DNA from: Candidatus Moraniibacteriota bacterium
Lineage (GTDB): Bacteria; Patescibacteriota; Minisyncoccia; Moranbacterales; GCA-2747515
DNA: 64,000 nucleotides
Assembly (NCBI GenBank): GCA_027031495.1
Contig: JALVQA010000013.1
Location: 5,714 to 69,713 of the forward strand
Reading direction: 5' to 3'
This document shows positions 1 to 64,000 of the stretch, one piece after another. How positions within the stretch are numbered: the stretch's first letter is position 1; each line of letters begins with the position of its first letter. The notes beneath the pieces are model-generated. The model worked only from the letters and a program-made list of their open reading frames with translations. It had not been told where the DNA came from and did not search any database. A program made the position numbers and the translations under genes.

Positions 1-149
1 TTCTGTGCCAATTCACGTACACAAATACGACACATGTTGAAGAATCGCAGATACCCACGCTTACGGCCACAGCGCCAACAACGCAAGACCTTACGTGTTG
101 AGTATTTTGGTGTTTTCTTTGATCGTGCTATTACTGATTTTTTAGCCAT
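1..149 (-). CDS. rpsZ: 30S ribosomal protein S14 type Z (zinc-binding), C-terminal part cut by the window edge
   Basis: Reverse-strand translation from the ATG at 147-149 gives MAKKSVIARSKKTPKYSTRKVLRCWRCGRKRGYLRFFNMCRICVRELAQ. It has the CxxC...CxxC zinc ribbon and sits after rplE, as in a spc operon. Confidence 0.75.
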   Translation of the reverse strand, partial: MAKKSVIARSKKTPKYSTRKVLRCWRCGRKRGYLRFFNMCRICVRELAQ

Positions 150-181
150 AATCTTTTATGTAGAATAAATATATCTATGAA

Positions 182-742
182 TTATTTTTCATCATCTCTG
201 TGAAGCGGTATACCAAGCGCGCGAAAAAGAGTCTCACCCTCTTCCTTATTACGTGCCGTCGTTTTTACCGTAACTTGCAACCCGAAAATGTGAACAGCTT
301 TCTCCGGCACGATTTCAGGAAATACTGTATGTTCACGGATACCAATATTAAGATTGCCATAACTATCAACTCCTGATAATTTAATACCCTGGAAATCACG
401 TACACGTGGCAATGCTATCACAACCAATCTATCCAAAAAATCCCACATACGGTCACCGCGCAACGTTGCCATCACACCAATATCCTGTCCCTCACGAATT
501 TTAAAACCAGCAATAGATTTTCGTGCTTTTGTTGTTACAGGTTTCTGACCGACGATTGCAGTTATGCCATCAACCACCTCTTTTACAACTGCCCTTTCCT
601 TTGCAAAGCGACCAATGCCGGCGTGTACAACGATACGATCTAGGCGCGGCAAAGCAAGAGGGTTTTTTGTCTTACACAAGGCCTCTAATGCCGGCACAGC
701 ATCTTTTACATACTTCTCTCTTGTACTTGGAATTGCTTTCAT
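182..742 (-). CDS. rplE: 50S ribosomal protein L5
   Basis: 186-aa ORF with a typical L5 sequence; it follows rplX in spc-operon order. Confidence 0.95.
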   Translation of the reverse strand: MKAIPSTREKYVKDAVPALEALCKTKNPLALPRLDRIVVHAGIGRFAKERAVVKEVVDGITAIVGQKPVTTKARKSIAGFKIREGQDIGVMATLRGDRMWDFLDRLVVIALPRVRDFQGIKLSGVDSYGNLNIGIREHTVFPEIVPEKAVHIFGLQVTVKTTARNKEEGETLFRALGIPLHRDDEK

Positions 743-763
743 ATTGCTCTAGAAACGAATAAT

Positions 764-1090
764 TTAAATCTCTTTACCACTTTTCCTTGATATACGTACT
801 TTTTGACCACCATCTGTTATCTTGTATCCTACGCGCGTCGGCTTGTCAGTATGCGGACACACAAGCATTACGTTTGACGCATCAATTTTGCCGGGAAATT
901 GTATGCGCTCACCAGACGTACCGGCACGACGTACTTTTACATGTTTCGTGACAATATTTACACCATCAACAACAACGCGTCCTTCAGCCGGATACACGCG
1001 CAGGATCGTTCCGCGCTTACCTCTATCCTTACCGGCAATTACTTCAACTGTGTCACCTTTTTTAATTCGCATAGGTTTAATTATTGTCAT
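764..1090 (-). CDS. rplX: 50S ribosomal protein L24
   Basis: 108 aa with a KOW motif (MRIKKGDTVEVIAGKDRGKRG); lies between rplN and rplE. Confidence 0.9.
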   Translation of the reverse strand: MTIIKPMRIKKGDTVEVIAGKDRGKRGTILRVYPAEGRVVVDGVNIVTKHVKVRRAGTSGERIQFPGKIDASNVMLVCPHTDKPTRVGYKITDGGQKVRISRKSGKEI

Positions 1091-1092
1091 TC

Positions 1093-1461
1093 TTACAAAA
1101 CTTCTGGTGCCTGCGAAATAATTTTCGCATACCCTCTCTCACGCAACTCACGTGCAATTGGACCAAAAACACGCGTACCGCGTGGCTGCTTTTGCGCATC
1201 AATAATCACTGCAGCATTTTCATCAAAACGGATGTACGACCCGTCCTTTCGGCCAAACGCCTTTTTCTGACGCACGATCACGGCACGAACAACGTCACCC
1301 TTCTTCACAGCAGCACGTGGCTCGGCAGATTTTACAGATGCCACAATTACATCACCGATCTGCGCATAGCGACGTCGTGAGCCACCGAGCACCTTGAAAC
1401 ATTCGATGATTTTCGCACCGGAATTATCTGCAACTTTCAATTTTGTCTCTGCCTGAATCAT
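1093..1461 (-). CDS. rplN: 50S ribosomal protein L14
   Basis: 122 aa starting [17 protein letters not shown], canonical for L14. Confidence 0.95.
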
Positions 1462-1492
1462 AATTTTAAATTAAATTCCTTCTATAAAAAAT

Positions 1493-1738
1493 TTACTCGG
1501 TAACAACAAACTTTTTACGCTTGCTTATCGGCTTTGAGCATGCAAATGTCACAACATCACCCTCCTTATACCGATTATCAGGATCGTGCACAGCATACTT
1601 TTTTGTAACACGATATTTTTTACGATATTTTGGATGTGTTACAAAACGCTCAACAGCGACAACAATCGTTTTATCTGCTTTATCGGATACAACTACGCCC
1701 TGCCATTGACGCGCCTTTTTTACTTCTACTTTCGACAT
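1493..1738 (-). CDS. rpsQ: 30S ribosomal protein S17
   Basis: 81 aa; the QWQGVVVSDKADKTIVVAVERFVTHPKYRK motif is typical of S17. Confidence 0.9.
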   Translation of the reverse strand: MSKVEVKKARQWQGVVVSDKADKTIVVAVERFVTHPKYRKKYRVTKKYAVHDPDNRYKEGDVVTFACSKPISKRKKFVVTE

Positions 1739-1762
1739 AATGATTAGATCATTGAGAGTTAA

Positions 1763-1969
1763 CTATTGATTGCGCTCATCCTGCGCACGTTGTGCTAAAA
1801 CCGTTTTGATGCGAGCGATTGCGCGACGCATCTTGCTGCGAGCACTCGTATCACGTTCTTGCTGAATGGATGTACTAAACCGATGCTCGCGCAACTTACC
1901 CTCCAGCACAGCAAGTTCTTTTACAAGATCCTCACTCGTTTTTTCTCGAATTTCTTGCATTGTAATCAT
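1763..1969 (-). CDS. rpmC: 50S ribosomal protein L29
   Basis: 68-aa helical protein lying between rplP and rpsQ; its stop overlaps the rplP start by 4 nt. Confidence 0.8.
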
Positions 1970-2382
1970 ACACTTTCTCGTTTAACAAACTTTGTTTTTA
2001 CAGCTAATTTGTGAGACGCACGCTCAAATGCGCCACGCGCTACGGTTTCAGGTACACCGTCCACTTCAAAGAGGATTGTTCCTGCTTTTACTCTTGCGAC
2101 ATAGTGATCAACAGATCCCTTACCCTTACCCATCGGAACCTCTGCACCCTTTTTCGTCATTGGATGATCAGGAAAAATGCGAATCCACACCTTACCATCA
2201 CGCTGCATATAGCGAGTGATTGCACGACGTGCAGCCTCAATTTGACGAGCTGATATGAGACCCGGTGTCATTGCCTTAATCCCATAACTCCCAAAACTCA
2301 CTGTAATTCCACGCGTTGCAACACGCTTAATTGGACCTCCGCGGTGCAACTTACGATGTTTAGTTTTTTTTGGCATTAACAT
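1966..2382 (-). CDS. rplP: 50S ribosomal protein L16
   Basis: 138 aa starting [15 protein letters not shown], an L16 signature. Confidence 0.95.
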
Positions 2383-2430
2383 ATGTGTGTAGCAATCAGA
2401 TATTTCTTACTCTTTGGCATCTAGTATAAT

Positions 2431-3093
2431 TTACTTCTTTTCTCGCGTTGTGTCAAATTTTTCACCCTTATAGATCCATACTTTGACACCAATCGCGCCA
2501 TATGTTGTTCGCGCAGTATCCTTCGCATAATCAATAACAGCGCGCAATGTCTGTAGTGGGATACGACCGTCGGACATCCACTCGCGACGACTCATTTCAG
2601 CGCCATCCAGTCGACCGGATACCTCAAGTTTTACACCCTTCACATCACGATTGCGTTTTACACTTTCCAGTGTTGTTTTGAGTGTACGACGAAATGGCAT
2701 ACGCTTCTCAAGAGTTTGTACAATTTGCTGGGCAACTAATGCAGCGTCTTCCTCAACACGACGCACCTCACGCACATCAACTTTCACTTGTGTTGGCTTA
2801 CCAGCAAAAAATATCTTCTTAATCTTTGTTATCATATCCTCAATGCCAGTGCCACCGCGACCGATGAGAACACCGGGACGCCCTGTGCGTACAATAACAT
2901 TGACAAGACCAGGTGCGCGCTCAATGCTCACGCTTGAGATGGCGGCATCTTTCCATGTTTTCTTTACATAATTGCGAATTTTTACATCGGATTCGAGGTT
3001 TTTTGCAAAGTCTTTTTTTGTATCAAACCATCGCGACTGCCAAGTGCGCGTTATACCGATGCGAAATGAACGTGGATCAACTTTCTGTCCCAT
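2431..3093 (-). CDS. rpsC: 30S ribosomal protein S3
   Basis: 220 aa with a KH-domain GRPGVLIGRGG motif and an S3 N-terminus. Confidence 0.95.
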   Translation of the reverse strand: MGQKVDPRSFRIGITRTWQSRWFDTKKDFAKNLESDVKIRNYVKKTWKDAAISSVSIERAPGLVNVIVRTGRPGVLIGRGGTGIEDMITKIKKIFFAGKPTQVKVDVREVRRVEEDAALVAQQIVQTLEKRMPFRRTLKTTLESVKRNRDVKGVKLEVSGRLDGAEMSRREWMSDGRIPLQTLRAVIDYAKDTARTTYGAIGVKVWIYKGEKFDTTREKK

Positions 3094-3106
3094 AGAGCGG
3101 AATTAT

Positions 3107-3640
3107 TTATGATGATTTGCGGCGAAACATACGTTGCTTTTTTGCAGCTGCTGTATCCGCCTTCTTATTACTTACTACATGTGTATCCTGAAAAGTACTG
3201 GATTTTGCGGTAGAACCATCCTCCTGCTTTTTTGTATCACTTACCTTTCCTGCATTCTCCTTTGTGCGCGTTTTTTGCTCAGGTTCTACGCGATTCTTAC
3301 CATCCTCAATCTCTGCAAGCACCATTGTAATGTGAGAAGTTCGTTTAAGAATTTTCGTTGCGCGACCATGTGCACGCGGCATCCACCTTTTGAGCGTCAT
3401 CCCTTCATTAACATACAACTCCGCAATATAGAGATTATCCGCATCAAAACCATAATTATGACGTGCATTTGCAACACCGCTTTTAAGCAGTTTTTCCATT
3501 GGCTGTGCGGAACGCTTTTCCATTACTGCCAGCTGGCGCTGTGCTTCGCGCACGGTTTTGCCTCGTACTGCATCAGCAACCAAGCGCACCTTATATGGCG
3601 AGATACGCAACCGATTCAGTTGTACTTTCAGTGTAGCCAT
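3107..3640 (-). CDS. rplV: 50S ribosomal protein L22 with a roughly 60-aa basic/polar C-terminal extension
   Basis: 177 aa; an L22 core (LNRLRISPYKVRLVADAVRGK) followed by a K/T/S-rich tail. Confidence 0.9.
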   Translation of the reverse strand: MATLKVQLNRLRISPYKVRLVADAVRGKTVREAQRQLAVMEKRSAQPMEKLLKSGVANARHNYGFDADNLYIAELYVNEGMTLKRWMPRAHGRATKILKRTSHITMVLAEIEDGKNRVEPEQKTRTKENAGKVSDTKKQEDGSTAKSSTFQDTHVVSNKKADTAAAKKQRMFRRKSS

Positions 3641-3675
3641 TGCTTTATACTAATAATTAAAATTATACCGTAAAA

Positions 3676-4005
3676 CTATGCCGCCTTGCGAAGACGTGCT
3701 GCCTCCGCCTCACGCTGCTTTGCAGCCATATCAAGCTCCTTCTGCATTTTACCACCATGGCGTATGAAGCGACGTGTCGGTGCAAATTCACCAAGGCGAT
3801 GACCAACCATTTCTTCCGTCACATACACTTCGATGAAATCTTTACCATTATGCACATGAAACGTGAAACCAATCATTTCAGGTGTAATTACACACGCACG
3901 CGACCATGTTTTAATCGGCGTTTTCTTCTTCGCATTTTTCTGAGCAAGGACTTTTTTCAATACCCGCTCGTCTACGTATGGCCCTTTTTTGAGACTTCTA
4001 CTCAT
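3676..4005 (-). CDS. rpsS: 30S ribosomal protein S19
   Basis: 109 aa starting [12 protein letters not shown] ... HNGK, canonical S19. Confidence 0.95.
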
Positions 4006-4034
4006 AAGTCAATCTAGATAAATAATACTTGTAA

Positions 4035-4877
4035 TTATCGACGCTTTCGTTCTTGCCGTCGCTTGAGAATAAACCTGTCACTGAAACGATGTTTGCGACG
4101 TGTTTTTGTGCCAAGCGTTGGCTTGCCCCACGGTGTTTTCGGATATTTCAAACCGATTGGCTGTCGTCCTTCGCCACCACCATGCGGATGGTCAACAGGA
4201 TTCATCGCGCTACCACGTACATGTGGACGACGACGCTTCCATCGACTACGTCCAGCCTTACCAATGCGCTCTGCACTGTGTTCAAAATTACTCATCGCAC
4301 CAATCGTTGCATAGCACTTCTCATTGATGAGGCGAATCTCACCTGATGGCATTTTAATCTGCGCATAACCATTCTCAAGAGCCATAAGGGTCGCACTACT
4401 TCCAGCGCTACGCACAATTTGACCACCTTTGCCAATTTTCATCTCAATATTTGAAATAATCGTACCAGTTGGAATGCGTAGCAACTGGAGACGATTACCC
4501 TGCTCAATCGGTGCATCCGGCCCTGACTGTACAACCTGCCCCTTCTTCATACCGGCACTTGCTAAAATATAACGCTTTTCACCATCTGCATAGTGTACTA
4601 ACGCAATAATCGCTGAACGGTTTGGATCACGTTCAAGCGCAGCAATCGTGCCCGGTATGCCAAACTTATCCTGCTTGAAATCGATTATGCGATACATGCG
4701 CTTGTGTCCACCGCCGCGGTGGCGCACAGATATCTTCCCAGCACTCGTGCGACCAGCACGGTTTTTTATTGGCGCGAGCAAGCTTTTTTCCGGTTTCTTG
4801 TCAGAAACACCATCCGGCTTCACAATAGACATATTGCGTCGCCCCGCCGTATTTCGTTTGTAGATTTTAATTGCCAT
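4035..4877 (-). CDS. rplB: 50S ribosomal protein L2
   Basis: 280 aa with typical L2 motifs, including the [10 protein letters not shown] box. Confidence 0.95.
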
Positions 4878-4901
4878 ATAGGTAAATAATTCTTTATACT
4901 A

Positions 4902-5285
4902 CTATTCAAACAAATCTATTTTCTGCCCCTCTTTTACCGTTACAATCGCTTTCTTCTGCGTCTTCGTTTTACCACTTATACCTCTAAACGATGTGTTTTG
5001 CTTCTTCTTTACCGTCATATTAACCTTTACGACGTCAACACCGAATATATCAGACACAGCCTTTTGTACTTGAGCTTTTGTCGCACGCGTATGTACACGA
5101 AAAACATACTTCCCTTTCTCAGAAAGCGTATATGCCTTCTCTGTCACAACCGGCGAAAGGAGGACATGTGCAAAAACTGATAGTGCAGTCACTTTCTTTT
5201 TCTTCTTCGTCTTTGTAGCGTCAGAAGACTTTGTGTTCTTTGCTTTCGCTACATCTTCCTCTTTTTTTCTACTAAACAATGCCAT
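4902..5285 (-). CDS. rplW: 50S ribosomal protein L23 with a lysine-rich N-terminal extension
   Basis: 127 aa; an L23 core after an approximately 35-aa K-rich leader; operon position agrees. Confidence 0.85.
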   Translation of the reverse strand: MALFSRKKEEDVAKAKNTKSSDATKTKKKKKVTALSVFAHVLLSPVVTEKAYTLSEKGKYVFRVHTRATKAQVQKAVSDIFGVDVVKVNMTVKKKQNTSFRGISGKTKTQKKAIVTVKEGQKIDLFE

Positions 5286-5300
5286 GGCTTATGTACTTTA

Positions 5301-5954
5301 CTAATTCTTTACTGCGCCCGTCTTTTCTGCAAGACGTGCTTCCAATTTTTTTAACGCATCCTTGCTTATCAAAACAATCGCGTGATTAACCATATCATAC
5401 GCATTAACCGTTGATAGCGATCGGCTTTTCACACGTGGAATGTTGCGCGCTGTTAGTGATACAGCACTCTCATCCTCTGAAAGAACCACAACACATGACT
5501 TATCAGCAATTTTCAATGCATTAAGCGCTTGTGCCATATGTTTTGTCTTCATTTCATCGAATGAGAAGCTGTCTACAACTAATAGCTGATCTGCGCGCAC
5601 CTTCTCGGAAAGCGCTACGGCCATTGCCTTACGGCGCATTTTTACTGTCGTTTTCTTTTTAAAATTCTTTTCACTTCGTGGACCAAATACAACGCCACCA
5701 CCGCGCCAGATCGGATTACGAATAGATCCTGTCCGCGCATTACCAGTACCTTTCTGCTTCCACGGTTTACGGCCAGAACCTTTGCGCTCACCACGATCCT
5801 TTGTGTGCGCCGTCGACTGTCGTCTGTTTGCCGCATAGGCCACAACAACCTGGTGAAGCAGTGTCATATTTTCCGGAACAGAGAAAACGGCATCAGACAC
5901 ATCAACTGTGCCAGACTTCTCTCCCTTAATTGTGTATACATTAAGCTGCGTCAT
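5301..5954 (-). CDS. rplD: 50S ribosomal protein L4
   Basis: 217 aa containing the L4 box KGTGNARTGSIRNPIWRGGGVVFGP. Confidence 0.9.
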   Translation of the reverse strand: MTQLNVYTIKGEKSGTVDVSDAVFSVPENMTLLHQVVVAYAANRRQSTAHTKDRGERKGSGRKPWKQKGTGNARTGSIRNPIWRGGGVVFGPRSEKNFKKKTTVKMRRKAMAVALSEKVRADQLLVVDSFSFDEMKTKHMAQALNALKIADKSCVVVLSEDESAVSLTARNIPRVKSRSLSTVNAYDMVNHAIVLISKDALKKLEARLAEKTGAVKN

Positions 5955-5968
5955 ATTCTTCCAATAAA

Positions 5969-6526
5969 CTAATCTTTTACAATAGAAACAATTCTTCCAT
6001 TTACACCAGGTACTGCCCCCTTCACTGCGATTATGTGGTTTTCTGCGTCAACAAGAACAACTGTCAAACCCTTTGTTGTGTGCTGCACACCACCCATGCG
6101 GCCAGCCATTTTTTTTCCCTTTCGCACATGCTGTGGGTATGCGCTACCGATAGAACCTGCTTGACGCAATACATGACGATGACCGTGTGATGCCGGACCA
6201 CCGGCAAATCCATACCTCTTCACAACGCCCTGGAAACCTTTTGCCTTTGTTGTGCCTGTTACCTTAACAGTATCGCCAACCTCAAAAACATCAACCGTTA
6301 TTTCTGTCCCCTCTTCCGGCGTTTCATCTGAACGGAATTCTTTGCGCACCTTCTTTTTTAATGTCTTATCAGCCTCAAGTTGCACGGCAGTATATCCATC
6401 GCGCTCTTGCGTACGCACCATACGTACAACATTCGGCGTGCAACGAATCAGCGTTACATTAAGCGCGCCCTTCTCTGCATCATACAGAGTTGTCATACCA
6501 ATTTTTTTGCCAAGAATTGCTTTCAT
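5969..6526 (-). CDS. rplC: 50S ribosomal protein L3. The start is taken at the internal Met (MKAILGKKIGMT), not at the longer ORF start at 6589.
   Basis: An L3 N-terminal signature appears only from the internal ATG at 6524-6526. The 21 upstream codons are hydrophobic junk. Confidence 0.9.
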   Translation of the reverse strand: MKAILGKKIGMTTLYDAEKGALNVTLIRCTPNVVRMVRTQERDGYTAVQLEADKTLKKKVRKEFRSDETPEEGTEITVDVFEVGDTVKVTGTTKAKGFQGVVKRYGFAGGPASHGHRHVLRQAGSIGSAYPQHVRKGKKMAGRMGGVQHTTKGLTVVLVDAENHIIAVKGAVPGVNGRIVSIVKD

Positions 6527-6842
6527 AAAAAAATAATCAATCCGTATCAAATAAAAATCAGCTCTGAAGCTGACCACATTCTCTTCCATAGTGGAAGCGA
6601 ATTTGCAGGTCGCCCAGTATCCGCAAGATCTGCGGACTTAAACGAGAATACACGTGCAAAAGAAATAAATCTTACAACAACATGGTTTATATTTTAAACC
6701 ATAATGTAAAATATTGCAAATTTTGCACACCCGCATACAGAAATCACTGTAAAACGGATCCTTTGGGAAAGAGTATCTCTCCCCCACAGGATCCGCCCCC
6801 TATCCAGAGACAGGGAGGCACTTTCTTTACAAAGAAGATTGG

Positions 6843-7166
6843 TTACATTTTAATTTCAACGTCAACACCGGCAGGAAGATCAAGATTTGTTAACTCATCA
6901 ATTGTCTTTGGTGTTGGATTCCAGATATCAATCAGTCGCTTATGAACACGCATCTCATACTGATCACGTGCCTTCTTGTGTACGAATGTTGACCTATTGA
7001 CTGTAATTTTGTGAATCTCTGTAGGTAGCGGCACCGGTCCCGAGACCTCAGCACCGCTCCGCAGAGCTGTTTCCACAATTTGCGCAGCTGATCGGTCAAT
7101 GACCTTGTGATCATATGCCTTAATACGGATACGAATACGCGTCTTTGCTTCTTCCTTCTTTGCCAT
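6843..7166 (-). CDS. rpsJ: 30S ribosomal protein S10
   Basis: 107 aa starting [34 protein letters not shown], canonical S10. Confidence 0.95.
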
Positions 7167-7240
7167 AAAAATATAACGATGTTCCTGAAAATGTCGTTAC
7201 ACACAAACATGTACGTAAACAGCCCACACTGACAGGTCAT

Positions 7241-7297
7241 CCCTATTCTTAAAAAATCTCCATCCGCATAGCGAGCGCTATGCAACGCTCGCTATGC
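7241..7297 (-). terminator. Intrinsic terminator downstream of tuf
   Basis: Perfect 12-bp stem (7266-7277 gcatagcgagcg pairing with 7286-7297 cgctcgctatgc) followed on the minus strand by a TTTTTT run (complement of 7244-7249). Confidence 0.5.
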
Positions 7298-7310
7298 AAT
7301 GTAGGTGTAA

Positions 7311-8501
7311 TTACTCAATAATCTTTGTTACAACACCAGCGCCAACAGTGCGACCACCCTCACGAATCGCGAAGCGCATACCATCTTCCATTGCCACAGG
7401 CGCAACAAGTTTTACTTTCAATGTAACAGTGTCACCAGGCATTACCATCTCTGTTCCCTCTGGCAACGTTACATCGCCAGTTACATCCGTTGTACGGATA
7501 TAGAACTGTGGCTTATATCCTTTGAAGAATGGTGTGTGACGACCACCTTCCTCCTTTGTCAAAATATACACCTCACCTTCAAACTCTGTATGTGGTGTAA
7601 TTGACCCTGGTGCAGCGAGAACTTGTCCACGCTCAACATCTTCTTTCTTGATACCGCGAAGAAGAAGTCCTGCATTGTCACCGGCTTCACCACGATCCAG
7701 TTGCTTGTTGAACATCTCAATACCAGTTACAACAGTCTTTTGAGTTTCACGCAAACCAACGATTTCAACTTCATCATTAAGGTTGATTACGCCACGCTCA
7801 ATACGACCTGTTACAACGGTACCACGACCTTCGATAGAGAAGATATCTTCAATAGGAAGCAAGAATGGCTTCTCCGTGTCACGCACTGGTTCAGGAATTT
7901 TTTCGTCAAGTGCTGCAACAAGATCAAGAATTGGCTTTGCATCAGGATCATCAGCGCTTTTTGTCTCAAGTGCCTTAAGAGCACTGCCCTGAATTACTGC
8001 AGCATTGTCGCCATCAAAATCATATTTTGAAAGAAGTTCACGCACCTCTGCCTCTACCAACTCAATAAGCTCAGGATCATCAACCATATCGCACTTGTTG
8101 ATGAATACAACAATCTCAGGCACACCAACCTGACGTGCAAGAAGAATGTGCTCACGCGTCTGTGGCATCGGACCATCTGTTGCAGACACAACAAGAATCG
8201 CACCATCCATCTGCGCTGCACCAGTAATCATGTTTTTGATGTAGTCAGCGTGACCAGGACAGTCAACGTGTGCATAGTGACGCTTTTCTGACTCGTACTC
8301 ACAGTGTGCTGTTGCGATCGTAATCCCGCGCTCTTTCTCCTCCGGCGCGTTATCAATATCATCAACACCACGCTCCTTTGCAAGACCCTTCAAAGAAAGG
8401 ACGTGCAGAATCGCAGCTGTTGTTGTTGTCTTACCATGGTCAACATGACCAATTGTTCCCACATTCACATGTGGCTTTTTTCGTTCAAACTTCTCTGCCA
8501 T
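7311..8501 (-). CDS. tuf: Elongation factor Tu
   Basis: 396 aa with the [10 protein letters not shown]-loop and DCPGHADY motif; full-length EF-Tu. Confidence 0.97.
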
Positions 8502-8841
8502 AGTACTTTAAACTTAAATTGATAACGAAAGAAAGCGGCAACACCTTCTTGTGACTACAGATATCACAATTGAGCACCGCACTATTTTTTCACTATCAAT
8601 CAATAAATTAATTTATTATTACAATTTTTATATGCACAGAGGTCACGCAAAAACTCGTGCACACTCCTGTATACAGATGGCATTATAGCAAACTGATTTT
8701 GTTTGTCAATACTTTACTAAATTCACCAATTTTTCATCACATCTATCCATAAAAACAATCAAGTCCTTCCCTTCAAATGTTTTGATTTTTTTTCATTCTT
8801 TGTAGGTGACTTTATTTGCTCATGCGCAATAACACTGCACA

Positions 8842-9717
8842 TTATCGCAAGCGCCACACATCATTATGGACAGTAATCATTTTTTCCTTACGTAACACCC
8901 TCAGAAGTTCTTCCAACCATATACGATCCTTTGCCATATCCCAGTCTTTTTTAATTCGCTGCCCAATATCGTTGATATCTAGCGCACCATTGCGCAAAAC
9001 ATCAATAATGCGTCCGCGATAAATACGTCGCGGTACATGCACGCCATTCTCAGTACGACCTGGCTCTTTCTTTTTTGTGCGCACATAATCACACGGATCC
9101 GGGTATGATGCACATAGCGTTTTGAGTGGACATGTCGCACACTGCGGTGCTCGTCGCGTGCATACAAGAGATGCAAAATCCATGAGTGCATTGTGCCACT
9201 GCCTGCTTTCTCCTCGCGGCAACATTAACTCAGCGCTGACAGAGGCATTTTTGCCGCCGACATGCCATCGTCGCAGCAATCGCTCAACATTCACATCAAC
9301 AGCAACTGTATCGTCATTGTACCCAAAAACAAGTACAGCATGTGCCGTATATGGCCCGAAACCGGGCAGTGCCATAATTTCTTCTGATGTACGCGGCAAT
9401 TGTCCGTTATGCTCTTTAACAATAATACGCGCACTTCTGTGAAGATTGAGCGCGCGCCGGTTATAGCCGAGGCCACGCCATTGCGTGAGGACACGCGCCT
9501 GCGATGCGCGCGCAAGGTCTTTCCATGTCGGAAACACCTTCAAAAAAGTACTATAGCGCTCAACCACCTTTGGCACATTTGTTTGCTGAAGCATGATCTC
9601 CGCAACAGCAATCGCATACAAGTCGCGCGTATGTCGCCACGGCAGCGCACGACGACCACATTCTTTATACCAAGTAAAAACACGTCGCTGTATCGCTTTT
9701 CGCGTAGCATGATGCAT
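8842..9717 (-). CDS. HhH-GPD base-excision DNA glycosylase of the MutY/endonuclease III family, with a [4Fe-4S] cluster loop
   Basis: 291 aa; HhH-GPD core followed by CTRRAPQCATCPLKTLC (Cx6CxxCx5C). No C-terminal NUDIX-like domain; an approximately 80-aa unknown tail instead. Confidence 0.75.
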   Translation of the reverse strand: MHHATRKAIQRRVFTWYKECGRRALPWRHTRDLYAIAVAEIMLQQTNVPKVVERYSTFLKVFPTWKDLARASQARVLTQWRGLGYNRRALNLHRSARIIVKEHNGQLPRTSEEIMALPGFGPYTAHAVLVFGYNDDTVAVDVNVERLLRRWHVGGKNASVSAELMLPRGESRQWHNALMDFASLVCTRRAPQCATCPLKTLCASYPDPCDYVRTKKKEPGRTENGVHVPRRIYRGRIIDVLRNGALDINDIGQRIKKDWDMAKDRIWLEELLRVLRKEKMITVHNDVWRLR

Positions 9718-9740
9718 AACAGAAATTTACACCACCCACC

Positions 9741-10664
9741 TTAAAGAACGCTTCGCGCCACATCTTGCAAAATGCGCGCACTCTCACGAAGACGACGTTT
9801 TTCATCGTCGCTAAGATTAATGCACAACTTACCAAGCACGCCACCGCGCCCGACAACAACCGGCAAACTTAAGCATATATCGCTTACACCATATTCTCCT
9901 TCCATGAGATGTGAAACAGGTAGCACTGTTCGCTTGTTGTAGAGAATTGTTCTAACAAGATGTTCCGTTCCAGCGCCAATCGCATAGTATGTTGATTGCT
10001 TTCCTTCTATAATAGCGTATGCCGCATTACGCGCCCTTTGTGCAATATCTTCTTTTTCTTCTCGCGAAAGTTCCTCACATGTACCAAGTTTCATATTGCC
10101 AATCGCAGCCGTTGACCACAGTGCAAATTCGCTATCACCATGCTCACCAATCATATAGGCATGTACGCTCTTTGGGTTGATATTCATCTCTTCACCGATG
10201 AGGTGACGCAAACGTGCGCTATCAAGAATCGTTCCCGTGCCCATTATTTGATTCTTTTTGTCCGGATACATACTCACCGCAATATAGGTCAACACATCTA
10301 CAGGATTCGTCACCATTACGATAACGGCATGCGGATTTTTCTCAAAAATGCGCGGCACAATATCTTTTATAATCGCCGCGTTCTTTTGTACAAGATCCAA
10401 ACGCGTCTCGCCCGGCTTTTGCGCGGCACCACATGTAATAACAACAACACTGCTCTCTGCACAATCATCATACGTACCGACCTTTACCGTTGTAGCGCCG
10501 GCAAATGGTACTGCATGTTGCAGATCCATAACTTGTGATGCTACAAGCTTTTCATTGATATCAATGAGCGCGATCTCTTCCGCCGTATCTTTTAGAACAA
10601 GGCTGTACGCAGTTGTGGCGCCAACCATGCCGGCGCCAATAATTGTAACTTTGTTCTTATGCAT
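9741..10664 (-). CDS. ldh: L-lactate dehydrogenase
   Basis: 307 aa with an N-terminal GAGMVG Rossmann motif, the IGEHGDSE signature, and Q in the AAQKPGETRLDL substrate loop, which indicates lactate rather than malate specificity. Confidence 0.85.
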   Translation of the reverse strand: MHKNKVTIIGAGMVGATTAYSLVLKDTAEEIALIDINEKLVASQVMDLQHAVPFAGATTVKVGTYDDCAESSVVVITCGAAQKPGETRLDLVQKNAAIIKDIVPRIFEKNPHAVIVMVTNPVDVLTYIAVSMYPDKKNQIMGTGTILDSARLRHLIGEEMNINPKSVHAYMIGEHGDSEFALWSTAAIGNMKLGTCEELSREEKEDIAQRARNAAYAIIEGKQSTYYAIGAGTEHLVRTILYNKRTVLPVSHLMEGEYGVSDICLSLPVVVGRGGVLGKLCINLSDDEKRRLRESARILQDVARSVL

Positions 10665-10675
10665 ATTTTGAAATT

Positions 10676-11812
10676 TTAAAATAAGTGTAAAATATCACGA
10701 ACAGTAATAATTGCCATTAAGATAATAAGTGCTACGAAACTTATACCATGCACAACTGATTCCACATTTTTGTTAACAGGTTTTCCACCACGTAATTTCT
10801 CAATAAGGATAAAGAAAATGCGCCCACCATCAAGTGCCGGTAACGGCAAGATGTTAATGATAGCAAGATTGACGGAAAGAATAGCGGCGAAATGTGCAAG
10901 TTGTGCAAGACCAAGCGCAGCTACTTCGCCGGTCATCTTTGCAATACCGACAGGACCGGCCACATCAGCACTAAGACCAGCGCCTGTAAGTAGATTCCAA
11001 AAGAGCTCTGCCAGTCCCGTTGTAATGAGTACAAGATATGTCCACGTCTGATACGCTGCCCCGCCGATAATTTCAAGATTATTCAAATCAGCGATGCGTA
11101 CATTTGCAAGCTCAATCCCGAGAGCACCGTTTTTATCGGCATTTTCACCACCGCGCAGAACACCTTTTGTTGTAATTTCTTTGCCACCACGTCGCACGGT
11201 AATTTCTACTTCTTGCCCTTTGTGTGCCGACGTAAACTCAATAAACATGGCACTTCCTGTAATGGGCGCACAACCATTATCGGCACACGCTTTCAGAAGA
11301 ATATCCCCCATCTTTAAGCCCATCTCAGTTGCCGGTGAATGTGCATTGGCACCTGTTGTCTGCACTCGCGTAATTTGCACAAAACTATGTGGCGTTCCGT
11401 CCGGTACCGGCTCCGGCATGCCAAACGACAGCGCAACCGCAAATAATAGAAACGCTGTGATAACATTCATAACTACGCCGGCAACGAGAATTTTAAATCG
11501 CACCCATGCGCTCTGTGCAGCAAAACTGTCTGGATCCTTACTTGTACCATCTTCTCCTTTGATGCGCACAAAACCACCAAGCGGAATCCAGTTTAGTGAG
11601 AAAATCGTATTCTTGTATTTTTTCTTCTGCGTACGCCAAACAATCTCCCACTTCCCTTTGTCATTTTTTACAATGCCGACAATGCGCGGCGGAAAACCAA
11701 AGCCAAACTCGTGTGCCGTCACACCATTCCTAACTGCCGTTATGTAGTGACCAAACTCATGCACGAAAATTAACAGCGCCAAAACGGCAATAAAAATTAG
11801 AATCGTTGTCAT
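10676..11812 (-). CDS. rseP: Site-2 zinc metalloprotease (RseP/M50 family) with a PDZ domain
   Basis: 378 aa polytopic membrane protein with HEFGHY zinc motif and LDGG motif, and a central PDZ-like region. Confidence 0.85.
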   Translation of the reverse strand: MTTILIFIAVLALLIFVHEFGHYITAVRNGVTAHEFGFGFPPRIVGIVKNDKGKWEIVWRTQKKKYKNTIFSLNWIPLGGFVRIKGEDGTSKDPDSFAAQSAWVRFKILVAGVVMNVITAFLLFAVALSFGMPEPVPDGTPHSFVQITRVQTTGANAHSPATEMGLKMGDILLKACADNGCAPITGSAMFIEFTSAHKGQEVEITVRRGGKEITTKGVLRGGENADKNGALGIELANVRIADLNNLEIIGGAAYQTWTYLVLITTGLAELFWNLLTGAGLSADVAGPVGIAKMTGEVAALGLAQLAHFAAILSVNLAIINILPLPALDGGRIFFILIEKLRGGKPVNKNVESVVHGISFVALIILMAIITVRDILHLF

Positions 11813-11850
11813 ATTCTTTAGTAAATACAGTTATATATCATAGACCTCTC

Positions 11851-12408
11851 CTATACTGTCATAATCTCCTCTTCTTTTTCTTTGCGCAAGGACTCAATTT
11901 TTGCATTGTATTCATCAACAACCTCCTGCAAAGCGTCTTTGGCGCTGAATTTTTCATCTTCCGATATATCACCTACCTTTTCTGCTTCCTGAATTGCTTT
12001 CCATATATCCTCACGCACGTTCCGTACCGCCACACGCGCATCTTCTGCGCGACGTCCGAGTACCTTTACAAGTTCTTTGCGCTGCTCCTCAGTAAGGGCC
12101 GGCAACGTAATGCGAATTGTTGCGCCATCATTATTTGGTTGCACACCAATATTCGCCGCCTTAATCGCTTTTTCAATAGCCGGGAGCATACTGTTATCCC
12201 ACGGAGCAATCAGCAACTGACGCGGTTCCGGTACAGAAATATTTGCAATCTGTTTGAGTGGCATCATCGCACCATACGATTCAACTTTTATATCTTCCAC
12301 AAGCATCGGTGTTGCGCGCCCGGTGCGAATGCGCATCATCTCTCTTTTGAAATGCTCAATAGCATTGTTAAACTGTTCTCTTTTTTCTTCAATTAATTCT
12401 TTGTACAT
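11851..12408 (-). CDS. frr: Ribosome recycling factor
   Basis: 185 aa with typical RRF length and sequence (LPALTEEQRKELVK...). Confidence 0.9.
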   Translation of the reverse strand: MYKELIEEKREQFNNAIEHFKREMMRIRTGRATPMLVEDIKVESYGAMMPLKQIANISVPEPRQLLIAPWDNSMLPAIEKAIKAANIGVQPNNDGATIRITLPALTEEQRKELVKVLGRRAEDARVAVRNVREDIWKAIQEAEKVGDISEDEKFSAKDALQEVVDEYNAKIESLRKEKEEEIMTV

Positions 12409-12426
12409 ACTACTTCCTTACTAAAT

Positions 12427-13509
12427 CTACTTACTTGACTTTGTGCCAATATAAATAATGTTTTCATCAACTGTATCGTATTGTATCACAGATGCGGCAC
12501 GCGATGCACTGATTTGTACCGGCGTCCACTTTGTCATTGTATCGTCAGAGCGATAAAGCAAGCGTCCGATACTGTATATAATCTGGTGTGTGTTATGTGG
12601 ATTGACGGCAATCGCTTTGACAGGGATTTTTTCCTGCGACTTGATAATATCAAGTTCGCGCCATGTCACACCATAATCATCACTGCGATAAATCCCGCTG
12701 TCTGTACCAACATACACGACGCCCGGCGTACGAGGATCTGTCTCCAACGAATAAACACTCGTCGACCGCCGATGGCGCACTGCCGTAACAGACTTATCCG
12801 TGCCGGCGAGTTTGCGTGTAAAATCCTGCACGTCTTTGCCAGCGGTACGTGTCTTGAGAAGCCCTTTTTTGTAGAGTGCAAAATACACCGTCTGAGGATC
12901 TTGTACATCAAATGCGATTTTTATCACAGGACCACGTGCTTTGTATACATCTGCCCACGTCTTGCCACCATCCGTCGTTTTGATAATAAGACCGGTACTC
13001 ATACCGACATAGAGCACATTCTGATCACTGGGCTCCATTGCAAGAGCTGTAATCACGGCCTTTTTTACAGGTTCCGTATAAATTTCCTCCCACTCTTCAC
13101 CGCCATCAACGCTTTTGTAGACACGCGCAAGCCCCTGATAAACGCCTGTTGCGTAAATTGTTTGTGCATCATCCACAGCAATGCCATACACACGCTCTGG
13201 CGCAAAGTTAATCGCATGCCAGCTCTCGCCAGCATCATCTGTCATAAAAATACCCTTTTTACGCGTACCGATATAGATCTTTTTTGGATCTTGTGCGCTG
13301 TGTGTCATGGAGAGAATATCAACACCGGCAATAGATTCATCCTTTTTACCGACACGTGGCTCAAATGTTTCACCACCATCAATTGACATCAAAAAACTGC
13401 CGGCTGTAGAACTGCCTTTACCACAGCCACTCAGCAAACCACCGGCAACAATGACTACGAGAGCAAAAAACACACCACGCCTGCAAAAAGTAAAGATTTG
13501 CTTATACAT
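12427..13509 (-). CDS. Lipoprotein with BNR/Asp-box (sialidase-like, Ycf48-like beta-propeller) repeats
   Basis: 360 aa with a signal peptide and LSGC lipobox, and at least six S/TxDxGxxW-type repeats (SIDGGETFE, TDDAGESW, SVDGGEEW, TDGGKTW, DDYGVTW, SDDTMTKW). Confidence 0.6.
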   Translation of the reverse strand: MYKQIFTFCRRGVFFALVVIVAGGLLSGCGKGSSTAGSFLMSIDGGETFEPRVGKKDESIAGVDILSMTHSAQDPKKIYIGTRKKGIFMTDDAGESWHAINFAPERVYGIAVDDAQTIYATGVYQGLARVYKSVDGGEEWEEIYTEPVKKAVITALAMEPSDQNVLYVGMSTGLIIKTTDGGKTWADVYKARGPVIKIAFDVQDPQTVYFALYKKGLLKTRTAGKDVQDFTRKLAGTDKSVTAVRHRRSTSVYSLETDPRTPGVVYVGTDSGIYRSDDYGVTWRELDIIKSQEKIPVKAIAVNPHNTHQIIYSIGRLLYRSDDTMTKWTPVQISASRAASVIQYDTVDENIIYIGTKSSK

Positions 13510-13713
13510 AATTTATAATTTTTACGACTTTTGTTGCCCGCAAGACAGTATTTGGTTACTTTACATATACAGTAATAGTACCATATATTCTTTTTGCTGT
13601 CTTGTTTGTTTACATATGCACAGACATTTTTTTGCATAAATAAAAAGATGCGCCTAAAAACGCACCTCTTTACAATTTTACAATAAATTCATTTTAGCAA
13701 TAGCACTATTATC

Positions 13714-14520
13714 CTATTTTCCAATAATAAGAGCATTCCACATATCACGCAGATATTCCATCGGATACTTGATAGAATTATCGTCATTATCACCCGTTGA
13801 ATTTGAAGTAATTTCCAAAAACTCGTTATCAAAGAAAGCGTTACCATCTTCAGCATTTCTAAAATGAAAAACTAACTCATACTTTTGAACATCAATAGGG
13901 TTTCCATTTTTTGAGAATATTGTTTCCTTTACAACACGTCTTACGCTCTCAAATTCTATAGAGAAAACTTGTCCCAACCGGTCACTGTACACATTGACAG
14001 TATGATATTTTTGAAGTTCCCTGTACTGGTTTGGCGTAACACGTGTTATAAGGCGTGTGCCACTATTGGCAAACATGGAAAAGAGAGTATCTCCTGTATT
14101 CACGGAAGAATCTTTTACTTTTGGAACTTCATCAATAACGCCGTCTTGCGGAACGTAGATTTTGTAATTATCAAGCAAATTATTTAAAATGCTTATTTCC
14201 GTTCGTGCAGAAACATTTTCCTCTGCAAATTCTTCAAGTGTAGCAATACGCTCTCTTATTTTTGTCGCATCAATAAGCACTGCAAGTTCACCCCTCTTTA
14301 CATGCTGACCAGAAGATACAAGAATTTCCTTAATTTTCCCAGAAACCTCAGAAGAAACTGAAACATTTTTTTTATCAACATAAAAGAATATTGGGCTACC
14401 AATTGTTTGAAGTGTATTCATCTTTCGTGCAAGTGCCTGCGTTGACACAAAAAGGACAAATAAAAAGATGAGGATAAAGGCGAAAACATTGAAAAGCGCT
14501 TCTTTTAAATTTTTATTCAT
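13714..14520 (-). CDS. HlyD-family periplasmic adaptor (membrane-fusion protein)-like
   Basis: 268 aa with an N-terminal TM anchor and a biotin-lipoyl-like hairpin (VSGKIKEILVSSGQHVKRGELAVLID). Confidence 0.55.
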   Translation of the reverse strand: MNKNLKEALFNVFAFILIFLFVLFVSTQALARKMNTLQTIGSPIFFYVDKKNVSVSSEVSGKIKEILVSSGQHVKRGELAVLIDATKIRERIATLEEFAEENVSARTEISILNNLLDNYKIYVPQDGVIDEVPKVKDSSVNTGDTLFSMFANSGTRLITRVTPNQYRELQKYHTVNVYSDRLGQVFSIEFESVRRVVKETIFSKNGNPIDVQKYELVFHFRNAEDGNAFFDNEFLEITSNSTGDNDDNSIKYPMEYLRDMWNALIIGK

Positions 14521-14548
14521 AGTAATAGAATACTTATTTGTAAATCGT

Positions 14549-14956
14549 TTACTTAAACCTCCCTCTCAAGAGAAATGAACCGAGGAGAAAAATTGTAATG
14601 ACAACCCATATAGAATTAAAAAATGTTGACCAAAATTCCGGTGGGTTATACCACCCAATTACAAGACTTGTAAATGACAGCAGAATAATAAGCATATGTG
14701 GCCAAATCCACTTCATAATGGGATCAATGTTACTTCTTCTTGATGTTGTTGCGATCCACCTCTCCTCCGTATTAAAAATAACAGAAAAAAGTCCCATAAG
14801 GTAAGGATAAAAACTAGCATACGCTGTTGCCATAGTGGATAAACGCATAGCCTGTCCTAAAAGGAGCCATGTAAGAGAAAAATAAAGAAAAAAGAACGGG
14901 AGGTAATGAACAAAATACCAGAGACACTTGTTTATTATTTGACAAGTGTGCAGCAT
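14549..14956 (-). CDS. Small polytopic membrane protein (about 4 TM helices), hypothetical
   Basis: 135-aa hydrophobic ORF directly upstream (minus strand) of the HlyD-like gene. Confidence 0.4.
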   Translation of the reverse strand: MLHTCQIINKCLWYFVHYLPFFFLYFSLTWLLLGQAMRLSTMATAYASFYPYLMGLFSVIFNTEERWIATTSRRSNIDPIMKWIWPHMLIILLSFTSLVIGWYNPPEFWSTFFNSIWVVITIFLLGSFLLRGRFK

Positions 14957-15060
14957 TTTTGATAAAAAAAGTAACCTATTTGAATACTTTTTATTCTTAG
15001 TGCTTTTTAGTACGGCGCCATACCACTAGAACACCGTGGCAAATAAACATTCTCAATACA

Positions 15061-15089
15061 TTGACTTATGCACACAAAAATGCTACGAT
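15061..15089 (+). promoter_or_regulatory. Candidate sigma70-type promoter for tRNA-Lys
   Basis: TTGACT (15061-15066), a 17-nt spacer, then TACGAT (15084-15089), about 46 nt upstream of the tRNA. Confidence 0.35.
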
Positions 15090-15135
15090 GGCAATCAGTT
15101 ACAACCACTTACACGTTGTCACTTTCAAAATACAT

Positions 15136-15208
15136 GGGCGCATAGCTCAGTCGGTAGAGCAACGGCCTTTTAAGCCGATGGTCGGGGGTTCGAATCCCTC
15201 TGCGCCCA
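15136..15208 (+). tRNA. tRNA-Lys (anticodon UUU)
   Basis: 73-nt cloverleaf with acceptor GGGCGCA/UGCGCCC, D-arm GCTCAGTCGGTAGAGC, anticodon loop cuUUUaa, T-arm GGTTCGAATCC. No CCA is encoded. Confidence 0.9.
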
Positions 15209-15832
15209 CAAAGAAATAAAAACAAGCTCTTGGCTTGTTTTTTAATTATCAATGCTATAAACGCGGTAGTTTATACCTGACTTCACTATTCTTCAGAGGA
15301 ATATAACACTTTACTACTTGCTGTTATCAACCATCACCGCGTTTGAATTTGACATAGATAAATCTGATATCAGCTTACTTAATTTTACCTTACTGCTCCA
15401 TACATTCTAAAAACTTGCCGACAATGACAAGATGTTTATCACTGTCTTTAACTACGACTACATCGTCGTCGGAAGGAATAGCTCTCCTATGGGAATTAAA
15501 AACTCTATAAACCTTCAAAATTCTTGAAAAGCTTAATAAAGCGACTGAGAGAATGCTACTCCCTCAGTCAAAACGTTACTCCACGAGCAAATCCTTTTGC
15601 TCGTGGAAAAAATTTACCCTTCCAAAATCTCCTTCCATGAAGATTGGAAGGGCTTACCAATGACCTTCTTGTCATAGACCAGAGCGTGAGAGCATCAATC
15701 AACCTCCTCAAGGTCGCTCCGTCTGCCCCACGCCCATGAACAAGCACGGCGGAGGGGCTTAGCGCCGATAACTCATCCTCTAAGAGCATCCCTTGCAGAA
15801 AGGAATGCTCTAAATGAATAAGATGGCTACAA

Positions 15833-16966
15833 TCACCACCTATCGGTAGTGATTCCACCGCGAGATGCCGGGTCATTCGGGTCTGGGATATCATACTCTC
15901 TATTGAATATGACTTTCTCTCCCATTGTGGCACATACCCTTATGGTTGTGCCTGAGCCGAAATAAAGGTCCCGATAGCCACCAGCGGGTCTATACCCGTC
16001 AGCGCTCTCGTTGCGAAAGTGATTTCTAACAAATCTTATAGAATCACTTTCCCTTTCGGTTACCTCTACGGACCACTGCTCCCGGGGGATTTCAATCTCT
16101 TCAACTTTTTCCCCCACTGCTACAAAGGTATCAGTGGTTACTTTCAGGACAACATCAAACTTTTCGTCCCTGAAAGTTGTGCCGGCAGGTAACAACTTGC
16201 GCTGTTGTACCTTTTTTTCCATAAAAGCTTTTACGGGAATGTCAATGGAGACATCCTTTCCGTAAACTTTTCTTTTTACTGACTCAGTTTCAATTCTAAC
16301 CTCGTCAGCAATTAGAAATGTTTCATCCTCAGCAGGTCTCCCATAGGAAGCAACCGCCTTTGCGGCGATGTATTCTTCGAGCTGAGAATTACCCACTTTC
16401 CCATCAAAAATAACCTCGGTCGTTTTTGCTGGGGAGAACATCGCCCTTTCCTCAAGGAAAGTGACTGGACCAATATCAAGACTTATCGATCCGTCCATCT
16501 CCCCCTTTGGATCTGGTTTGACCCTAATGTCATAAATATGCGCATCAATCACATGGATGCACCTCTTGGCATCATATCTGCCGGCAGCAAGAATGATTTT
16601 TTCATCATCATTTACCTCCAGCACGATATCCTCCGGAACAAATATCTGACTATTCTCCATGTCAGGAATAATGTCCCCAGACGCCACCATTTCATCTATG
16701 CCATGGTGGCTACTATATCTTATGAGATGTTCCGGATCTATCTTTACCGTCCTTGGTTGAATGACTTCAGCAACCCGCGCTATAACAACCTTGTCAAGTT
16801 CGCGAATTACCTCTAAAACAACCTTGCAATTTGCATGGTTGTTTTTTAGCACGTCCATACCACCGGACACGATAATCCATTTATCATGCCTTCTTTTGAT
16901 AATGCAGTCCCTTGCATTTTTTTTGCTCGGGCTCAACTCCGAGATTTTAAAAATCAGTTCTTTCAT
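15833..16966 (-). CDS. Hypothetical 377-aa cytoplasmic protein of unknown function
   Basis: Long ORF with a GGAG ribosome-binding site 7 nt before the second ATG (MKELIFKIS...); an upstream ATG at 16984 is also possible. No family recognised; there is a C-terminal RFVRNH (R-x4-H) motif. Confidence 0.6.
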   Translation of the reverse strand: MKELIFKISELSPSKKNARDCIIKRRHDKWIIVSGGMDVLKNNHANCKVVLEVIRELDKVVIARVAEVIQPRTVKIDPEHLIRYSSHHGIDEMVASGDIIPDMENSQIFVPEDIVLEVNDDEKIILAAGRYDAKRCIHVIDAHIYDIRVKPDPKGEMDGSISLDIGPVTFLEERAMFSPAKTTEVIFDGKVGNSQLEEYIAAKAVASYGRPAEDETFLIADEVRIETESVKRKVYGKDVSIDIPVKAFMEKKVQQRKLLPAGTTFRDEKFDVVLKVTTDTFVAVGEKVEEIEIPREQWSVEVTERESDSIRFVRNHFRNESADGYRPAGGYRDLYFGSGTTIRVCATMGEKVIFNREYDIPDPNDPASRGGITTDRW

Positions 16967-17079
16967 CTTTACTCCCTGCGCCATGGACGGCGCGTTGAGG
17001 TTGAACCACTACCCTCCATGAGAGGGTAGACTAGACGTCTATGTGCCCGCAACTTGGAAAGTTGCCGGCACAATAAAAG

Positions 17080-17125
17080 TCCCGAGCAAGTGATGTCACC
17101 ACAACATCACCGCTCGGGAAAAAAG
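17080..17125 (-). terminator. Terminator-like hairpin downstream of the DUF1874-like ORF
   Basis: Stem tcccgagc ... gctcggga with an inner stem gtgatgt/acatcac, followed on the minus strand by CTTTTATT. Confidence 0.3.
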
Positions 17126-17233
17126 TGTTTTTTATGTCGTTACCGACTTTCGGGGAACCACCCCTGCGCACGGAACACTAACCGCACGCCCGTGGATAGC
17201 CGCCACGGACTTGGATTGCCTCGCCGGCGACGG

Positions 17234-17548
17234 TTAGGAAACCGTCACGAGGTACCACTTAATGGTGGCACCCTCCGGAAGGCTGGTTGCACCTTCCAGC
17301 AGACGAGGGCCGCGATACTGGCCCACCAGCACCGCCTCGCCTTTCTCAAGGGAGACGGTTACACGCTGGCAAGGCACAGCAACGCCGAGCTGCTCACCAA
17401 GGACGGCGGCAGTCTCGGCGTGACCGACGGCAGAGTCGAAACCCTGCGCGACGGCCTCGCGAGCCTCGTCAAGCGAGACCTCCTTGATCATGACTGACGC
17501 CGGAAAAGACGCCAGCATGTTCAAAGAAAAAGCGTTGAGCAGTTTCAT
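17234..17548 (-). CDS. Small GC-rich ORF resembling DUF1874 (viral AcrIII-1 / host Crn2 cyclic-tetraadenylate ring nuclease family) - tentative
   Basis: 104 aa (MKLLNAFSLNMLASFP ... AVGHAETAAV ... RVTVSLEKGEAVLVGQ...) with a GGAGGA ribosome-binding site 8 nt upstream. The N-terminal NAFSxNML-type motif and a mid-protein His recall the STIV B116 / SIRV1 gp29 family, but this is from memory. One 60-nt stretch counts 70% GC versus about 43% in the neighbouring gene. Confidence 0.45.
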   Translation of the reverse strand: MKLLNAFSLNMLASFPASVMIKEVSLDEAREAVAQGFDSAVGHAETAAVLGEQLGVAVPCQRVTVSLEKGEAVLVGQYRGPRLLEGATSLPEGATIKWYLVTVS

Positions 17549-17599
17549 CGCTCAACTCCTCCGGATTAACGCACCGGGGAACAGGTTCTTATTGTACTC

Positions 17600-19100
17600 G
17601 TTCATACATCACTGCATAAACGAGCGGTCACCAATGACCGACCACTTCACTCTTGGGTAACCAAGAGCTTATAGGCCTTTTTCAAACCTGTACTTTCGCG
17701 TCCGCAATTCACCAAGGCTTGCGGAGGCCCAAATTTGCCACTCTTCCGAGCGGCACGGTGTAGACAAAGCAAGGAGGAATCCTTTGTCCACACGGTGTCG
17801 CCAAGAAGAATTTGTGCGATTGGTTCTGAGAGGTCTGTACTCTCTACCTCCACGCGAGAGGGTTTCTCGTGGGAAGGATAAAGAGGGGGAGAAGTGTGCA
17901 CCACACGCTTCTCCCCGAAATAACCATGCGTGATTTTTTGTTATCCCCCCTCACGCTGGGGGCTTCCCGCTAGGCAGCTTGTTGTTTCTGCCTAGCGAGA
18001 AAAATCAGTTGGGCGGCACGGTGGTGCCGGGTGGCACCCCCGCGATTATTAAGGAAGCGCTGGGCCGTATTCGGCCCAGCTTCCTTTAAAATCTTTTCAA
18101 CCTTGCGCTCAATCCACGTTTTTTGCATATTCTCTCCCTCCCCATTAACTGAGGAGGGCCTCGTTTTGCCCCTCGCCGTGCGGGGCGTTTAATGTGTCCA
18201 ACGGGCGGCGAACTCCCGTTGGAAGAATTCTGTGCTCTCACCCGAGAGCGCTGTGGAGGCAATGCGTGTTGTCTCTACAGCGCTATGGGTGAAAGATTAA
18301 GTTGTTAAAGAGTCCCTCCACCAGGCAACGCTGCGTGCTGTCTGTGTGGGAGAGTCCCGTTTCGTGAGGGAACCGTAACTGGCGAATTTGTACGCCAGTG
18401 AACTGGGGGAAACGCAAAGGGATTGTTATATGACTTCTCTCCCCCTTTCCCCGCAGATCACTGCCACACAAAGCGTCAGTGCTTCTTTGGTAGGTGTCTT
18501 TTCTGCTTTTGGAGCGACCTTTTAGAGTGGCTCACGGCATGAGTGTGTGATACAAAAAAGCGATCGGGAGACGTCCTCTCATGTAATCGTTACCTGCACA
18601 CTGCAGATATTTCTCATCATAAGAAGAGATCTCCCGATCGCTCTGTTATTGACAACGGCCACCTAATGCGCCCGCGTCGTGCTTTCCTGTAGTAAATCAG
18701 AAAGACTCTCTCCTCGCCTGTCACACATCTCGTGTGATTTCTCTCATTACACTGCCTAAAGTGTAGTGAGAGAAGTTTTTTGCAATAAATTGTCTAAAAG
18801 AACGTGCCCTCAGTCCGTGTCCGTGTCTATCTCAGTGTGAGCTTATAATAGCACACATCCACATCTGTGTCAATACCCTTACTGGAGATTTCTGTGTGCT
18901 ATCACTACTTCTGACACGCACTCTATACTACCCTTCATTACTGTACTGGTGAGAGTATAGCACATATATATTATCATGTCAAGTACTTTAGGCATATCTT
19001 TTGTATCGCGCTTTTGATTGGGTGCGTACGTGATGAAGTTGTCAATACCTGCCGTTTTTATCATCTCTACACAAGCGCCGTGCACTGTGCTATAATCAGT
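17600..19100. other. ORF-poor, hairpin-dense, GC-enriched region: candidate large structured ncRNA or degraded mobile-element remnant (class unknown)
   Basis: About 1.5 kb with no ORF over 85 aa on any frame in otherwise gene-dense DNA, and many perfect stem-loops (17970-17995, 18053-18084, about 18135-18165, about 18200-18225). There is a 12-bp perfect long-range complement (18559-18570 with 18631-18642). Confidence 0.25.
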
Positions 19101-19157
19101 AATCACATCTTTTGCGCCTTTTGTGGTAGTATGGAATTATCATAAACAACACAAAGT

Positions 19158-20072
19158 ATGGCACTCAAAACAATCACAACGGATTTCCTTACGTGGATTG
19201 ATGTTGACCAGCCAACGGCGCACGATATTGAAACGCTACGTTCGCTCGTCACAATTCACCCGCACGCATTCAAGGAGTTTTCCATCCCAACATCACGCGC
19301 GCGCGTTACTCAGTACCCTAATGGCATTTTTCTCGCACTCCACATCCCACTCTACAACAAAGACGAGCATGCAACATACCAGGCGGAGTTTGACGCTATT
19401 ATTACGGAAACGCACATCATTACCGGTCATGTTGATGCAATCTACCAGCTTGATGCTTTTTTTGAAAAGTTTCAGCAAAACAAAGAATTGCAAACGGATG
19501 ACATTGGCAAGGGGCCCGCATACCTTTTACATGCGATTCTTACCATTTTGATTGATACGTGTTTTCCGCGCGTTGAGCATATTGCTAAAAAAATTGACGC
19601 TGTTGAGGTTGGTGTTTTTCACAACCACGAAGATCACATGGTGCGCGAAATCTCCAACGTAAAACGTGATATTATTAACTTTCGTCGCGCCATCATGCCA
19701 CAGCGCGCGATTATAGAGTCTCTTATGCGCAAAGATCACCGCTTTATTCCGCGCGAACTTCATCCTTACCTCTATGATCTCGTCGATGCAAATACACATC
19801 TGTGGCACATGCTTGAAAGTCACAAGGAGGCAATTGAGTCATTAGAAGATACGAACGACACACTCCTCTCGCACAAGATTAACGAGAAAATGCGTATTAT
19901 TACGATTTTTTCTGCAATCATTCTTATCCCAACGCTTTACGTAAGCACGCTCGGCATCAGTGCCGATATTCCACTTCATGACCATCCGCATAGTTTCTGG
20001 ATTCATGTCAGTATCATGTTCGTTATCGGTGTACTCACCATGCTTTTCTTCAAGTGGCGACGGTGGATTTAA
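19158..20072 (+). CDS. CorA-family (MIT superfamily) membrane protein, divergent: no canonical GMN motif
   Basis: 304 aa with a CorA-like cytoplasmic domain and two C-terminal TM helices; the loop reads LGISAD where YGMNF is expected. Confidence 0.6.
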   Translation: MALKTITTDFLTWIDVDQPTAHDIETLRSLVTIHPHAFKEFSIPTSRARVTQYPNGIFLALHIPLYNKDEHATYQAEFDAIITETHIITGHVDAIYQLDAFFEKFQQNKELQTDDIGKGPAYLLHAILTILIDTCFPRVEHIAKKIDAVEVGVFHNHEDHMVREISNVKRDIINFRRAIMPQRAIIESLMRKDHRFIPRELHPYLYDLVDANTHLWHMLESHKEAIESLEDTNDTLLSHKINEKMRIITIFSAIILIPTLYVSTLGISADIPLHDHPHSFWIHVSIMFVIGVLTMLFFKWRRWI

Positions 20073-20088
20073 TTTTACAGAAAAACTT

Positions 20089-21537
20089 ATGACACTTCAT
20101 CTCTACAATACGCTTACAAAGAAAAAAGAGGTTTTTGTGCCGTGCAAAGATGCTACCGTAACGATGTATGCGTGCGGACCGACAGTTTACAACTACGCAC
20201 ACATCGGCAATCATAAATCTTTTACAACGGCGGACATTTTGCACCGCACACTCTTGGCGTTGGGGTATAAGGTGCAGTTTGTTATGAACATTACCGATGT
20301 CGGACACCTTACAGATGACGATATTGCGCAAGCCGATAGTGGCGATGACAAAATTGAGGCGGCGGCACAGCGCGAGGGTAAAACACCGCAAGAAATTGCA
20401 CACTTCTATGAAGACGCCTTCGTGCGCGATGCGGCGCGTCTTCATTTTTTGCCACCTACCGTTTCGCCACGCGCAACAGAGCATATTGATGACATGATTG
20501 CAATGATTCAGAAGCTTATTGACAACGGGCATGCCTACGAAGTAAACGGCAATGTGTTCTATGATGTAACGGCATTTCCCCGCTATGGTGCGCTCAGTGG
20601 CAACACATTGGAGAATCTCAAAGTCGGCGCACGCCTCAGTGAGGAACACCCGGATAAGCGCAATCAGTGGGATTTTGCACTCTGGCTCAAAGCACCAGAA
20701 AATCACATTATGAAGTGGTCGTCACCATGGTCTGTCGGTTATCCCGGCTGGCATATTGAGTGTTCGGCGATGAGCACACGCTATCTCGGTGATACCATTG
20801 ACATTCACCTCGGCGGCGAGGATCACGTTTTTCCGCACCATGAGGCGGAGATCGCACAAAGTGAAGGTGCGACGCAGAAACATCCCTTCGCGCGCTATTG
20901 GATACACACGCGCCACATGCTCGTCAACGGTAAGAAAATGGCAAAATCGGCGGGAAATTTCTATACACTTGCCGATATTAAAGAGCGCGGGTTTAGCGCT
21001 GAAGACCTACGTATTCTCTACTTTCTTTCCCACTATCGTTCGCAGATGAACTTTACATGGGACTCTCTCGCACAAGCGCGCAAAAACCGCATGAGCATTG
21101 TCACAACCGCACAACGCCTTCGCACATACAGAGATGCACAGGTTATCGGCACAGAAACAATTGATACGCAGTTTATCTACAGCGACTTTATCACAGTACT
21201 TGCAGATGATCTTAACACACCACAAGCAATAACCGTAACGCTCTCTTTTCTTTCTCAAGTCAACGCAATGATTGACGCCGGCACGCTTGCAAATGCCGAT
21301 GAAGCATATACCCTTCTTGAGAGAATGAATGATATTCTCGGCATCACACTCTTGCCACATGATGCACCTATTCCGGCAGAGATTCTCGCCCTTGTGAGAG
21401 AACGTGATGCGGCGCGTGCGCGCAAAGACTTCGCGCAAAGCGACGCACTTCGCGATCGCATCATTGCAGCCGGCTATACCGTTACAGATACACCTGACGG
21501 CACACACATTACAAAAAACACGCCAGAAGAAGCGTAA
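20089..21537 (+). CDS. cysS: Cysteine--tRNA ligase
   Basis: 482 aa from the internal ATG (MTLHLYNTL ... CGPTVYNYAHIGNH) with a KMSKS-type KMAKS motif; the 44 codons upstream in the ORF track are not CysS-like. Confidence 0.95.
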   Translation: MTLHLYNTLTKKKEVFVPCKDATVTMYACGPTVYNYAHIGNHKSFTTADILHRTLLALGYKVQFVMNITDVGHLTDDDIAQADSGDDKIEAAAQREGKTPQEIAHFYEDAFVRDAARLHFLPPTVSPRATEHIDDMIAMIQKLIDNGHAYEVNGNVFYDVTAFPRYGALSGNTLENLKVGARLSEEHPDKRNQWDFALWLKAPENHIMKWSSPWSVGYPGWHIECSAMSTRYLGDTIDIHLGGEDHVFPHHEAEIAQSEGATQKHPFARYWIHTRHMLVNGKKMAKSAGNFYTLADIKERGFSAEDLRILYFLSHYRSQMNFTWDSLAQARKNRMSIVTTAQRLRTYRDAQVIGTETIDTQFIYSDFITVLADDLNTPQAITVTLSFLSQVNAMIDAGTLANADEAYTLLERMNDILGITLLPHDAPIPAEILALVRERDAARARKDFAQSDALRDRIIAAGYTVTDTPDGTHITKNTPEEA

Positions 21538-21585
21538 GTTTTCCACACCTTTATCACCACAGTAGCGCTGTTTTGTACACAGTGT

Positions 21586-21614
21586 TTGCGTATGCATTAC
21601 GAGCACACTATAAT
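21586..21614 (+). promoter_or_regulatory. Candidate sigma70 promoter for dnaB
   Basis: TTGCGT (21586-21591), a 17-nt spacer, then TATAAT (21609-21614), about 50 nt upstream of the dnaB start. Confidence 0.4.
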
Positions 21615-21662
21615 GGGAAGTGCTCTGTGATATTCTGTCTTATTTTTTACCGCCACAAATCT

Positions 21663-23021
21663 ATGTCACAAAAACACTCAACAGACATTCGTGTGCCACC
21701 ACATAATATAGAAGCTGAACAGTCTGTCCTCGGCGCACTTATGCTTGATAAAGATGCAATTGTCGCCATTGCTGACACGCTCCGTTCCGATGATTTCTAT
21801 AAAGGCACACATAGCACAATCTACGACGCTATTTTGGACCTTTATGAAAAGGGTGAGCCAATTGATGTTCTCTCTCTATCAAATCGCCTTGACGAGAAAA
21901 AGAAACTCTCAGAAGTTGGTGGCGCGACATATCTTGCATCCCTTGCTAACATGGTGCCAAGCGCCTCAAACATTGCGCATTATGCCTCAATTGTCAAGAA
22001 AAAAGCAACACTACGTAAACTGATCGCTGCCGCAACGAAAATCGGCGAACTCGGCTATACAGAGGAAGCCGACGATGTGGAAAAGGTCCTTGATCTTGCC
22101 GAACAAACGCTCTTTGATGTCTCTCAACACACGACAAAGCAAGACTTCATTACGATGAAAGACGCGCTTTCTACCGCTTTTGATCGCATTGATGAGCTTC
22201 ATAAAAATCGTGGTGAGATGCGTGGCGTGCCAACCGGGTTTCCTGATGTTGATAATATCCTCTCCGGCCTGCAAAAATCGGACCTCATCATCCTTGCCGC
22301 ACGTCCGTCCGTTGGTAAAACATCTCTTGCACTTGATATTGCGCGCATGGCAGCAACGCAGTACAAAGTGCCTGTCGGCATCTTTTCGCTAGAGATGAGT
22401 AGCGACCAGCTTGTTGATCGTATGATCGCAGCAGAGGGCGATGTTGATCTCTGGCGTTTGCGTACAGGCAATCTCCACGACAGTGCTGATGACAATGACT
22501 TTGAACGCATCAATACCGCGATGGGCACCCTCAACGATGCGCCAATTTACATTGATGATGCGTCCAGTGTAAATATCATGAGCATGCGTACAATGGCACG
22601 ACGTCTGCAATCACAACACAACCTCGGCCTTATTATTATTGATTATCTACAGCTTATGGAAGGTCGCTCCAGTGAAAACCGTGTGCAAGAGATCTCGGAA
22701 ATCTCACGTGGTCTCAAAACACTTGCAAAGGAGCTCAACATTCCTATTATCGCTCTCTCGCAGCTCTCACGTGCAGTTGAAAGTCGCAATGACCAGCGCC
22801 CAAAGCTCTCAGACCTACGTGAGTCCGGCTCCATTGAGCAGGATGCTGACGTGGTAATGTTTCTCTACCGTGAGGACCGTGTCAAACCGGATACGGAAAA
22901 TAAGGGCATCGCAGAACTTATTATCGCAAAGCATCGCAATGGCCCTATCGGCACAGCAAAACTGTTCTTCAAAGAGGAGTGCGCATCGTACCGTTCCCTA
23001 GAACAACATCACATTGAATAG
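21663..23021 (+). CDS. dnaB: Replicative DNA helicase DnaB
   Basis: 452 aa from MSQKHSTDIRVPPHNIEAEQSVLGALM with an ARPSVGKTS Walker A motif and a DnaB C-terminal domain. Confidence 0.95.
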   Translation: MSQKHSTDIRVPPHNIEAEQSVLGALMLDKDAIVAIADTLRSDDFYKGTHSTIYDAILDLYEKGEPIDVLSLSNRLDEKKKLSEVGGATYLASLANMVPSASNIAHYASIVKKKATLRKLIAAATKIGELGYTEEADDVEKVLDLAEQTLFDVSQHTTKQDFITMKDALSTAFDRIDELHKNRGEMRGVPTGFPDVDNILSGLQKSDLIILAARPSVGKTSLALDIARMAATQYKVPVGIFSLEMSSDQLVDRMIAAEGDVDLWRLRTGNLHDSADDNDFERINTAMGTLNDAPIYIDDASSVNIMSMRTMARRLQSQHNLGLIIIDYLQLMEGRSSENRVQEISEISRGLKTLAKELNIPIIALSQLSRAVESRNDQRPKLSDLRESGSIEQDADVVMFLYREDRVKPDTENKGIAELIIAKHRNGPIGTAKLFFKEECASYRSLEQHHIE

Positions 23022-23625
23022 TAAAATTATGTTTCCGGCACAATTCAAAAAACTCATTGACGCGTTTAGTGCGCTACCTGGCATCGGCCCCAAAATGGCG
23101 GAGCGCCTCGTGCTCTACCTTTTTAAGCAAAGTGATGACGATATCCACGCTTTTGCGCGCGCACTTAAGGATATTAGTACACTCTCACGCTGCAAGCAGT
23201 GCTTTAACATTGCCGACCAAGAACTGTGTACATTTTGTCGTGATCCACATCGCGATAAGACGATCATTTGCGTTGTTCAAGAACCGCTTGACATTATCCC
23301 TATTGAACGTACGCGTACATTTCACGGTCTTTACCACGTTCTCGGCGGAACTATTTCACCAAAAATTGACGCAAAAGAACATGCACACTTAACGATTGCG
23401 CCCCTTCTAGAGCGTATTAAGCGTAATGCTGTAAAGGAGGTCATTCTCGCAACAAATCCAACAACCGATGGTGACGCAACGGCACTCTACCTCAAAGAAA
23501 AACTTTCTCCTCTTGCCATTCACATCTCTCGCCTGGCACGTGGACTGACAACAGGTGCTGATATTGAATATGCTGATGATCTCACACTGCGCAGTGCGCT
23601 TATTAATCGCGAGAAACTTGCCTAA
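23014..23625 (+). CDS. recR: Recombination protein RecR
   Basis: 203 aa with an HhH motif (LPGIGPKMAERL), a C4 zinc finger (CKQCFNIADQELCTFC) and a Toprim domain. An alternative start at the ATG at 23029 would avoid the 8-nt overlap with dnaB. Confidence 0.9.
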   Translation: MNSKIMFPAQFKKLIDAFSALPGIGPKMAERLVLYLFKQSDDDIHAFARALKDISTLSRCKQCFNIADQELCTFCRDPHRDKTIICVVQEPLDIIPIERTRTFHGLYHVLGGTISPKIDAKEHAHLTIAPLLERIKRNAVKEVILATNPTTDGDATALYLKEKLSPLAIHISRLARGLTTGADIEYADDLTLRSALINREKLA

Positions 23626-24189
23626 TTACTTTGTGCTTTTGCTCTCTTTTGCAGCACTTTTTCCTTTTGTCTTTGCACAATAAATTTCATTGATTTTTGC
23701 TCGCGTGCTTTTGAGTACATTACCATTTGCTCTTTTGACACCGTATGGTTCCAAAATATCTTTGCGGTACTTTTCCTGAAAACGTTTTACCGCTGCTTGA
23801 TCCGTACCATCATAAACGCCACCAACGATCAACTTCTCTCCTTCATACGTATTGAGAAATTTTTCAAGCTTAATCACCTCTCGCTTATCATTCGCAGCGT
23901 TCGGTTTGATGTCTTTTGTTATAAACGGTTTGCACGTTATCTTCTCCTTTTTTTCTTCGTCACCATCTTTTTTCTGCACATCCCCCTTCTCTTCTAGTGC
24001 CTTTTCTTCAGTTTCTTTCTTTGCGTTTTCAGCTTTCTTTGCATCACTCTCTTTCTGTGCACGCGCAAGAGCATCATCAATTGTTATACCTTCTTGGTGA
24101 CCACCGCACCACGTATGCGCTTTGCAACTGTAAAACCACCCGCTAAACGTCACAACTGCGATAAAGAAAATAATTGCGATATAGTCCAT
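23626..24189 (-). CDS. Membrane-anchored protein with a C-terminal peptidoglycan-binding-like domain, hypothetical
   Basis: 187 aa with an N-terminal TM segment, a K/E-rich linker, and a C-terminal IKLEKFLNTYEG ... AVKRFQEKY region resembling a PG_binding_1 domain. Its stop abuts the recR stop. Confidence 0.5.
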   Translation of the reverse strand: MDYIAIIFFIAVVTFSGWFYSCKAHTWCGGHQEGITIDDALARAQKESDAKKAENAKKETEEKALEEKGDVQKKDGDEEKKEKITCKPFITKDIKPNAANDKREVIKLEKFLNTYEGEKLIVGGVYDGTDQAAVKRFQEKYRKDILEPYGVKRANGNVLKSTRAKINEIYCAKTKGKSAAKESKSTK

Positions 24190-24260
24190 AGGTTTATTTT
24201 TTCAAAAGTTTTCAATGCTTCTTTTTTTATTCTAACACATCAACTATAGAGCACCCTACA

Positions 24261-25562
24261 CTACACACTTTTCGTATAATTGTGGATAGCACGTGCAATT
24301 GTTTTACATGTGTGTATAAAAGCACCATCATTTAACTCCAAAAGTGTCATGCGAAGACCATGAATATGTGTATTAAAACTTGATAACGGCACTGTACATA
24401 CACCTGTCGCACCCAAAAGATAATATACAAAGCGCGCATCTTTGCGAACACCTTTAACAGCATCCTCAACTAATGCACGCACAGCAACGTTATCAATGTG
24501 CAAAGTTTGCGCATTGTTAAACACAGTATCATCAAAGACAACAGAAAGGTAAAATGCGCCCTGCGGTGGCACGACAGATACACCCGGCACAGTGGAAAGA
24601 ATTGCGCATGCCTGCTGTGCACGTTTTTTATAGAAATCGCATTGCATCGCACAGTGCTCTGCAAACCGCGCATCACCATAAATCTGTGGCAAAACGTATT
24701 GTGGCAATGTTGTGGCACATACCTCAAGCATTTTTGCATCATGAAGCGTTTGTGCGTAACGTGCAAAGTCGACATCTTTGTCGCTATTGTAAAATTCAGC
24801 CCATCCGCATCGTGCGCCAGGCCACGGCACTTCTTTTGAAAGTCCGCGCAGAGCGATGCCCGGCACATCACCAATGACACGCGCAAGTGACACAAATGGC
24901 TCACAACCATATGTTAAATGTGCATAAATTTCATCGGAAATAACAAATAAGTCGTATTCTTTGGCAATCGCCATAATTTCTTCCAAAATCGCACGCGGAT
25001 AGACAACGCCTGTTGGATTATCTGGATTGATAATGAGAATCCCGGCAATCGTCGGGTTATAGCGGACTTTATTGCGAATGTCCTCCACATCGGGCAACCA
25101 CTTGTTTGTCGGATCAAGCTCGTATGTCAAGTGATGCTGATGTGCGTGCGCTCCTTCCGCTGATGAATGTGTTGGATATGCCGGCGATGGTCCGAGAATA
25201 CGCGCAGTTTCGTTAAGGTAAGTATAAATGATAGAAATTGCATCACCAAGACCATTAAAAAAGAGAATATTATCTGACGATAGCGCAACACCACCCTCAC
25301 GCGTCCGCTGTTGCGCAATAAAGTGACGCGCCGCCTCAACGCCACGCGTCGGTGAGTAGCCGAAAGAAAGATCGTCCGCAATAGCGTTGGCAACGATTTT
25401 TTTAATCCACTGCGGCACTGTGTGGCCTTTTGCAATTGGGTCACCAATATTCTCCCATGTAATATTTACACCGTGCGCCGCGATTTCTTGTGCCCGCGCA
25501 ACAATACCACGGATGTCGTATGTTAATTCCTGTGCTCCGCTGTGAATAATGTTTGTTCTCAT
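24261..25562 (-). CDS. PLP-dependent aminotransferase, class I/II (alanine/aspartate aminotransferase-like)
   Basis: 433 aa with the SKEVPWPGARCGW (SK..G.R.GW) PLP-lysine region typical of the fold. Confidence 0.85.
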   Translation of the reverse strand: MRTNIIHSGAQELTYDIRGIVARAQEIAAHGVNITWENIGDPIAKGHTVPQWIKKIVANAIADDLSFGYSPTRGVEAARHFIAQQRTREGGVALSSDNILFFNGLGDAISIIYTYLNETARILGPSPAYPTHSSAEGAHAHQHHLTYELDPTNKWLPDVEDIRNKVRYNPTIAGILIINPDNPTGVVYPRAILEEIMAIAKEYDLFVISDEIYAHLTYGCEPFVSLARVIGDVPGIALRGLSKEVPWPGARCGWAEFYNSDKDVDFARYAQTLHDAKMLEVCATTLPQYVLPQIYGDARFAEHCAMQCDFYKKRAQQACAILSTVPGVSVVPPQGAFYLSVVFDDTVFNNAQTLHIDNVAVRALVEDAVKGVRKDARFVYYLLGATGVCTVPLSSFNTHIHGLRMTLLELNDGAFIHTCKTIARAIHNYTKSV

Positions 25563-25574
25563 AAAATCCTCTTG

Positions 25575-26153
25575 TTACTCTCGTACAATCTCTACTGCGC
25601 CATCTATTAAACGTACAATACGAGACGGTAGTGCACACACGCGCCGGCGCGCACTCACATAAAAATCTACACTACCACCAAAGTACGCACGTGCTTGCCG
25701 TATAGTGCATGCCGGCTGTGCGCCTTGTGGATTCGCGCTTGGCGCTACGAGTGGTCCAACATGACGTATGAGTGCTGTTAAAAGTTTTGTGCGCACAAGT
25801 CGAAATGCAAGCGTATTCGCACCACGATGCAAATAGTACCACTTTCGTGCTGTTGTATGCGCACACGGCATAATAACACTTGTCTTACGACGTTGTCGCG
25901 GTCGCCACAGATCATTAAGAATACGCCTTTCTCTCCCGGTAAGGCGTATGTCAAAGCGTGCAATATCGCTGTATGATGCAATCAATATAATAAGTGGCTT
26001 GTTCTTATCACGAGCACGAACCGCAAAAATACGCTCAACTGTAGATGGTAGCAATGCGCTTCCCACAATACCATAGATCGTGTCAGTTGGAACAACACCT
26101 ATACCACCATTTTCGAGAATGTTGATAATATATGTATACTCCGCCTCATTCAT
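25575..26153 (-). CDS. tsaC: L-threonylcarbamoyladenylate synthase (YrdC/TsaC family)
   Basis: 192 aa; YrdC-domain signature VVPTDTIYGIVG and overall length match. Confidence 0.85.
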   Translation of the reverse strand: MNEAEYTYIINILENGGIGVVPTDTIYGIVGSALLPSTVERIFAVRARDKNKPLIILIASYSDIARFDIRLTGRERRILNDLWRPRQRRKTSVIMPCAHTTARKWYYLHRGANTLAFRLVRTKLLTALIRHVGPLVAPSANPQGAQPACTIRQARAYFGGSVDFYVSARRRVCALPSRIVRLIDGAVEIVRE

Positions 26154-26166
26154 AATTGCATAACTA

Positions 26167-28086
26167 TCACCATACTACCGCCCTATCCCCTTGCTCTTCA
26201 CGGGCATTGGCAATACATGCTTTCAAACCCGCTGTCTGCGTCCATCCACACTGCCCGTCCGCCTGTTGTTCGCATACGGCATCTTTATAACATGCATATT
26301 CAGCACGCCACTCACATGTCGTGTTAAGATCTCTATCAGCACAGATCTGTCCGCTACACCCGGTCGGATGGCATTTTTTCGCTGTTTTCTTTTTATTTTG
26401 CTTATTTTTCGGACACGCACCTTTTCTGATATCGGTTGCTTTATCAGCTTTTGCATAGCACTCATTCTTATATGTTTTCCTACAATATTGTTCCTGTAAT
26501 TTTTTGTCCTCTGCACTATCACCATCAAAAACACATTTTTGGATCATGGCGCATACAGGCTCACGTTTCTGTGGGCACGTACCATGCCCCGGTGCAAACA
26601 CAATGCAACCCGGCTCTTTCTTTTCTTCTTCTCTGCATGCTCGTAGCGTACATATCATAGGTCTACCATTCTCTATACCACATGTGTTACACCCATCAAA
26701 CCACGTTATGCAATCTTCTGGAATTGTCGGCCTTTCTTCATTTTCTTTTTTTCTATCATGCTCAATGCTGTTATTGAGACCAACAATAGTCCATCGATAT
26801 TCACCATTTTGTGTATCAGAACATGCGCCATCTTGCGAACATCCACATTTCCATGCGCCATCCTCATAGATACACATGTAGTACGCAAGATATTGCGTAT
26901 TACCTTTCATATGTTCACGTGATACATCTGCACGCGCAGCACCAACAACCCACTTACCACTCGTATCACGTGGACCGTGCAGACGCACACTATTTTCTTC
27001 TGTAAAGGTTTTACCATCCGTTGTGTAGTACGCGCGATGCCAAATATAGTATCGTTGGTCATGTGGTTCGCTTCCAATAAACACTCTAAAAAGATCCTTA
27101 TCATCTGCACAATTAACATACGCCAATGAGCGATTGTTCCTAAACGGATCAACCGGTTGTACAAAAAGTGAACCTTTCAGTTCCACATCACGCTGACATA
27201 TGTCATTCTTTATGCTTTTTAAATCAGGACACACAAATTCACACTTTTTACCGGAACGACCAACAACCGTGCCATCCGCACAAATCTTCACATCGTCAGG
27301 GCATACCACTTTCTCGCCAAGAACACCAACTTTTATCGTGCGTTTTTGTGACTGCAAAATGCCATAAAAGCATCGTAATGAAAAAGACGCATGCTCAGTA
27401 TCTATATTTTTAACCACCTTTCTTCCACTCTTTTTGCGCAAACCATGCCATCCACCGGAGGCAAAGCACCACTTCGCATCGGGCACATCCCACGCAAGAA
27501 CAACACTTCCACCAGGCGTAACCGTTCGTGGCACTGCCACAAAGAAGAAATCGTCATCATCGTCTTCTTGCCCACTCAAATCATCAACAGAAAAAATCTC
27601 ATTCAGTAGCGCCACTTCCACCTGCGCTTCCTTCGTATTTTCCTTTGTATGTGAACATGATGTTACACGTATAACATCATGATCCTCACTGTCTTTAAGA
27701 ATTACGCCACTACTATCACGTACATGGTTTGCGTAGACAATGTATTCCGTATTTGGTTTAAATGAATAGCCGCAAAGCGACGACGTACCGGGCGTCTCTA
27801 CAGTCACGGTATGCACCGTATTATCAAGACCGGTCCACACCTGCATAACATCAAAGCGAATGAATTTCTTGTCATCAAAAGTAATGCTTGTCACATTATC
27901 ACTCACACTCTCTTTTACACGACCAACAGGGTGTGCTGTGCCCATAAATATAACATCATATCCTCTTATCACATCAGCGGAGAGTTTTGATTTTACGCAT
28001 GAACATGCACGTGCCGTCTGCACATAGACAAAACACAAGCTCATTACAAGTGTGGCTAGTACAAAAAAACGATACGCTTTTGACAT
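26167..28086 (-). CDS. Large secreted cysteine-rich protein, hypothetical
   Basis: 639 aa with an N-terminal signal peptide (MSKAYRFFVLATLVMSLCFVYVQTARA) and about 50 Cys concentrated in the C-terminal third; no recognisable family. Confidence 0.6.
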   Translation of the reverse strand: MSKAYRFFVLATLVMSLCFVYVQTARACSCVKSKLSADVIRGYDVIFMGTAHPVGRVKESVSDNVTSITFDDKKFIRFDVMQVWTGLDNTVHTVTVETPGTSSLCGYSFKPNTEYIVYANHVRDSSGVILKDSEDHDVIRVTSCSHTKENTKEAQVEVALLNEIFSVDDLSGQEDDDDDFFFVAVPRTVTPGGSVVLAWDVPDAKWCFASGGWHGLRKKSGRKVVKNIDTEHASFSLRCFYGILQSQKRTIKVGVLGEKVVCPDDVKICADGTVVGRSGKKCEFVCPDLKSIKNDICQRDVELKGSLFVQPVDPFRNNRSLAYVNCADDKDLFRVFIGSEPHDQRYYIWHRAYYTTDGKTFTEENSVRLHGPRDTSGKWVVGAARADVSREHMKGNTQYLAYYMCIYEDGAWKCGCSQDGACSDTQNGEYRWTIVGLNNSIEHDRKKENEERPTIPEDCITWFDGCNTCGIENGRPMICTLRACREEEKKEPGCIVFAPGHGTCPQKREPVCAMIQKCVFDGDSAEDKKLQEQYCRKTYKNECYAKADKATDIRKGACPKNKQNKKKTAKKCHPTGCSGQICADRDLNTTCEWRAEYACYKDAVCEQQADGQCGWTQTAGLKACIANAREEQGDRAVVW

Positions 28087-28099
28087 AGTTATTCAAAAT

Positions 28100-28654
28100 T
28101 TACTTATCATTTTCGCCCGTAAATACACGATACGCCTCGCGTAGTATGCATGCATCAGCAAGAGCATCATGCTTTGCAAATGCATCAACATCAATACCAA
28201 GCTCACTGAGAAATGCATCACGGTGCGCTGCGCTATGCTTCTCTGGATCAATGCCCAGCGCAAAAAGCATGCTGGCAAAATCTAAAATAATCCGGTGCGT
28301 CAACTCGTCCTCGTAACCAAAAAGTTTATACCAATGATATGAATCATACTTGTACACAAACGTCATTAGATACGGTGTGTGACTCCCGTAGTGTTTTTTT
28401 ATAAATGCGGCAATTTCTGTACGCGCTTGCGCCATACTTATTTTTGGTCCCGTTAGCGTTGTCAGTATATGCTCCTTCACAAAATCACTTGCCTGCGCAA
28501 GCACATCGTCACTTTGTTGAATTTCGCAATAATACTTTTCGCCGGAAAGCGTGACGGCACCAAAAGAGAGAAGAGCGCTCTTTTCGTATTCAAGCGAGGT
28601 GAATTCTGCATCAAAAAAGAGAATTTTATCTGAAAACGGTACGATTTTTCTCAT
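28100..28654 (-). CDS. DEDDh-family 3'-5' exonuclease (oligoribonuclease / DnaQ-like)
   Basis: 184 aa with exo motifs FFDAEFT (Exo I, DxE) and HDALADA (Exo III, H-x4-D). Confidence 0.7.
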   Translation of the reverse strand: MRKIVPFSDKILFFDAEFTSLEYEKSALLSFGAVTLSGEKYYCEIQQSDDVLAQASDFVKEHILTTLTGPKISMAQARTEIAAFIKKHYGSHTPYLMTFVYKYDSYHWYKLFGYEDELTHRIILDFASMLFALGIDPEKHSAAHRDAFLSELGIDVDAFAKHDALADACILREAYRVFTGENDK

Positions 28655-28735
28655 TACATGTATTGTTATGTGATAGTATCATTGTATCACGAAAAATGTG
28701 CTATAGTAAACAAAGAATATTATTATGAAAATTCT

Positions 28736-29485
28736 ATGCTTTCTCTCAAAAATTTCAGTGTATCAGTTGGTGATAAAGAAATTCTCCATAATCTTTCTGT
28801 CGTATTTCATCCCGGAAAAATCTATGCCATTATGGGTCCGAACGGCTCAGGCAAATCAACGCTTGCACGTGCTATTATGGGTGACCCTTCCTTTCATATT
28901 GGCACAGACGCTCTCATGACACTAACATGCGAGAACACAACACATGATCTCAAAGAGCTAAGCACCGACAAACGTGCGCGTCTCGGCATCTTTCTCTCGC
29001 AACAGTCACCGCCAACCATTGATGGCGTTACCGTACGCGATGTACTGCGCGCGTCACTTATGGATGTACGCAAAAAGGCCGGCCACAGTGCCCTTGACCT
29101 TAAAAAGGAGATTGAAAAAACGGCGCGCACACTTGCCATTCCGGTAGAGCTTCTTGATCGGTCACTCAATGACGGTTTCAGTGGTGGCGAGCGTAAAAAA
29201 ATGGAAGTCTTGCAAATGGCACTCCTTGATCCGCACCATATTATTTTGGATGAGATTGATACCGGCGTGGATGTGGATGCGCTCAAAACTATTGCCACAT
29301 TTCTTGCAGATTATATCAAGGATACCACAAAAACACTGATCATCATTACACATTCAACACGCATTCTTCACCACCTTCCACCGGAACAGACAATCATCCT
29401 TCGCAACGGACAGATTGTCGCTACAGGTGATATAACGCTCGCACAGCGCATTGAAGAACATGGCTTTGATGTTATTGCTAGTTAG
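28736..29485 (+). CDS. sufC: Fe-S cluster assembly ATPase SufC
   Basis: 249 aa from the internal ATG, with Walker A GPNGSGKST and an ABC signature FSGGERKK. Confidence 0.95.
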   Translation: MLSLKNFSVSVGDKEILHNLSVVFHPGKIYAIMGPNGSGKSTLARAIMGDPSFHIGTDALMTLTCENTTHDLKELSTDKRARLGIFLSQQSPPTIDGVTVRDVLRASLMDVRKKAGHSALDLKKEIEKTARTLAIPVELLDRSLNDGFSGGERKKMEVLQMALLDPHHIILDEIDTGVDVDALKTIATFLADYIKDTTKTLIIITHSTRILHHLPPEQTIILRNGQIVATGDITLAQRIEEHGFDVIAS

Positions 29486-29494
29486 GCCTCGTTT

Positions 29495-30895
29495 ATGAAT
29501 AACCCATCACGACACAATCAGATCACAGCAAAGCATGACTTTTCCATGCCGGAGGTGTTTGTGGCGAAAACCGAGCGCGGCTTAGATGAGAATGTCGTCG
29601 CAAAAATTAGCGCACTCAAGAAAGAACCGGCGTGGATGCGTGAGCGTCGCATTGCCGCATACAAAATGTTTAAACAGAAAAAGCTTCCAACATGGGGTGC
29701 CGACCTTTCCGGCATCAAATTTGACGATATCATCTATTACTTGCGCGCCACGGATGAACGGAAACACTCCTGGGACGAACTGCCACCGGAAGTCAAAGAG
29801 ACCTATGACCGCATCGGTGTCCCGGCGCATGAAAAAGAGTGGCTCGCCGGTGTAAGCGCCCAGTACGAAAGCGAAGTTGTCTATGAGAACATCACCAAGG
29901 AACTTGCTAAGCAGGGTGTGATTTTTTGTGACATGGATACAGCTGTCAAAAAATATTCCTCACTCGTCAAAAAATACTTTGGTACACTCGTCCCTGATAG
30001 CGATAACACTTTTGCTGCGCTCAATGGTGCGGTCTGGAGCGGTGGCTCTTTTGTCTACGTGCCAAAAGGCGTAAAAGTTACCATGCCGCTACAGGCATAC
30101 TTTCGCATCAACACGGAACGCTTCGGACAGTTTGAGCGCACCATCATCATCGCTGATGAAGGCGCAGATGTGCACTATATGGAGGGCTGCACTGCGCCGA
30201 CGTATGGGAATGCGTCGCTACACGCTGCCGTCGTGGAGGTTTTCGCTCTTAAGAACGCACGCGTGCGTTATACAACTGTGCAAAACTGGAGTACAAATAT
30301 TTACAACCTCGTGACTAAACGCGCACAAGCGGCAGAGAATGCAACTGTCACGTGGGTTGACTGTAACCTCGGCAGCGGTGTAACGATGAAGTACCCGGCG
30401 GTATATCTCATTGGCAAACGTGCGCGTGGCGAGGTTCTCTCTATTGCACTGGCCGGCAAGGAGCAACATCAAGACGCCGGTGCCAAGATGATCCATCTCG
30501 CACCACATACCAGAAGCCGTATTATTTCTAAATCCATCTCTAAGGATGGCGGACGCAGTAGCTATCGCGGACGCGTTTTTATCGCCAACGGTGCAAAGTA
30601 CGCAAAAAACTACGTTCAGTGTGATGCGCTTCTTCTTGATGACCGCTCTCGTTCCGATACATACCCAACAATAGCTGTCCATGAAAAAACGGCGCATGTT
30701 GAGCATGAAGCAAGTGTTGCAACGATTGACAAAGAAAAGCTCTTCTACCTTGTCTCACGCGGTCTCTCAGAAACACACGCGCGCGGCCTCATTGTCAATG
30801 GCTTTATTGATACGGTCGCCAAAGAAATTCCTTTTGAATACGCTGTTGAACTCTACCGCCTCATTAACCTTGAGATGGAGAAAAGTATTGGCTAA
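29495..30895 (+). CDS. sufB: Fe-S cluster assembly protein SufB
   Basis: 466 aa with a SufB-type N-terminus (GLDENVVAKIS ... EPAWMRERR) and a SufBD beta-helix domain. Confidence 0.9.
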   Translation: MNNPSRHNQITAKHDFSMPEVFVAKTERGLDENVVAKISALKKEPAWMRERRIAAYKMFKQKKLPTWGADLSGIKFDDIIYYLRATDERKHSWDELPPEVKETYDRIGVPAHEKEWLAGVSAQYESEVVYENITKELAKQGVIFCDMDTAVKKYSSLVKKYFGTLVPDSDNTFAALNGAVWSGGSFVYVPKGVKVTMPLQAYFRINTERFGQFERTIIIADEGADVHYMEGCTAPTYGNASLHAAVVEVFALKNARVRYTTVQNWSTNIYNLVTKRAQAAENATVTWVDCNLGSGVTMKYPAVYLIGKRARGEVLSIALAGKEQHQDAGAKMIHLAPHTRSRIISKSISKDGGRSSYRGRVFIANGAKYAKNYVQCDALLLDDRSRSDTYPTIAVHEKTAHVEHEASVATIDKEKLFYLVSRGLSETHARGLIVNGFIDTVAKEIPFEYAVELYRLINLEMEKSIG

Positions 30896-30925
30896 TCTTG
30901 TAATTTTTGCATTATACATCTTACT

Positions 30926-32422
30926 ATGGAAAGGAAAACACCAACACACCAATCACATGACAAAAAATCTGATATACCACGCCTTGAGGATACTATCTTT
31001 AAAAAAGAAGATGCGCTGAAGCTTCTTCGCAGTGGGAGCAAAGAAACACACGCGACAAAACAAAGAGATACAGAAAAAGAGATGTATATTGCATCACCTA
31101 CAGAGAATACTCGCAAACGTAGGCGCTCAACCATTATGTCATCAACGCTTAACGCACCGCCACGACGCCGCCAACCACACACAATAAAGAAACATGGCAC
31201 TGTTGTCTCATCAGCACGTTATGGCTTTAATGTAAATGCCTCTGACCAAAGAGCGCGACAAGTACGGGAAGAGATATCTTTACCAAAAGCAAAAGAACAC
31301 GATGAGATACAACAGCATGAAAGAAATGTTGGACGCATTACTAATGAAAAAGTGGAAAATCCAAAACGTCGCGCCTTTTTAAAGAAAACTCTTTACTTTG
31401 GGGGTGGTTTTGCGACTGGTTTACTTGGTGGCTACAAAACACTTGAGACACTTTCTCGAAAAAAAGAACACGAAAAGCGCGAAAAGCGCGAGGCGTCACA
31501 TCCGATTGAATGGTATATTGAAAATGGGAAGATTCCAACCGCAGAGGACGGTCCTCGCCTTGCACAAGCAGCATATGAGCGTCAACTACATCATCTATTA
31601 AGTTATGATGAACGCAACGAAGCTGATGATTTTAAGGCGGCAGTGTATCGTATAGCTGCTGCACAGCCGGAAAGAATTGCGGCCACTTTTGCAGAGAGGG
31701 GGTTTTCTATGAAAGTAGCATTTGGCCTTCCTATTCAGGAGTCGTTTTTCAGAACCGGTATACGGTCGCGATCAGATGCGCTCGGTCCGTATCAGATCAA
31801 AGAGCGCACAGCGCGCGCAATTATTCACCAAGATCCGGATCTTGAAGATTATGCCGCTCTCTCACGCGCAACACTGCGCAAAGAGCTCCTCAATAACCCT
31901 CTCCTTAGCGCAAAAATTTCCGCCGCAATTCTTGCCGCAGAAAAAGAAGCTTATCAAGACGAAAAACTTGCATTGACCGCATATAACACAGGACGCTCCC
32001 TTGGTGGCGTACGAGAAGAGCTTATCAAAAGAAAACTGCCTTTCACTTATGAAAATTTCACAAAGATCATAGCGGAAAGAATTGCAAATGTTATGCAACA
32101 AGAGTACGCGCATGGTTTTTACACAATCAAACGTGGCGATACATTTACACACCTCCACCGCATTTTTCCACAATACTCAAAAGAAAAACTTTTGGAGATG
32201 GTTGGTGGTTCCGTTAATCTCATTGCCGGCGCACAAACAAAAATACCCCTTTCGCAACACATGATCGCAAAGCGCATCAAAGAAAAAGTGAAAAAAGATA
32301 TTGAAATGCTGGAATATGCCGCAAAAGTACGCGCCGCCGGCGATGCACTTGACTATACGCCGCTTTTTCAGGTTGCAAGAGAATTTGCTGAAGAATCAGG
32401 TATAAATATTGCACTAAATTAA
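30926..32422 (+). CDS. Lytic transglycosylase (SLT)-like domain protein with a LysM domain, a long charged N-terminal region and an RR-motif/hydrophobic segment
   Basis: 498 aa; RRAFLKKTLYFGGGFATGLLGG (Tat-like or signal anchor) near aa 150; SLT-like ESFFRTGIRSRSDALGPYQI; LysM (YTIKRGDTFTHLHRIF ... KIPL). Confidence 0.65.
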   Translation: MERKTPTHQSHDKKSDIPRLEDTIFKKEDALKLLRSGSKETHATKQRDTEKEMYIASPTENTRKRRRSTIMSSTLNAPPRRRQPHTIKKHGTVVSSARYGFNVNASDQRARQVREEISLPKAKEHDEIQQHERNVGRITNEKVENPKRRAFLKKTLYFGGGFATGLLGGYKTLETLSRKKEHEKREKREASHPIEWYIENGKIPTAEDGPRLAQAAYERQLHHLLSYDERNEADDFKAAVYRIAAAQPERIAATFAERGFSMKVAFGLPIQESFFRTGIRSRSDALGPYQIKERTARAIIHQDPDLEDYAALSRATLRKELLNNPLLSAKISAAILAAEKEAYQDEKLALTAYNTGRSLGGVREELIKRKLPFTYENFTKIIAERIANVMQQEYAHGFYTIKRGDTFTHLHRIFPQYSKEKLLEMVGGSVNLIAGAQTKIPLSQHMIAKRIKEKVKKDIEMLEYAAKVRAAGDALDYTPLFQVAREFAEESGINIALN

Positions 32423-32445
32423 GAAATGCCTATCGGGAAAAAACC

Positions 32446-32994
32446 ATGACATTACACGACATCACAACTGAAAATAACACAACGTATACCATTACCAGTG
32501 GTGGCACGCACATATTCTACTTTACAAATAAAAGTGAAACTTTGACCTTCCGGATTAAGCATTCTGAGGCACGTGTATACATCTTTGGGTCTTATGATAT
32601 GTCAGACACTCAGAAATGCACGCTTTCAACAATACAACACCACACTGTTCGTGGCGCACAAAGTCACGTACTTATCAAAAGCGTACTGCGTGATAGCGCA
32701 CGCCTCGTATACAACGGTATGATTCGCGTCGATGCTTCCGCAGGTAAAACACGCGCAACACTCGCGCATCATTCACTTCTGTTAAGTAATGACATATTTG
32801 TTAGAACATCGCCACAACTGGAGGTATTGCCATCAACCGTTTCGTGTACACATGCCGCAACAATTACCATGCCAAATCCACTGCATGTATACTATCTGAT
32901 GAGTCGCGGTATAGCAGAAAAAAAAGCGCATGCCATTATCGCAGAAGAATTCCTCAATGAACTTAAACAAAAAATTACAGAATACGCTACATAA
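32446..32994 (+). CDS. Short SufD-like (SufBD-domain) protein
   Basis: 182 aa resembling the C-terminal beta-helix and terminal domain of SufD; lies downstream of sufCB but is separated from them by the SLT/LysM gene. Confidence 0.6.
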   Translation: MTLHDITTENNTTYTITSGGTHIFYFTNKSETLTFRIKHSEARVYIFGSYDMSDTQKCTLSTIQHHTVRGAQSHVLIKSVLRDSARLVYNGMIRVDASAGKTRATLAHHSLLLSNDIFVRTSPQLEVLPSTVSCTHAATITMPNPLHVYYLMSRGIAEKKAHAIIAEEFLNELKQKITEYAT

Positions 32995-32998
32995 AAAA

Positions 32999-33024
32999 AG
33001 CCCTGCATATGCAGGGCTTTTATT
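32999..33024. terminator. Bidirectional intrinsic terminator
   Basis: agccctgcatatgcagggct (perfect 8-bp stem around a CATATG loop) flanked by an A-run upstream and TTTATT downstream; it sits between convergent genes. Confidence 0.6.
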
Positions 33025-33045
33025 CTCTCTCGTCGCATCTACGTA

Positions 33046-34314
33046 CTAGCGAACCGTTACCCTCACAACTCTATCGGCCTTGTTGCCCGCCTTGTCGTAG
33101 GCGCGTACCTCAAGTTTGTATGTACCGCGCGGTGTATGTGCCGGAACAACAAAATATGCATTGCGTGTTTTCACCTTTTTGCCACGCCAGAAATAGCGGT
33201 AGCGTTTTATTTTGTGATTATCCGTCACCTTCCACCAAATTCGCTGCCCGGGACGTTTTGTGAGTTTTCGCGGCAGATCCGTAAATACCGGCTTCTCTGT
33301 ATCCACAAAGATTTTATATGCACCCTTTGTATCTATTTTATTGCCATGTTTGTCGTAGAACCTAAACGTTAATTTATACGACCTTCCATTACGGAATGCG
33401 ATTGTTCCACTCCACTTACCGGTTGCATTTGAGATTGTTGTTTCGCCAATTTTTTCCTTCTTGTTATAGATTTTTACCTTACCGCCTTTAAGATATTCGT
33501 TTGTGCCACTAAATGTTACATGACGCTTTGTGATGTACGTTGTATGATGCTTTGATAATTTAACTTTTTTCTTCTGATTGCTAATTTTTGTTCGCGGTCG
33601 CTCAGCTTCTATATTTGTATTGATACTATATCCCGTTTCGGTTGCTGTTGCACTGCCACCAACATTGTCCACTGCGCGTATTACAAGAGAGCCCTTTCCA
33701 TCAATCGACATTGTGCACGTTACTTTTGTGCTACTTACCTGCGTACAGGAAAAGTCTGTCACTGTTACAGTCGTATCACTGTCCACTGTAACATTTGCTG
33801 CCGCAATAGCCGTATCGTCAGTTACCGTCACAGTTGTGTCCGTAATTGCGACCGTATCCTCCTTTGTGTCCGCATCGATGGTTATAACGGGTGGACGAAC
33901 GATTGTATAACTTTCCGATGTACCAACCGCGTCATCGTAATCATTGCCGGCAAGGTCCTCAATATTATCAACTGCCGTGCGCACGACAAGCGACAATATA
34001 CCGTCCGCCGTTTCCACCTCAACATCGTAAATGCTTTGAGAAATTTCGGTCACACTTTTGATACTGCTCTTTGTAGCGCCTGTGCCTGCAAGTGCAAAGT
34101 CACCGCTACTTACATTCATCACAGCCTCACTGAATGTTATACGAAACGTTACAGTCTCTGCATCTGTTGTTGCGGATGTCGGTGATTGCCGAACAATGCT
34201 CGTGATCGTTGGCGCTGTTGTATCAGCGGCATATGCACTTCCCGTACCACCAAGCAAGCACATTGTCACAAGAAGACCGATGCTTCTGATAAGAATGTTT
34301 TTTCGTACAAACAT
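33046..34314 (-). CDS. Secreted/surface protein with Ig-like repeats, hypothetical
   Basis: 423 aa from the internal Met (MFVRKNILIRSIGLLVTMCLLGGTGSAYA signal peptide; the ORF track extends to 34368). It has a T/V-rich beta-rich repeat region and a basic C-terminal repeat region. Confidence 0.55.
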   Translation of the reverse strand: MFVRKNILIRSIGLLVTMCLLGGTGSAYAADTTAPTITSIVRQSPTSATTDAETVTFRITFSEAVMNVSSGDFALAGTGATKSSIKSVTEISQSIYDVEVETADGILSLVVRTAVDNIEDLAGNDYDDAVGTSESYTIVRPPVITIDADTKEDTVAITDTTVTVTDDTAIAAANVTVDSDTTVTVTDFSCTQVSSTKVTCTMSIDGKGSLVIRAVDNVGGSATATETGYSINTNIEAERPRTKISNQKKKVKLSKHHTTYITKRHVTFSGTNEYLKGGKVKIYNKKEKIGETTISNATGKWSGTIAFRNGRSYKLTFRFYDKHGNKIDTKGAYKIFVDTEKPVFTDLPRKLTKRPGQRIWWKVTDNHKIKRYRYFWRGKKVKTRNAYFVVPAHTPRGTYKLEVRAYDKAGNKADRVVRVTVR

Positions 34315-34383
34315 AATATTATGCTGAAAATAATAAAGGTTGTATACTGTATTCTTAAAGTATAACACATAATAATATACTAT

Positions 34384-35178
34384 TTATTGCAATTTGTCAA
34401 TGTTGCAAACACTATCCTCTCCAAAATCACCAGCAAGAAAACGTGCACGCTGTTGTTGTGGCATGCGTTCAATAGCATAACGAAGCATCGTGCGAGGCAT
34501 ATACTGGTAATTGCGCTCTATAAATGCTTCAACACACTCTTGTGCGCGCGTGCCAGCGTCTGCGTGCTTTTTATTCTCGCCTACTTTCCAGCACTCGCGC
34601 AGCATCCATCCGACCGCTTTGTGAATAAGATCCTCTGTATCCGAAAGAAGATGCTGTGCAAGACTAAGTGTTACACGCACATCTCCCTCTTTAATAAATG
34701 CCCATGACGCGACAATACCAATGCGCCGCTCCCACAAGAGTGGCGACTTTACCAAACGCGTAAGAAGTGCGCGTTCTTTGAGGCTATCATAGACTGCATA
34801 ACCAACAAGTTGCCGTGCCGAGACATCCACCAAATCCCAACTATTAACCCATTGTGTGTTTTTCAAGTAGAAATCGACGCATGCACGCTGGTGTTTGCGA
34901 TCACCTCTTTGTCGCGCGCGCATACTCTGCATAACAACTATAATAATTGCAAGAAGGCGTTCTTCATGTATTGCAGAATGAAGCAAGTGCTCCACATCAT
35001 CTAGAGACATGTTCACATACTGGCGCGCTACACGTCGTACATCAGGTACACGTACACCGATAAATTGATCACCCTCGCCATAGCATCCCTTTCCCGTTTT
35101 GAAAAAACGCTCATTAATTGCTTTACGTTCTTTGTTGACATAAGAATGCAAGAGTCGCCGCACAGAAGAAACATCCAT
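34384..35178 (-). CDS. DNA alkylation repair protein (AlkD/AlkC-like HEAT-repeat glycosylase family)
   Basis: 264 aa, all-helical, with a pattern similar to the DNA_alkylation family (WVNSWDLVD ... WERRIGIVASW). Confidence 0.7.
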   Translation of the reverse strand: MDVSSVRRLLHSYVNKERKAINERFFKTGKGCYGEGDQFIGVRVPDVRRVARQYVNMSLDDVEHLLHSAIHEERLLAIIIVVMQSMRARQRGDRKHQRACVDFYLKNTQWVNSWDLVDVSARQLVGYAVYDSLKERALLTRLVKSPLLWERRIGIVASWAFIKEGDVRVTLSLAQHLLSDTEDLIHKAVGWMLRECWKVGENKKHADAGTRAQECVEAFIERNYQYMPRTMLRYAIERMPQQQRARFLAGDFGEDSVCNIDKLQ

Positions 35179-35198
35179 AAACTTTTAAGAATTATTAG

Positions 35199-36215
35199 TC
35201 ATTTTTTTCCTCTATCCAATGCGCGCGTAATAAGGTGTGTAATAAACGCTGTATACGACACACCGATCGCTGCAAGTGCTTGTGGCACAAAAGACGTCGG
35301 CGTCATGCCCGGCAGTGTATTAACTTCAAGAAAGACAATAGTACCATCATCACCAACAATAAAGTCACTGCGTGAGTAATCGCGCAAACCAAGTGTTGCA
35401 TGTATCGTTATCGCCGCATTAGCGATAGCACGCCTCGTCTGTGCATCTACTCTTGCAGGACATATCTCTCGTGTTTTACCGCTGTATTTTGCATCATAAT
35501 CAAAGAACGGCTGATTTTCATCAAGTACAACTTCTACAAGTGGCAATGCTTGGATATCTTTACCATTTAGCCCTTCCACTACAGCGCATGTTACTTCACG
35601 ACCAGCGCTATAGCGCTCAATAACAGCATCATCTCCATCATCCACAACCACACTAATAGCATCTTCACATTTTTTAATTGTATCAGTAGTTATATCATCG
35701 CGTATAATTGTCACACCCAAAGAGGAGCCGCCATGTACCGGCTTTACCACACACGGAAAACCGACAGTATGCTTTAATGTTGTCATACACATATCTCCTT
35801 GTGTGCGCCACATATCTTGTGCGATGACGTAACGCGGTGCAACTACTACAGGGGACTTTAGCACATCGACTACTTTGGCATGTGTAAGCGCCTTACTCAT
35901 ACCAATGCGCGATGCTGCCGCACCCGTACCTACATATGGTATATTGTTTTCATCAAGAAGCGCTTGAACAGTACCATCCTCTCCATACGTGCCGTGCAGA
36001 CCAATTAATGCGACGTCAACACCATCAAGAGCCTCTTGCGGTGATGCAAACACTCTCCCATTACTTGTCCATGTGATATCTTTACGGATAACAATATCAC
36101 GCACCGCAAAACGCTCTCTATCTATATGCGAGAGCATGCCAGCACCGGTGCGCAGTGAAACGTCGTATTCACTTGATGGCCCGCCGCGCAATACGGCAAC
36201 AAGTGGCTTTGTCAT
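35199..36215 (-). CDS. ddl: D-alanine--D-alanine ligase
   Basis: 338 aa with ATP-grasp architecture and a Ddl-like N-terminus (LRGGPSSEYDVSL) and C-terminal motifs. Confidence 0.9.
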   Translation of the reverse strand: MTKPLVAVLRGGPSSEYDVSLRTGAGMLSHIDRERFAVRDIVIRKDITWTSNGRVFASPQEALDGVDVALIGLHGTYGEDGTVQALLDENNIPYVGTGAAASRIGMSKALTHAKVVDVLKSPVVVAPRYVIAQDMWRTQGDMCMTTLKHTVGFPCVVKPVHGGSSLGVTIIRDDITTDTIKKCEDAISVVVDDGDDAVIERYSAGREVTCAVVEGLNGKDIQALPLVEVVLDENQPFFDYDAKYSGKTREICPARVDAQTRRAIANAAITIHATLGLRDYSRSDFIVGDDGTIVFLEVNTLPGMTPTSFVPQALAAIGVSYTAFITHLITRALDRGKK

Positions 36216-36366
36216 AATATTCCTTGCACTTTAATTACATAATCAATAATAACCATTCACACCTTTCATAATACCATCAAAAACAAAAACTCCCCGCACC
36301 TGTATGGAGGAATTTTTGTCGCATATTACCACTTAGAACAACGAAATAAATACCGATGCTTTCTCA

Positions 36367-38004
36367 TTACTTATCTGCATCATCCTCATCAGACACTTTA
36401 CGTTCTTTGTGTGAACGTGAGCGCTTCGCCTTCTTTCCTTGTGAGGTGCGATGACGCACTGTTGTTATGTACCAAAGAAGTGCGGCAATAAGCGCTAAGA
36501 GTGCAACGACAACAAGTCTGTATACTACAAGTAGCCGAGAGTTCTGCACACTAGAAGATTGTGCACCTTGCGACGTATTTTGCTGCGTATCTGTCACCGC
36601 GCTCGTTGGTGCCGTATGTACAGCACTGTCCTCGGATGACGAACGTGTAGATACGTCATTGGACGCAGACGCATCGCTTCCACCATTGCTATGCGTTACA
36701 TTCTGTTCATTCTCTGTGCTACTACCTGATTCTTCAATAATAAAAGCATGCTCCTCCGTTTGTAACACTTGCTCACCATCACGATATCCAACGAGATACC
36801 ACCGATACCATCGTCCCGGTGTCAACAGCGCACGTGAGAGTGTGTAGCGATCTGCTTCCTTATCCACTTCCGTATCAAAGAACACAACACCTGTCATGTT
36901 TTTCATTGCGAGAACAACTTTATCGAGATGCTCCGTGCCAGCTGCCTGCCAACGAAATGTTGGTGTTACACTATTGATGTGCTCTCCATCCATTGGTGAT
37001 AGCGGCACCAGCTGTACAGTTGATGCCGTCTCATCAGCACTGTCAACGTTATCACTGGCAGTGCTAGATTCATCGTCAGTATCATCACTAGAAGAATCAC
37101 TTTCTTCCTCTTCTGTTAAAGCAGAATCTTCTTCCGGAGCAACGCCATCGTCAGATGCATCAGAACTTTCATCCGCATCATCATCACCAGTTGCATCTTC
37201 GACACTGCCGACGCCCGGCACAATATCCATTATATCACCAAGAAATCTGCCAAGAGGCAATGTATTGCTGTATTCTACCGTAATATACGCTGGTGTCGTA
37301 TTATCATCAATTGCGATGAGCCAACCGGCATCTCTACGACCAAGAGAGAGGCCATTTGACAAATTGACATGCCCATCCAACCATTCTTTTATCAGTGGTG
37401 TAATATCAACAAAATGCCAGCCACTGTCAAATGTTAAAGGCGCTGATATGACATCATGACCAACAACTGAAGCCGGTTGATGTGCCCATGTTACATCAGT
37501 GCCATCACTCCATGGATGTGCGGCCGGTGCGATGCGCAAACGACCATGATCTGTCCCCATATGCGACAGTATACGAAAGTAGAGACGAGCACGCACAACA
37601 TCACTTGATGAGCGACGTTCTATGGCATCGAGATCAAACCGAACATAACTGTGCGCCAGCGTTCGCTCAGATGTGTGTGGATCTGTATAATCCGCAATAA
37701 GAATAAATGGACGCGACGCAAAACTCGTATGTTGGTGTGCAAAATCAATATACGTGCCAGCTACGCGATCTGCGCGGAAGGTTTTCGCGACAGCATCATG
37801 CGCACCAAACAAAAGCACCGCAACAATTATACTGGTGGCTGCAGCGCGTGTAACTGTTTCAATAGACATAGTCGTATGGTGTTTAATAAACAACATGCCA
37901 CTATCTCCACTTTCACGCGCCAACGATCCACAGCCCTTTTTGTCTATTGTATACCTGTTGTCAGGTACTGTCCAGGAATGCCAATGCAGTGACGATGCTT
38001 GCAA
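36367..38004 (-). CDS. Type I membrane/surface protein with an acidic Ser/Asp/Glu-rich linker and a C-terminal TM anchor, hypothetical
   Basis: 545 aa. The signal peptide probably starts at an internal Met (MLFIKHH.../MSIETV..., about 37869-37896). It also has a D/E/S-rich low-complexity stretch and a C-terminal TM helix with a basic tail. Confidence 0.55.
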   Translation of the reverse strand: MQASSLHWHSWTVPDNRYTIDKKGCGSLARESGDSGMLFIKHHTTMSIETVTRAAATSIIVAVLLFGAHDAVAKTFRADRVAGTYIDFAHQHTSFASRPFILIADYTDPHTSERTLAHSYVRFDLDAIERRSSSDVVRARLYFRILSHMGTDHGRLRIAPAAHPWSDGTDVTWAHQPASVVGHDVISAPLTFDSGWHFVDITPLIKEWLDGHVNLSNGLSLGRRDAGWLIAIDDNTTPAYITVEYSNTLPLGRFLGDIMDIVPGVGSVEDATGDDDADESSDASDDGVAPEEDSALTEEEESDSSSDDTDDESSTASDNVDSADETASTVQLVPLSPMDGEHINSVTPTFRWQAAGTEHLDKVVLAMKNMTGVVFFDTEVDKEADRYTLSRALLTPGRWYRWYLVGYRDGEQVLQTEEHAFIIEESGSSTENEQNVTHSNGGSDASASNDVSTRSSSEDSAVHTAPTSAVTDTQQNTSQGAQSSSVQNSRLLVVYRLVVVALLALIAALLWYITTVRHRTSQGKKAKRSRSHKERKVSDEDDADK

Positions 38005-38010
38005 TATACG

Positions 38011-39780
38011 TTAGAATGCACCGATATTACCACCATCTGTCGCCGCACCTTTTGCCGGAGAACCATCCTTGAGATGAAAATCCCCCGCCGCCGGATTGAC
38101 AAACTGCGGATCGCCAACAATCGTGTTAATGCCATCGTACGGCACCATATCACTGTCCCATTTATGTGCACCATTTTGCGGACCATTGATGAGGTTGTTT
38201 TCTATCTTGATATTCTTTGCAAGAAGATCCGCCTCACCGCCACCATATTGATCCTTTGCATAGGCAATCTGAAAGTCTGCACTGTCACTGATAATATTGT
38301 CATGGATTGCAACATTCTTAATATTAGCACTATAGATGTTAAGACCGCCACCAATCCATCCGCCATCTATGCCATGCCCACTGTGCACGATTGTGTTCTT
38401 GTAAATCTTAACATTTTCACGTGGACCATTTGCGCCAAAGCGTGAGATATAGATGCCATTGCCAGCATTGTTATACAGGAGATTATGGTGGAATGATATA
38501 TTTTTTGCAAGATCGGGGTTTTCAGAACTCAGCGCAAATCCCATAAAGCCGCATCCTCGCCCGATGTTGCTGTAAATTTCAATATCATGCAGTCCACCAA
38601 ATCCAGCGTCCACATAGTAACATTGTCGCGCAATATTTTCTACGAGGTTGTGATGCACTTTACCATTGCCACTATTCTCTTTTACGTCAATACCTTCTTT
38701 GTGAGAGTCGTGGATATGATTGTATGCAATTTCAAAATTTTGCACACCCATTGTGCTAATTGCTTCATGCGGCGCTTCTCCACCACCATAACCCGCCATT
38801 GCCATACTGTTGTCCGTCGCGCCGATAATCGTATTGTGTAAGATGCGCACATCATGCGGGTTCTGACAGCCGTTATTGGCAATGCTCAGTGTGTTAATGC
38901 CGGATGAAAAGGTATGTTTGGTTGTATTGCCGATAATATCCACGTGGTGTGCACTGCACACAGAAATGCCACTGCTTTGTGCATTGTGCACCTGCAAATT
39001 CTCAATACGAATATAGCTCACCCCATTGCTGATAAGAATCGCACCATAGTCACGATCATCAAGCGCAACGCTTCTGCCAGAAAAGTCCAGAATTACCGTT
39101 TCCCCTGGATAGCCGGCAAACGTAATCCACGCGTCCGGTGTGCCAGAGTTTTTCGGCTCCACGCGCTCTGTCAACTGGTATGTCCCATCGCGCACATAGA
39201 CGGTCTGCCCCGCTGTTAGTGTTTCTGCTGCATGCTGTAGCGTTGCCCACGGCTTGTCTTTTGTGCCGGGATTGCTATCAGAGCCATTTGGCGCGACATA
39301 AAATGCTCCCGCCACTTCCGGCTGTGGCGTATAGTTCTCCGCACCGTAGATACTCTCATCCATTACAGGCGGCTCTACATTGTCCGTGTCTGCCATAGTA
39401 GATGATGCTGTGCGTTGTGTTGTACCCGTATCAACAACAATCCTGTTTGCGCCGCCAATTGCAACAAGAGAACTACTACTGCCCCCGGTAGAGCTCCTTG
39501 TTGAAATACGAACATTGTTACTGCCGGTCCCTCCTCCGTTCGTTGTTGACGTATCCGTACCCACACTCGTCGTTGTACTTAATGGCGCTGTCGGTGCAAC
39601 TGGCACACCCATTGACTGCACCGTTCTTTGTAACGCCTGGACACGTGCCTGGAGTTGATCGTGCGTTTGCAAATCTGATTGCTGTGGCTGTGTAATAACA
39701 CCCTTCCCCACAAAATACGTCGTGATTAACGCTATGAGCGTAAGAACGATTTTTAATAATTGCTGTAGGATTGCTTGCAT
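38011..39780 (-). CDS. Membrane-anchored right-handed parallel beta-helix (pectin-lyase-fold) repeat protein
   Basis: 589 aa with an N-terminal TM helix, a T/S/G-rich linker, then many NxxI/H-rich beta-helix-like repeats (HNTIIG, HHNLVEN, HHNLLYNN, HDNIISD). Confidence 0.65.
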   Translation of the reverse strand: MQAILQQLLKIVLTLIALITTYFVGKGVITQPQQSDLQTHDQLQARVQALQRTVQSMGVPVAPTAPLSTTTSVGTDTSTTNGGGTGSNNVRISTRSSTGGSSSSLVAIGGANRIVVDTGTTQRTASSTMADTDNVEPPVMDESIYGAENYTPQPEVAGAFYVAPNGSDSNPGTKDKPWATLQHAAETLTAGQTVYVRDGTYQLTERVEPKNSGTPDAWITFAGYPGETVILDFSGRSVALDDRDYGAILISNGVSYIRIENLQVHNAQSSGISVCSAHHVDIIGNTTKHTFSSGINTLSIANNGCQNPHDVRILHNTIIGATDNSMAMAGYGGGEAPHEAISTMGVQNFEIAYNHIHDSHKEGIDVKENSGNGKVHHNLVENIARQCYYVDAGFGGLHDIEIYSNIGRGCGFMGFALSSENPDLAKNISFHHNLLYNNAGNGIYISRFGANGPRENVKIYKNTIVHSGHGIDGGWIGGGLNIYSANIKNVAIHDNIISDSADFQIAYAKDQYGGGEADLLAKNIKIENNLINGPQNGAHKWDSDMVPYDGINTIVGDPQFVNPAAGDFHLKDGSPAKGAATDGGNIGAF

Positions 39781-40345
39781 AAAGTATATTTTTGTTTATG
39801 TAAAAAAGTCTATCTCTATAATACATTAAGATGCACATCTGTGCCACATATACTACAACGTGTATCTAAAATTAAAAGCAATAAAAAGACAGAGCAGCGT
39901 ATCTTATTGTAAGAAAAAAAAGAAAGATAAAAGAAAAAAGTGAAAAGAAGTATAAAAAGCGCTTTCATCAAATCTTACATAGATATCATTATAGTACTTA
40001 CTATAGCTCTGTTTTTTTGTGTATTTTCTGGTTTTTTAAGTAATGCAACCGTTTTTTTGATTTCAAAGATAGAAAAAATCAAAAAATATTGTTGCGTGGC
40101 ACATCACCAGAAAATCTTATTTGCTTTTTTAATGAACTGCTTTTTTATGACAATACAAGTGCGTTGACTTGTTTACTCCTATTATACTACCATCTTTTAT
40201 TTTGTGCAATTTTGCCAAAAATACTTTTTATTGAATATCTTTTTGTGGCATAAATGCGCACACTCCTTTTTTACAAGCTGTCCATTTTGACTTTCATACC
40301 ATACTCACGTACCCTAAAAGTATACATTTGTAACAGTGCAACACC

Positions 40346-41593
40346 ATGTTAGAAAATATACGGCGTGATTTTCCCGTTCTCAGGCATCACAAAAAACTTA
40401 TCTATCTTGATACGGCAGCAAGTGCGCTCACACCACGACCTGTTATCGCGGCGGTGCGTGACTACTATGAGCACTGCAGCGCCAATGTCGCACGTGGCAT
40501 CTATGATCTCAGTGAAGCTGCAACTGCATCTTATGAAAACGCGCGTACGGAAGTTGCCACTTTTCTCGGCACACGTGCTGATAATATTGTTTTTACATCA
40601 GGTACAACCATGTCACTTAACATAGTTGCACACGGCCTTGCCCACACACTTACGCGCCGTGCCAACATCGTTGTAACCGCAATGGATCACCATGCAAATT
40701 TTGTGCCGTGGCAACAACTTGCGCACACCATCGGCTGCGATTTTCGCATTGTTAATATTACGAAGGATGGTGAGATTGACATGAATGACATGCGCGCAAA
40801 AATTGACAGACATACCGCCATTTTCGCATTTCCCTTTGTTTCCAATGTTCTCGGCACCATTACGCCCGCTGCCAACATCATTCAAACTGTCAAAACAATT
40901 AATCCGTCACTCCTTACAGTCGTTGATGCAGCACAAGCAGCGCCCCATATTACACTTGACGTAGAGCGCCTCGGCTGTGATTTTCTCGCATTTAGCGGGC
41001 ACAAACTTTACGGGCCAACCGGCATCGGCGTTCTCTACGGCACATCATCGGCACTTGCAACACTCTCGCCACTCTTTACAGGTGGTGAAATGGTGCACAC
41101 CGTAACGCAAACAGCAAGTACATTTAAAGCACCGCCTCACTGCTTTGAGGCCGGCACGCCACCGATTGCACAAGCGATCGGACTTGGACGCGCTGTGCGC
41201 TACCTCAAAGAAATTGGCATGGAAAATATAGAAGCACATGACCGCACACTTACCACATACGCGCTTACGCGTCTTCACACCACTTTTGATAACGACATTC
41301 TTACGGTCTATGGTCCACAAGCGCCACAGTCACGCAGTGGTCTCATCAGTCTTACACTTGCGCACATTCATCCACATGATATTGCCGATATTCTTAACAG
41401 CACGCACAATATCGCCGTACGTGCCGGCGCGCATTGTGCGCAACCGCTCCATACATGTCTTAATACACATGCAACAGTGCGTATGAGTTTCGGTGTCTAC
41501 ACGACACGCGCCGATATCGATGCGTTTATCGACGGCCTCAAAGATGTGCTAAAAATCTTTCACAGAAATAAATACTCTACTTCTCACTCTTAG
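40346..41593 (+). CDS. sufS: Cysteine desulfurase (SufS/NifS class V aminotransferase)
   Basis: 415 aa with PLP-lysine motif SGHKLYGPTGIG and catalytic Cys in RAGAHCAQP. Confidence 0.9.
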   Translation: MLENIRRDFPVLRHHKKLIYLDTAASALTPRPVIAAVRDYYEHCSANVARGIYDLSEAATASYENARTEVATFLGTRADNIVFTSGTTMSLNIVAHGLAHTLTRRANIVVTAMDHHANFVPWQQLAHTIGCDFRIVNITKDGEIDMNDMRAKIDRHTAIFAFPFVSNVLGTITPAANIIQTVKTINPSLLTVVDAAQAAPHITLDVERLGCDFLAFSGHKLYGPTGIGVLYGTSSALATLSPLFTGGEMVHTVTQTASTFKAPPHCFEAGTPPIAQAIGLGRAVRYLKEIGMENIEAHDRTLTTYALTRLHTTFDNDILTVYGPQAPQSRSGLISLTLAHIHPHDIADILNSTHNIAVRAGAHCAQPLHTCLNTHATVRMSFGVYTTRADIDAFIDGLKDVLKIFHRNKYSTSHS

Positions 41594-42701
41594 AAAGAGA
41601 TGTGTCAATTTCTTTCGCAAGAATATTGTATGTTTGTACACCATCAAAACGTTGCGTCCCAATAAAGAGTACAGGCACCGCTGTTACACCGAATTGATTA
41701 AAGAGATGATCATCTGTGTCAATGTACGCAGAAAGTGTATTTTCATCAGCAAGACATGCATCAAAAGTATTTAGGTCAAGATTGCTAAGACGCGCATACG
41801 TCATACGCACAGCATCAGCATCTTTTACCGCACGCCATGCTACAATACGCGAAAAAATACGCGCCATATACGCTTGCGCTTTTTTCTGCTCATGTGCACA
41901 TATAAGTCCAGCATGGAGTGCGTCAGCTTGTGCTGTCTGCCGTGCAAAGTGGTAGACAATGCGCAGTTTCCGCGCACCGTATTTTTTATAAAGAGCGTTG
42001 AGTACTGTATACTGCGTCGCGCAAAGAGCACAGTCCAATCCCATAAATGCGTGTATGGTGACAGATGCATCATCACTGCCTATGGATATACCACTATCTG
42101 TCGGCGGAGCACTCTTGTAGTGCCGTGGTATAATGCCAGCCATGCTGTATGGATAAAAAGTTGCACTATTACCCTTTCGCATAAAAAATTGACGTGCCCT
42201 TTTGTAGAAATTTGTTTGTACAATCGTATCGTCAAACACAACTGCCGGCGCTGCTACAATACCATGCTCGCGTGCCCACTGAACATCATCCTCTCTTGCT
42301 ATATCACGCACACCAACCACAAAAGCCGTTGGTACGTATACATCAACATACGTGCGCACTTTTTCAAGAAATGCCTTACATTTATCGCACTGCGTGTCTG
42401 TCACAAGCGTCATTGCAACCGGCGATTCATCATAACGTACGAATGTACGCCCATTGTATGTAATAACTTTCTGGTCAGTATGAAAAAGTGCAAATTCTCG
42501 CGTAAGGCGAGTGATTGTGTATATGCTGTAAATAATCCATATAAACGCTACAAGAAAAATTGCACACACTACGCCATACCAAAGATACTTCTGTAGAAGT
42601 CTGTTGTTATTACGCAAGATATCTTTTACTTTTCTGTAGGCATCACAGAAGAAAAGCACTAGCTTTTCTTTTAACGCTATCAATTTTTTATACCTTGCCA
42701 T
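41577..42701 (-). CDS. Membrane-anchored thiol:disulfide oxidoreductase with two DsbA/thioredoxin-like domains
   Basis: 374 aa with an N-terminal TM helix and two CxxC motifs (CDKC, CALC) in thioredoxin-like contexts. Confidence 0.55.
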   Translation of the reverse strand: MARYKKLIALKEKLVLFFCDAYRKVKDILRNNNRLLQKYLWYGVVCAIFLVAFIWIIYSIYTITRLTREFALFHTDQKVITYNGRTFVRYDESPVAMTLVTDTQCDKCKAFLEKVRTYVDVYVPTAFVVGVRDIAREDDVQWAREHGIVAAPAVVFDDTIVQTNFYKRARQFFMRKGNSATFYPYSMAGIIPRHYKSAPPTDSGISIGSDDASVTIHAFMGLDCALCATQYTVLNALYKKYGARKLRIVYHFARQTAQADALHAGLICAHEQKKAQAYMARIFSRIVAWRAVKDADAVRMTYARLSNLDLNTFDACLADENTLSAYIDTDDHLFNQFGVTAVPVLFIGTQRFDGVQTYNILAKEIDTSLSKSEK

Positions 42702-42788
42702 GAAGCTTAAACTAAAACAACACTCTCACGGTACTACACTTTTTACTAGACTGCAATACTATTTATGCTAGGATAGAGAAAGATTTAT

Positions 42789-43415
42789 GTGACATGCGCT
42801 CCTATGAAAAATATGACGTTATATACATTTTTTCTCTTTCTATTTGCTACACTTATTCCATCCATCGTTGGTGCTGCAGCATGGTGGGGTGAAGGGTATA
42901 GACCACCGGCATGGGTTCTGTCACATGGTGGTACAATCATCCGCTACACCATTCACAATGGCAATCCCGATAAATACAAGGCAATAATGTACCGCAATGG
43001 TGCATATGTTGAGATAGAATTTGGCAAGAAAGCAATTTTTGACGATGCAAAAAACGGTCTTTATACAATTGTTTTCTACAAATGCCACGAGAGTTGTCGT
43101 CATCATAAATTTCACAAAAAGCAAAAATTGCGCTCAAAAGATAAGAAAGTTGCGCAACTGTCCGTTTATGCACGCCCCGGTGAAACAATTGACATTTCTT
43201 TTAATGCTAAAGCAAAACGTGCTACCATTATCAGTCGCAGCACACACGCACACCAAAATACAAGGACATCTAACCAAAAGAGAGATATCCTCTCTCTCAA
43301 AGGACGTACGCAACCTATTCATCCAGATAACACATCAAACAAGAGCACACCACATTCCACGACACACGTCCTTCAGCAACACACCTTTCCACACATAATC
43401 CTTACATCAAAATAG
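42789..43415 (+). CDS. Secreted hypothetical protein
   Basis: 208 aa. A signal peptide follows an internal Met (MKNMTLYTFFLFLFATLIPSIVGAAAW; alternative start near 42804). Confidence 0.4.
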   Translation: MTCAPMKNMTLYTFFLFLFATLIPSIVGAAAWWGEGYRPPAWVLSHGGTIIRYTIHNGNPDKYKAIMYRNGAYVEIEFGKKAIFDDAKNGLYTIVFYKCHESCRHHKFHKKQKLRSKDKKVAQLSVYARPGETIDISFNAKAKRATIISRSTHAHQNTRTSNQKRDILSLKGRTQPIHPDNTSNKSTPHSTTHVLQQHTFPHIILTSK

Positions 43416-43418
43416 CTT

Positions 43419-43784
43419 ATGCATGCTTATCAGGACAACATCTTGGATCACTATCACAATCCGCGTTATGCCGGTACACTCACACACCCAACACATGTAG
43501 CCGACGGACATAATGCTCAGTGCGGTGACACAATGCACATTGTCTTGCGCGTTGACAATGGTGTCATTGCCGATGCGGCGTTCAGTGGTGAGGGTTGCGC
43601 CATATCACAAGCGACCGCCTCAATGCTTCTTGAACATGTCGTGCAAAAACCGGTAGATGTTTTGGCAAATATGGATGCGTCTGCTATGCTGGAATTGTTG
43701 GGAGCAGAACTCTCCCCCGCGCGTCTCAAATGCGCTCTCCTTGCGCTCGAGACCGCGCACAAAGCTCTAAAAAATGAAGTGTAA
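43419..43784 (+). CDS. sufU: SufU/IscU-like Fe-S cluster assembly scaffold/sulfur transfer protein
   Basis: 121 aa with the NifU-N-like motifs HYHNPRYAG ... CGDTM ... GEGCAIS. Confidence 0.75.
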   Translation: MHAYQDNILDHYHNPRYAGTLTHPTHVADGHNAQCGDTMHIVLRVDNGVIADAAFSGEGCAISQATASMLLEHVVQKPVDVLANMDASAMLELLGAELSPARLKCALLALETAHKALKNEV

Positions 43785-43789
43785 AAAAT

Positions 43790-44053
43790 ATGAATCCACG
43801 TGATCCACAGAAGCCATTTGGCCCCGTTGTCGTTGGCGACCTTGAAATTACCGTTGATAAAGATGTGTGCATTGGTGCAAGTGCATGTATCGCAATGGCA
43901 GCGCACACATACGCGCTTGATAATGATGGCAAAGCTGTCATTCTCGACTCAGCAGATCAAGATAGCGAAGAAGCTATCATTGATTCTGCACGCGCATGCC
44001 CTGTTCAGGCCATCAAGATTAAACGCGTCTCCACCGGTGAAGAGATTGTGTAA
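43790..44053 (+). CDS. Small ferredoxin-like protein (single [4Fe-4S]-type cluster domain)
   Basis: 87 aa with CIGASAC ... ACPVQAI Cys spacing, consistent with a Fer4_13-type ferredoxin. Confidence 0.55.
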   Translation: MNPRDPQKPFGPVVVGDLEITVDKDVCIGASACIAMAAHTYALDNDGKAVILDSADQDSEEAIIDSARACPVQAIKIKRVSTGEEIV

Positions 44054-44071
44054 TACGTCACGCTTTTTATC

Positions 44072-44404
44072 ATGGACAAAAGAGAGGAAAAAGCTAACAA
44101 AGATACGCTAAAAAAACATGTCCGTGAAGCGCTGGCGCGTGTGATTGATCCGGAGCTTAATATCCCTATTACGGACATGGGCCTTGTTTATGGTATAGAT
44201 ATACGTGATGATACTACCGCTGTCATTACGATTACACTCACAACAATCGGCTGTCCTCTCTACGAGACGATTCATGAAGATATTACGCGTGCTGTCAAAG
44301 CCATACCCGGCATTAAAGATGTTGAGATTGATCTTACATTTGATCCGCCATGGCATCCGGAAATGATGAGTGATAGTGCCAAAGCAGAGCTTGGCCTTAT
44401 CTGA
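44072..44404 (+). CDS. sufT: DUF59/MIP18-family Fe-S assembly protein (SufT-like)
   Basis: 110 aa with RVIDPELNIPITDMGLVYGI ... TTIGCPL, the hallmark of the DUF59 family. Confidence 0.75.
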   Translation: MDKREEKANKDTLKKHVREALARVIDPELNIPITDMGLVYGIDIRDDTTAVITITLTTIGCPLYETIHEDITRAVKAIPGIKDVEIDLTFDPPWHPEMMSDSAKAELGLI

Positions 44405-44433
44405 CGAGAAATGCATACATGACAGCAAAACAA

Positions 44434-44462
44434 AAAACGAATACTGCATGTATTCGTTTTTT
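44434..44462. terminator. Bidirectional intrinsic terminator
   Basis: aaaaaacgaatac tgca tgtattcgtttttt: an 8-bp stem with A- and T-runs on either side, between the convergent sufT and korB. Confidence 0.5.
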
Positions 44463-44479
44463 ATTGAGATAAAATACTT

Positions 44480-45358
44480 CTATCGTTTCATTGCGAGTAG
44501 CGCCTTAACCGCCGCAACCTGTGGCTTGCGCTCATAGAGCGGACGCTTATCATCATCATAAACACCGACTTCATCCTCAAAGACAGCACGTGTATCGGTA
44601 CGATAGAAAATGCCGAGGCCGTAGCGACCCTCTTCCGTTGCACGCGCAAACGCAGCCATACGATCAGTTGGATCATAATCATCGTCGAGAAAATACGTAT
44701 GCTCCTTAAACCATTGATACGTATTTACTTTGTTAAAAACGACACATGGCTGAAATATATCAACAAGCGAGAAACCCTTGTGCGCAATCGCAGCTGCGAT
44801 TGTTTCTCTCATATGTTGCGGTTCTCCCGCACTTGTCCGCGCAACAAACGGCGCATCAAGACTGATCGCAAGTGCAAGCGGATTGATCGGATCAACATAG
44901 ACGCCTCGTGGCTGTATGGGTGTTACAAGACCTTCTTCGGATGTTGGTGACGCCTGTCCTTTCGTTAGTCCGTAAATCATATTGTCATGCACGAGAACAG
45001 TAATGTCAGGATTACGTCGTATTGTGTGAATAAGGTGGTTGCCACCCTCACCGTACACATCACCATCACCGCTTGTAACAACAACCGTCAGGTGGGGATT
45101 GGCAGCTTTGATACCGGTTGCAACAGGCAAGGCACGTCCATGAAGACCATTGAAATAGTGGCACTTGAGATACTGCGGCAGTTTTCCTGCTTGCCCAATA
45201 CCGGAAACAAGTGTCAACATGCGCTGATCAACACCGGCATCAGCCAATGCACCTTTGATAACGCGTAAAATGGGAAAGTTGCCACACCCTGGACACCACG
45301 CAATATCTGTCTGCGGTGGCATGTCAAATACGTTTTCTTGCAATGATTGATTAAGCAT
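44480..45358 (-). CDS. korB: 2-oxoacid:ferredoxin oxidoreductase, beta (TPP-binding) subunit
   Basis: 292 aa starting with CPGCG and carrying a TPP-binding GDG ... N fold (TSGDGD). Confidence 0.9.
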
Positions 45359-45361
45359 ATA

Positions 45362-47101
45362 TTATAGTTGTGTAATATGATTTATAACTTCTTCCACAGT
45401 AAACGGCGCGCCGTTGTACTTTGCGATACGCGTATCAACTTTTATACCCAGATCACGCTCGAGAAGATCCGCAAACTGTCCCGTTACATTATTTTCCATC
45501 ACCGCAATTTTCTCCAAGCCGTCGAGCATTTCTTTTACACGTGGGTTAAGCGGATAGACTTGCGCAAAGTGCACTGCAATCACATCGTCTCTCTCCGTAT
45601 GCGCAAGCGCTTCTTGAGCGACCGCGCGATTTGACCCCCACACAATCAATGCTTTTTTTGCACTCCCATCACACGCGCCGCTACACGACGGCATCAATGC
45701 CTCTTGCGCAAGCGCTTCAAGACGTTTACGTCGCTTCTGCACCATCTGCACACGTACATCAAGGTCCTCCGTTATATGGCCGCTTTCATCGTGCTCGTCA
45801 CTATCTGCACACACAAAACCGTAGCCATAGCCCGGAATGCCACGTGGCGTAATGCCATTTTCCGTCAAAGCATATCGCTTATATCCTTGATCTGTCTCCA
45901 CAATATGCTTCTTGATCGGCATAAACGTAAAATCATCCTCATGTGCAAGCGCAAGTGAATCCATAAAATACTGATCTGTCAAAATAAATGTCGGTATTTG
46001 ATATGCATCTGCCAGCGCAACCGCACGCTGTGTACAGACAAACGCTTCCGCCGTCGTCCCCGGTGCAAAGATTGCACGCGCAAACTCGCCATGTCCCGCA
46101 TGGAGGACGAGATTAAGATCTTCCTGCGCTGTTCGTGTCGGCAAACCTGTTGCCGGTCCCGGACGCTGTGCAATGTGCACTGTCACCGGCGTCTCCGTCA
46201 TCGCAGCAAGGGAAACCGCTTCTTCCATCAGCGCAAAGCCACCACCGCTCGTTGTAATAATCGGTCGTGCACCAGCATACGATGCACCAAGTGACATGTT
46301 TATCGCACCGATCTCATCCGTTGCCTGCTCTACTACAACACCACATTCTTTGCCGTGTTGAGCGATATACGTCAATACACCCGTTGACGGCGACATTGGA
46401 TATGATGTACAAAAATCAACACCACCGGCAAGCGCGCCAAGACCAACCGCCTCATAACCTGCCATAAAAACATGTTTTTTGTTATCTTCTTTTTGCGTAC
46501 GGGCAACAGTGTCAATCTGAATATTTTGCGAGAACACCGCATGAGAACCATGTTTGTACCCACGTTCCAGAGCTGTAATATTATGCGTAATAACATCCTG
46601 CCCCTTACTCACAAAAAGCGTCTGCAACGCGTCACGCGCACCATCTAATGGCACATCAAGTAGCGCAAGAATTGCGCCCGCCGCAACTGTATTTGCATAA
46701 ACACTTCGTCCAATATCACTAGCAATCTCACGTAGCGGAATAGTTACAATGTTTTTACACGCCGCAGAACACTGACACATATCCGCCACATGTTTGTCAC
46801 CGATGATAACTGTCTTATCCGTTAAACGCGAACAATATCGCTCAAATGCGTGTCCATCAAGTGCAACGAACACGTCAACACGCTCCACAGGCGCAGCAAT
46901 CGACGCATCAGCTATGCGAACTTGCGTACTGTTGACACCGCCACGTACGCGTGACATGTACTCTCGCGTCGCAAAAACGGAAAAACCTTCCTCTTTAAAC
47001 GCACGCGTAAGAATCTTCTCAATTGTCATAATACCCTGTCCGGCCTGTCCGGCAAGAAGAATGGAGACGTCGTGAGATTCTTTTTTCGTATAGTTTGTCA
47101 T
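45362..47101 (-). CDS. korA: 2-oxoacid:ferredoxin oxidoreductase, fused gamma/alpha subunit
   Basis: 579 aa with an N-terminal PorG-like domain (LAGQAGQGI) followed by the alpha-subunit core; operonic with korB. Confidence 0.9.
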   Translation of the reverse strand: MTNYTKKESHDVSILLAGQAGQGIMTIEKILTRAFKEEGFSVFATREYMSRVRGGVNSTQVRIADASIAAPVERVDVFVALDGHAFERYCSRLTDKTVIIGDKHVADMCQCSAACKNIVTIPLREIASDIGRSVYANTVAAGAILALLDVPLDGARDALQTLFVSKGQDVITHNITALERGYKHGSHAVFSQNIQIDTVARTQKEDNKKHVFMAGYEAVGLGALAGGVDFCTSYPMSPSTGVLTYIAQHGKECGVVVEQATDEIGAINMSLGASYAGARPIITTSGGGFALMEEAVSLAAMTETPVTVHIAQRPGPATGLPTRTAQEDLNLVLHAGHGEFARAIFAPGTTAEAFVCTQRAVALADAYQIPTFILTDQYFMDSLALAHEDDFTFMPIKKHIVETDQGYKRYALTENGITPRGIPGYGYGFVCADSDEHDESGHITEDLDVRVQMVQKRRKRLEALAQEALMPSCSGACDGSAKKALIVWGSNRAVAQEALAHTERDDVIAVHFAQVYPLNPRVKEMLDGLEKIAVMENNVTGQFADLLERDLGIKVDTRIAKYNGAPFTVEEVINHITQL

Positions 47102-47129
47102 AATAAAATGCGTTTTTAAAACAAAATAA

Positions 47130-48629
47130 CTAATTCATATATATTGAGAAATGTGGCGCTGATATATGATTACCAAGATCATTACCTCTCTTGTCTGTAC
47201 CTATCACATTTTTCCGTGGCACGCCCGCTTTGATAAGCGCCTCAGCCTCTTTCTTAGTTTTAACCTCATACACAGGACGTAAACCAGCTTTTTCTGCGGC
47301 CTCAATAAATTTTTTAATATTTTCCGGTGTTGGTTGCGTCCCACCGGTGAAGTTCGCATCAATGCACGTTCCATTTTGATGACATTTATCATAGTGCTTA
47401 ACTGTCGGTGGCCATGCTTCTGTAATATGCCAATCAATACTCTCTTCGTCTAATTTCATTTCTAAACCCTCAAGACGTGCCGCAAGAACCGAATTGACAG
47501 CACAGTCATTTACGTCACCCTTACATGCACCTCTCTTCACTGGAAGACCATGCTCTGCAAGTTTTGTGCCATTTTCAAGTTGTGTAGAAGGGACCACCGT
47601 ATCACCACCAGTATTGGCATTGCCTGTGCCGCCGGCATTGGCATTGCCTGTGCCGCCGGCAGCTCTCTCGCGACTTATATCATCGGAAACAGCAGTAAGT
47701 TTCTCAAGATTTTCCGCAATACCGACAAGGTCGGGATTGATCGTAAAGAGAATGACCCACGAAAAGAATGCAAGAAGAAGACCAAGTGTTGCATCCGTAA
47801 TCATTTTCTTTGCGCTACCGGCCGTCGCTTGATTGCCGGCGCTAAAAATATACGTAATGCCACCAATCGTCATCATGAAAAGTGCTGCCAAGCCAACAAT
47901 TGCAATACCAACATTAAAGATAAACTTAAGGAAATTTGGCAATTTTGCATTTTCCTTACTGATGAACATACTCTCCAACGGCTCATAATCGTAACGGCCA
48001 TTGAGAATGATTGTTGAATTAACAATGATACCTGTAGCTTTTTCTACACCTTCTCTCAAGTTTTTACTCTTTGAAACATCAACAAACGTGCAATCATTTG
48101 AGTTAAAACCAGTAGTATGAGTCCACCCATAACTTTTACAGCTATCAAGATCCTTAAAACAGTTAATAGCGCTGTCTTCTTTAAAACAATATGCCTCAGT
48201 TTGTTTTACGCACGTTGCTGCTACACCACTGTTTTCACATTCTTTAATAGTGTCAAAACACCTTCCAGAAGCCATAGCATTGTTACACCATACCTCCCCG
48301 GTCGGCTTTCCATACTCCTTAGCATGTGCATCAGCTTCAAATATGTTTATGCATTTGCTATCATTACACAGATCAGCAGATTGATAACACGCAAACCCAT
48401 TGTCTATAAATTTGCAAAATTTCATTCCCTCCTTTTCTGCAAAAGCACGCTGATCATCAACTTTCTGACATGTAGCACTATTACATTGTTCTTTTTGTGC
48501 GTAACAGAACAGTGAAACATCTGTTTTTACACAGTACGCCTCTGCATGTGCACTCTGTGGCACGAGGAACACAAAGCCACTCACAAGCACTGTGAGTGCA
48601 AGAGATAGACTTCCAAGAATGTGACGCAT
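47130..48629 (-). CDS. Secreted cysteine-rich membrane protein with a two-helix hydrophobic hairpin (VirB2/TrbC-pilin-like topology), hypothetical
   Basis: About 500 aa from an internal Met (MRHILGSLSLALTVLVSGFVFLVPQSAHA). It has a Cys-rich ectodomain (about 24 Cys), two adjacent TM helices and a C-terminal globular domain. Confidence 0.55.
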   Translation of the reverse strand: MRHILGSLSLALTVLVSGFVFLVPQSAHAEAYCVKTDVSLFCYAQKEQCNSATCQKVDDQRAFAEKEGMKFCKFIDNGFACYQSADLCNDSKCINIFEADAHAKEYGKPTGEVWCNNAMASGRCFDTIKECENSGVAATCVKQTEAYCFKEDSAINCFKDLDSCKSYGWTHTTGFNSNDCTFVDVSKSKNLREGVEKATGIIVNSTIILNGRYDYEPLESMFISKENAKLPNFLKFIFNVGIAIVGLAALFMMTIGGITYIFSAGNQATAGSAKKMITDATLGLLLAFFSWVILFTINPDLVGIAENLEKLTAVSDDISRERAAGGTGNANAGGTGNANTGGDTVVPSTQLENGTKLAEHGLPVKRGACKGDVNDCAVNSVLAARLEGLEMKLDEESIDWHITEAWPPTVKHYDKCHQNGTCIDANFTGGTQPTPENIKKFIEAAEKAGLRPVYEVKTKKEAEALIKAGVPRKNVIGTDKRGNDLGNHISAPHFSIYMN

Positions 48630-48630
48630 A

Positions 48631-48849
48631 CTACTCTTCATTGATTTGTTTTTTGATTTCTTCAAAAGCATTCTCCACTTCACCAAGGCGCTTCTTGCTC
48701 TGCGCAATCAACTCCGCACCCTTCTTGATCTTCATGAGCCCCTCCTCTACATCCACATCATCGTGCGCCTCAAACCATGCTGCAATTGCATCCAGTTCTT
48801 TAAGTGCTTCTGTCAAATTGATCTTTTTGTTTACTGTTTTATTATTCAT
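48631..48849 (-). CDS. xseB: Exodeoxyribonuclease VII small subunit
   Basis: 72-aa helical protein (LTEALKELDAIAAWFEAHD ... EEGL) directly downstream of xseA. Confidence 0.8.
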   Translation of the reverse strand: MNNKTVNKKINLTEALKELDAIAAWFEAHDDVDVEEGLMKIKKGAELIAQSKKRLGEVENAFEEIKKQINEE

Positions 48850-48852
48850 AGT

Positions 48853-50418
48853 TTACCGCTTGCGACTCACAACTACCACTATTGTACCATCACTCAGTTG
48901 GACATTCAACTCTTCGCCACTATAGACATCTGCAACGTGACGCACAACACCGCGCTGACCGCGCACAATTGCATACCCGCGCGCAAGAAGTCTCTGTGGA
49001 TTATGCATCATAAGCATTTTTTCTATCGTTACTATATGTGCATGCGCACGACGTAGCAGTTGCTTCTGCGCAGTACACAGATACTTCGCTACACGTACAA
49101 TATGCTCTCGCCGTGCACGTATCGCTTGTGCATACACAAAAATACACTGCACAAACCTTTGTTGCACACGTGTATAACGCGCCAGCACATCACTAAAACG
49201 TTGCGTCAATGCTGTCGCGGCATGTGTTATGTGATTGCGCGTATTTGTGAGTACAGTGTCATACGCATTGAACAGATCATATTGTCTTTGCCGTACGTGT
49301 GTGCGTGCCTGTGTCCACGACACACATAGTGCCTTTGCCGCAGCTGTCGGTGTAGAAACACCAACGTCCGCCACAAGCGTTGTCAATGTTTCGTCACGCT
49401 CGTGCCCAATGCCAGCAATCACCGGCACGGGAAAAGTGGCAAGTGCGCGTACGATTTTCTCGTTATTAAACGCTTGCAAACTCTCCAGCGACCCGCCGCC
49501 ACGCGTAACGACAAGTACGTCAATGTCACCACGCTGTGCCAGCGCATGCATCATGCGAATGGCACCTATCAGTTCATGTATTGCATGTTGTCCCTCAACA
49601 GCACTGTGCACAAAACGTATATGCAGGCCGTGTGCGCCGAGATTTGTCATAAAATCACCGATCGCCGCACCATCACGTGACGTAATTAGACCAATGCGTG
49701 TTGCAAAATCTGGTATTGGACGTTTACGTTCAGGTGCAAAAAGTCCCTCTTTGGCGCATTTCTCCTTTAGGGCATCATACGCCTTTTTTAGCGCGCCCTC
49801 ACCGGCAAGTTCTACTGTCTCGCCGATAAAACTAAAGCCGTACTGCGCGTGATGTTGCGGACGTCCCGTCACAATTACTTCCATCCCATCGGCAAGCTCC
49901 ACACCAGAGAGTTCGTAAGCGTTACGAAAGACTGTCACGCGCATCACACCCGTTGCATCTTTGATGTGAAAGTATGCATGCCCCGTATGATTGCGTCTGT
50001 AGTCAACAACTTCGCCACGCACGCGCACGTGTTGAAAATGTGCCGCCATCAACATGTTGAGAGCACCGAGAAAATCACCCACAGAAAATGTTGTTTCTTC
50101 CGGCGACGCAAGAACCTCGCCTGTTTCAGCGTTATGCGCAACCGATTCAAGTGGAACTGTCTGTATATCATCGCACGTGCGCGTCGCACGCATGGGCGAG
50201 GTCATGTTCTCATCATTAAGTAATGCCAAAAGTGCCGCTCCATAGCGACGCACTTTAATCGCACCAATACCCTTTATACCAAGAAGTTCTTGTTCATTGC
50301 GTGGCACAGCATGCGAAAGCTCAACAAGTGTTTTGTATGGCAATACACGAAACGGCTCAACGCCCTCGCGTGCCGCTTGTTGTTGTTGCCATGTCACCAG
50401 TCGCTCTAGAAGTGTCAT
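48853..50418 (-). CDS. xseA: Exodeoxyribonuclease VII large subunit with an N-terminal HhH/HRDC-like extension
   Basis: 521 aa with an OB-fold and XseA catalytic core (RVRGEVVDYRRNHTGHAYFHIKD ... ITSRDGAAIGDF), preceded by about 110 aa containing a GIKGIG-type helix-hairpin-helix. Confidence 0.85.
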   Translation of the reverse strand: MTLLERLVTWQQQQAAREGVEPFRVLPYKTLVELSHAVPRNEQELLGIKGIGAIKVRRYGAALLALLNDENMTSPMRATRTCDDIQTVPLESVAHNAETGEVLASPEETTFSVGDFLGALNMLMAAHFQHVRVRGEVVDYRRNHTGHAYFHIKDATGVMRVTVFRNAYELSGVELADGMEVIVTGRPQHHAQYGFSFIGETVELAGEGALKKAYDALKEKCAKEGLFAPERKRPIPDFATRIGLITSRDGAAIGDFMTNLGAHGLHIRFVHSAVEGQHAIHELIGAIRMMHALAQRGDIDVLVVTRGGGSLESLQAFNNEKIVRALATFPVPVIAGIGHERDETLTTLVADVGVSTPTAAAKALCVSWTQARTHVRQRQYDLFNAYDTVLTNTRNHITHAATALTQRFSDVLARYTRVQQRFVQCIFVYAQAIRARREHIVRVAKYLCTAQKQLLRRAHAHIVTIEKMLMMHNPQRLLARGYAIVRGQRGVVRHVADVYSGEELNVQLSDGTIVVVVSRKR

Positions 50419-50530
50419 ACGTATCTATATTTATGCGTATATCATTATATCATACAAAACTCTTTACAAAATGTACTTTTTATGTTTTTATATAGTAAAG
50501 ACTGTAATATATATTATCATTGCAATTACC

Positions 50531-51769
50531 ATGAAATTTTCACCAGAAGAAGCGCTGTTGTCACCACATAGACAGGAAACGACAGATCCACGTGAGAGAG
50601 AACAGCAGCCAGTCGTAGAAAGAATACGCACAGCTCTTGCAACGATGCGCGAAAACGTTGGGTCATCCTATCACACCGTGTGTGACAGATTGCGTATGTA
50701 CAGACAGCGCATGCTAGATGATAGCAAAAAAGAGGATGTACCAAAAGAAGATCATATTGACGAAGGACGTCGTCGTTTCGTAGGCGCGCTTGGTGCCGCT
50801 GTACTTGTCGGCGCACTTCCAAAGAGTGTGCGCGCATTAGACCGCATTGACAGTAGCAATGAAGGAGAGGTTTGCCCTATTAATTTACTGCGCGGGTACG
50901 TGGAAATATATGTTTGTGATGAAAATGGTAAAAATTGTGAGTTTAAGTACACTGACCCAAAAACCGGTGAAACTTACTCTCGTGATGAAGCACTTCGCCG
51001 TGCCGGCATGTCATCACAAGAACCCACACAGCCAGTAGAGAAAACAGGAGAAAAACAGCAAGATCTTGACAGTGAGACAAGAGCTCGCATGAACACACAG
51101 AGGTACAGAGATGTAAAAGAACGTGAACGATGGCGGAAACCAGTCAGATTGACAGAGCAAGAACGCGCGCTTCTGAGAGAACAATTGGCAAACACTCCCA
51201 TTGATGGATTGAGTGAGAGGGAGCTTGAAAAGCTCTACAGGCGTGCTAACTTAACACAAAAGCGTCTAGAAAAGGATTCTTCCGCTGATTTATTTATCAG
51301 TGTTTTCAGTAAAAAATATGGCATCCCAAAGGATCTCATCCGCGCTGTAATCACGATGGAATCAAATGGTATGCGTACAGCGCTTAATCTTAACAGTGCA
51401 TGCGCCGGATATATGGGTGTCTCACCAATCGCCGCACGTGATGTAGGACGCGGGGTAATGGATCATCTTGTTACAGACAGAGAAACCTTAAAAAAAATTC
51501 ACAGAATTATTGAAACTAACGATAAAAAGGCGATTGCCAGCCTGAGCTACGATGAAAAAACGACACTTAAAACACTTTCTACCATAATGGACACTGCGCT
51601 TAATATCGCTAGCGGTACCGGCTACCTTGCACGCACATTTCATGAGACAGGATCGCTTGTTGATGCGCTTAAAAAGTATAATTATAGCACGGATCCGCGC
51701 GCATACGCTTACCCTGTTATCGCTATTGCTCGCTACTTACGTAAGAAAAGAGAGCGACAGCAAAAATAA
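50531..51769 (+). CDS. Lytic transglycosylase (SLT)-domain protein with an N-terminal charged region and RRRF/hydrophobic segment
   Basis: 412 aa from the internal ATG (MKFSPEE...), with RRRFVGALGAAVLVGALPKSVRA and a C-terminal SLT-like VITMESNGMRTA ... AGYMGVSPIAA region. Confidence 0.65.
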   Translation: MKFSPEEALLSPHRQETTDPREREQQPVVERIRTALATMRENVGSSYHTVCDRLRMYRQRMLDDSKKEDVPKEDHIDEGRRRFVGALGAAVLVGALPKSVRALDRIDSSNEGEVCPINLLRGYVEIYVCDENGKNCEFKYTDPKTGETYSRDEALRRAGMSSQEPTQPVEKTGEKQQDLDSETRARMNTQRYRDVKERERWRKPVRLTEQERALLREQLANTPIDGLSERELEKLYRRANLTQKRLEKDSSADLFISVFSKKYGIPKDLIRAVITMESNGMRTALNLNSACAGYMGVSPIAARDVGRGVMDHLVTDRETLKKIHRIIETNDKKAIASLSYDEKTTLKTLSTIMDTALNIASGTGYLARTFHETGSLVDALKKYNYSTDPRAYAYPVIAIARYLRKKRERQQK

Positions 51770-51775
51770 ACATCA

Positions 51776-52303
51776 TCAGCGTTCTTTTTGGCACGTGCCC
51801 CACAAACCACGTTGTGCGGCGCGTGCATTTTTTTGTGCACTTTCTAAGATACGTGCATATTTTATATCCGGCCTGTATCGCCGCGCCTTAGCAAAACCCT
51901 CTTCTACAAGAGCTTTATTAACAAAAACATTATCCACATAAACATACCGCAAAAGCCGTCCATATTTATCAACATCCGACACATCTCGCTCCAGCGTCAC
52001 ATCTCTACCGCCGACAAGTGCACGATTGCGCGCTGTTGCCTCCTGCGCGTAGCATTCTTTCGTGTGTGTATAGCCAGTGCCAGTCTCCGGTGCATCAATA
52101 CCAATGTAGCGCACACGCCGCCCATCGCGCAAAACGACTGTATCACCATCAATAACGTATGCAACGTGCGCGCGCTCGCGTTGCTGCTGTGCATTTTTTG
52201 CAGTAGGAGAATTATTGAAGAATGATGTGTGTGTGGTGACAAAAACACTCCCTAACACACATACAACACTGACAATAATGATCTTTATGCGCCTAAGGTT
52301 CAT
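51776..52303 (-). CDS. nuc: Secreted/membrane-anchored thermonuclease (staphylococcal nuclease homologue)
   Basis: 175 aa with an N-terminal TM/signal segment and the SNase motif GDTVVLRDGRRVRYIGIDAPE. Confidence 0.8.
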   Translation of the reverse strand: MNLRRIKIIIVSVVCVLGSVFVTTHTSFFNNSPTAKNAQQQRERAHVAYVIDGDTVVLRDGRRVRYIGIDAPETGTGYTHTKECYAQEATARNRALVGGRDVTLERDVSDVDKYGRLLRYVYVDNVFVNKALVEEGFAKARRYRPDIKYARILESAQKNARAAQRGLWGTCQKER

Positions 52304-52318
52304 CTCGTGTATTTCTAT

Positions 52319-53629
52319 TTACACGCTTATTACATCACCGATGTACGGCGTATATATATCACTTGAGACATGCGTACGTGCGTACTGCGCAACGGCATCA
52401 AGCGCGCTATGATCGCCGTGTTGCAAGATCAATTTTTTGTGCGGAATTTTCTCAATTGTTTCATGAATTGCGCTCATGCCGTAGTGTGCGCTAAAATCAA
52501 ACTTTTGCACATCGCATGAAACGGAAAATGCCTTGCCGTGACGATAGAAGAGGCGATCTTCCCACAGTGAACGTCCGCGCGTCCCTTCCACCTGGTATCC
52601 TGTAAGAATAATCGTGCTATCCTGTCGCGTATACATTCTTTCCGTATAAAAGACCGATGGACCACCTTGTAGCATGCCGGATGTTGAAACAATCACAGCA
52701 CCGCGTCCGTCAGCGATTGCCTCGCGTGTTTGGCGTGTCGCAATATTTACACGGTGCATTACTCCTTTGAGTGCGTCACGCGCACGTACGTATGGATCGT
52801 CATCATGTATAATCACCTGTGCAATTTTGCGCGCCATTCCATCAAGATAAATCGGTATATGCTGTGGTAGTTGTGCAAGAATAAGTAAAATCTCCTGCGC
52901 CCGTCCCACGCCAAACGCCGGTATGAGCACATTGCCACCACGTGCATGCGCCGTGCGCACAGCTGTCAAGAATCTCTTTTCTGTTTCTGCACGTGGCGGG
53001 TGTTCACGATTGCCATAAGTTGTCTCTACAATGAGCACATCCAGTGGCGCACCCCATGTGTGCGTCATAGCAATCATCTGTTGCATAATTGTTGATGCAC
53101 TCATCAAGCGCGTCGGCTCAGAGCTCATATCCGCTGTATACAATATGCGCTTTCCTTCAAGTTCAAGCAAGATAGATGCACTGCCCGGGATATGCCCAGC
53201 ATTGAGATAGCGAAAACGCACGTTGCCATCCGGTGTTGTATATTCGTGATCATACTCCACGTTTTTTACGTCGCGTGTTGCACGCCGAATATCACGTTTC
53301 TTGTAGGCAGGATGCATTTTTGACAGCTGTGCGATGTGATACGCATCTTCCAGCAAAAGATTTGCAATCTTCCACGTCATTGGCGTTGTGTAGATGGGAC
53401 AGTCAAGTTTTTTGTGCTCAAAAAACGGTAACGCCCCAGCATGATCCATATGCGCATGTGACAAAAAAACCGCATCCACCTTACTGATACGATCTAAAAA
53501 TTCCGGATAAATAACGCCACCCTGAATAAATTTTACACCGGCATCAAGAAGGTACTGCGCACCGGCACTTTCTATTTCAATGCAACTTTTGCCAACCTCA
53601 TGTGCCGCGCCGTGAAAAATGATATTCAT
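52319..53629 (-). CDS. Metallo-beta-lactamase-fold beta-CASP ribonuclease (RNase J / CPSF-like)
   Basis: 436 aa with HAHMDH motif II and downstream beta-CASP motifs. Confidence 0.8.
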   Translation of the reverse strand: MNIIFHGAAHEVGKSCIEIESAGAQYLLDAGVKFIQGGVIYPEFLDRISKVDAVFLSHAHMDHAGALPFFEHKKLDCPIYTTPMTWKIANLLLEDAYHIAQLSKMHPAYKKRDIRRATRDVKNVEYDHEYTTPDGNVRFRYLNAGHIPGSASILLELEGKRILYTADMSSEPTRLMSASTIMQQMIAMTHTWGAPLDVLIVETTYGNREHPPRAETEKRFLTAVRTAHARGGNVLIPAFGVGRAQEILLILAQLPQHIPIYLDGMARKIAQVIIHDDDPYVRARDALKGVMHRVNIATRQTREAIADGRGAVIVSTSGMLQGGPSVFYTERMYTRQDSTIILTGYQVEGTRGRSLWEDRLFYRHGKAFSVSCDVQKFDFSAHYGMSAIHETIEKIPHKKLILQHGDHSALDAVAQYARTHVSSDIYTPYIGDVISV

Positions 53630-54122
53630 ATTTTTTGATTTTTACATACGGATCATTTTTTCATTGTACCATGTCTATAAAAAACGAGGGCACGTGTTTA
53701 TACGTGCCCTCTGAATTTGTTCTATCTACCAGACATACACAACACATACACCCAGTGTAGTGAAGCACGCTCTCAGCGTCGTACAACGATTAATCGTATA
53801 TACTCCACTGGTAGTCAATATGTGCACACCTGGGTATAGTATTTTTGGCGTTAGTGGCGTCTGCGCTAGTCCAAAAAATTTCACACACCCTATACCGGGC
53901 ATTACAGTAAAGCCGTTTTTGTAACGGCACAATTTTCTGCACGCACACTGCCCCTCTCGCAATTGCGTGAGAAAAAAGAGATTATCTACTTGTACTGACT
54001 CCTCCTGATACAGCGGCAGTATGTTTGTTCCCATCGGCACACCTCCTTGCAAAACAAAAGAACCAGTCGCAGTGTAAAACAAAAAAGCACAAAGATCAAG
54101 TGTAAAAAATAGTACAGCAATG

Positions 54123-55370
54123 TTACTTGGCGTCCACACTGTCAGGTACGCGGTTTTTCTCGCGCGTAGCAATCCAATCCTGCGTCTTGGCAATACCGCG
54201 ATGTGCGCGATTTGTAAGGTCATTGATGATATGGAAGCGACGCTTCTTCTCTTTCCATGGAATTGTATCTTCCATGTCACGCGTCGCCGCCGTACCCGGG
54301 CGCGGCGAATAGCACGCAATAAATGCTTTTACGAAACCAACACGTTTCACCATCGCTACCGTTTCTTGAAAATCCTCTTCCGTTTCATCGGGAAAACCAA
54401 CGATAATGTCCGTAATGAACTGCACACCCGGCACACGCTCCTTTATCTTGTCAGTCAGTGCAATGTAATCATCGCGCGTATACCAGCGGTTCATTTTTTT
54501 GAGGATTTTTGTACTTCCGGCCTGTACCGGTAGATGCAAGAGCCGATCAATATTTTTATGCTGTGCGATTACATCAATCAATTCGTCAGAAAAATCCCAC
54601 GGGTTGGAACTTGTAAATGTCACTTTCTTTATGCCGGGTATTTGTGCAACGTCCGCCAAGAGATACGGAAAAAGCGTTGGAATGCGTGTGCGCCCAAGGT
54701 GTGAAACCCATACCGGCAAAACCGCTGTCCCATTCGGCAAAACATATTGAGCACCCTCCTCCTCCGTCATATTTTTCTTTGTTGCGAGAACAAGATCACT
54801 GCCATAAGAGTTAACATTTTGCCCCAAGAGCGTCACACTCGTGTACCCGTCTTTAACCAATTGCTTCACTTCAGCAATAATTTCATCATATGGACGTGAT
54901 ACTTCACGTCCGCGTGCGAACGGCACAATGCAAAATGTACAGTAATTATTGCAACCGCTTGAAATCACTACCCACGCATGGCGCGTATTATTTTCCTGTC
55001 GCTCCGGTATGTATTCAAAACCAACATCCTCAATCGGTAGAAGCTCTACATCAGGGATGCGTCGCGACAGTTTTCGTGCCAGCTTCCCACTCGGCTCACG
55101 CGCTGCGGCACCAACGATGCATCCCGTAAGCACAAAGTGTGGTTGTGGCCGTCCCTGTTTCGTACGTGTTTTTTTGATGTTGTGAATATAGCCATACACA
55201 CGTTCCTCAGCCATTTCACGCACCATACATGAATTTATTACCACAATGTCTGCAGTATCCACATCATCAGTCGGCATAAAGCCACGCGCGCGGTAATATG
55301 TTACCACGCGCTCAGAATCGGCTACATTTTGTTGACACCCAAATGTGCGTATAAAAAATGTTTTCCTCAT
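54123..55370 (-). CDS. miaB: tRNA methylthiotransferase (MiaB-like radical SAM MTTase)
   Basis: 415 aa from MRKTFFIRTFGCQQN, with an N-terminal MTTase domain, a radical-SAM CNNYCTFC and a C-terminal TRAM-like region. The 12 upstream codons in the ORF track lack a plausible ribosome-binding site. Confidence 0.9.
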   Translation of the reverse strand: MRKTFFIRTFGCQQNVADSERVVTYYRARGFMPTDDVDTADIVVINSCMVREMAEERVYGYIHNIKKTRTKQGRPQPHFVLTGCIVGAAAREPSGKLARKLSRRIPDVELLPIEDVGFEYIPERQENNTRHAWVVISSGCNNYCTFCIVPFARGREVSRPYDEIIAEVKQLVKDGYTSVTLLGQNVNSYGSDLVLATKKNMTEEEGAQYVLPNGTAVLPVWVSHLGRTRIPTLFPYLLADVAQIPGIKKVTFTSSNPWDFSDELIDVIAQHKNIDRLLHLPVQAGSTKILKKMNRWYTRDDYIALTDKIKERVPGVQFITDIIVGFPDETEEDFQETVAMVKRVGFVKAFIACYSPRPGTAATRDMEDTIPWKEKKRRFHIINDLTNRAHRGIAKTQDWIATREKNRVPDSVDAK

Positions 55371-55420
55371 ACCATCCATACTACGCACAAAAAGACAATT
55401 GCACAATATGCATACCTCTC

Positions 55421-56362
55421 TTATGCTTTCTCAGCACCACGCTCTTGCGCACTTACACCGTACAAGACAATGCCACCGCCAGTTATAATGAGACTTCCTA
55501 TAACGAACCACCAATATACACGACAGTTATCAAAGAAATACCATGCCACGAGAGCACCCACAAGTGCTAAAACACTTATCACAAGAGCATTGCGTCGTTG
55601 CATGCGCTTGAGTATGACGGCAGCATTTATACCAAAGAGTGCGCCGAGGAAGAGAACCCATAGCCACCATGGGAGGAGATTGCTACATGACTGTGCGCCA
55701 CGCACTTCCCCGCTCGTACTGTCACTACTCGTCGCCTCGCTACCGGCAACAGTACCATTTGTATCTATCGTCTCTTCGCCGTCACTTTCCGTCTCAGCAC
55801 CAAGCACTTCACCTGCCGGTGCCGGATTACCACCAGCAATCTGACCGGCGCGCAGTGGTAGTGGCGCAGTTGTTGTCGTCGGCTTACCCTTAAAACCAAA
55901 CCTTATATCAAAGGATGTCTTTTGTCGCTGAAACTCATTACCGGCGTCTTCATTAAACTTTATCTTCAAAGTATAGCGATTTTTTTCGCCGGTCTCCAAT
56001 CGCTCCACAAAAACACTGCCTTCCTTATAAAGCTCATCAAGCGTGAATCTGTCGCCACTGCCACCGATATAATATTTTCCGGAGCTCTTATCAATAAGGT
56101 ATACCTTGAGCTGACTTGCAAACTTCTTATTCTTTAGGTCTTCAATTTTGAAATAGAGATCTTGTGGTTCACCAACGTTTTTGACAGTAATATCATGAAC
56201 TATACTGTCACCGGGCTTCATATTCTTCTCATTAACTATCGCATTTTTGTCACCATGCCAATCAACGTCAATGATAACCTCGGCAGACACGGTGGACGCC
56301 ATACCCAACACCATCGCTATAGCCGCAAAAAACGTTACTACTTTTTTGATACCCTGTTGCAT
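55421..56362 (-). CDS. TasA/camelysin-like secreted domain protein with three C-terminal TM helices, hypothetical
   Basis: 313 aa with a signal peptide, a MKPGDSIVHDITVKNVGE motif shared with the two neighbouring paralogues, a G/S/A-rich linker and a polytopic C-terminus. Confidence 0.5.
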   Translation of the reverse strand: MQQGIKKVVTFFAAIAMVLGMASTVSAEVIIDVDWHGDKNAIVNEKNMKPGDSIVHDITVKNVGEPQDLYFKIEDLKNKKFASQLKVYLIDKSSGKYYIGGSGDRFTLDELYKEGSVFVERLETGEKNRYTLKIKFNEDAGNEFQRQKTSFDIRFGFKGKPTTTTAPLPLRAGQIAGGNPAPAGEVLGAETESDGEETIDTNGTVAGSEATSSDSTSGEVRGAQSCSNLLPWWLWVLFLGALFGINAAVILKRMQRRNALVISVLALVGALVAWYFFDNCRVYWWFVIGSLIITGGGIVLYGVSAQERGAEKA

Positions 56363-56411
56363 AAACTACAGTACTATTTTCTTAAATTAGGACGCTTATC
56401 TTTTTTATATA

Positions 56412-59400
56412 CTATACACTCTCTGATCCCGGCGCTACGACGCCGTCAACCAATTTTGGTGCTTGTTGATCGTCACCATCATTTCCATCACGATCCACAT
56501 CACCGTCATCCTTGCTCTCATCAAGACCTTTCTCTTCCTTTTTTTCTGGTGATTTTACCTTTTGACCGGCCTTGTCCTTATTTGACTTATTCTCCTTTCT
56601 TTCATTATCACCGTCTTTTTCTTCTTCTTTCTTTTCTTTTTTCCGAGCCTCTTTCTTATCGCTCTTCTCAGCACCCTTGTCTACCTCCTTCTCGCCATCT
56701 TTCTCTTTCATACTTTCTTGCATTTCTCGTTCATCGTCTTGTGCTTTCTTGTTATCAGCGTCAGTGCCATTCCCGCCATCTTTATCTTTTTTCTCACTGT
56801 TAGCGCTATCACCATATTTACCACCCTCCTTGTCCGCGTCTTCGTCGTCACTCTTCTCATCACCCTTTGTAGCGCCTGTTGCCACACCGCCTTCATCGTG
56901 TGCACCTGCGACGTCAGTACCCTCTTTTTTGTCACCACTTTCTTTATCGCCACCGTTTTTATCATCACTCTTGTCTGTCACATCACCTTTTGTTTCGGTA
57001 TCAGCTACGCCGGCGCTATCTGTCGCATCATGCGTATCACCTGCAACACCGTCATGCTTTTCTTGACCATCTTTTTTCTTATCGTCACTACCAGAAGCAG
57101 ACGCATCTTGCGCACCATCTTCATGCATGTCGCCACCAGCTGCTTCTTTTTCTCCCACTTCATGATCTGCTTGACGCGTCTTCAAGACACGCTGTGTATC
57201 ACCTTCTTCTTGACGCTCATCAAACAAGTCATACTTCTTCATGAAATCTTTGCTACACAGCGGTGCACCACTCTCGTCAAAGCAATGCTCTTTATAGTAC
57301 GCTCGCATCTCATCTTTGTCGTTGCTGATATTATTCTTTTTGCCCGGTGTTGGAATCGGATCTACCCATGCACCATCATGATCCCAGTCGCGTGCAATAG
57401 ACTTTCCTTCCTCTACAGCATCAGCATCGTACTCGTATTCATCAACCAGATTACCCTCATTATCAAAGAGTTTTACAGCATCACCGTTGTTGTTAAGGTA
57501 GAAGCTTCTGTAGTTTTGTATAACAAGACGCTCACCCGGTTCAATAGTTGTTGAACCAGTGTTTGTGTGTTTAACATCAATCACTCTCTGCTGACCATTA
57601 CTATCAGCAATATACCATCCGTCAACGTCAACATTATCATTGCTAATATTGCGAAGCTCTACCCACTCCTTGCCTACTGCCGGCTGTGGCATAAATTCGT
57701 TAAGTACAACCTGTGTATTCTCAATCTCTGTTGGAAAACCGGCATCTACAAGGTCTCGCGTTTCATACTGGCGCGCGTTGCTGACAACATCGCCGAGCCA
57801 CACATCCACAACCGTCCACGTTCCCGGGTAAGACCCCTTTCTTAAGGTAATGCTACCGGTACACTCAACTTCACCACTTGTGCCGGTTGGCGTGCAGTCT
57901 GCTCCATTGATATGCAGAAAACCATCCTCCTCGCCATTTGCTGCTTCTATTTCAACATTCATGCCATCAAGACCAGACATGTCGTCACGTACACGTGCTG
58001 TGAAGGTAATTTCTTTTGCGCCGTCAACCGTATTAACTACTTTTGGCGTAAAGTCAAATGCTTCAAGCACCGGCGCCTCAGTATCAGACACCATCGCTTT
58101 ATTAGTAATTTTCAGATAATCACTATACACCGCCACATTCCCGGCATAATCAGGGAGATAGAACATTAACATCCACTCACCTGATCGCGCACCTCGTGGG
58201 AATGTCACCGTTATGCTGTACGTACCATCCTGATCTGTCCCGCTTGTACGATCATCATCTGTAATTGGATAACGAAGACCGGTGCCACCTCCCACAGGAT
58301 AGAACATAAGATACGGTCGGTATGTGGCATAGCCATCACCGGCAGCAAGGCCTGTTATATTGTCCGTCACACGAAATTGTACAGTTACATCTTGCACATG
58401 ATCTTCTGTATTAATCACCATCGGTGTGACTGTTGTTGCGTCCTCAAGTACCGGGTGCTGTGTATCTGCAGGCGATTCTGCATGATTAGTAACAATTAGA
58501 TCACCAAAGTCGCCCAGGTCACCTACCTCATATCTCCTTGTATTACCCATGTTGTCGGTAAGCGCAATATACGTAAACGTCCATTCGCCTTGTGCTGCCC
58601 ATTGTGGTATATCAACGGTGATTTCATACTTACCATCCTGTTGTGTACCGGAAGTACGATGTTCATCTCTGATAAATTTCTCAACCGCGTTTATTCTGCC
58701 ATCTTGATATGTGCCCGCATTACCAATAATAAACTTTGTTCCAGAGTACGTGCTTGTATCAAGACCTGTTCCTCTATCTGTTATATGCATTCTTACAGTA
58801 ACTGTCTGTGGCCCATAATCAGTATTCACATCATGTGGTGCGATAGAAATACTCTCAAGAATCGGCGCTTCGGTATCCACTGAAGCGGACACGCCATTGT
58901 AAATTGTCACCGGAAGCTCCTGTCGCAAGAGATCATCCGTCAGCCACTGCGCATAATTGCCATTATCATCCACCAAGAAGAAACGACGCAATACCCACTC
59001 ACCTTGCTCAGCATCGCGTGGGAAAGTAACACTCGCCTTATACACACCGTCGCCCTCGGCAGTCGCATCTTGCAAGAGCGCAGTCACAGACTTGTTACCG
59101 GACGGTGATACAAAGAGAATGTATGACGGTACAGAACTTGTGCGAGACGGCCCGCCAATATGACTATCACTTGCGGTCTTAAAGTATACATCAACTGTCT
59201 GCTCACTGTCTGTCGTATCTATTTCGTTTGGATCAAAGCGCAAGATTGCCAAGGCCGGTGCAATGCGCCTGTATGTTATACCTTTTACAATCGGGCTGTG
59301 CTCGCTATTGCCAACGTTATCCGTCGCACTTGCTTTGATGCAGTACGTACCATCTGTCGACGGCGTCCACGAATAACTCCACGTAAAAGATGTGTTGTTA

Positions 59401-61010
59401 TTAGGATCGTCGGCATCTGGATTGGAAATTGTTCCGATGTGCGTGTAACCAACGCCAGAAGGATCGCATGTATCCGTATTCTCATCGTAAGGCGCATACG
59501 ATAGGTCAACATGATCAACACCACTGAGCGCATCCACTGACTGCCCCTGAATAGTAATGCTCGTATTTTGATAGAATACTCCTTCAACCGGTGTGCTAAT
59601 AGTGGATGTTGGCTCCGTAGCATCGTATGTTACTTGACAGCTACCGTCTAGCGACTCGTCACTCACTGCCCATGCTGACTTATTGCCGGCTGTATCCACG
59701 GCGCGCACCGCAAAGCCGTACGTGCCCTCATGTGGCAACCACACACCATTGTACTGGAATATTGAATCAGTGAACACTCTCTTTTCTATGCCAATAGAAC
59801 CGTCCGGCGCATTAAACGACGTGTACTCATAGTGGTCAAAGTCGGGTTCTGTATTATCATCCCAATCAGGCCACATCTTTTGAATCTTTGAGTATACAGG
59901 ACGATCGTCAGTACCACATTCATATACTTTATTACCCTCATGCGGTGCGATGCGACGCAATCCTGTTGGACGTGCCGGCGGACCATCATACGTAATAGAG
60001 CATTCATTACTCCACTCAGAAACGGGCTCATCGGCGTCTACAACGTTGTCATTATCCTCATCAAACCATGCACGTACACGTGAGCCGTATGTCCCATCAT
60101 GTCCAGGGTTACCACCAAATGTTCTGTAATTTGTGTATGGGTGTGTGTAAATCTCGCTACCACGCCAACCATATGCACCTTCCTTCTTATACTGTCGCTG
60201 GTACTTGATCTTCGCATTGCCATGCGCAACATCCGTCCAGTGGATTGATATAGCATTAATATGTGTTACACCACCCATACATGCGAATTCATTCGGATCA
60301 CGTGGCGTTGCAGGATCATCACTACTGCTGTTTTTCTCGTTATATCCTGTCTGAACAGGTGTTGGGATGCCTGTATGAATAGTGTTATCATCAATAGTTT
60401 CTCCATCAACCCATCCACTTGTAGGATTGTCAAATTCTGTCTGCCATGCTGTAAAAGCAAATCTAAAAGAGCACTCTTCGTTTAGAGGTGTATCGTCCGG
60501 TGCGGTGATTGTAAAAATCCACTCATCGTGCGCATCCACCGCCAACATATGCGTCTCACTATCTAAATCAGAAAGGCCTCCATCATACACAACACTACCA
60601 TTCCGCTGCACTTCAACTTTCAGCGCTTCACACAATGCATCATCACCGTCAACTTTCTCAAAGACAACATTGTAATGAAAATCAACGCCACCGACATTCT
60701 CCACTTTTGCCGTTCGCGTAACACTGTCACCCGGCACCATATTCTCGGCAACTGTCGACAATTGCAATCCTGCATCCTGGCTCGTTGCTTTCATATCAAG
60801 ACTGCTGGCACCTATGCTCCCGGTAGCTGTTTCATGATCAATGTATGCTGCGTGCACATCTGTACTCAGCGCACTTACACACACAAAAACAGCAGCGCCA
60901 CTCAGCAGTGTCTTTAACGCCACTTTTAGAAGTTTCTCACAATGTTTTTGACTACAGTATCCTTTCTTCATACTCTTTTTCACATGTCTTATATTATATG
61001 GCACCATCAT
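56412..61010 (-). CDS. Giant (1532 aa) secreted multidomain surface protein: TasA/camelysin-like N-terminal domain, multiple Ig/FN3-like beta domains, a lamin-tail-like domain, and an approximately 340-aa acidic/Lys-rich disordered C-terminus
   Basis: A single uninterrupted ORF with a signal peptide and the MVPGDSVTRTAKVENVGG motif. It has repeated beta-rich modules, an LTD-like segment (VVLNEFMPQPAVGKEWVELRN) and a D/E/K/G-rich tail. Confidence 0.7.
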   Translation of the reverse strand: MMVPYNIRHVKKSMKKGYCSQKHCEKLLKVALKTLLSGAAVFVCVSALSTDVHAAYIDHETATGSIGASSLDMKATSQDAGLQLSTVAENMVPGDSVTRTAKVENVGGVDFHYNVVFEKVDGDDALCEALKVEVQRNGSVVYDGGLSDLDSETHMLAVDAHDEWIFTITAPDDTPLNEECSFRFAFTAWQTEFDNPTSGWVDGETIDDNTIHTGIPTPVQTGYNEKNSSSDDPATPRDPNEFACMGGVTHINAISIHWTDVAHGNAKIKYQRQYKKEGAYGWRGSEIYTHPYTNYRTFGGNPGHDGTYGSRVRAWFDEDNDNVVDADEPVSEWSNECSITYDGPPARPTGLRRIAPHEGNKVYECGTDDRPVYSKIQKMWPDWDDNTEPDFDHYEYTSFNAPDGSIGIEKRVFTDSIFQYNGVWLPHEGTYGFAVRAVDTAGNKSAWAVSDESLDGSCQVTYDATEPTSTISTPVEGVFYQNTSITIQGQSVDALSGVDHVDLSYAPYDENTDTCDPSGVGYTHIGTISNPDADDPNNNTSFTWSYSWTPSTDGTYCIKASATDNVGNSEHSPIVKGITYRRIAPALAILRFDPNEIDTTDSEQTVDVYFKTASDSHIGGPSRTSSVPSYILFVSPSGNKSVTALLQDATAEGDGVYKASVTFPRDAEQGEWVLRRFFLVDDNGNYAQWLTDDLLRQELPVTIYNGVSASVDTEAPILESISIAPHDVNTDYGPQTVTVRMHITDRGTGLDTSTYSGTKFIIGNAGTYQDGRINAVEKFIRDEHRTSGTQQDGKYEITVDIPQWAAQGEWTFTYIALTDNMGNTRRYEVGDLGDFGDLIVTNHAESPADTQHPVLEDATTVTPMVINTEDHVQDVTVQFRVTDNITGLAAGDGYATYRPYLMFYPVGGGTGLRYPITDDDRTSGTDQDGTYSITVTFPRGARSGEWMLMFYLPDYAGNVAVYSDYLKITNKAMVSDTEAPVLEAFDFTPKVVNTVDGAKEITFTARVRDDMSGLDGMNVEIEAANGEEDGFLHINGADCTPTGTSGEVECTGSITLRKGSYPGTWTVVDVWLGDVVSNARQYETRDLVDAGFPTEIENTQVVLNEFMPQPAVGKEWVELRNISNDNVDVDGWYIADSNGQQRVIDVKHTNTGSTTIEPGERLVIQNYRSFYLNNNGDAVKLFDNEGNLVDEYEYDADAVEEGKSIARDWDHDGAWVDPIPTPGKKNNISNDKDEMRAYYKEHCFDESGAPLCSKDFMKKYDLFDERQEEGDTQRVLKTRQADHEVGEKEAAGGDMHEDGAQDASASGSDDKKKDGQEKHDGVAGDTHDATDSAGVADTETKGDVTDKSDDKNGGDKESGDKKEGTDVAGAHDEGGVATGATKGDEKSDDEDADKEGGKYGDSANSEKKDKDGGNGTDADNKKAQDDEREMQESMKEKDGEKEVDKGAEKSDKKEARKKEKKEEEKDGDNERKENKSNKDKAGQKVKSPEKKEEKGLDESKDDGDVDRDGNDGDDQQAPKLVDGVVAPGSESV

Positions 61011-61024
61011 ATACTTTTAGTAGT

Positions 61025-61534
61025 TTACTCCCCTTTTCTTTCACTACCCCTTATTGCTCTCTTTCTTATTTTTAAAATCGCAGAAATCGTGACATACAGC
61101 GCCGGCACCAGAACACATAGAACAACACCCGTCCTCGTCTGCAAAAATGCTATCACATAACCGAGATACGGCAGCGACAACACAACCACCCCCTTTACCG
61201 CACTGTGTGGCACCGCATCCATGTCTGCTGTATTATTCGCATCACCCTTGGTGGTGTACACATCACCATCATTGCGTACAATACGATGTGTCACCAGATC
61301 GCGTTCTTTGTCATGAAAAGTAACAACATCGCCAACCGCATATGTTGCTTGTCTGCGCACAATAACGATGCTCCCTGTCTTTATCGTCGGCTCCATGGAA
61401 CCGGAGCGAATAATGAGTAGGTGATAATCAGAGTGTGGCAGGGCAATCATCGCACCCATAAAGAGTATTAGCCCGCCTGCAAACACAACAACCGTCCACT
61501 CAATAATCTTTCCTACTTTTTTTACACTACTCAT
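61025..61534 (-). CDS. sipW: Signal peptidase I of the SipW (archaeal/ER-type, S26B) class
   Basis: 169 aa with N- and C-terminal TM helices, a SGSMEP catalytic-Ser box, an HR box (THRIV) and GDAN...D. Confidence 0.8.
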   Translation of the reverse strand: MSSVKKVGKIIEWTVVVFAGGLILFMGAMIALPHSDYHLLIIRSGSMEPTIKTGSIVIVRRQATYAVGDVVTFHDKERDLVTHRIVRNDGDVYTTKGDANNTADMDAVPHSAVKGVVVLSLPYLGYVIAFLQTRTGVVLCVLVPALYVTISAILKIRKRAIRGSERKGE

Positions 61535-61655
61535 GCACTAATCACATCATCAAAGAACACTCTCTCCATCAACAATATCCCCTTTGGAAATTCAATCTTT
61601 ACAAGATTCAATCGCCCAAAGAGAAGCGGAAGAGCTCTTCCGCTCCATAAAAATA

Positions 61656-62327
61656 CTAGTTGTTGTGTACTTGATTGTCTACATTTTGTGTTAATGTAGC
61701 TACAAGGTTAACAACCACAGCGTCAGTCATGTAGACGTTGTCATTGCTACTTTCGGGAAGTGACCAATGAACTGTTACCTCAACAGTTTCCCCCTCTCCC
61801 AGTTCAGCAGAAGGAGTAATGCCGCTATCTACAAGTGCCTTGAGGCTCTTATCAGGAAGCGGGTTAACAAATGTTTCCGTTGATGATGTTGAGCCATCAA
61901 ATCTTGTAATATCCACACTGTCAATCATGATGTGCTCTGAAAGCTCGCCATTACCTGGTCCAACAAATTGACTTGGATCTTGTATTGCCTTTGCGGCAGC
62001 ACCATTTAAGGTACATGTCGTATCGCCACCTTCGTTATTCTCCGGTTCTACACAGTAGTTCTCATAATCTATAAGACCTTCGAAACTCACTTCTACAACA
62101 CCATTAACTGCATTAGAGTCATTTGTCACCTCTCTTGTAACAGTACCAGAGTCACCTGGCGCTACATTGGAGATTACAATCTCTTCATCATCTAGCAGAA
62201 GTTCCATGTATCCGCTTTGGATAGAACCGCTTGCACTCTTTGTGCTTGTCCATGCGGCATAGGAGCCAACACCTGCCACAGCTGCCACCGCTGCAACAGC
62301 AAATGCGCTCATAAGAATCTTTTTCAT
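61656..62327 (-). CDS. TasA/camelysin-like secreted protein with a SipW-cognate-type signal peptide
   Basis: 223 aa from the internal ATG at 62325-62327 (MKKILMSAFAVAAVAAVAGVGSYAAWTST), with a VAPGDSGTVTREVTNDSN motif; immediately upstream of sipW. Confidence 0.65.
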   Translation of the reverse strand: MKKILMSAFAVAAVAAVAGVGSYAAWTSTKSASGSIQSGYMELLLDDEEIVISNVAPGDSGTVTREVTNDSNAVNGVVEVSFEGLIDYENYCVEPENNEGGDTTCTLNGAAAKAIQDPSQFVGPGNGELSEHIMIDSVDITRFDGSTSSTETFVNPLPDKSLKALVDSGITPSAELGEGETVEVTVHWSLPESSNDNVYMTDAVVVNLVATLTQNVDNQVHNN

Positions 62328-62735
62328 AAACTTTATATTTATTACATTTGTTACAAATCTTTTGCCACACACATGCAATTTGCGAGGCGACCCGGATATG
62401 CGTAGCGCATATTTCTCGCACGACACTGCCGGCGTGTGGTGAGACTTTATCATCTCACAGAACCTTCCAAAATATGTATTTCCGACGCTTTATTTTGATA
62501 TTGCTTCCGCTGCCTTGGGAAGTTATGTGATGTATAAAGTAGGCACTGATGACTCTCTTTCCCTTAAAGAACATCATTGCATCCAAGACAACCCTATCAA
62601 CTCGTATACTACAGTATACACCTATGCGCATGGTCGTCAAGTATTTTCCACACCACAGCATGCCGCTCTCATTATAGCACTCTCACACATCATGTTATAC
62701 TAAAGGAGCGTAAGTTTTTAATTGAGAATATACTT

Positions 62736-63086
62736 ATGAGTACACTCCACGATGTTTTGGACGCGGCTGTTACGCAGTTGCACACCGACGCCGGCGAGGC
62801 AACTGTAGATACAGCGCTCCTTGAAGCTGTCGCAAAGGGTCTTGGTCCTGCAATCTATAATGATGATGCATCCACTGTGTCATGCTCTGACAAAGATGAG
62901 CTCGCACGTGTGCGTGAAAGTTTTGTTAAAGAAAAACTCGGCGTTGGCGCTCCTGATGAAGAGATTGACGCCGCGATTGCGTCAGTGTGCGAGAAACTCG
63001 GCACAAGCAACCGCAACAAACTGCGCGTTGTTTTCTATTATCTCCTCACACGTTACTTTGGCAAAGAAGATATCTACAAGGCATAG
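62736..63086 (+). CDS. DUF2853-like small protein
   Basis: 116 aa from an internal ATG (MSTLHDVLDAAV ... LLEAVAKGLGPAIYNDDASTVSCSD ... NRNKLRVVFYYLL), resembling the DUF2853 family from memory. Confidence 0.5.
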   Translation: MSTLHDVLDAAVTQLHTDAGEATVDTALLEAVAKGLGPAIYNDDASTVSCSDKDELARVRESFVKEKLGVGAPDEEIDAAIASVCEKLGTSNRNKLRVVFYYLLTRYFGKEDIYKA

Positions 63087-63110
63087 TCTTTGTATGAAAC
63101 GTAAAAAAGA

Positions 63111-63145
63111 AAGCCCTGGTGGTTATTACCGCCAGGGCTTTTTAG
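63111..63145. terminator. Bidirectional intrinsic terminator
   Basis: agccctggtgg ttatt accgccagggct stem, followed by TTTTT and preceded by an A-run, between convergent genes. Confidence 0.55.
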
Positions 63146-63161
63146 TGTGCAGGCCTTCGTC

Positions 63162-64000
63162 CTATTTTGCCCGCACAAAGTTAATGATTGCCGCATGCAC
63201 GTCATCATCCATGATGAGGGCGCGGTGATCAACGCCTGCACTGTTTCGGTACGTCACAAAGCGTGACGCAACAGGAAACGACGCAGAATCCGCTATAACC
63301 ACGCCGTCGCCGTTTGCATACCACACACGCTGCGGCGCGTTTGCAAGGACAACGGAGCGCGGATCACCGTTTGGCCAGCGCGTACGTGCTTTACACGGCA
63401 CGATACCGAGATCACGCACAAGAATTTCTTGTGGCGTCTTTGTGCCCGTGCCTGTAATGTTCAGCACCGTCGCACCATTTGCAAAGAGCGCACCGGCATT
63501 TGCATTAAGATCTTCCAGCCACGTATTGTGACGGCAGAGATCTTCGTATGCGACCGGCTCGGCAATCTTTTTTAGCGGATGCCAGCGACGGATGTAGTCA
63601 AACGTCGGTGTCAGTTTACCAACCGACGGTACATACTCCTGCACGTACTGATAGTCAAACAGCGCAGGACCATTCGTACTGACACCATCAAGAAACGCGC
63701 TGACGTCTTGGTTGATTTGCGCCCACTTCATGACGCCAAGAAGCGTCTCTTTGAGCGCACGTTCACCGCGCGTACCCATGACATCACCACCGTAGAGGTA
63801 GTACGCCTCTACAGCACCACGGTGTGGCGTGCCAACGAAGATGGCTTTTGCCACTTGCGCGCAGAGGCCCTTTTGCATGCATGCACGCACGACGAGACCG
63901 CCGTAGCTGTGCGCAACGATCGCAATAGTGCCACTGTCCGTTTGCTCCGCAAGGGCTCTGACCTGTGCATCAAGATACGGTACCAGCGCATCCGGCGTGT
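63162..64000 (-). CDS. Alpha/beta-hydrolase-fold lipase/esterase (GxSxG AHSYGG); N-terminus lies beyond the window
   Basis: The reading frame stays open upstream of the listed GTG start (... IAIVAHSYGGLVVRACMQ ...) to the window edge, with the nucleophile elbow AHSYGG as in Bacillus LipA-type lipases. Confidence 0.7.
   Translation of the reverse strand, partial: TPDALVPYLDAQVRALAEQTDSGTIAIVAHSYGGLVVRACMQKGLCAQVAKAIFVGTPHRGAVEAYYLYGGDVMGTRGERALKETLLGVMKWAQINQDVSAFLDGVSTNGPALFDYQYVQEYVPSVGKLTPTFDYIRRWHPLKKIAEPVAYEDLCRHNTWLEDLNANAGALFANGATVLNITGTGTKTPQEILVRDLGIVPCKARTRWPNGDPRSVVLANAPQRVWYANGDGVVIADSASFPVASRFVTYRNSAGVDHRALIMDDDVHAAIINFVRAK

Follow-up and report, generated by a model that had tools for sequence, protein, structure and literature searches.

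A candidate surface-fiber cassette of TasA-like proteins with a dedicated signal peptidase in a Candidatus Moraniibacteriota bacterium

Results

The present analysis concerns four co-directional, presumably co-transcribed open reading frames at positions 55421-62327 of the window, by which we mean the whole stretch of 64,000 nucleotides that was analyzed from a Candidatus Moraniibacteriota contig (JALVQA010000013.1). All lie on the minus strand, as do all features described below, in the order gene A (61656-62327, 223 aa from an MKKILMS start), sipW (61025-61534, 169 aa), gene C (56412-61010, 1532 aa in an intact reading frame), and gene D (55421-56362, 313 aa). Intergenic gaps between A and sipW, sipW and C, and C and D are 121, 14, and 49 nt, respectively. 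The initial annotation had reported four co-directional genes here and this was confirmed, with reading frames exactly where it had placed them; a second, independent assembly of this DNA carries identical calls for all four genes.

The order A, sipW, C, D was kept, with varying flanking genes, at loci L002, L004, L005, L010, and L012/L013. When loci were retrieved through D only, and the 22 non-duplicate metagenomic loci with sufficient upstream sequence were counted, sipW was present in 18, C adjoined D in 17, and all three partners occurred in 15, while A, sipW, and C were absent from four remote D-like loci. Co-conservation with sipW thus held in every close relative examined as well as in these 18 of 22 loci. 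D lay directly 3′ of C in nearly all loci examined, the exceptions being L004, where RelB/ParE is inserted, and L034, which has no adjacent C. Recurrence of the four-gene order in many unrelated contigs suggests that the cassette is more than a chance arrangement.

The spacer between A and sipW (61535..61655) contains two tandem hairpins (fold energy -41.9 kcal/mol, z -4.9), the first of which is GC-rich, abuts the stop codon of A, and is followed by UCUCUUU. The two-hairpin layout, with differing sequences, was also found in four relatives, and there was a strong hairpin 3′ of the A stop codon in 13 of the 19 distinct spacers listed. A consensus terminator scan gave no call for the hairpins of the A-sipW spacer. 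They are candidates for a terminator or attenuator, and a hairpin in this position might hold A in excess over the products of sipW, C, and D.

Gene A is a candidate major fiber subunit of the TasA/camelysin family. It scored above the gathering cut-off for PF12389 (TasA/camelysin; 23.2 bits, cut-off 22.5), in a match confined to the first ~80 residues, and above that for TIGR04088 (SipW-type signal; 27.4 bits, cut-off 19, residues 8-39), in agreement with its earlier description as a TasA-like protein with a SipW-cognate-type signal. The top PDB sequences for a profile of 11 A homologues were TasA (8aur, 5of1) and AbpX. Comparison of the family profile with the mature TasA N-terminus, together with the TIGR04088 match, delimits a signal peptide at residues 1-24 (62256..62327) that ends ...GVGSYA within the sequence GVGSYAAWTST, and the SipW cut is predicted from these residues at A24|A25, which would leave Trp at P2′. 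The segment directly following, AWTSTKSASGSIQSGYMEL (residues 25-43, 62199..62255), is donor-strand-like: in the family profile it aligns gap-free and in register with TasA 28-46 (AFNDIKSKDATFASGTLDL), residues 28-38 of which are the TasA donor strand (PMC9674648), and the Asn of a “GN” pair, nearly invariant elsewhere, is missing from it.

The product of sipW scored 91.3 bits with TIGR02228 (archaeal/ER-type signal peptidase I; cut-off 51.85), which upholds the assignment of a sipW gene to the cassette, and was above cut-offs for Peptidase_S24 and S26 as well. SGSMEP, THRI, and KGDxN are kept in six cassette sipW homologues. Equivalence to Bacillus SipW was considered and rejected, as the score with the equivalog model, 104.8 bits, fell short of the cut-off of 190.

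Gene C encodes a giant secreted protein that is a candidate for tip, nucleator, and adhesin in one. Its N-terminal part (60792..61010) consists of a signal peptide whose n-region is long and basic and of the donor-strand-like segment AYIDHETATGSIGASSLDM, and was recognized by hhalign with the A family (97.5% probability, E 8e-12, across the signal and first strands); a cut is predicted from the residues VHA|AY, and Tyr would then stand at P2′. TIGR04088 gave no match to C of this window. At about residues 56-215 (60366..60845) there is a TasA-like jelly-roll, for which the evidence is from PF12389, alignment, AF2, and Foldseek. The first 300 aa alone scored 22.2 bits with PF12389, just below the cut-off of 22.5, and end-to-end alignment of the jelly-roll with the A family had five invariant columns. 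An AF2 model of the N-terminus, from an alignment that took in A-family sequences too, had pLDDT of 90-96 at query residues 81-160 (C 94-173), and its best PDB match by Foldseek was the TasA fiber 8aur_A (E 1e-4, TMq 0.46), a match that barely exceeds the generic beta-sandwich background of E ~3e-4 seen in the next PDB matches and a viral library.

The remainder of C is modular. Two modules detected by conservation (59616..60365), QTGYN...PYTNYRTFGG...SRVRAW at residues 215-345 and PTGLRR...YGFAVRAVDTAGNKS at 345-465, are kept in C homologues and recur in giant proteins unrelated to C (P0126, P0135, P0155); no Pfam model matched them, and there was a weak OmpL47-type match. Five Ig-like beta-sandwich modules follow at residues 467-1095 (57726..59612), one Big_7-like and then four DUF7034/7035-like, among which DUF7035 at residues 712-835 reached 36 bits (cut-off 27) and the rest scored under threshold. 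A lamin tail domain (LTD) at residues 1098-1194 (57429..57719; PF00932, 63-69 bits, cut-off 34.3) is found in most C homologues, and after it the two-Cys motif WVDPxPTPGxKN...YYxExCFD...C.K.FM..DL (residues 1213-1263, 57222..57374) is shared by the window, L002, L004, L005, and L012. The protein ends in a low-complexity D/K/E/G-rich tail (56415..57221), the 337 aa of residues 1196-1532 being 18% D, 15% K, 12% E, and 12% G, in which neither a TM segment nor a sorting motif was found; over the last 150 residues the K+E+D fraction was 0.36-0.67 in close C homologues and 0.16-0.43 in distant ones. The Ig-like modules, LTD, and acidic/Lys tail of about 340 aa attributed to C before are therefore present, judged by DUF7035, PF00932, and composition, respectively, while FN3-like modules were unconfirmed.

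Gene D is a candidate membrane-anchored TasA-like protein that would serve as terminal acceptor and anchor. Its signal peptide, read from the sequence, ends TVSA|EV (56282..56362); there is no aromatic P2′ residue or donor-strand motif in this region, nor any match of D to the TIGR04088, TasA, or TapA models. The jelly-roll ectodomain (residues 28-165, 55868..56281) was all-beta in an AF2 model built from 10 sequences, with pLDDT of 71-89 over residues 41-160, and TasA structures were the top two of 350,542 PDB chains by Foldseek (8aur_A, E 2.7e-6; 5of2, E 3.6e-5). D scored 22.3 bits with PF12389, just below the cut-off of 22.5, and matched the A family over the whole domain by hhalign (90% probability). 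An N-terminal strand at residues 31-35 was modeled at low confidence, and this short strand, in the region EVIIDVDW, could in principle be an alternative donor. The C-terminal anchor (55424..55687) comprises Cys226, a WPWW-type TM1, a KRMQRRN basic loop, TM2, FDNC(280)RVY, and TM3, with AF2 helices at 232-251, 256-277, and 285-312 and a membrane topology predicted by the positive-inside rule. D had been described as TasA-like and ending in three TM helices, and the fold matches and modeled helices bear this out. Two Cys are invariant in its anchor module, which also forms the end of many unrelated adhesin-like proteins of 548-1909 aa, as expected of a generic membrane anchor.

A, C, and D had also been called paralogues, a claim that BLASTP does little to support (A with C, E=2e-4; C with D, E=2e-3 and limited to a 19-residue motif; A with D, no match) but that profiles and structure do support through the hhalign and Foldseek results. 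PF12389 was the top Pfam match for all three, with C and D 0.2-0.3 bits under the cut-off, consistent with TasA/camelysin-like N-termini. All A and all C homologues had the donor-strand motif, an aromatic P2′ residue and then xDTExSxGNxxxAxxLD, whereas no D homologue did. Several C homologues had no jelly-roll and retained the motif alone ahead of Ig and LTD modules, and would thus be able to donate a strand and unable to accept one. C of the window lacks the same near-invariant Asn as A (GNSI to GSI, 16 residues instead of 17), and at this motif the DNA of the two genes is identical at 25 of 72 positions (35%); such parallel loss is expected if both strands fit one groove.

Discussion

Patterns detected in the cassette point, with fair probability, to a cell-anchored surface fiber of the TasA superfamily built by donor-strand exchange. 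A, C, and D would be exported by Sec, and SipW would cut A (A|AW) and C (A|AY) just before the aromatic P2′ residue, freeing an N-terminal strand on each. Aromatic P2′ residues make for poor cleavage by LepB, hence the dependence of TasA on SipW (PMC10269814), and their predicted presence in A and C would give a reason for a dedicated peptidase. The strand of C would enter the groove of the first A, comparable to TapA on TasA and to the proposed action of TafC in haloarchaeal tat-fimbriae (tafi), and would thereby set free the strand of that A for the next, so that the shaft would grow at its membrane-proximal end. D, with an acceptor domain and without a donor strand, would take the last free strand and stop growth, and its three-helix C-terminal module would fix the fiber in the membrane. 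C would end up distal, displaying Ig-like stalk, LTD, and charged tail as an adhesive or interactive end. We infer polymerization, its polarity and growth direction, anchoring by D, and a binding target for C, and the fiber may have a role in host attachment. The logic of the motif, present in A and C and absent from D, predicts shaft, tip or adhesin, and membrane anchor, and so favors the division into major subunit, giant tip/adhesin, and anchor that was suggested in the initial annotation. C of this window has its own acceptor domain and could therefore sit inside the fiber, not at the tip alone.

A different explanation could be a released matrix scaffold, in which A forms TasA- or AbpX-like fibers or lattices, C is a TapA-like nucleator, and D is an accessory membrane protein outside the fiber. 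The PDB sequences closest to the A family belong to a matrix protein, TasA, and to the lattice-forming AbpX, which would fit such a scaffold, as would the invariant acidic and amide residues of the A family (E89, N90, E96, E128, N197, D202), which by analogy could bind Ca2+ like AbpX (bioRxiv 10.64898/2026.01.04.697558), and “non-finalized” released chains have been proposed for tafi (PMC11821415). The scaffold nevertheless seems unlikely given that D fuses a TasA-fold ectodomain to an anchor, immediately 3′ of C at almost every locus, and that a membrane-held free acceptor domain has no obvious role besides strand capture. Rather more doubtful is an exchange of roles, with C held in the wall by LTD and charged tail as cell-proximal anchor and nucleator, and D a membrane-bound assembly platform or chaperone, or a strand donor from which the fiber would grow outward. 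An anchoring role has been ascribed to TapA (PMC9674648, PMC9245690), the C tail is long and charged without an adhesin-type fold, the acceptor domain of window C could cap a free donor end, and D is modeled with an N-terminal strand. Jelly-roll-less C homologues, however, cannot accept and yet retain the donor motif, suggesting that the conserved job of C is donating; D never has the motif, its N-terminal strand is of low confidence, and a donor-only C at one end with an acceptor-only D at the other gives a single consistent polarity.

It is very improbable that the genes are unrelated neighbors, i.e. that A is a camelysin-type metalloprotease, C an independent adhesin, and D an unrelated membrane protein, with SipW just processing. 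The Pfam name of PF12389, “camelysin metallo-endopeptidase,” and the weak or absent BLAST similarity between pairs of A, C, and D would be in keeping with this, but His was not found at any invariant position of the A family, which thus has no zinc-protease motif. Moreover A, C, and D are joined by profile and fold links, gene order and co-occurrence are constant over dozens of contigs, and A and C have the donor motif in common with a parallel deletion inside it.

Read as an anchored fiber, the cassette would be a bacterial form, so far undescribed, of a known surface-fiber type. The concept is less new than the initial annotation implied: earlier proposals ascribe the same architecture to haloarchaeal tafi (PMC11821415, PMC12337348) and, more generally, to TasA-superfamily loci (bioRxiv 10.64898/2026.01.04.697558). 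PF12389 homologues in Patescibacteria were also noted previously (PMC9245690). In tapA-sipW-tasA of Bacillus subtilis (PDB 8AUR; PMC9674648, PMC10151520) the major subunit is likewise of the PF12389 family, the operon encodes a dedicated ER-type signal peptidase, the donor strand begins immediately C-terminal to the cleavage site with an aromatic P2′, and the N-terminus of an accessory protein mimics the donor strand. The gene order is different, however, and Bacillus is without a membrane-anchored TasA-like counterpart of D. C is 6 times longer than TapA, with Ig-like modules, LTD, and charged tail, and its membership in the TapA family was rejected (TIGR04087, 16.5 bits, cut-off 80).

Haloarchaeal tafi have the same four functional roles as the cassette, with TafC as tip and nucleator, TafE as adapter, TafA/TafE as shaft, and TafF as anchor, and TafD is a signal peptidase, so that here too the locus encodes its own (PMC11821415, PMC12337348). 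TafF of Haloarcula hispanica is described as having a pilin-like N-terminal domain and three C-terminal TM helices and as taking the last donor strand (PMC11821415, PMC12337348), and its described architecture is exactly that of D. Tafi differ in being archaeal and Tat-exported, whereas the signals of the window proteins are of Sec type and lack a twin arginine, in a pilin strand topology that is not that of TasA, and in having no giant LTD-bearing protein. AbpA/AbpB of Pyrobaculum calidifontis and the AbpX loci (PMC9245690; bioRxiv 10.64898/2026.01.04.697558) are of the TasA superfamily and polymerize by donor-strand complementation. AbpB is a neighboring multi-domain protein proposed as filament starter and adhesin, and AbpX, among the top PDB sequence matches for the A family, has loci with minor subunits, tip proteins, anchors, and a dedicated SPase I. 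In contrast, AbpA uses a general signal peptidase, there are ten TM helices in the AbpX-associated SPase I, and anchoring of bacterial AbpX falls to SLH or LPXTG proteins and not to a three-TM module like that of D. Chaperone-usher and sortase pili are made of unrelated proteins in a different envelope, and the cassette has no chaperone, usher, or sortase, but there is a functional analogy in their use of a tip adhesin first, then a shaft polymer, and then a growth-stopping, anchoring subunit (PapH, basal pilins).

Results

Organization and setting of the cassette

The cassette at 55421-62327 on the minus strand contains the four co-directional genes that the initial annotation had described, and a second, independent assembly that covers this sequence (Logan SRR13622960) carries identical calls for all four. 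They are, in order of transcription, gene A for the candidate major fibre subunit (61656-62327, 223 aa counted from the MKKILMS start), the signal peptidase gene sipW (61025-61534, 169 aa), gene C for the giant candidate tip protein or adhesin (56412-61010, 1532 aa), and gene D for the candidate membrane anchor (55421-56362, 313 aa), separated by gaps of 121, 14, and 49 nt. A longer ORF of 265 aa for gene A is backed neither by the homologues nor by the independent gene call. The cassette is set in ordinary chromosome. Its neighbours are housekeeping genes: downstream, one for a MiaB-like radical-SAM enzyme and one for a beta-CASP/metallo-beta-lactamase protein; upstream, DUF2853 and hydrolase genes. 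EF-Tu, XseA, pyruvate:ferredoxin oxidoreductase, and a class-V aminotransferase are encoded in the rest of the window. The window also holds ORFs of 545, 525, 490, and 639 aa with no Pfam family at E≤1e-5 and a 589-aa protein with a right-handed beta-helix (Pel9A-like) domain (coordinates for this set are 36367-39780, 47130-48707, 50297-51769, and 26167-28086); these are possible additional proteins of the cell surface or secreted ones.

Two tandem hairpins form in the 121-nt spacer between A and sipW (61535-61655, minus strand), with a fold energy of -41.9 kcal/mol (z -4.9). The first is GC-rich, lies immediately past the A stop codon and precedes a U/C-rich tract, UCUCUUU. This layout was kept, in different sequences, at four related loci (L002 3046-3160, L005 4304-4405, L004 8485-8630, and L010 5536-5680), and of 19 distinct spacers listed, 13 have a strong hairpin after the stop codon of A. 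A simple terminator scan did not flag the A-sipW hairpin. The structure would fit a candidate terminator or attenuator that holds the shaft subunit in excess.

Conservation of the cassette

On contigs with A homologues, three more genomes whose flanking genes differ showed the order A, sipW, large lamin tail domain (LTD) protein, and D-like protein, and contigs with D homologues added L010, which adjoins a ribosomal/SecY operon, and the L012/L013 pair. Metagenome contigs were then scanned with no query other than the D alignment, which yielded 44 loci, annotated with HMMs built here. After removal of duplicates, 22 loci had 4 kb or more of sequence upstream of D, and co-occurrence was counted over these. 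Of the 22, sipW was found in 18, A in 16, and a directly adjacent C in 17; A, sipW, and C were all present in 15, invariably on a single strand and arranged A>sipW>C>D. Two incomplete loci end at a contig edge, one (L034) has A and sipW with no separate adjacent C and a D-like ORF that itself matches LTD, and at four remote loci, where the D-like ORF is matched only in part and at about 27% identity, there is no partner gene. By these counts the genes are clearly co-conserved with sipW, and the lack of co-conservation that would have refuted the initial annotation is not seen. The D family itself is large: an exhaustive profile search gave 2,635 representative clusters at E≤1e-3, of which 927 reach E≤1e-10.

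Several loci depart from the simple arrangement. A RelB/ParE toxin-antitoxin pair lies between C and D in L004 (11767-12313, GCA_054039515.1), which shows that this junction tolerates insertion. In L012 (3744-4073) and L013 (6146-6442) sipW and C are separated by a gene for a small GIY-YIG nuclease, which may be a mobile, homing-endonuclease-like insertion. In L011 a separate A-sipW pair at 5822-7088 on the minus strand, against 48-965, is on the opposite strand and about 5 kb from D, so that the cassette can be split or duplicated. Tandem TasA-like paralogues were seen beside sipW in L030 (2888-11717, five proteins of 409-645 aa, with SipW in a 353-aa form), L035 (1878-9353, four A genes), and L050 (3510-10014, two A genes); they are possible adapter or minor subunits, of which the window has none. 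In L009 (2511-11983, 'Patescibacteria group') a TasA-like gene has other neighbours: a PF12389 protein (38 bits) is flanked by a 2419-aa protein with no Pfam family and two type IV pilin-like genes (T2SSG/N_methyl), and homologues of sipW, C, and D were not detected in the 17-kb locus.

Family assignments and relatedness of A, C, and D

A shared TasA/camelysin-like identity had been proposed for A, C, and D. PF12389 (Peptidase_M73) was the top Pfam family for A, D, and the N-terminal 300 aa of C scanned alone; A passed the gathering score of 22.5 with 23.2 bits over residues 2-82 only, while D (22.3 bits, residues 34-64 only) and C (22.2 bits) fell just under it. A also matched TIGR04088, the SipW-dependent signal model (27.4 bits, cut-off 19), for which D gave no match, window C gave none, and the C homologues in L016 and L012 scored 17.2 and 10.7, both under the cut-off. 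A word-indexed search detected 11 homologues of A, and the best matches of the A-family profile among PDB sequences were TasA (8aur, 5of1) and AbpX (9sj2, 9rhp), at marginal E-values of 0.003-0.016. The family name might suggest a zinc protease, a reading of A that was rejected because His is absent among the invariant positions of the A family. The sipW product matched TIGR02228, the archaeal/ER-type signal peptidase I (91.3 bits, cut-off 51.85), and the Ser and His catalytic motifs SGSMEP and THRI, together with KGDxN, were kept in all six cassette SipW homologues. Against the Bacillus SipW equivalog NF046067 it scored 104.8 bits, below the cut-off of 190; it is of the same type as Bacillus SipW but is not its orthologue.

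Pairwise, BLASTP linked A to C (E 2e-4) and C to D (E 2e-3 across 19 residues) only weakly, and found no similarity between A and D. Profile-profile comparison joined all three: the A family with the C N-terminus at 97.5% (E 8e-12, covering the signal and first strands), the A family with the D family at 90% (E 1.5e-6, over the whole domain), and C with D at 63.5%. An alignment limited to the domain (C residues 14-222 with the A family) ran end to end with five invariant columns; a global alignment with a 332-aa two-domain C query was discarded since it was stretched over the second domain of C. Searches of PDB sequences with the D profile and the C N-terminal profile returned nothing relevant. 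The AF2 model of D, from a 10-sequence alignment, had pLDDT 71-89 at residues 41-160 and consists of an all-beta domain, a disordered linker, and three helices; searched against 350,542 PDB chains it ranked the TasA fibre 8aur_A first (E 2.7e-6) and the TasA crystal structure 5of2 second (E 3.6e-5, TM 0.52 on the target), which gives D a jelly-roll fold like that of TasA and bears out the earlier description of D as TasA-like with three C-terminal TM helices. The C N-terminal model (pLDDT 90-96 at query residues 81-160, or C 94-173) likewise ranked 8aur_A first (E 1e-4, TMq 0.46). For C the profile evidence outweighs this fold match, because the E-value is near the generic beta-sandwich background seen both in the PDB and in a viral-library search, which returned generic beta-sandwich matches only and served as the background estimate.

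Domain map of C

Whole-protein Pfam matches of C were limited to LTD, DUF7035, and DUF7743, and the modules were mapped by scanning separate segments. The signal peptide extends to about residue 55 (hhalign with the A family) and is followed by the TasA-like domain (residues 56-215), two conserved modules without a Pfam model (215-465; window 59616-60365, minus strand), a Big_7-like module below threshold (467-580), four DUF7034/7035-like modules (585-1095, one above threshold at 36 bits), and a lamin tail domain (1098-1194; PF00932, 63.4 bits in the full protein and 69.2 on the isolated segment, cut-off 34.3). The 337-aa tail (1196-1532) is charged (D 18%, K 15%, E 12%, G 12%) and includes, after LTD, a two-Cys motif shared with C homologues (WVDPxPTPGxKN...YYxExCFD...C.K.FM..DL, residues 1213-1263; window 57222-57374, minus strand). 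The protein thus has the make-up first proposed for it, a giant with many Ig-like modules, LTD, and a charged tail. Neither a TM segment nor a sorting motif was found at its C-terminus, self-BLAST found no internal repeats at E 1e-3, and a homologue search with the N-terminus returned 2 proteins only. The two modules without a Pfam model, QTGYN...PYTNYRTFGG...SRVRAW and PTGLRR...YGFAVRAVDxAGNKS, reappear in other giant proteins (P0126, P0135, and P0155) with a D-type anchor at the end, suggesting module shuffling among surface proteins. Against the TapA model TIGR04087 (YqxM_for_SipW) the C N-terminus scored 16.5 bits (E 0.005, cut-off 80), and C would act like TapA in the model proposed here yet is placed by this score outside the TapA family.

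Candidate anchor module of D

The C-terminal part of D (residues 226-313; window 55424-55687, minus strand) belongs to a module of about 105 residues with three TM helices and the pattern V.G..C..WP.W.W ... W..D.C...WF, which had no matching model in Pfam or NCBIfam. Its invariant Cys are C226 ahead of TM1 and C280 in the TM2-TM3 loop, and by the positive-inside rule the KRMQRRN loop would be cytoplasmic, which places the D ectodomain outside with both Cys. The same module terminates unrelated adhesin-like proteins of 548-1909 aa rich in SdrD_B, SpaA, Big, HYR, LTD, and beta-helix domains, and was found at the C-termini of P0100, P0112, P0114, P0120, P0126, P0129, P0135, and P0155. Because it occurs on many unrelated proteins it behaves like a portable device for holding surface proteins in the membrane, and may be a general anchor of this kind.

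A donor-strand motif in A and C

In TasA, residues 28-38, right after the SipW site, form the donor strand that enters the next subunit and 39-47 link it to the body, and the N-terminus of TapA imitates the donor strand and is thought to provide the first one (PMC9674648, PMC10151520). In the A-family alignment the mature N-terminus of TasA (AFNDIKSKDATFASGTLDL) is in register with window A (AWTSTKSASGSIQSGYMEL) and window C (AYIDHETATGSIGASSLDM), and by the A-family profile and reading of the sequences both segments align to TasA 28-46 without gaps. The motif, which opens with an aromatic residue in the predicted P2′ position and continues as xDTExSxGNxxxAxxLD, was present in all A and all C at about 20 loci. 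No D at these loci had it, which matches expectation for a terminal acceptor; D N-termini carry a plain AxA-type signal and then an (E/D)xKIDVEY-like sequence. There are two forms of C, one with a jelly-roll domain, as in the window, and one in which the motif runs directly into an Ig-like domain and LTD (L012, L016, L017, L019, L025, L026, and L032), and therefore what stays constant in C is the donor strand and not the domain that accepts one. With C donor-only or donor-first, A both donor and acceptor, and D acceptor-only, a linear chain would have a single consistent order, C > A(n) > D.

Read by eye from the alignments, the span that opens with the aromatic residue and closes with the Leu of LD is 17 residues elsewhere, with a near-invariant G-N pair, and 16 in window A (62199-62255) and window C (60792-60848), which both lack that Asn (GNSI>GSI). 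Recent gene conversion between the two genes could produce such a shared loss, and is ruled out because the DNA of the two segments is identical at only 25 of 72 positions. The shared loss looks instead like a parallel or compensatory change and, as a single event with no statistic attached, is what would be expected if the A and C strands must fit one groove.

Discussion

The observed families, folds, synteny, and motif distribution are consistent with a fibre system of the TasA superfamily processed by SipW, a reading we hold with considerable confidence. From them we infer where SipW would cleave, that the subunits would polymerise, with what polarity and in which direction the fibre would grow, how it would be anchored, and that it may have a binding partner. 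Sec would export A, C, and D, and SipW would cleave A and C ahead of the aromatic P2′ residue, a context handled poorly by LepB (PMC10269814). The donor strand of C would open the first A, further A would be added at the membrane-proximal free strand, and D would take the final strand, so ending growth and anchoring the fibre, with the stalk, LTD, and charged tail of C distal. This specific tip-shaft-anchor order is somewhat more likely than not, and a role in host-cell attachment is doubtful. Donor-only (some C), donor-plus-acceptor (A), and acceptor-only (D) proteins constitute a natural test of fibre polarity, which is of interest as the polarity and termination rules of Bacillus TapA/TasA and of the haloarchaeal tat-fimbriae (tafi) rest largely on structure prediction.

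Type IV pili are the only appendages experimentally tied to host binding in cultivated bacteria of the candidate phyla radiation (CPR) (PMC9894109, PMC12206443), and the cassette would add a second CPR fibre type, chaperone-free, assembled by donor-strand exchange, and with a variable giant tip protein. If the fibre is an ordinary released matrix protein, the cassette is just another TasA locus. The C-terminal module of D is in addition a candidate general anchor for large surface proteins. At its broadest the proposal would make the window the type example of a widespread, undescribed CPR pilus, Sec/SipW-dependent, TasA-fold, nucleated by a variable giant adhesin, and terminated by D as a dedicated acceptor subunit in the membrane. 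It would be used, next to type IV pili, as another organelle for attachment to the host, with the three-TM, two-Cys module the general anchor of large surface proteins; as a whole this is a speculation to which we give little credence. Our literature search found nothing linking TasA or camelysin to CPR beyond one earlier sentence on PF12389 homologues in Patescibacteria (PMC9245690), nothing on LTD function in CPR, and no description of the cassette, the D family, or the anchor module.

The initial interpretation of major subunit, giant tip, and membrane anchor is supported in outline and is less novel than it was presented to be, since models for tafi and for TapA/TasA are already published. 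A 2026 preprint describes TasA-superfamily loci as commonly encoding tip proteins and minor subunits together with anchors and peptidases of their own (10.64898/2026.01.04.697558). In the tafi model TafC is the tip or nucleator, TafA/E the shaft, and TafD the peptidase, while TafF, a pilin-like domain with three C-terminal TM helices, is the terminal anchor (PMC11821415, PMC12337348). The logic of the cassette equals that haloarchaeal model, and D, a pilin-like ectodomain with three C-terminal TM helices encoded beside pilin and dedicated peptidase genes, has the architecture described for TafF. Export differs, as tafi use Tat and export in the cassette would be Sec/SipW-dependent; on our reading the A, C, and D signals are without a twin-arginine motif, so that Tat dependence is unlikely. 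The cassette also extends the Bacillus TapA/TasA/SipW scheme with a C outside the TapA family. Compared with these known systems, its host is bacterial and probably CPR (nearest relatives Candidatus Moraniibacteriota, Moranbacteria, and Patescibacteria group), at its tip would be a giant protein built of modules that include LTD and ending in a polyampholyte tail, and its anchor module is common to other surface proteins.
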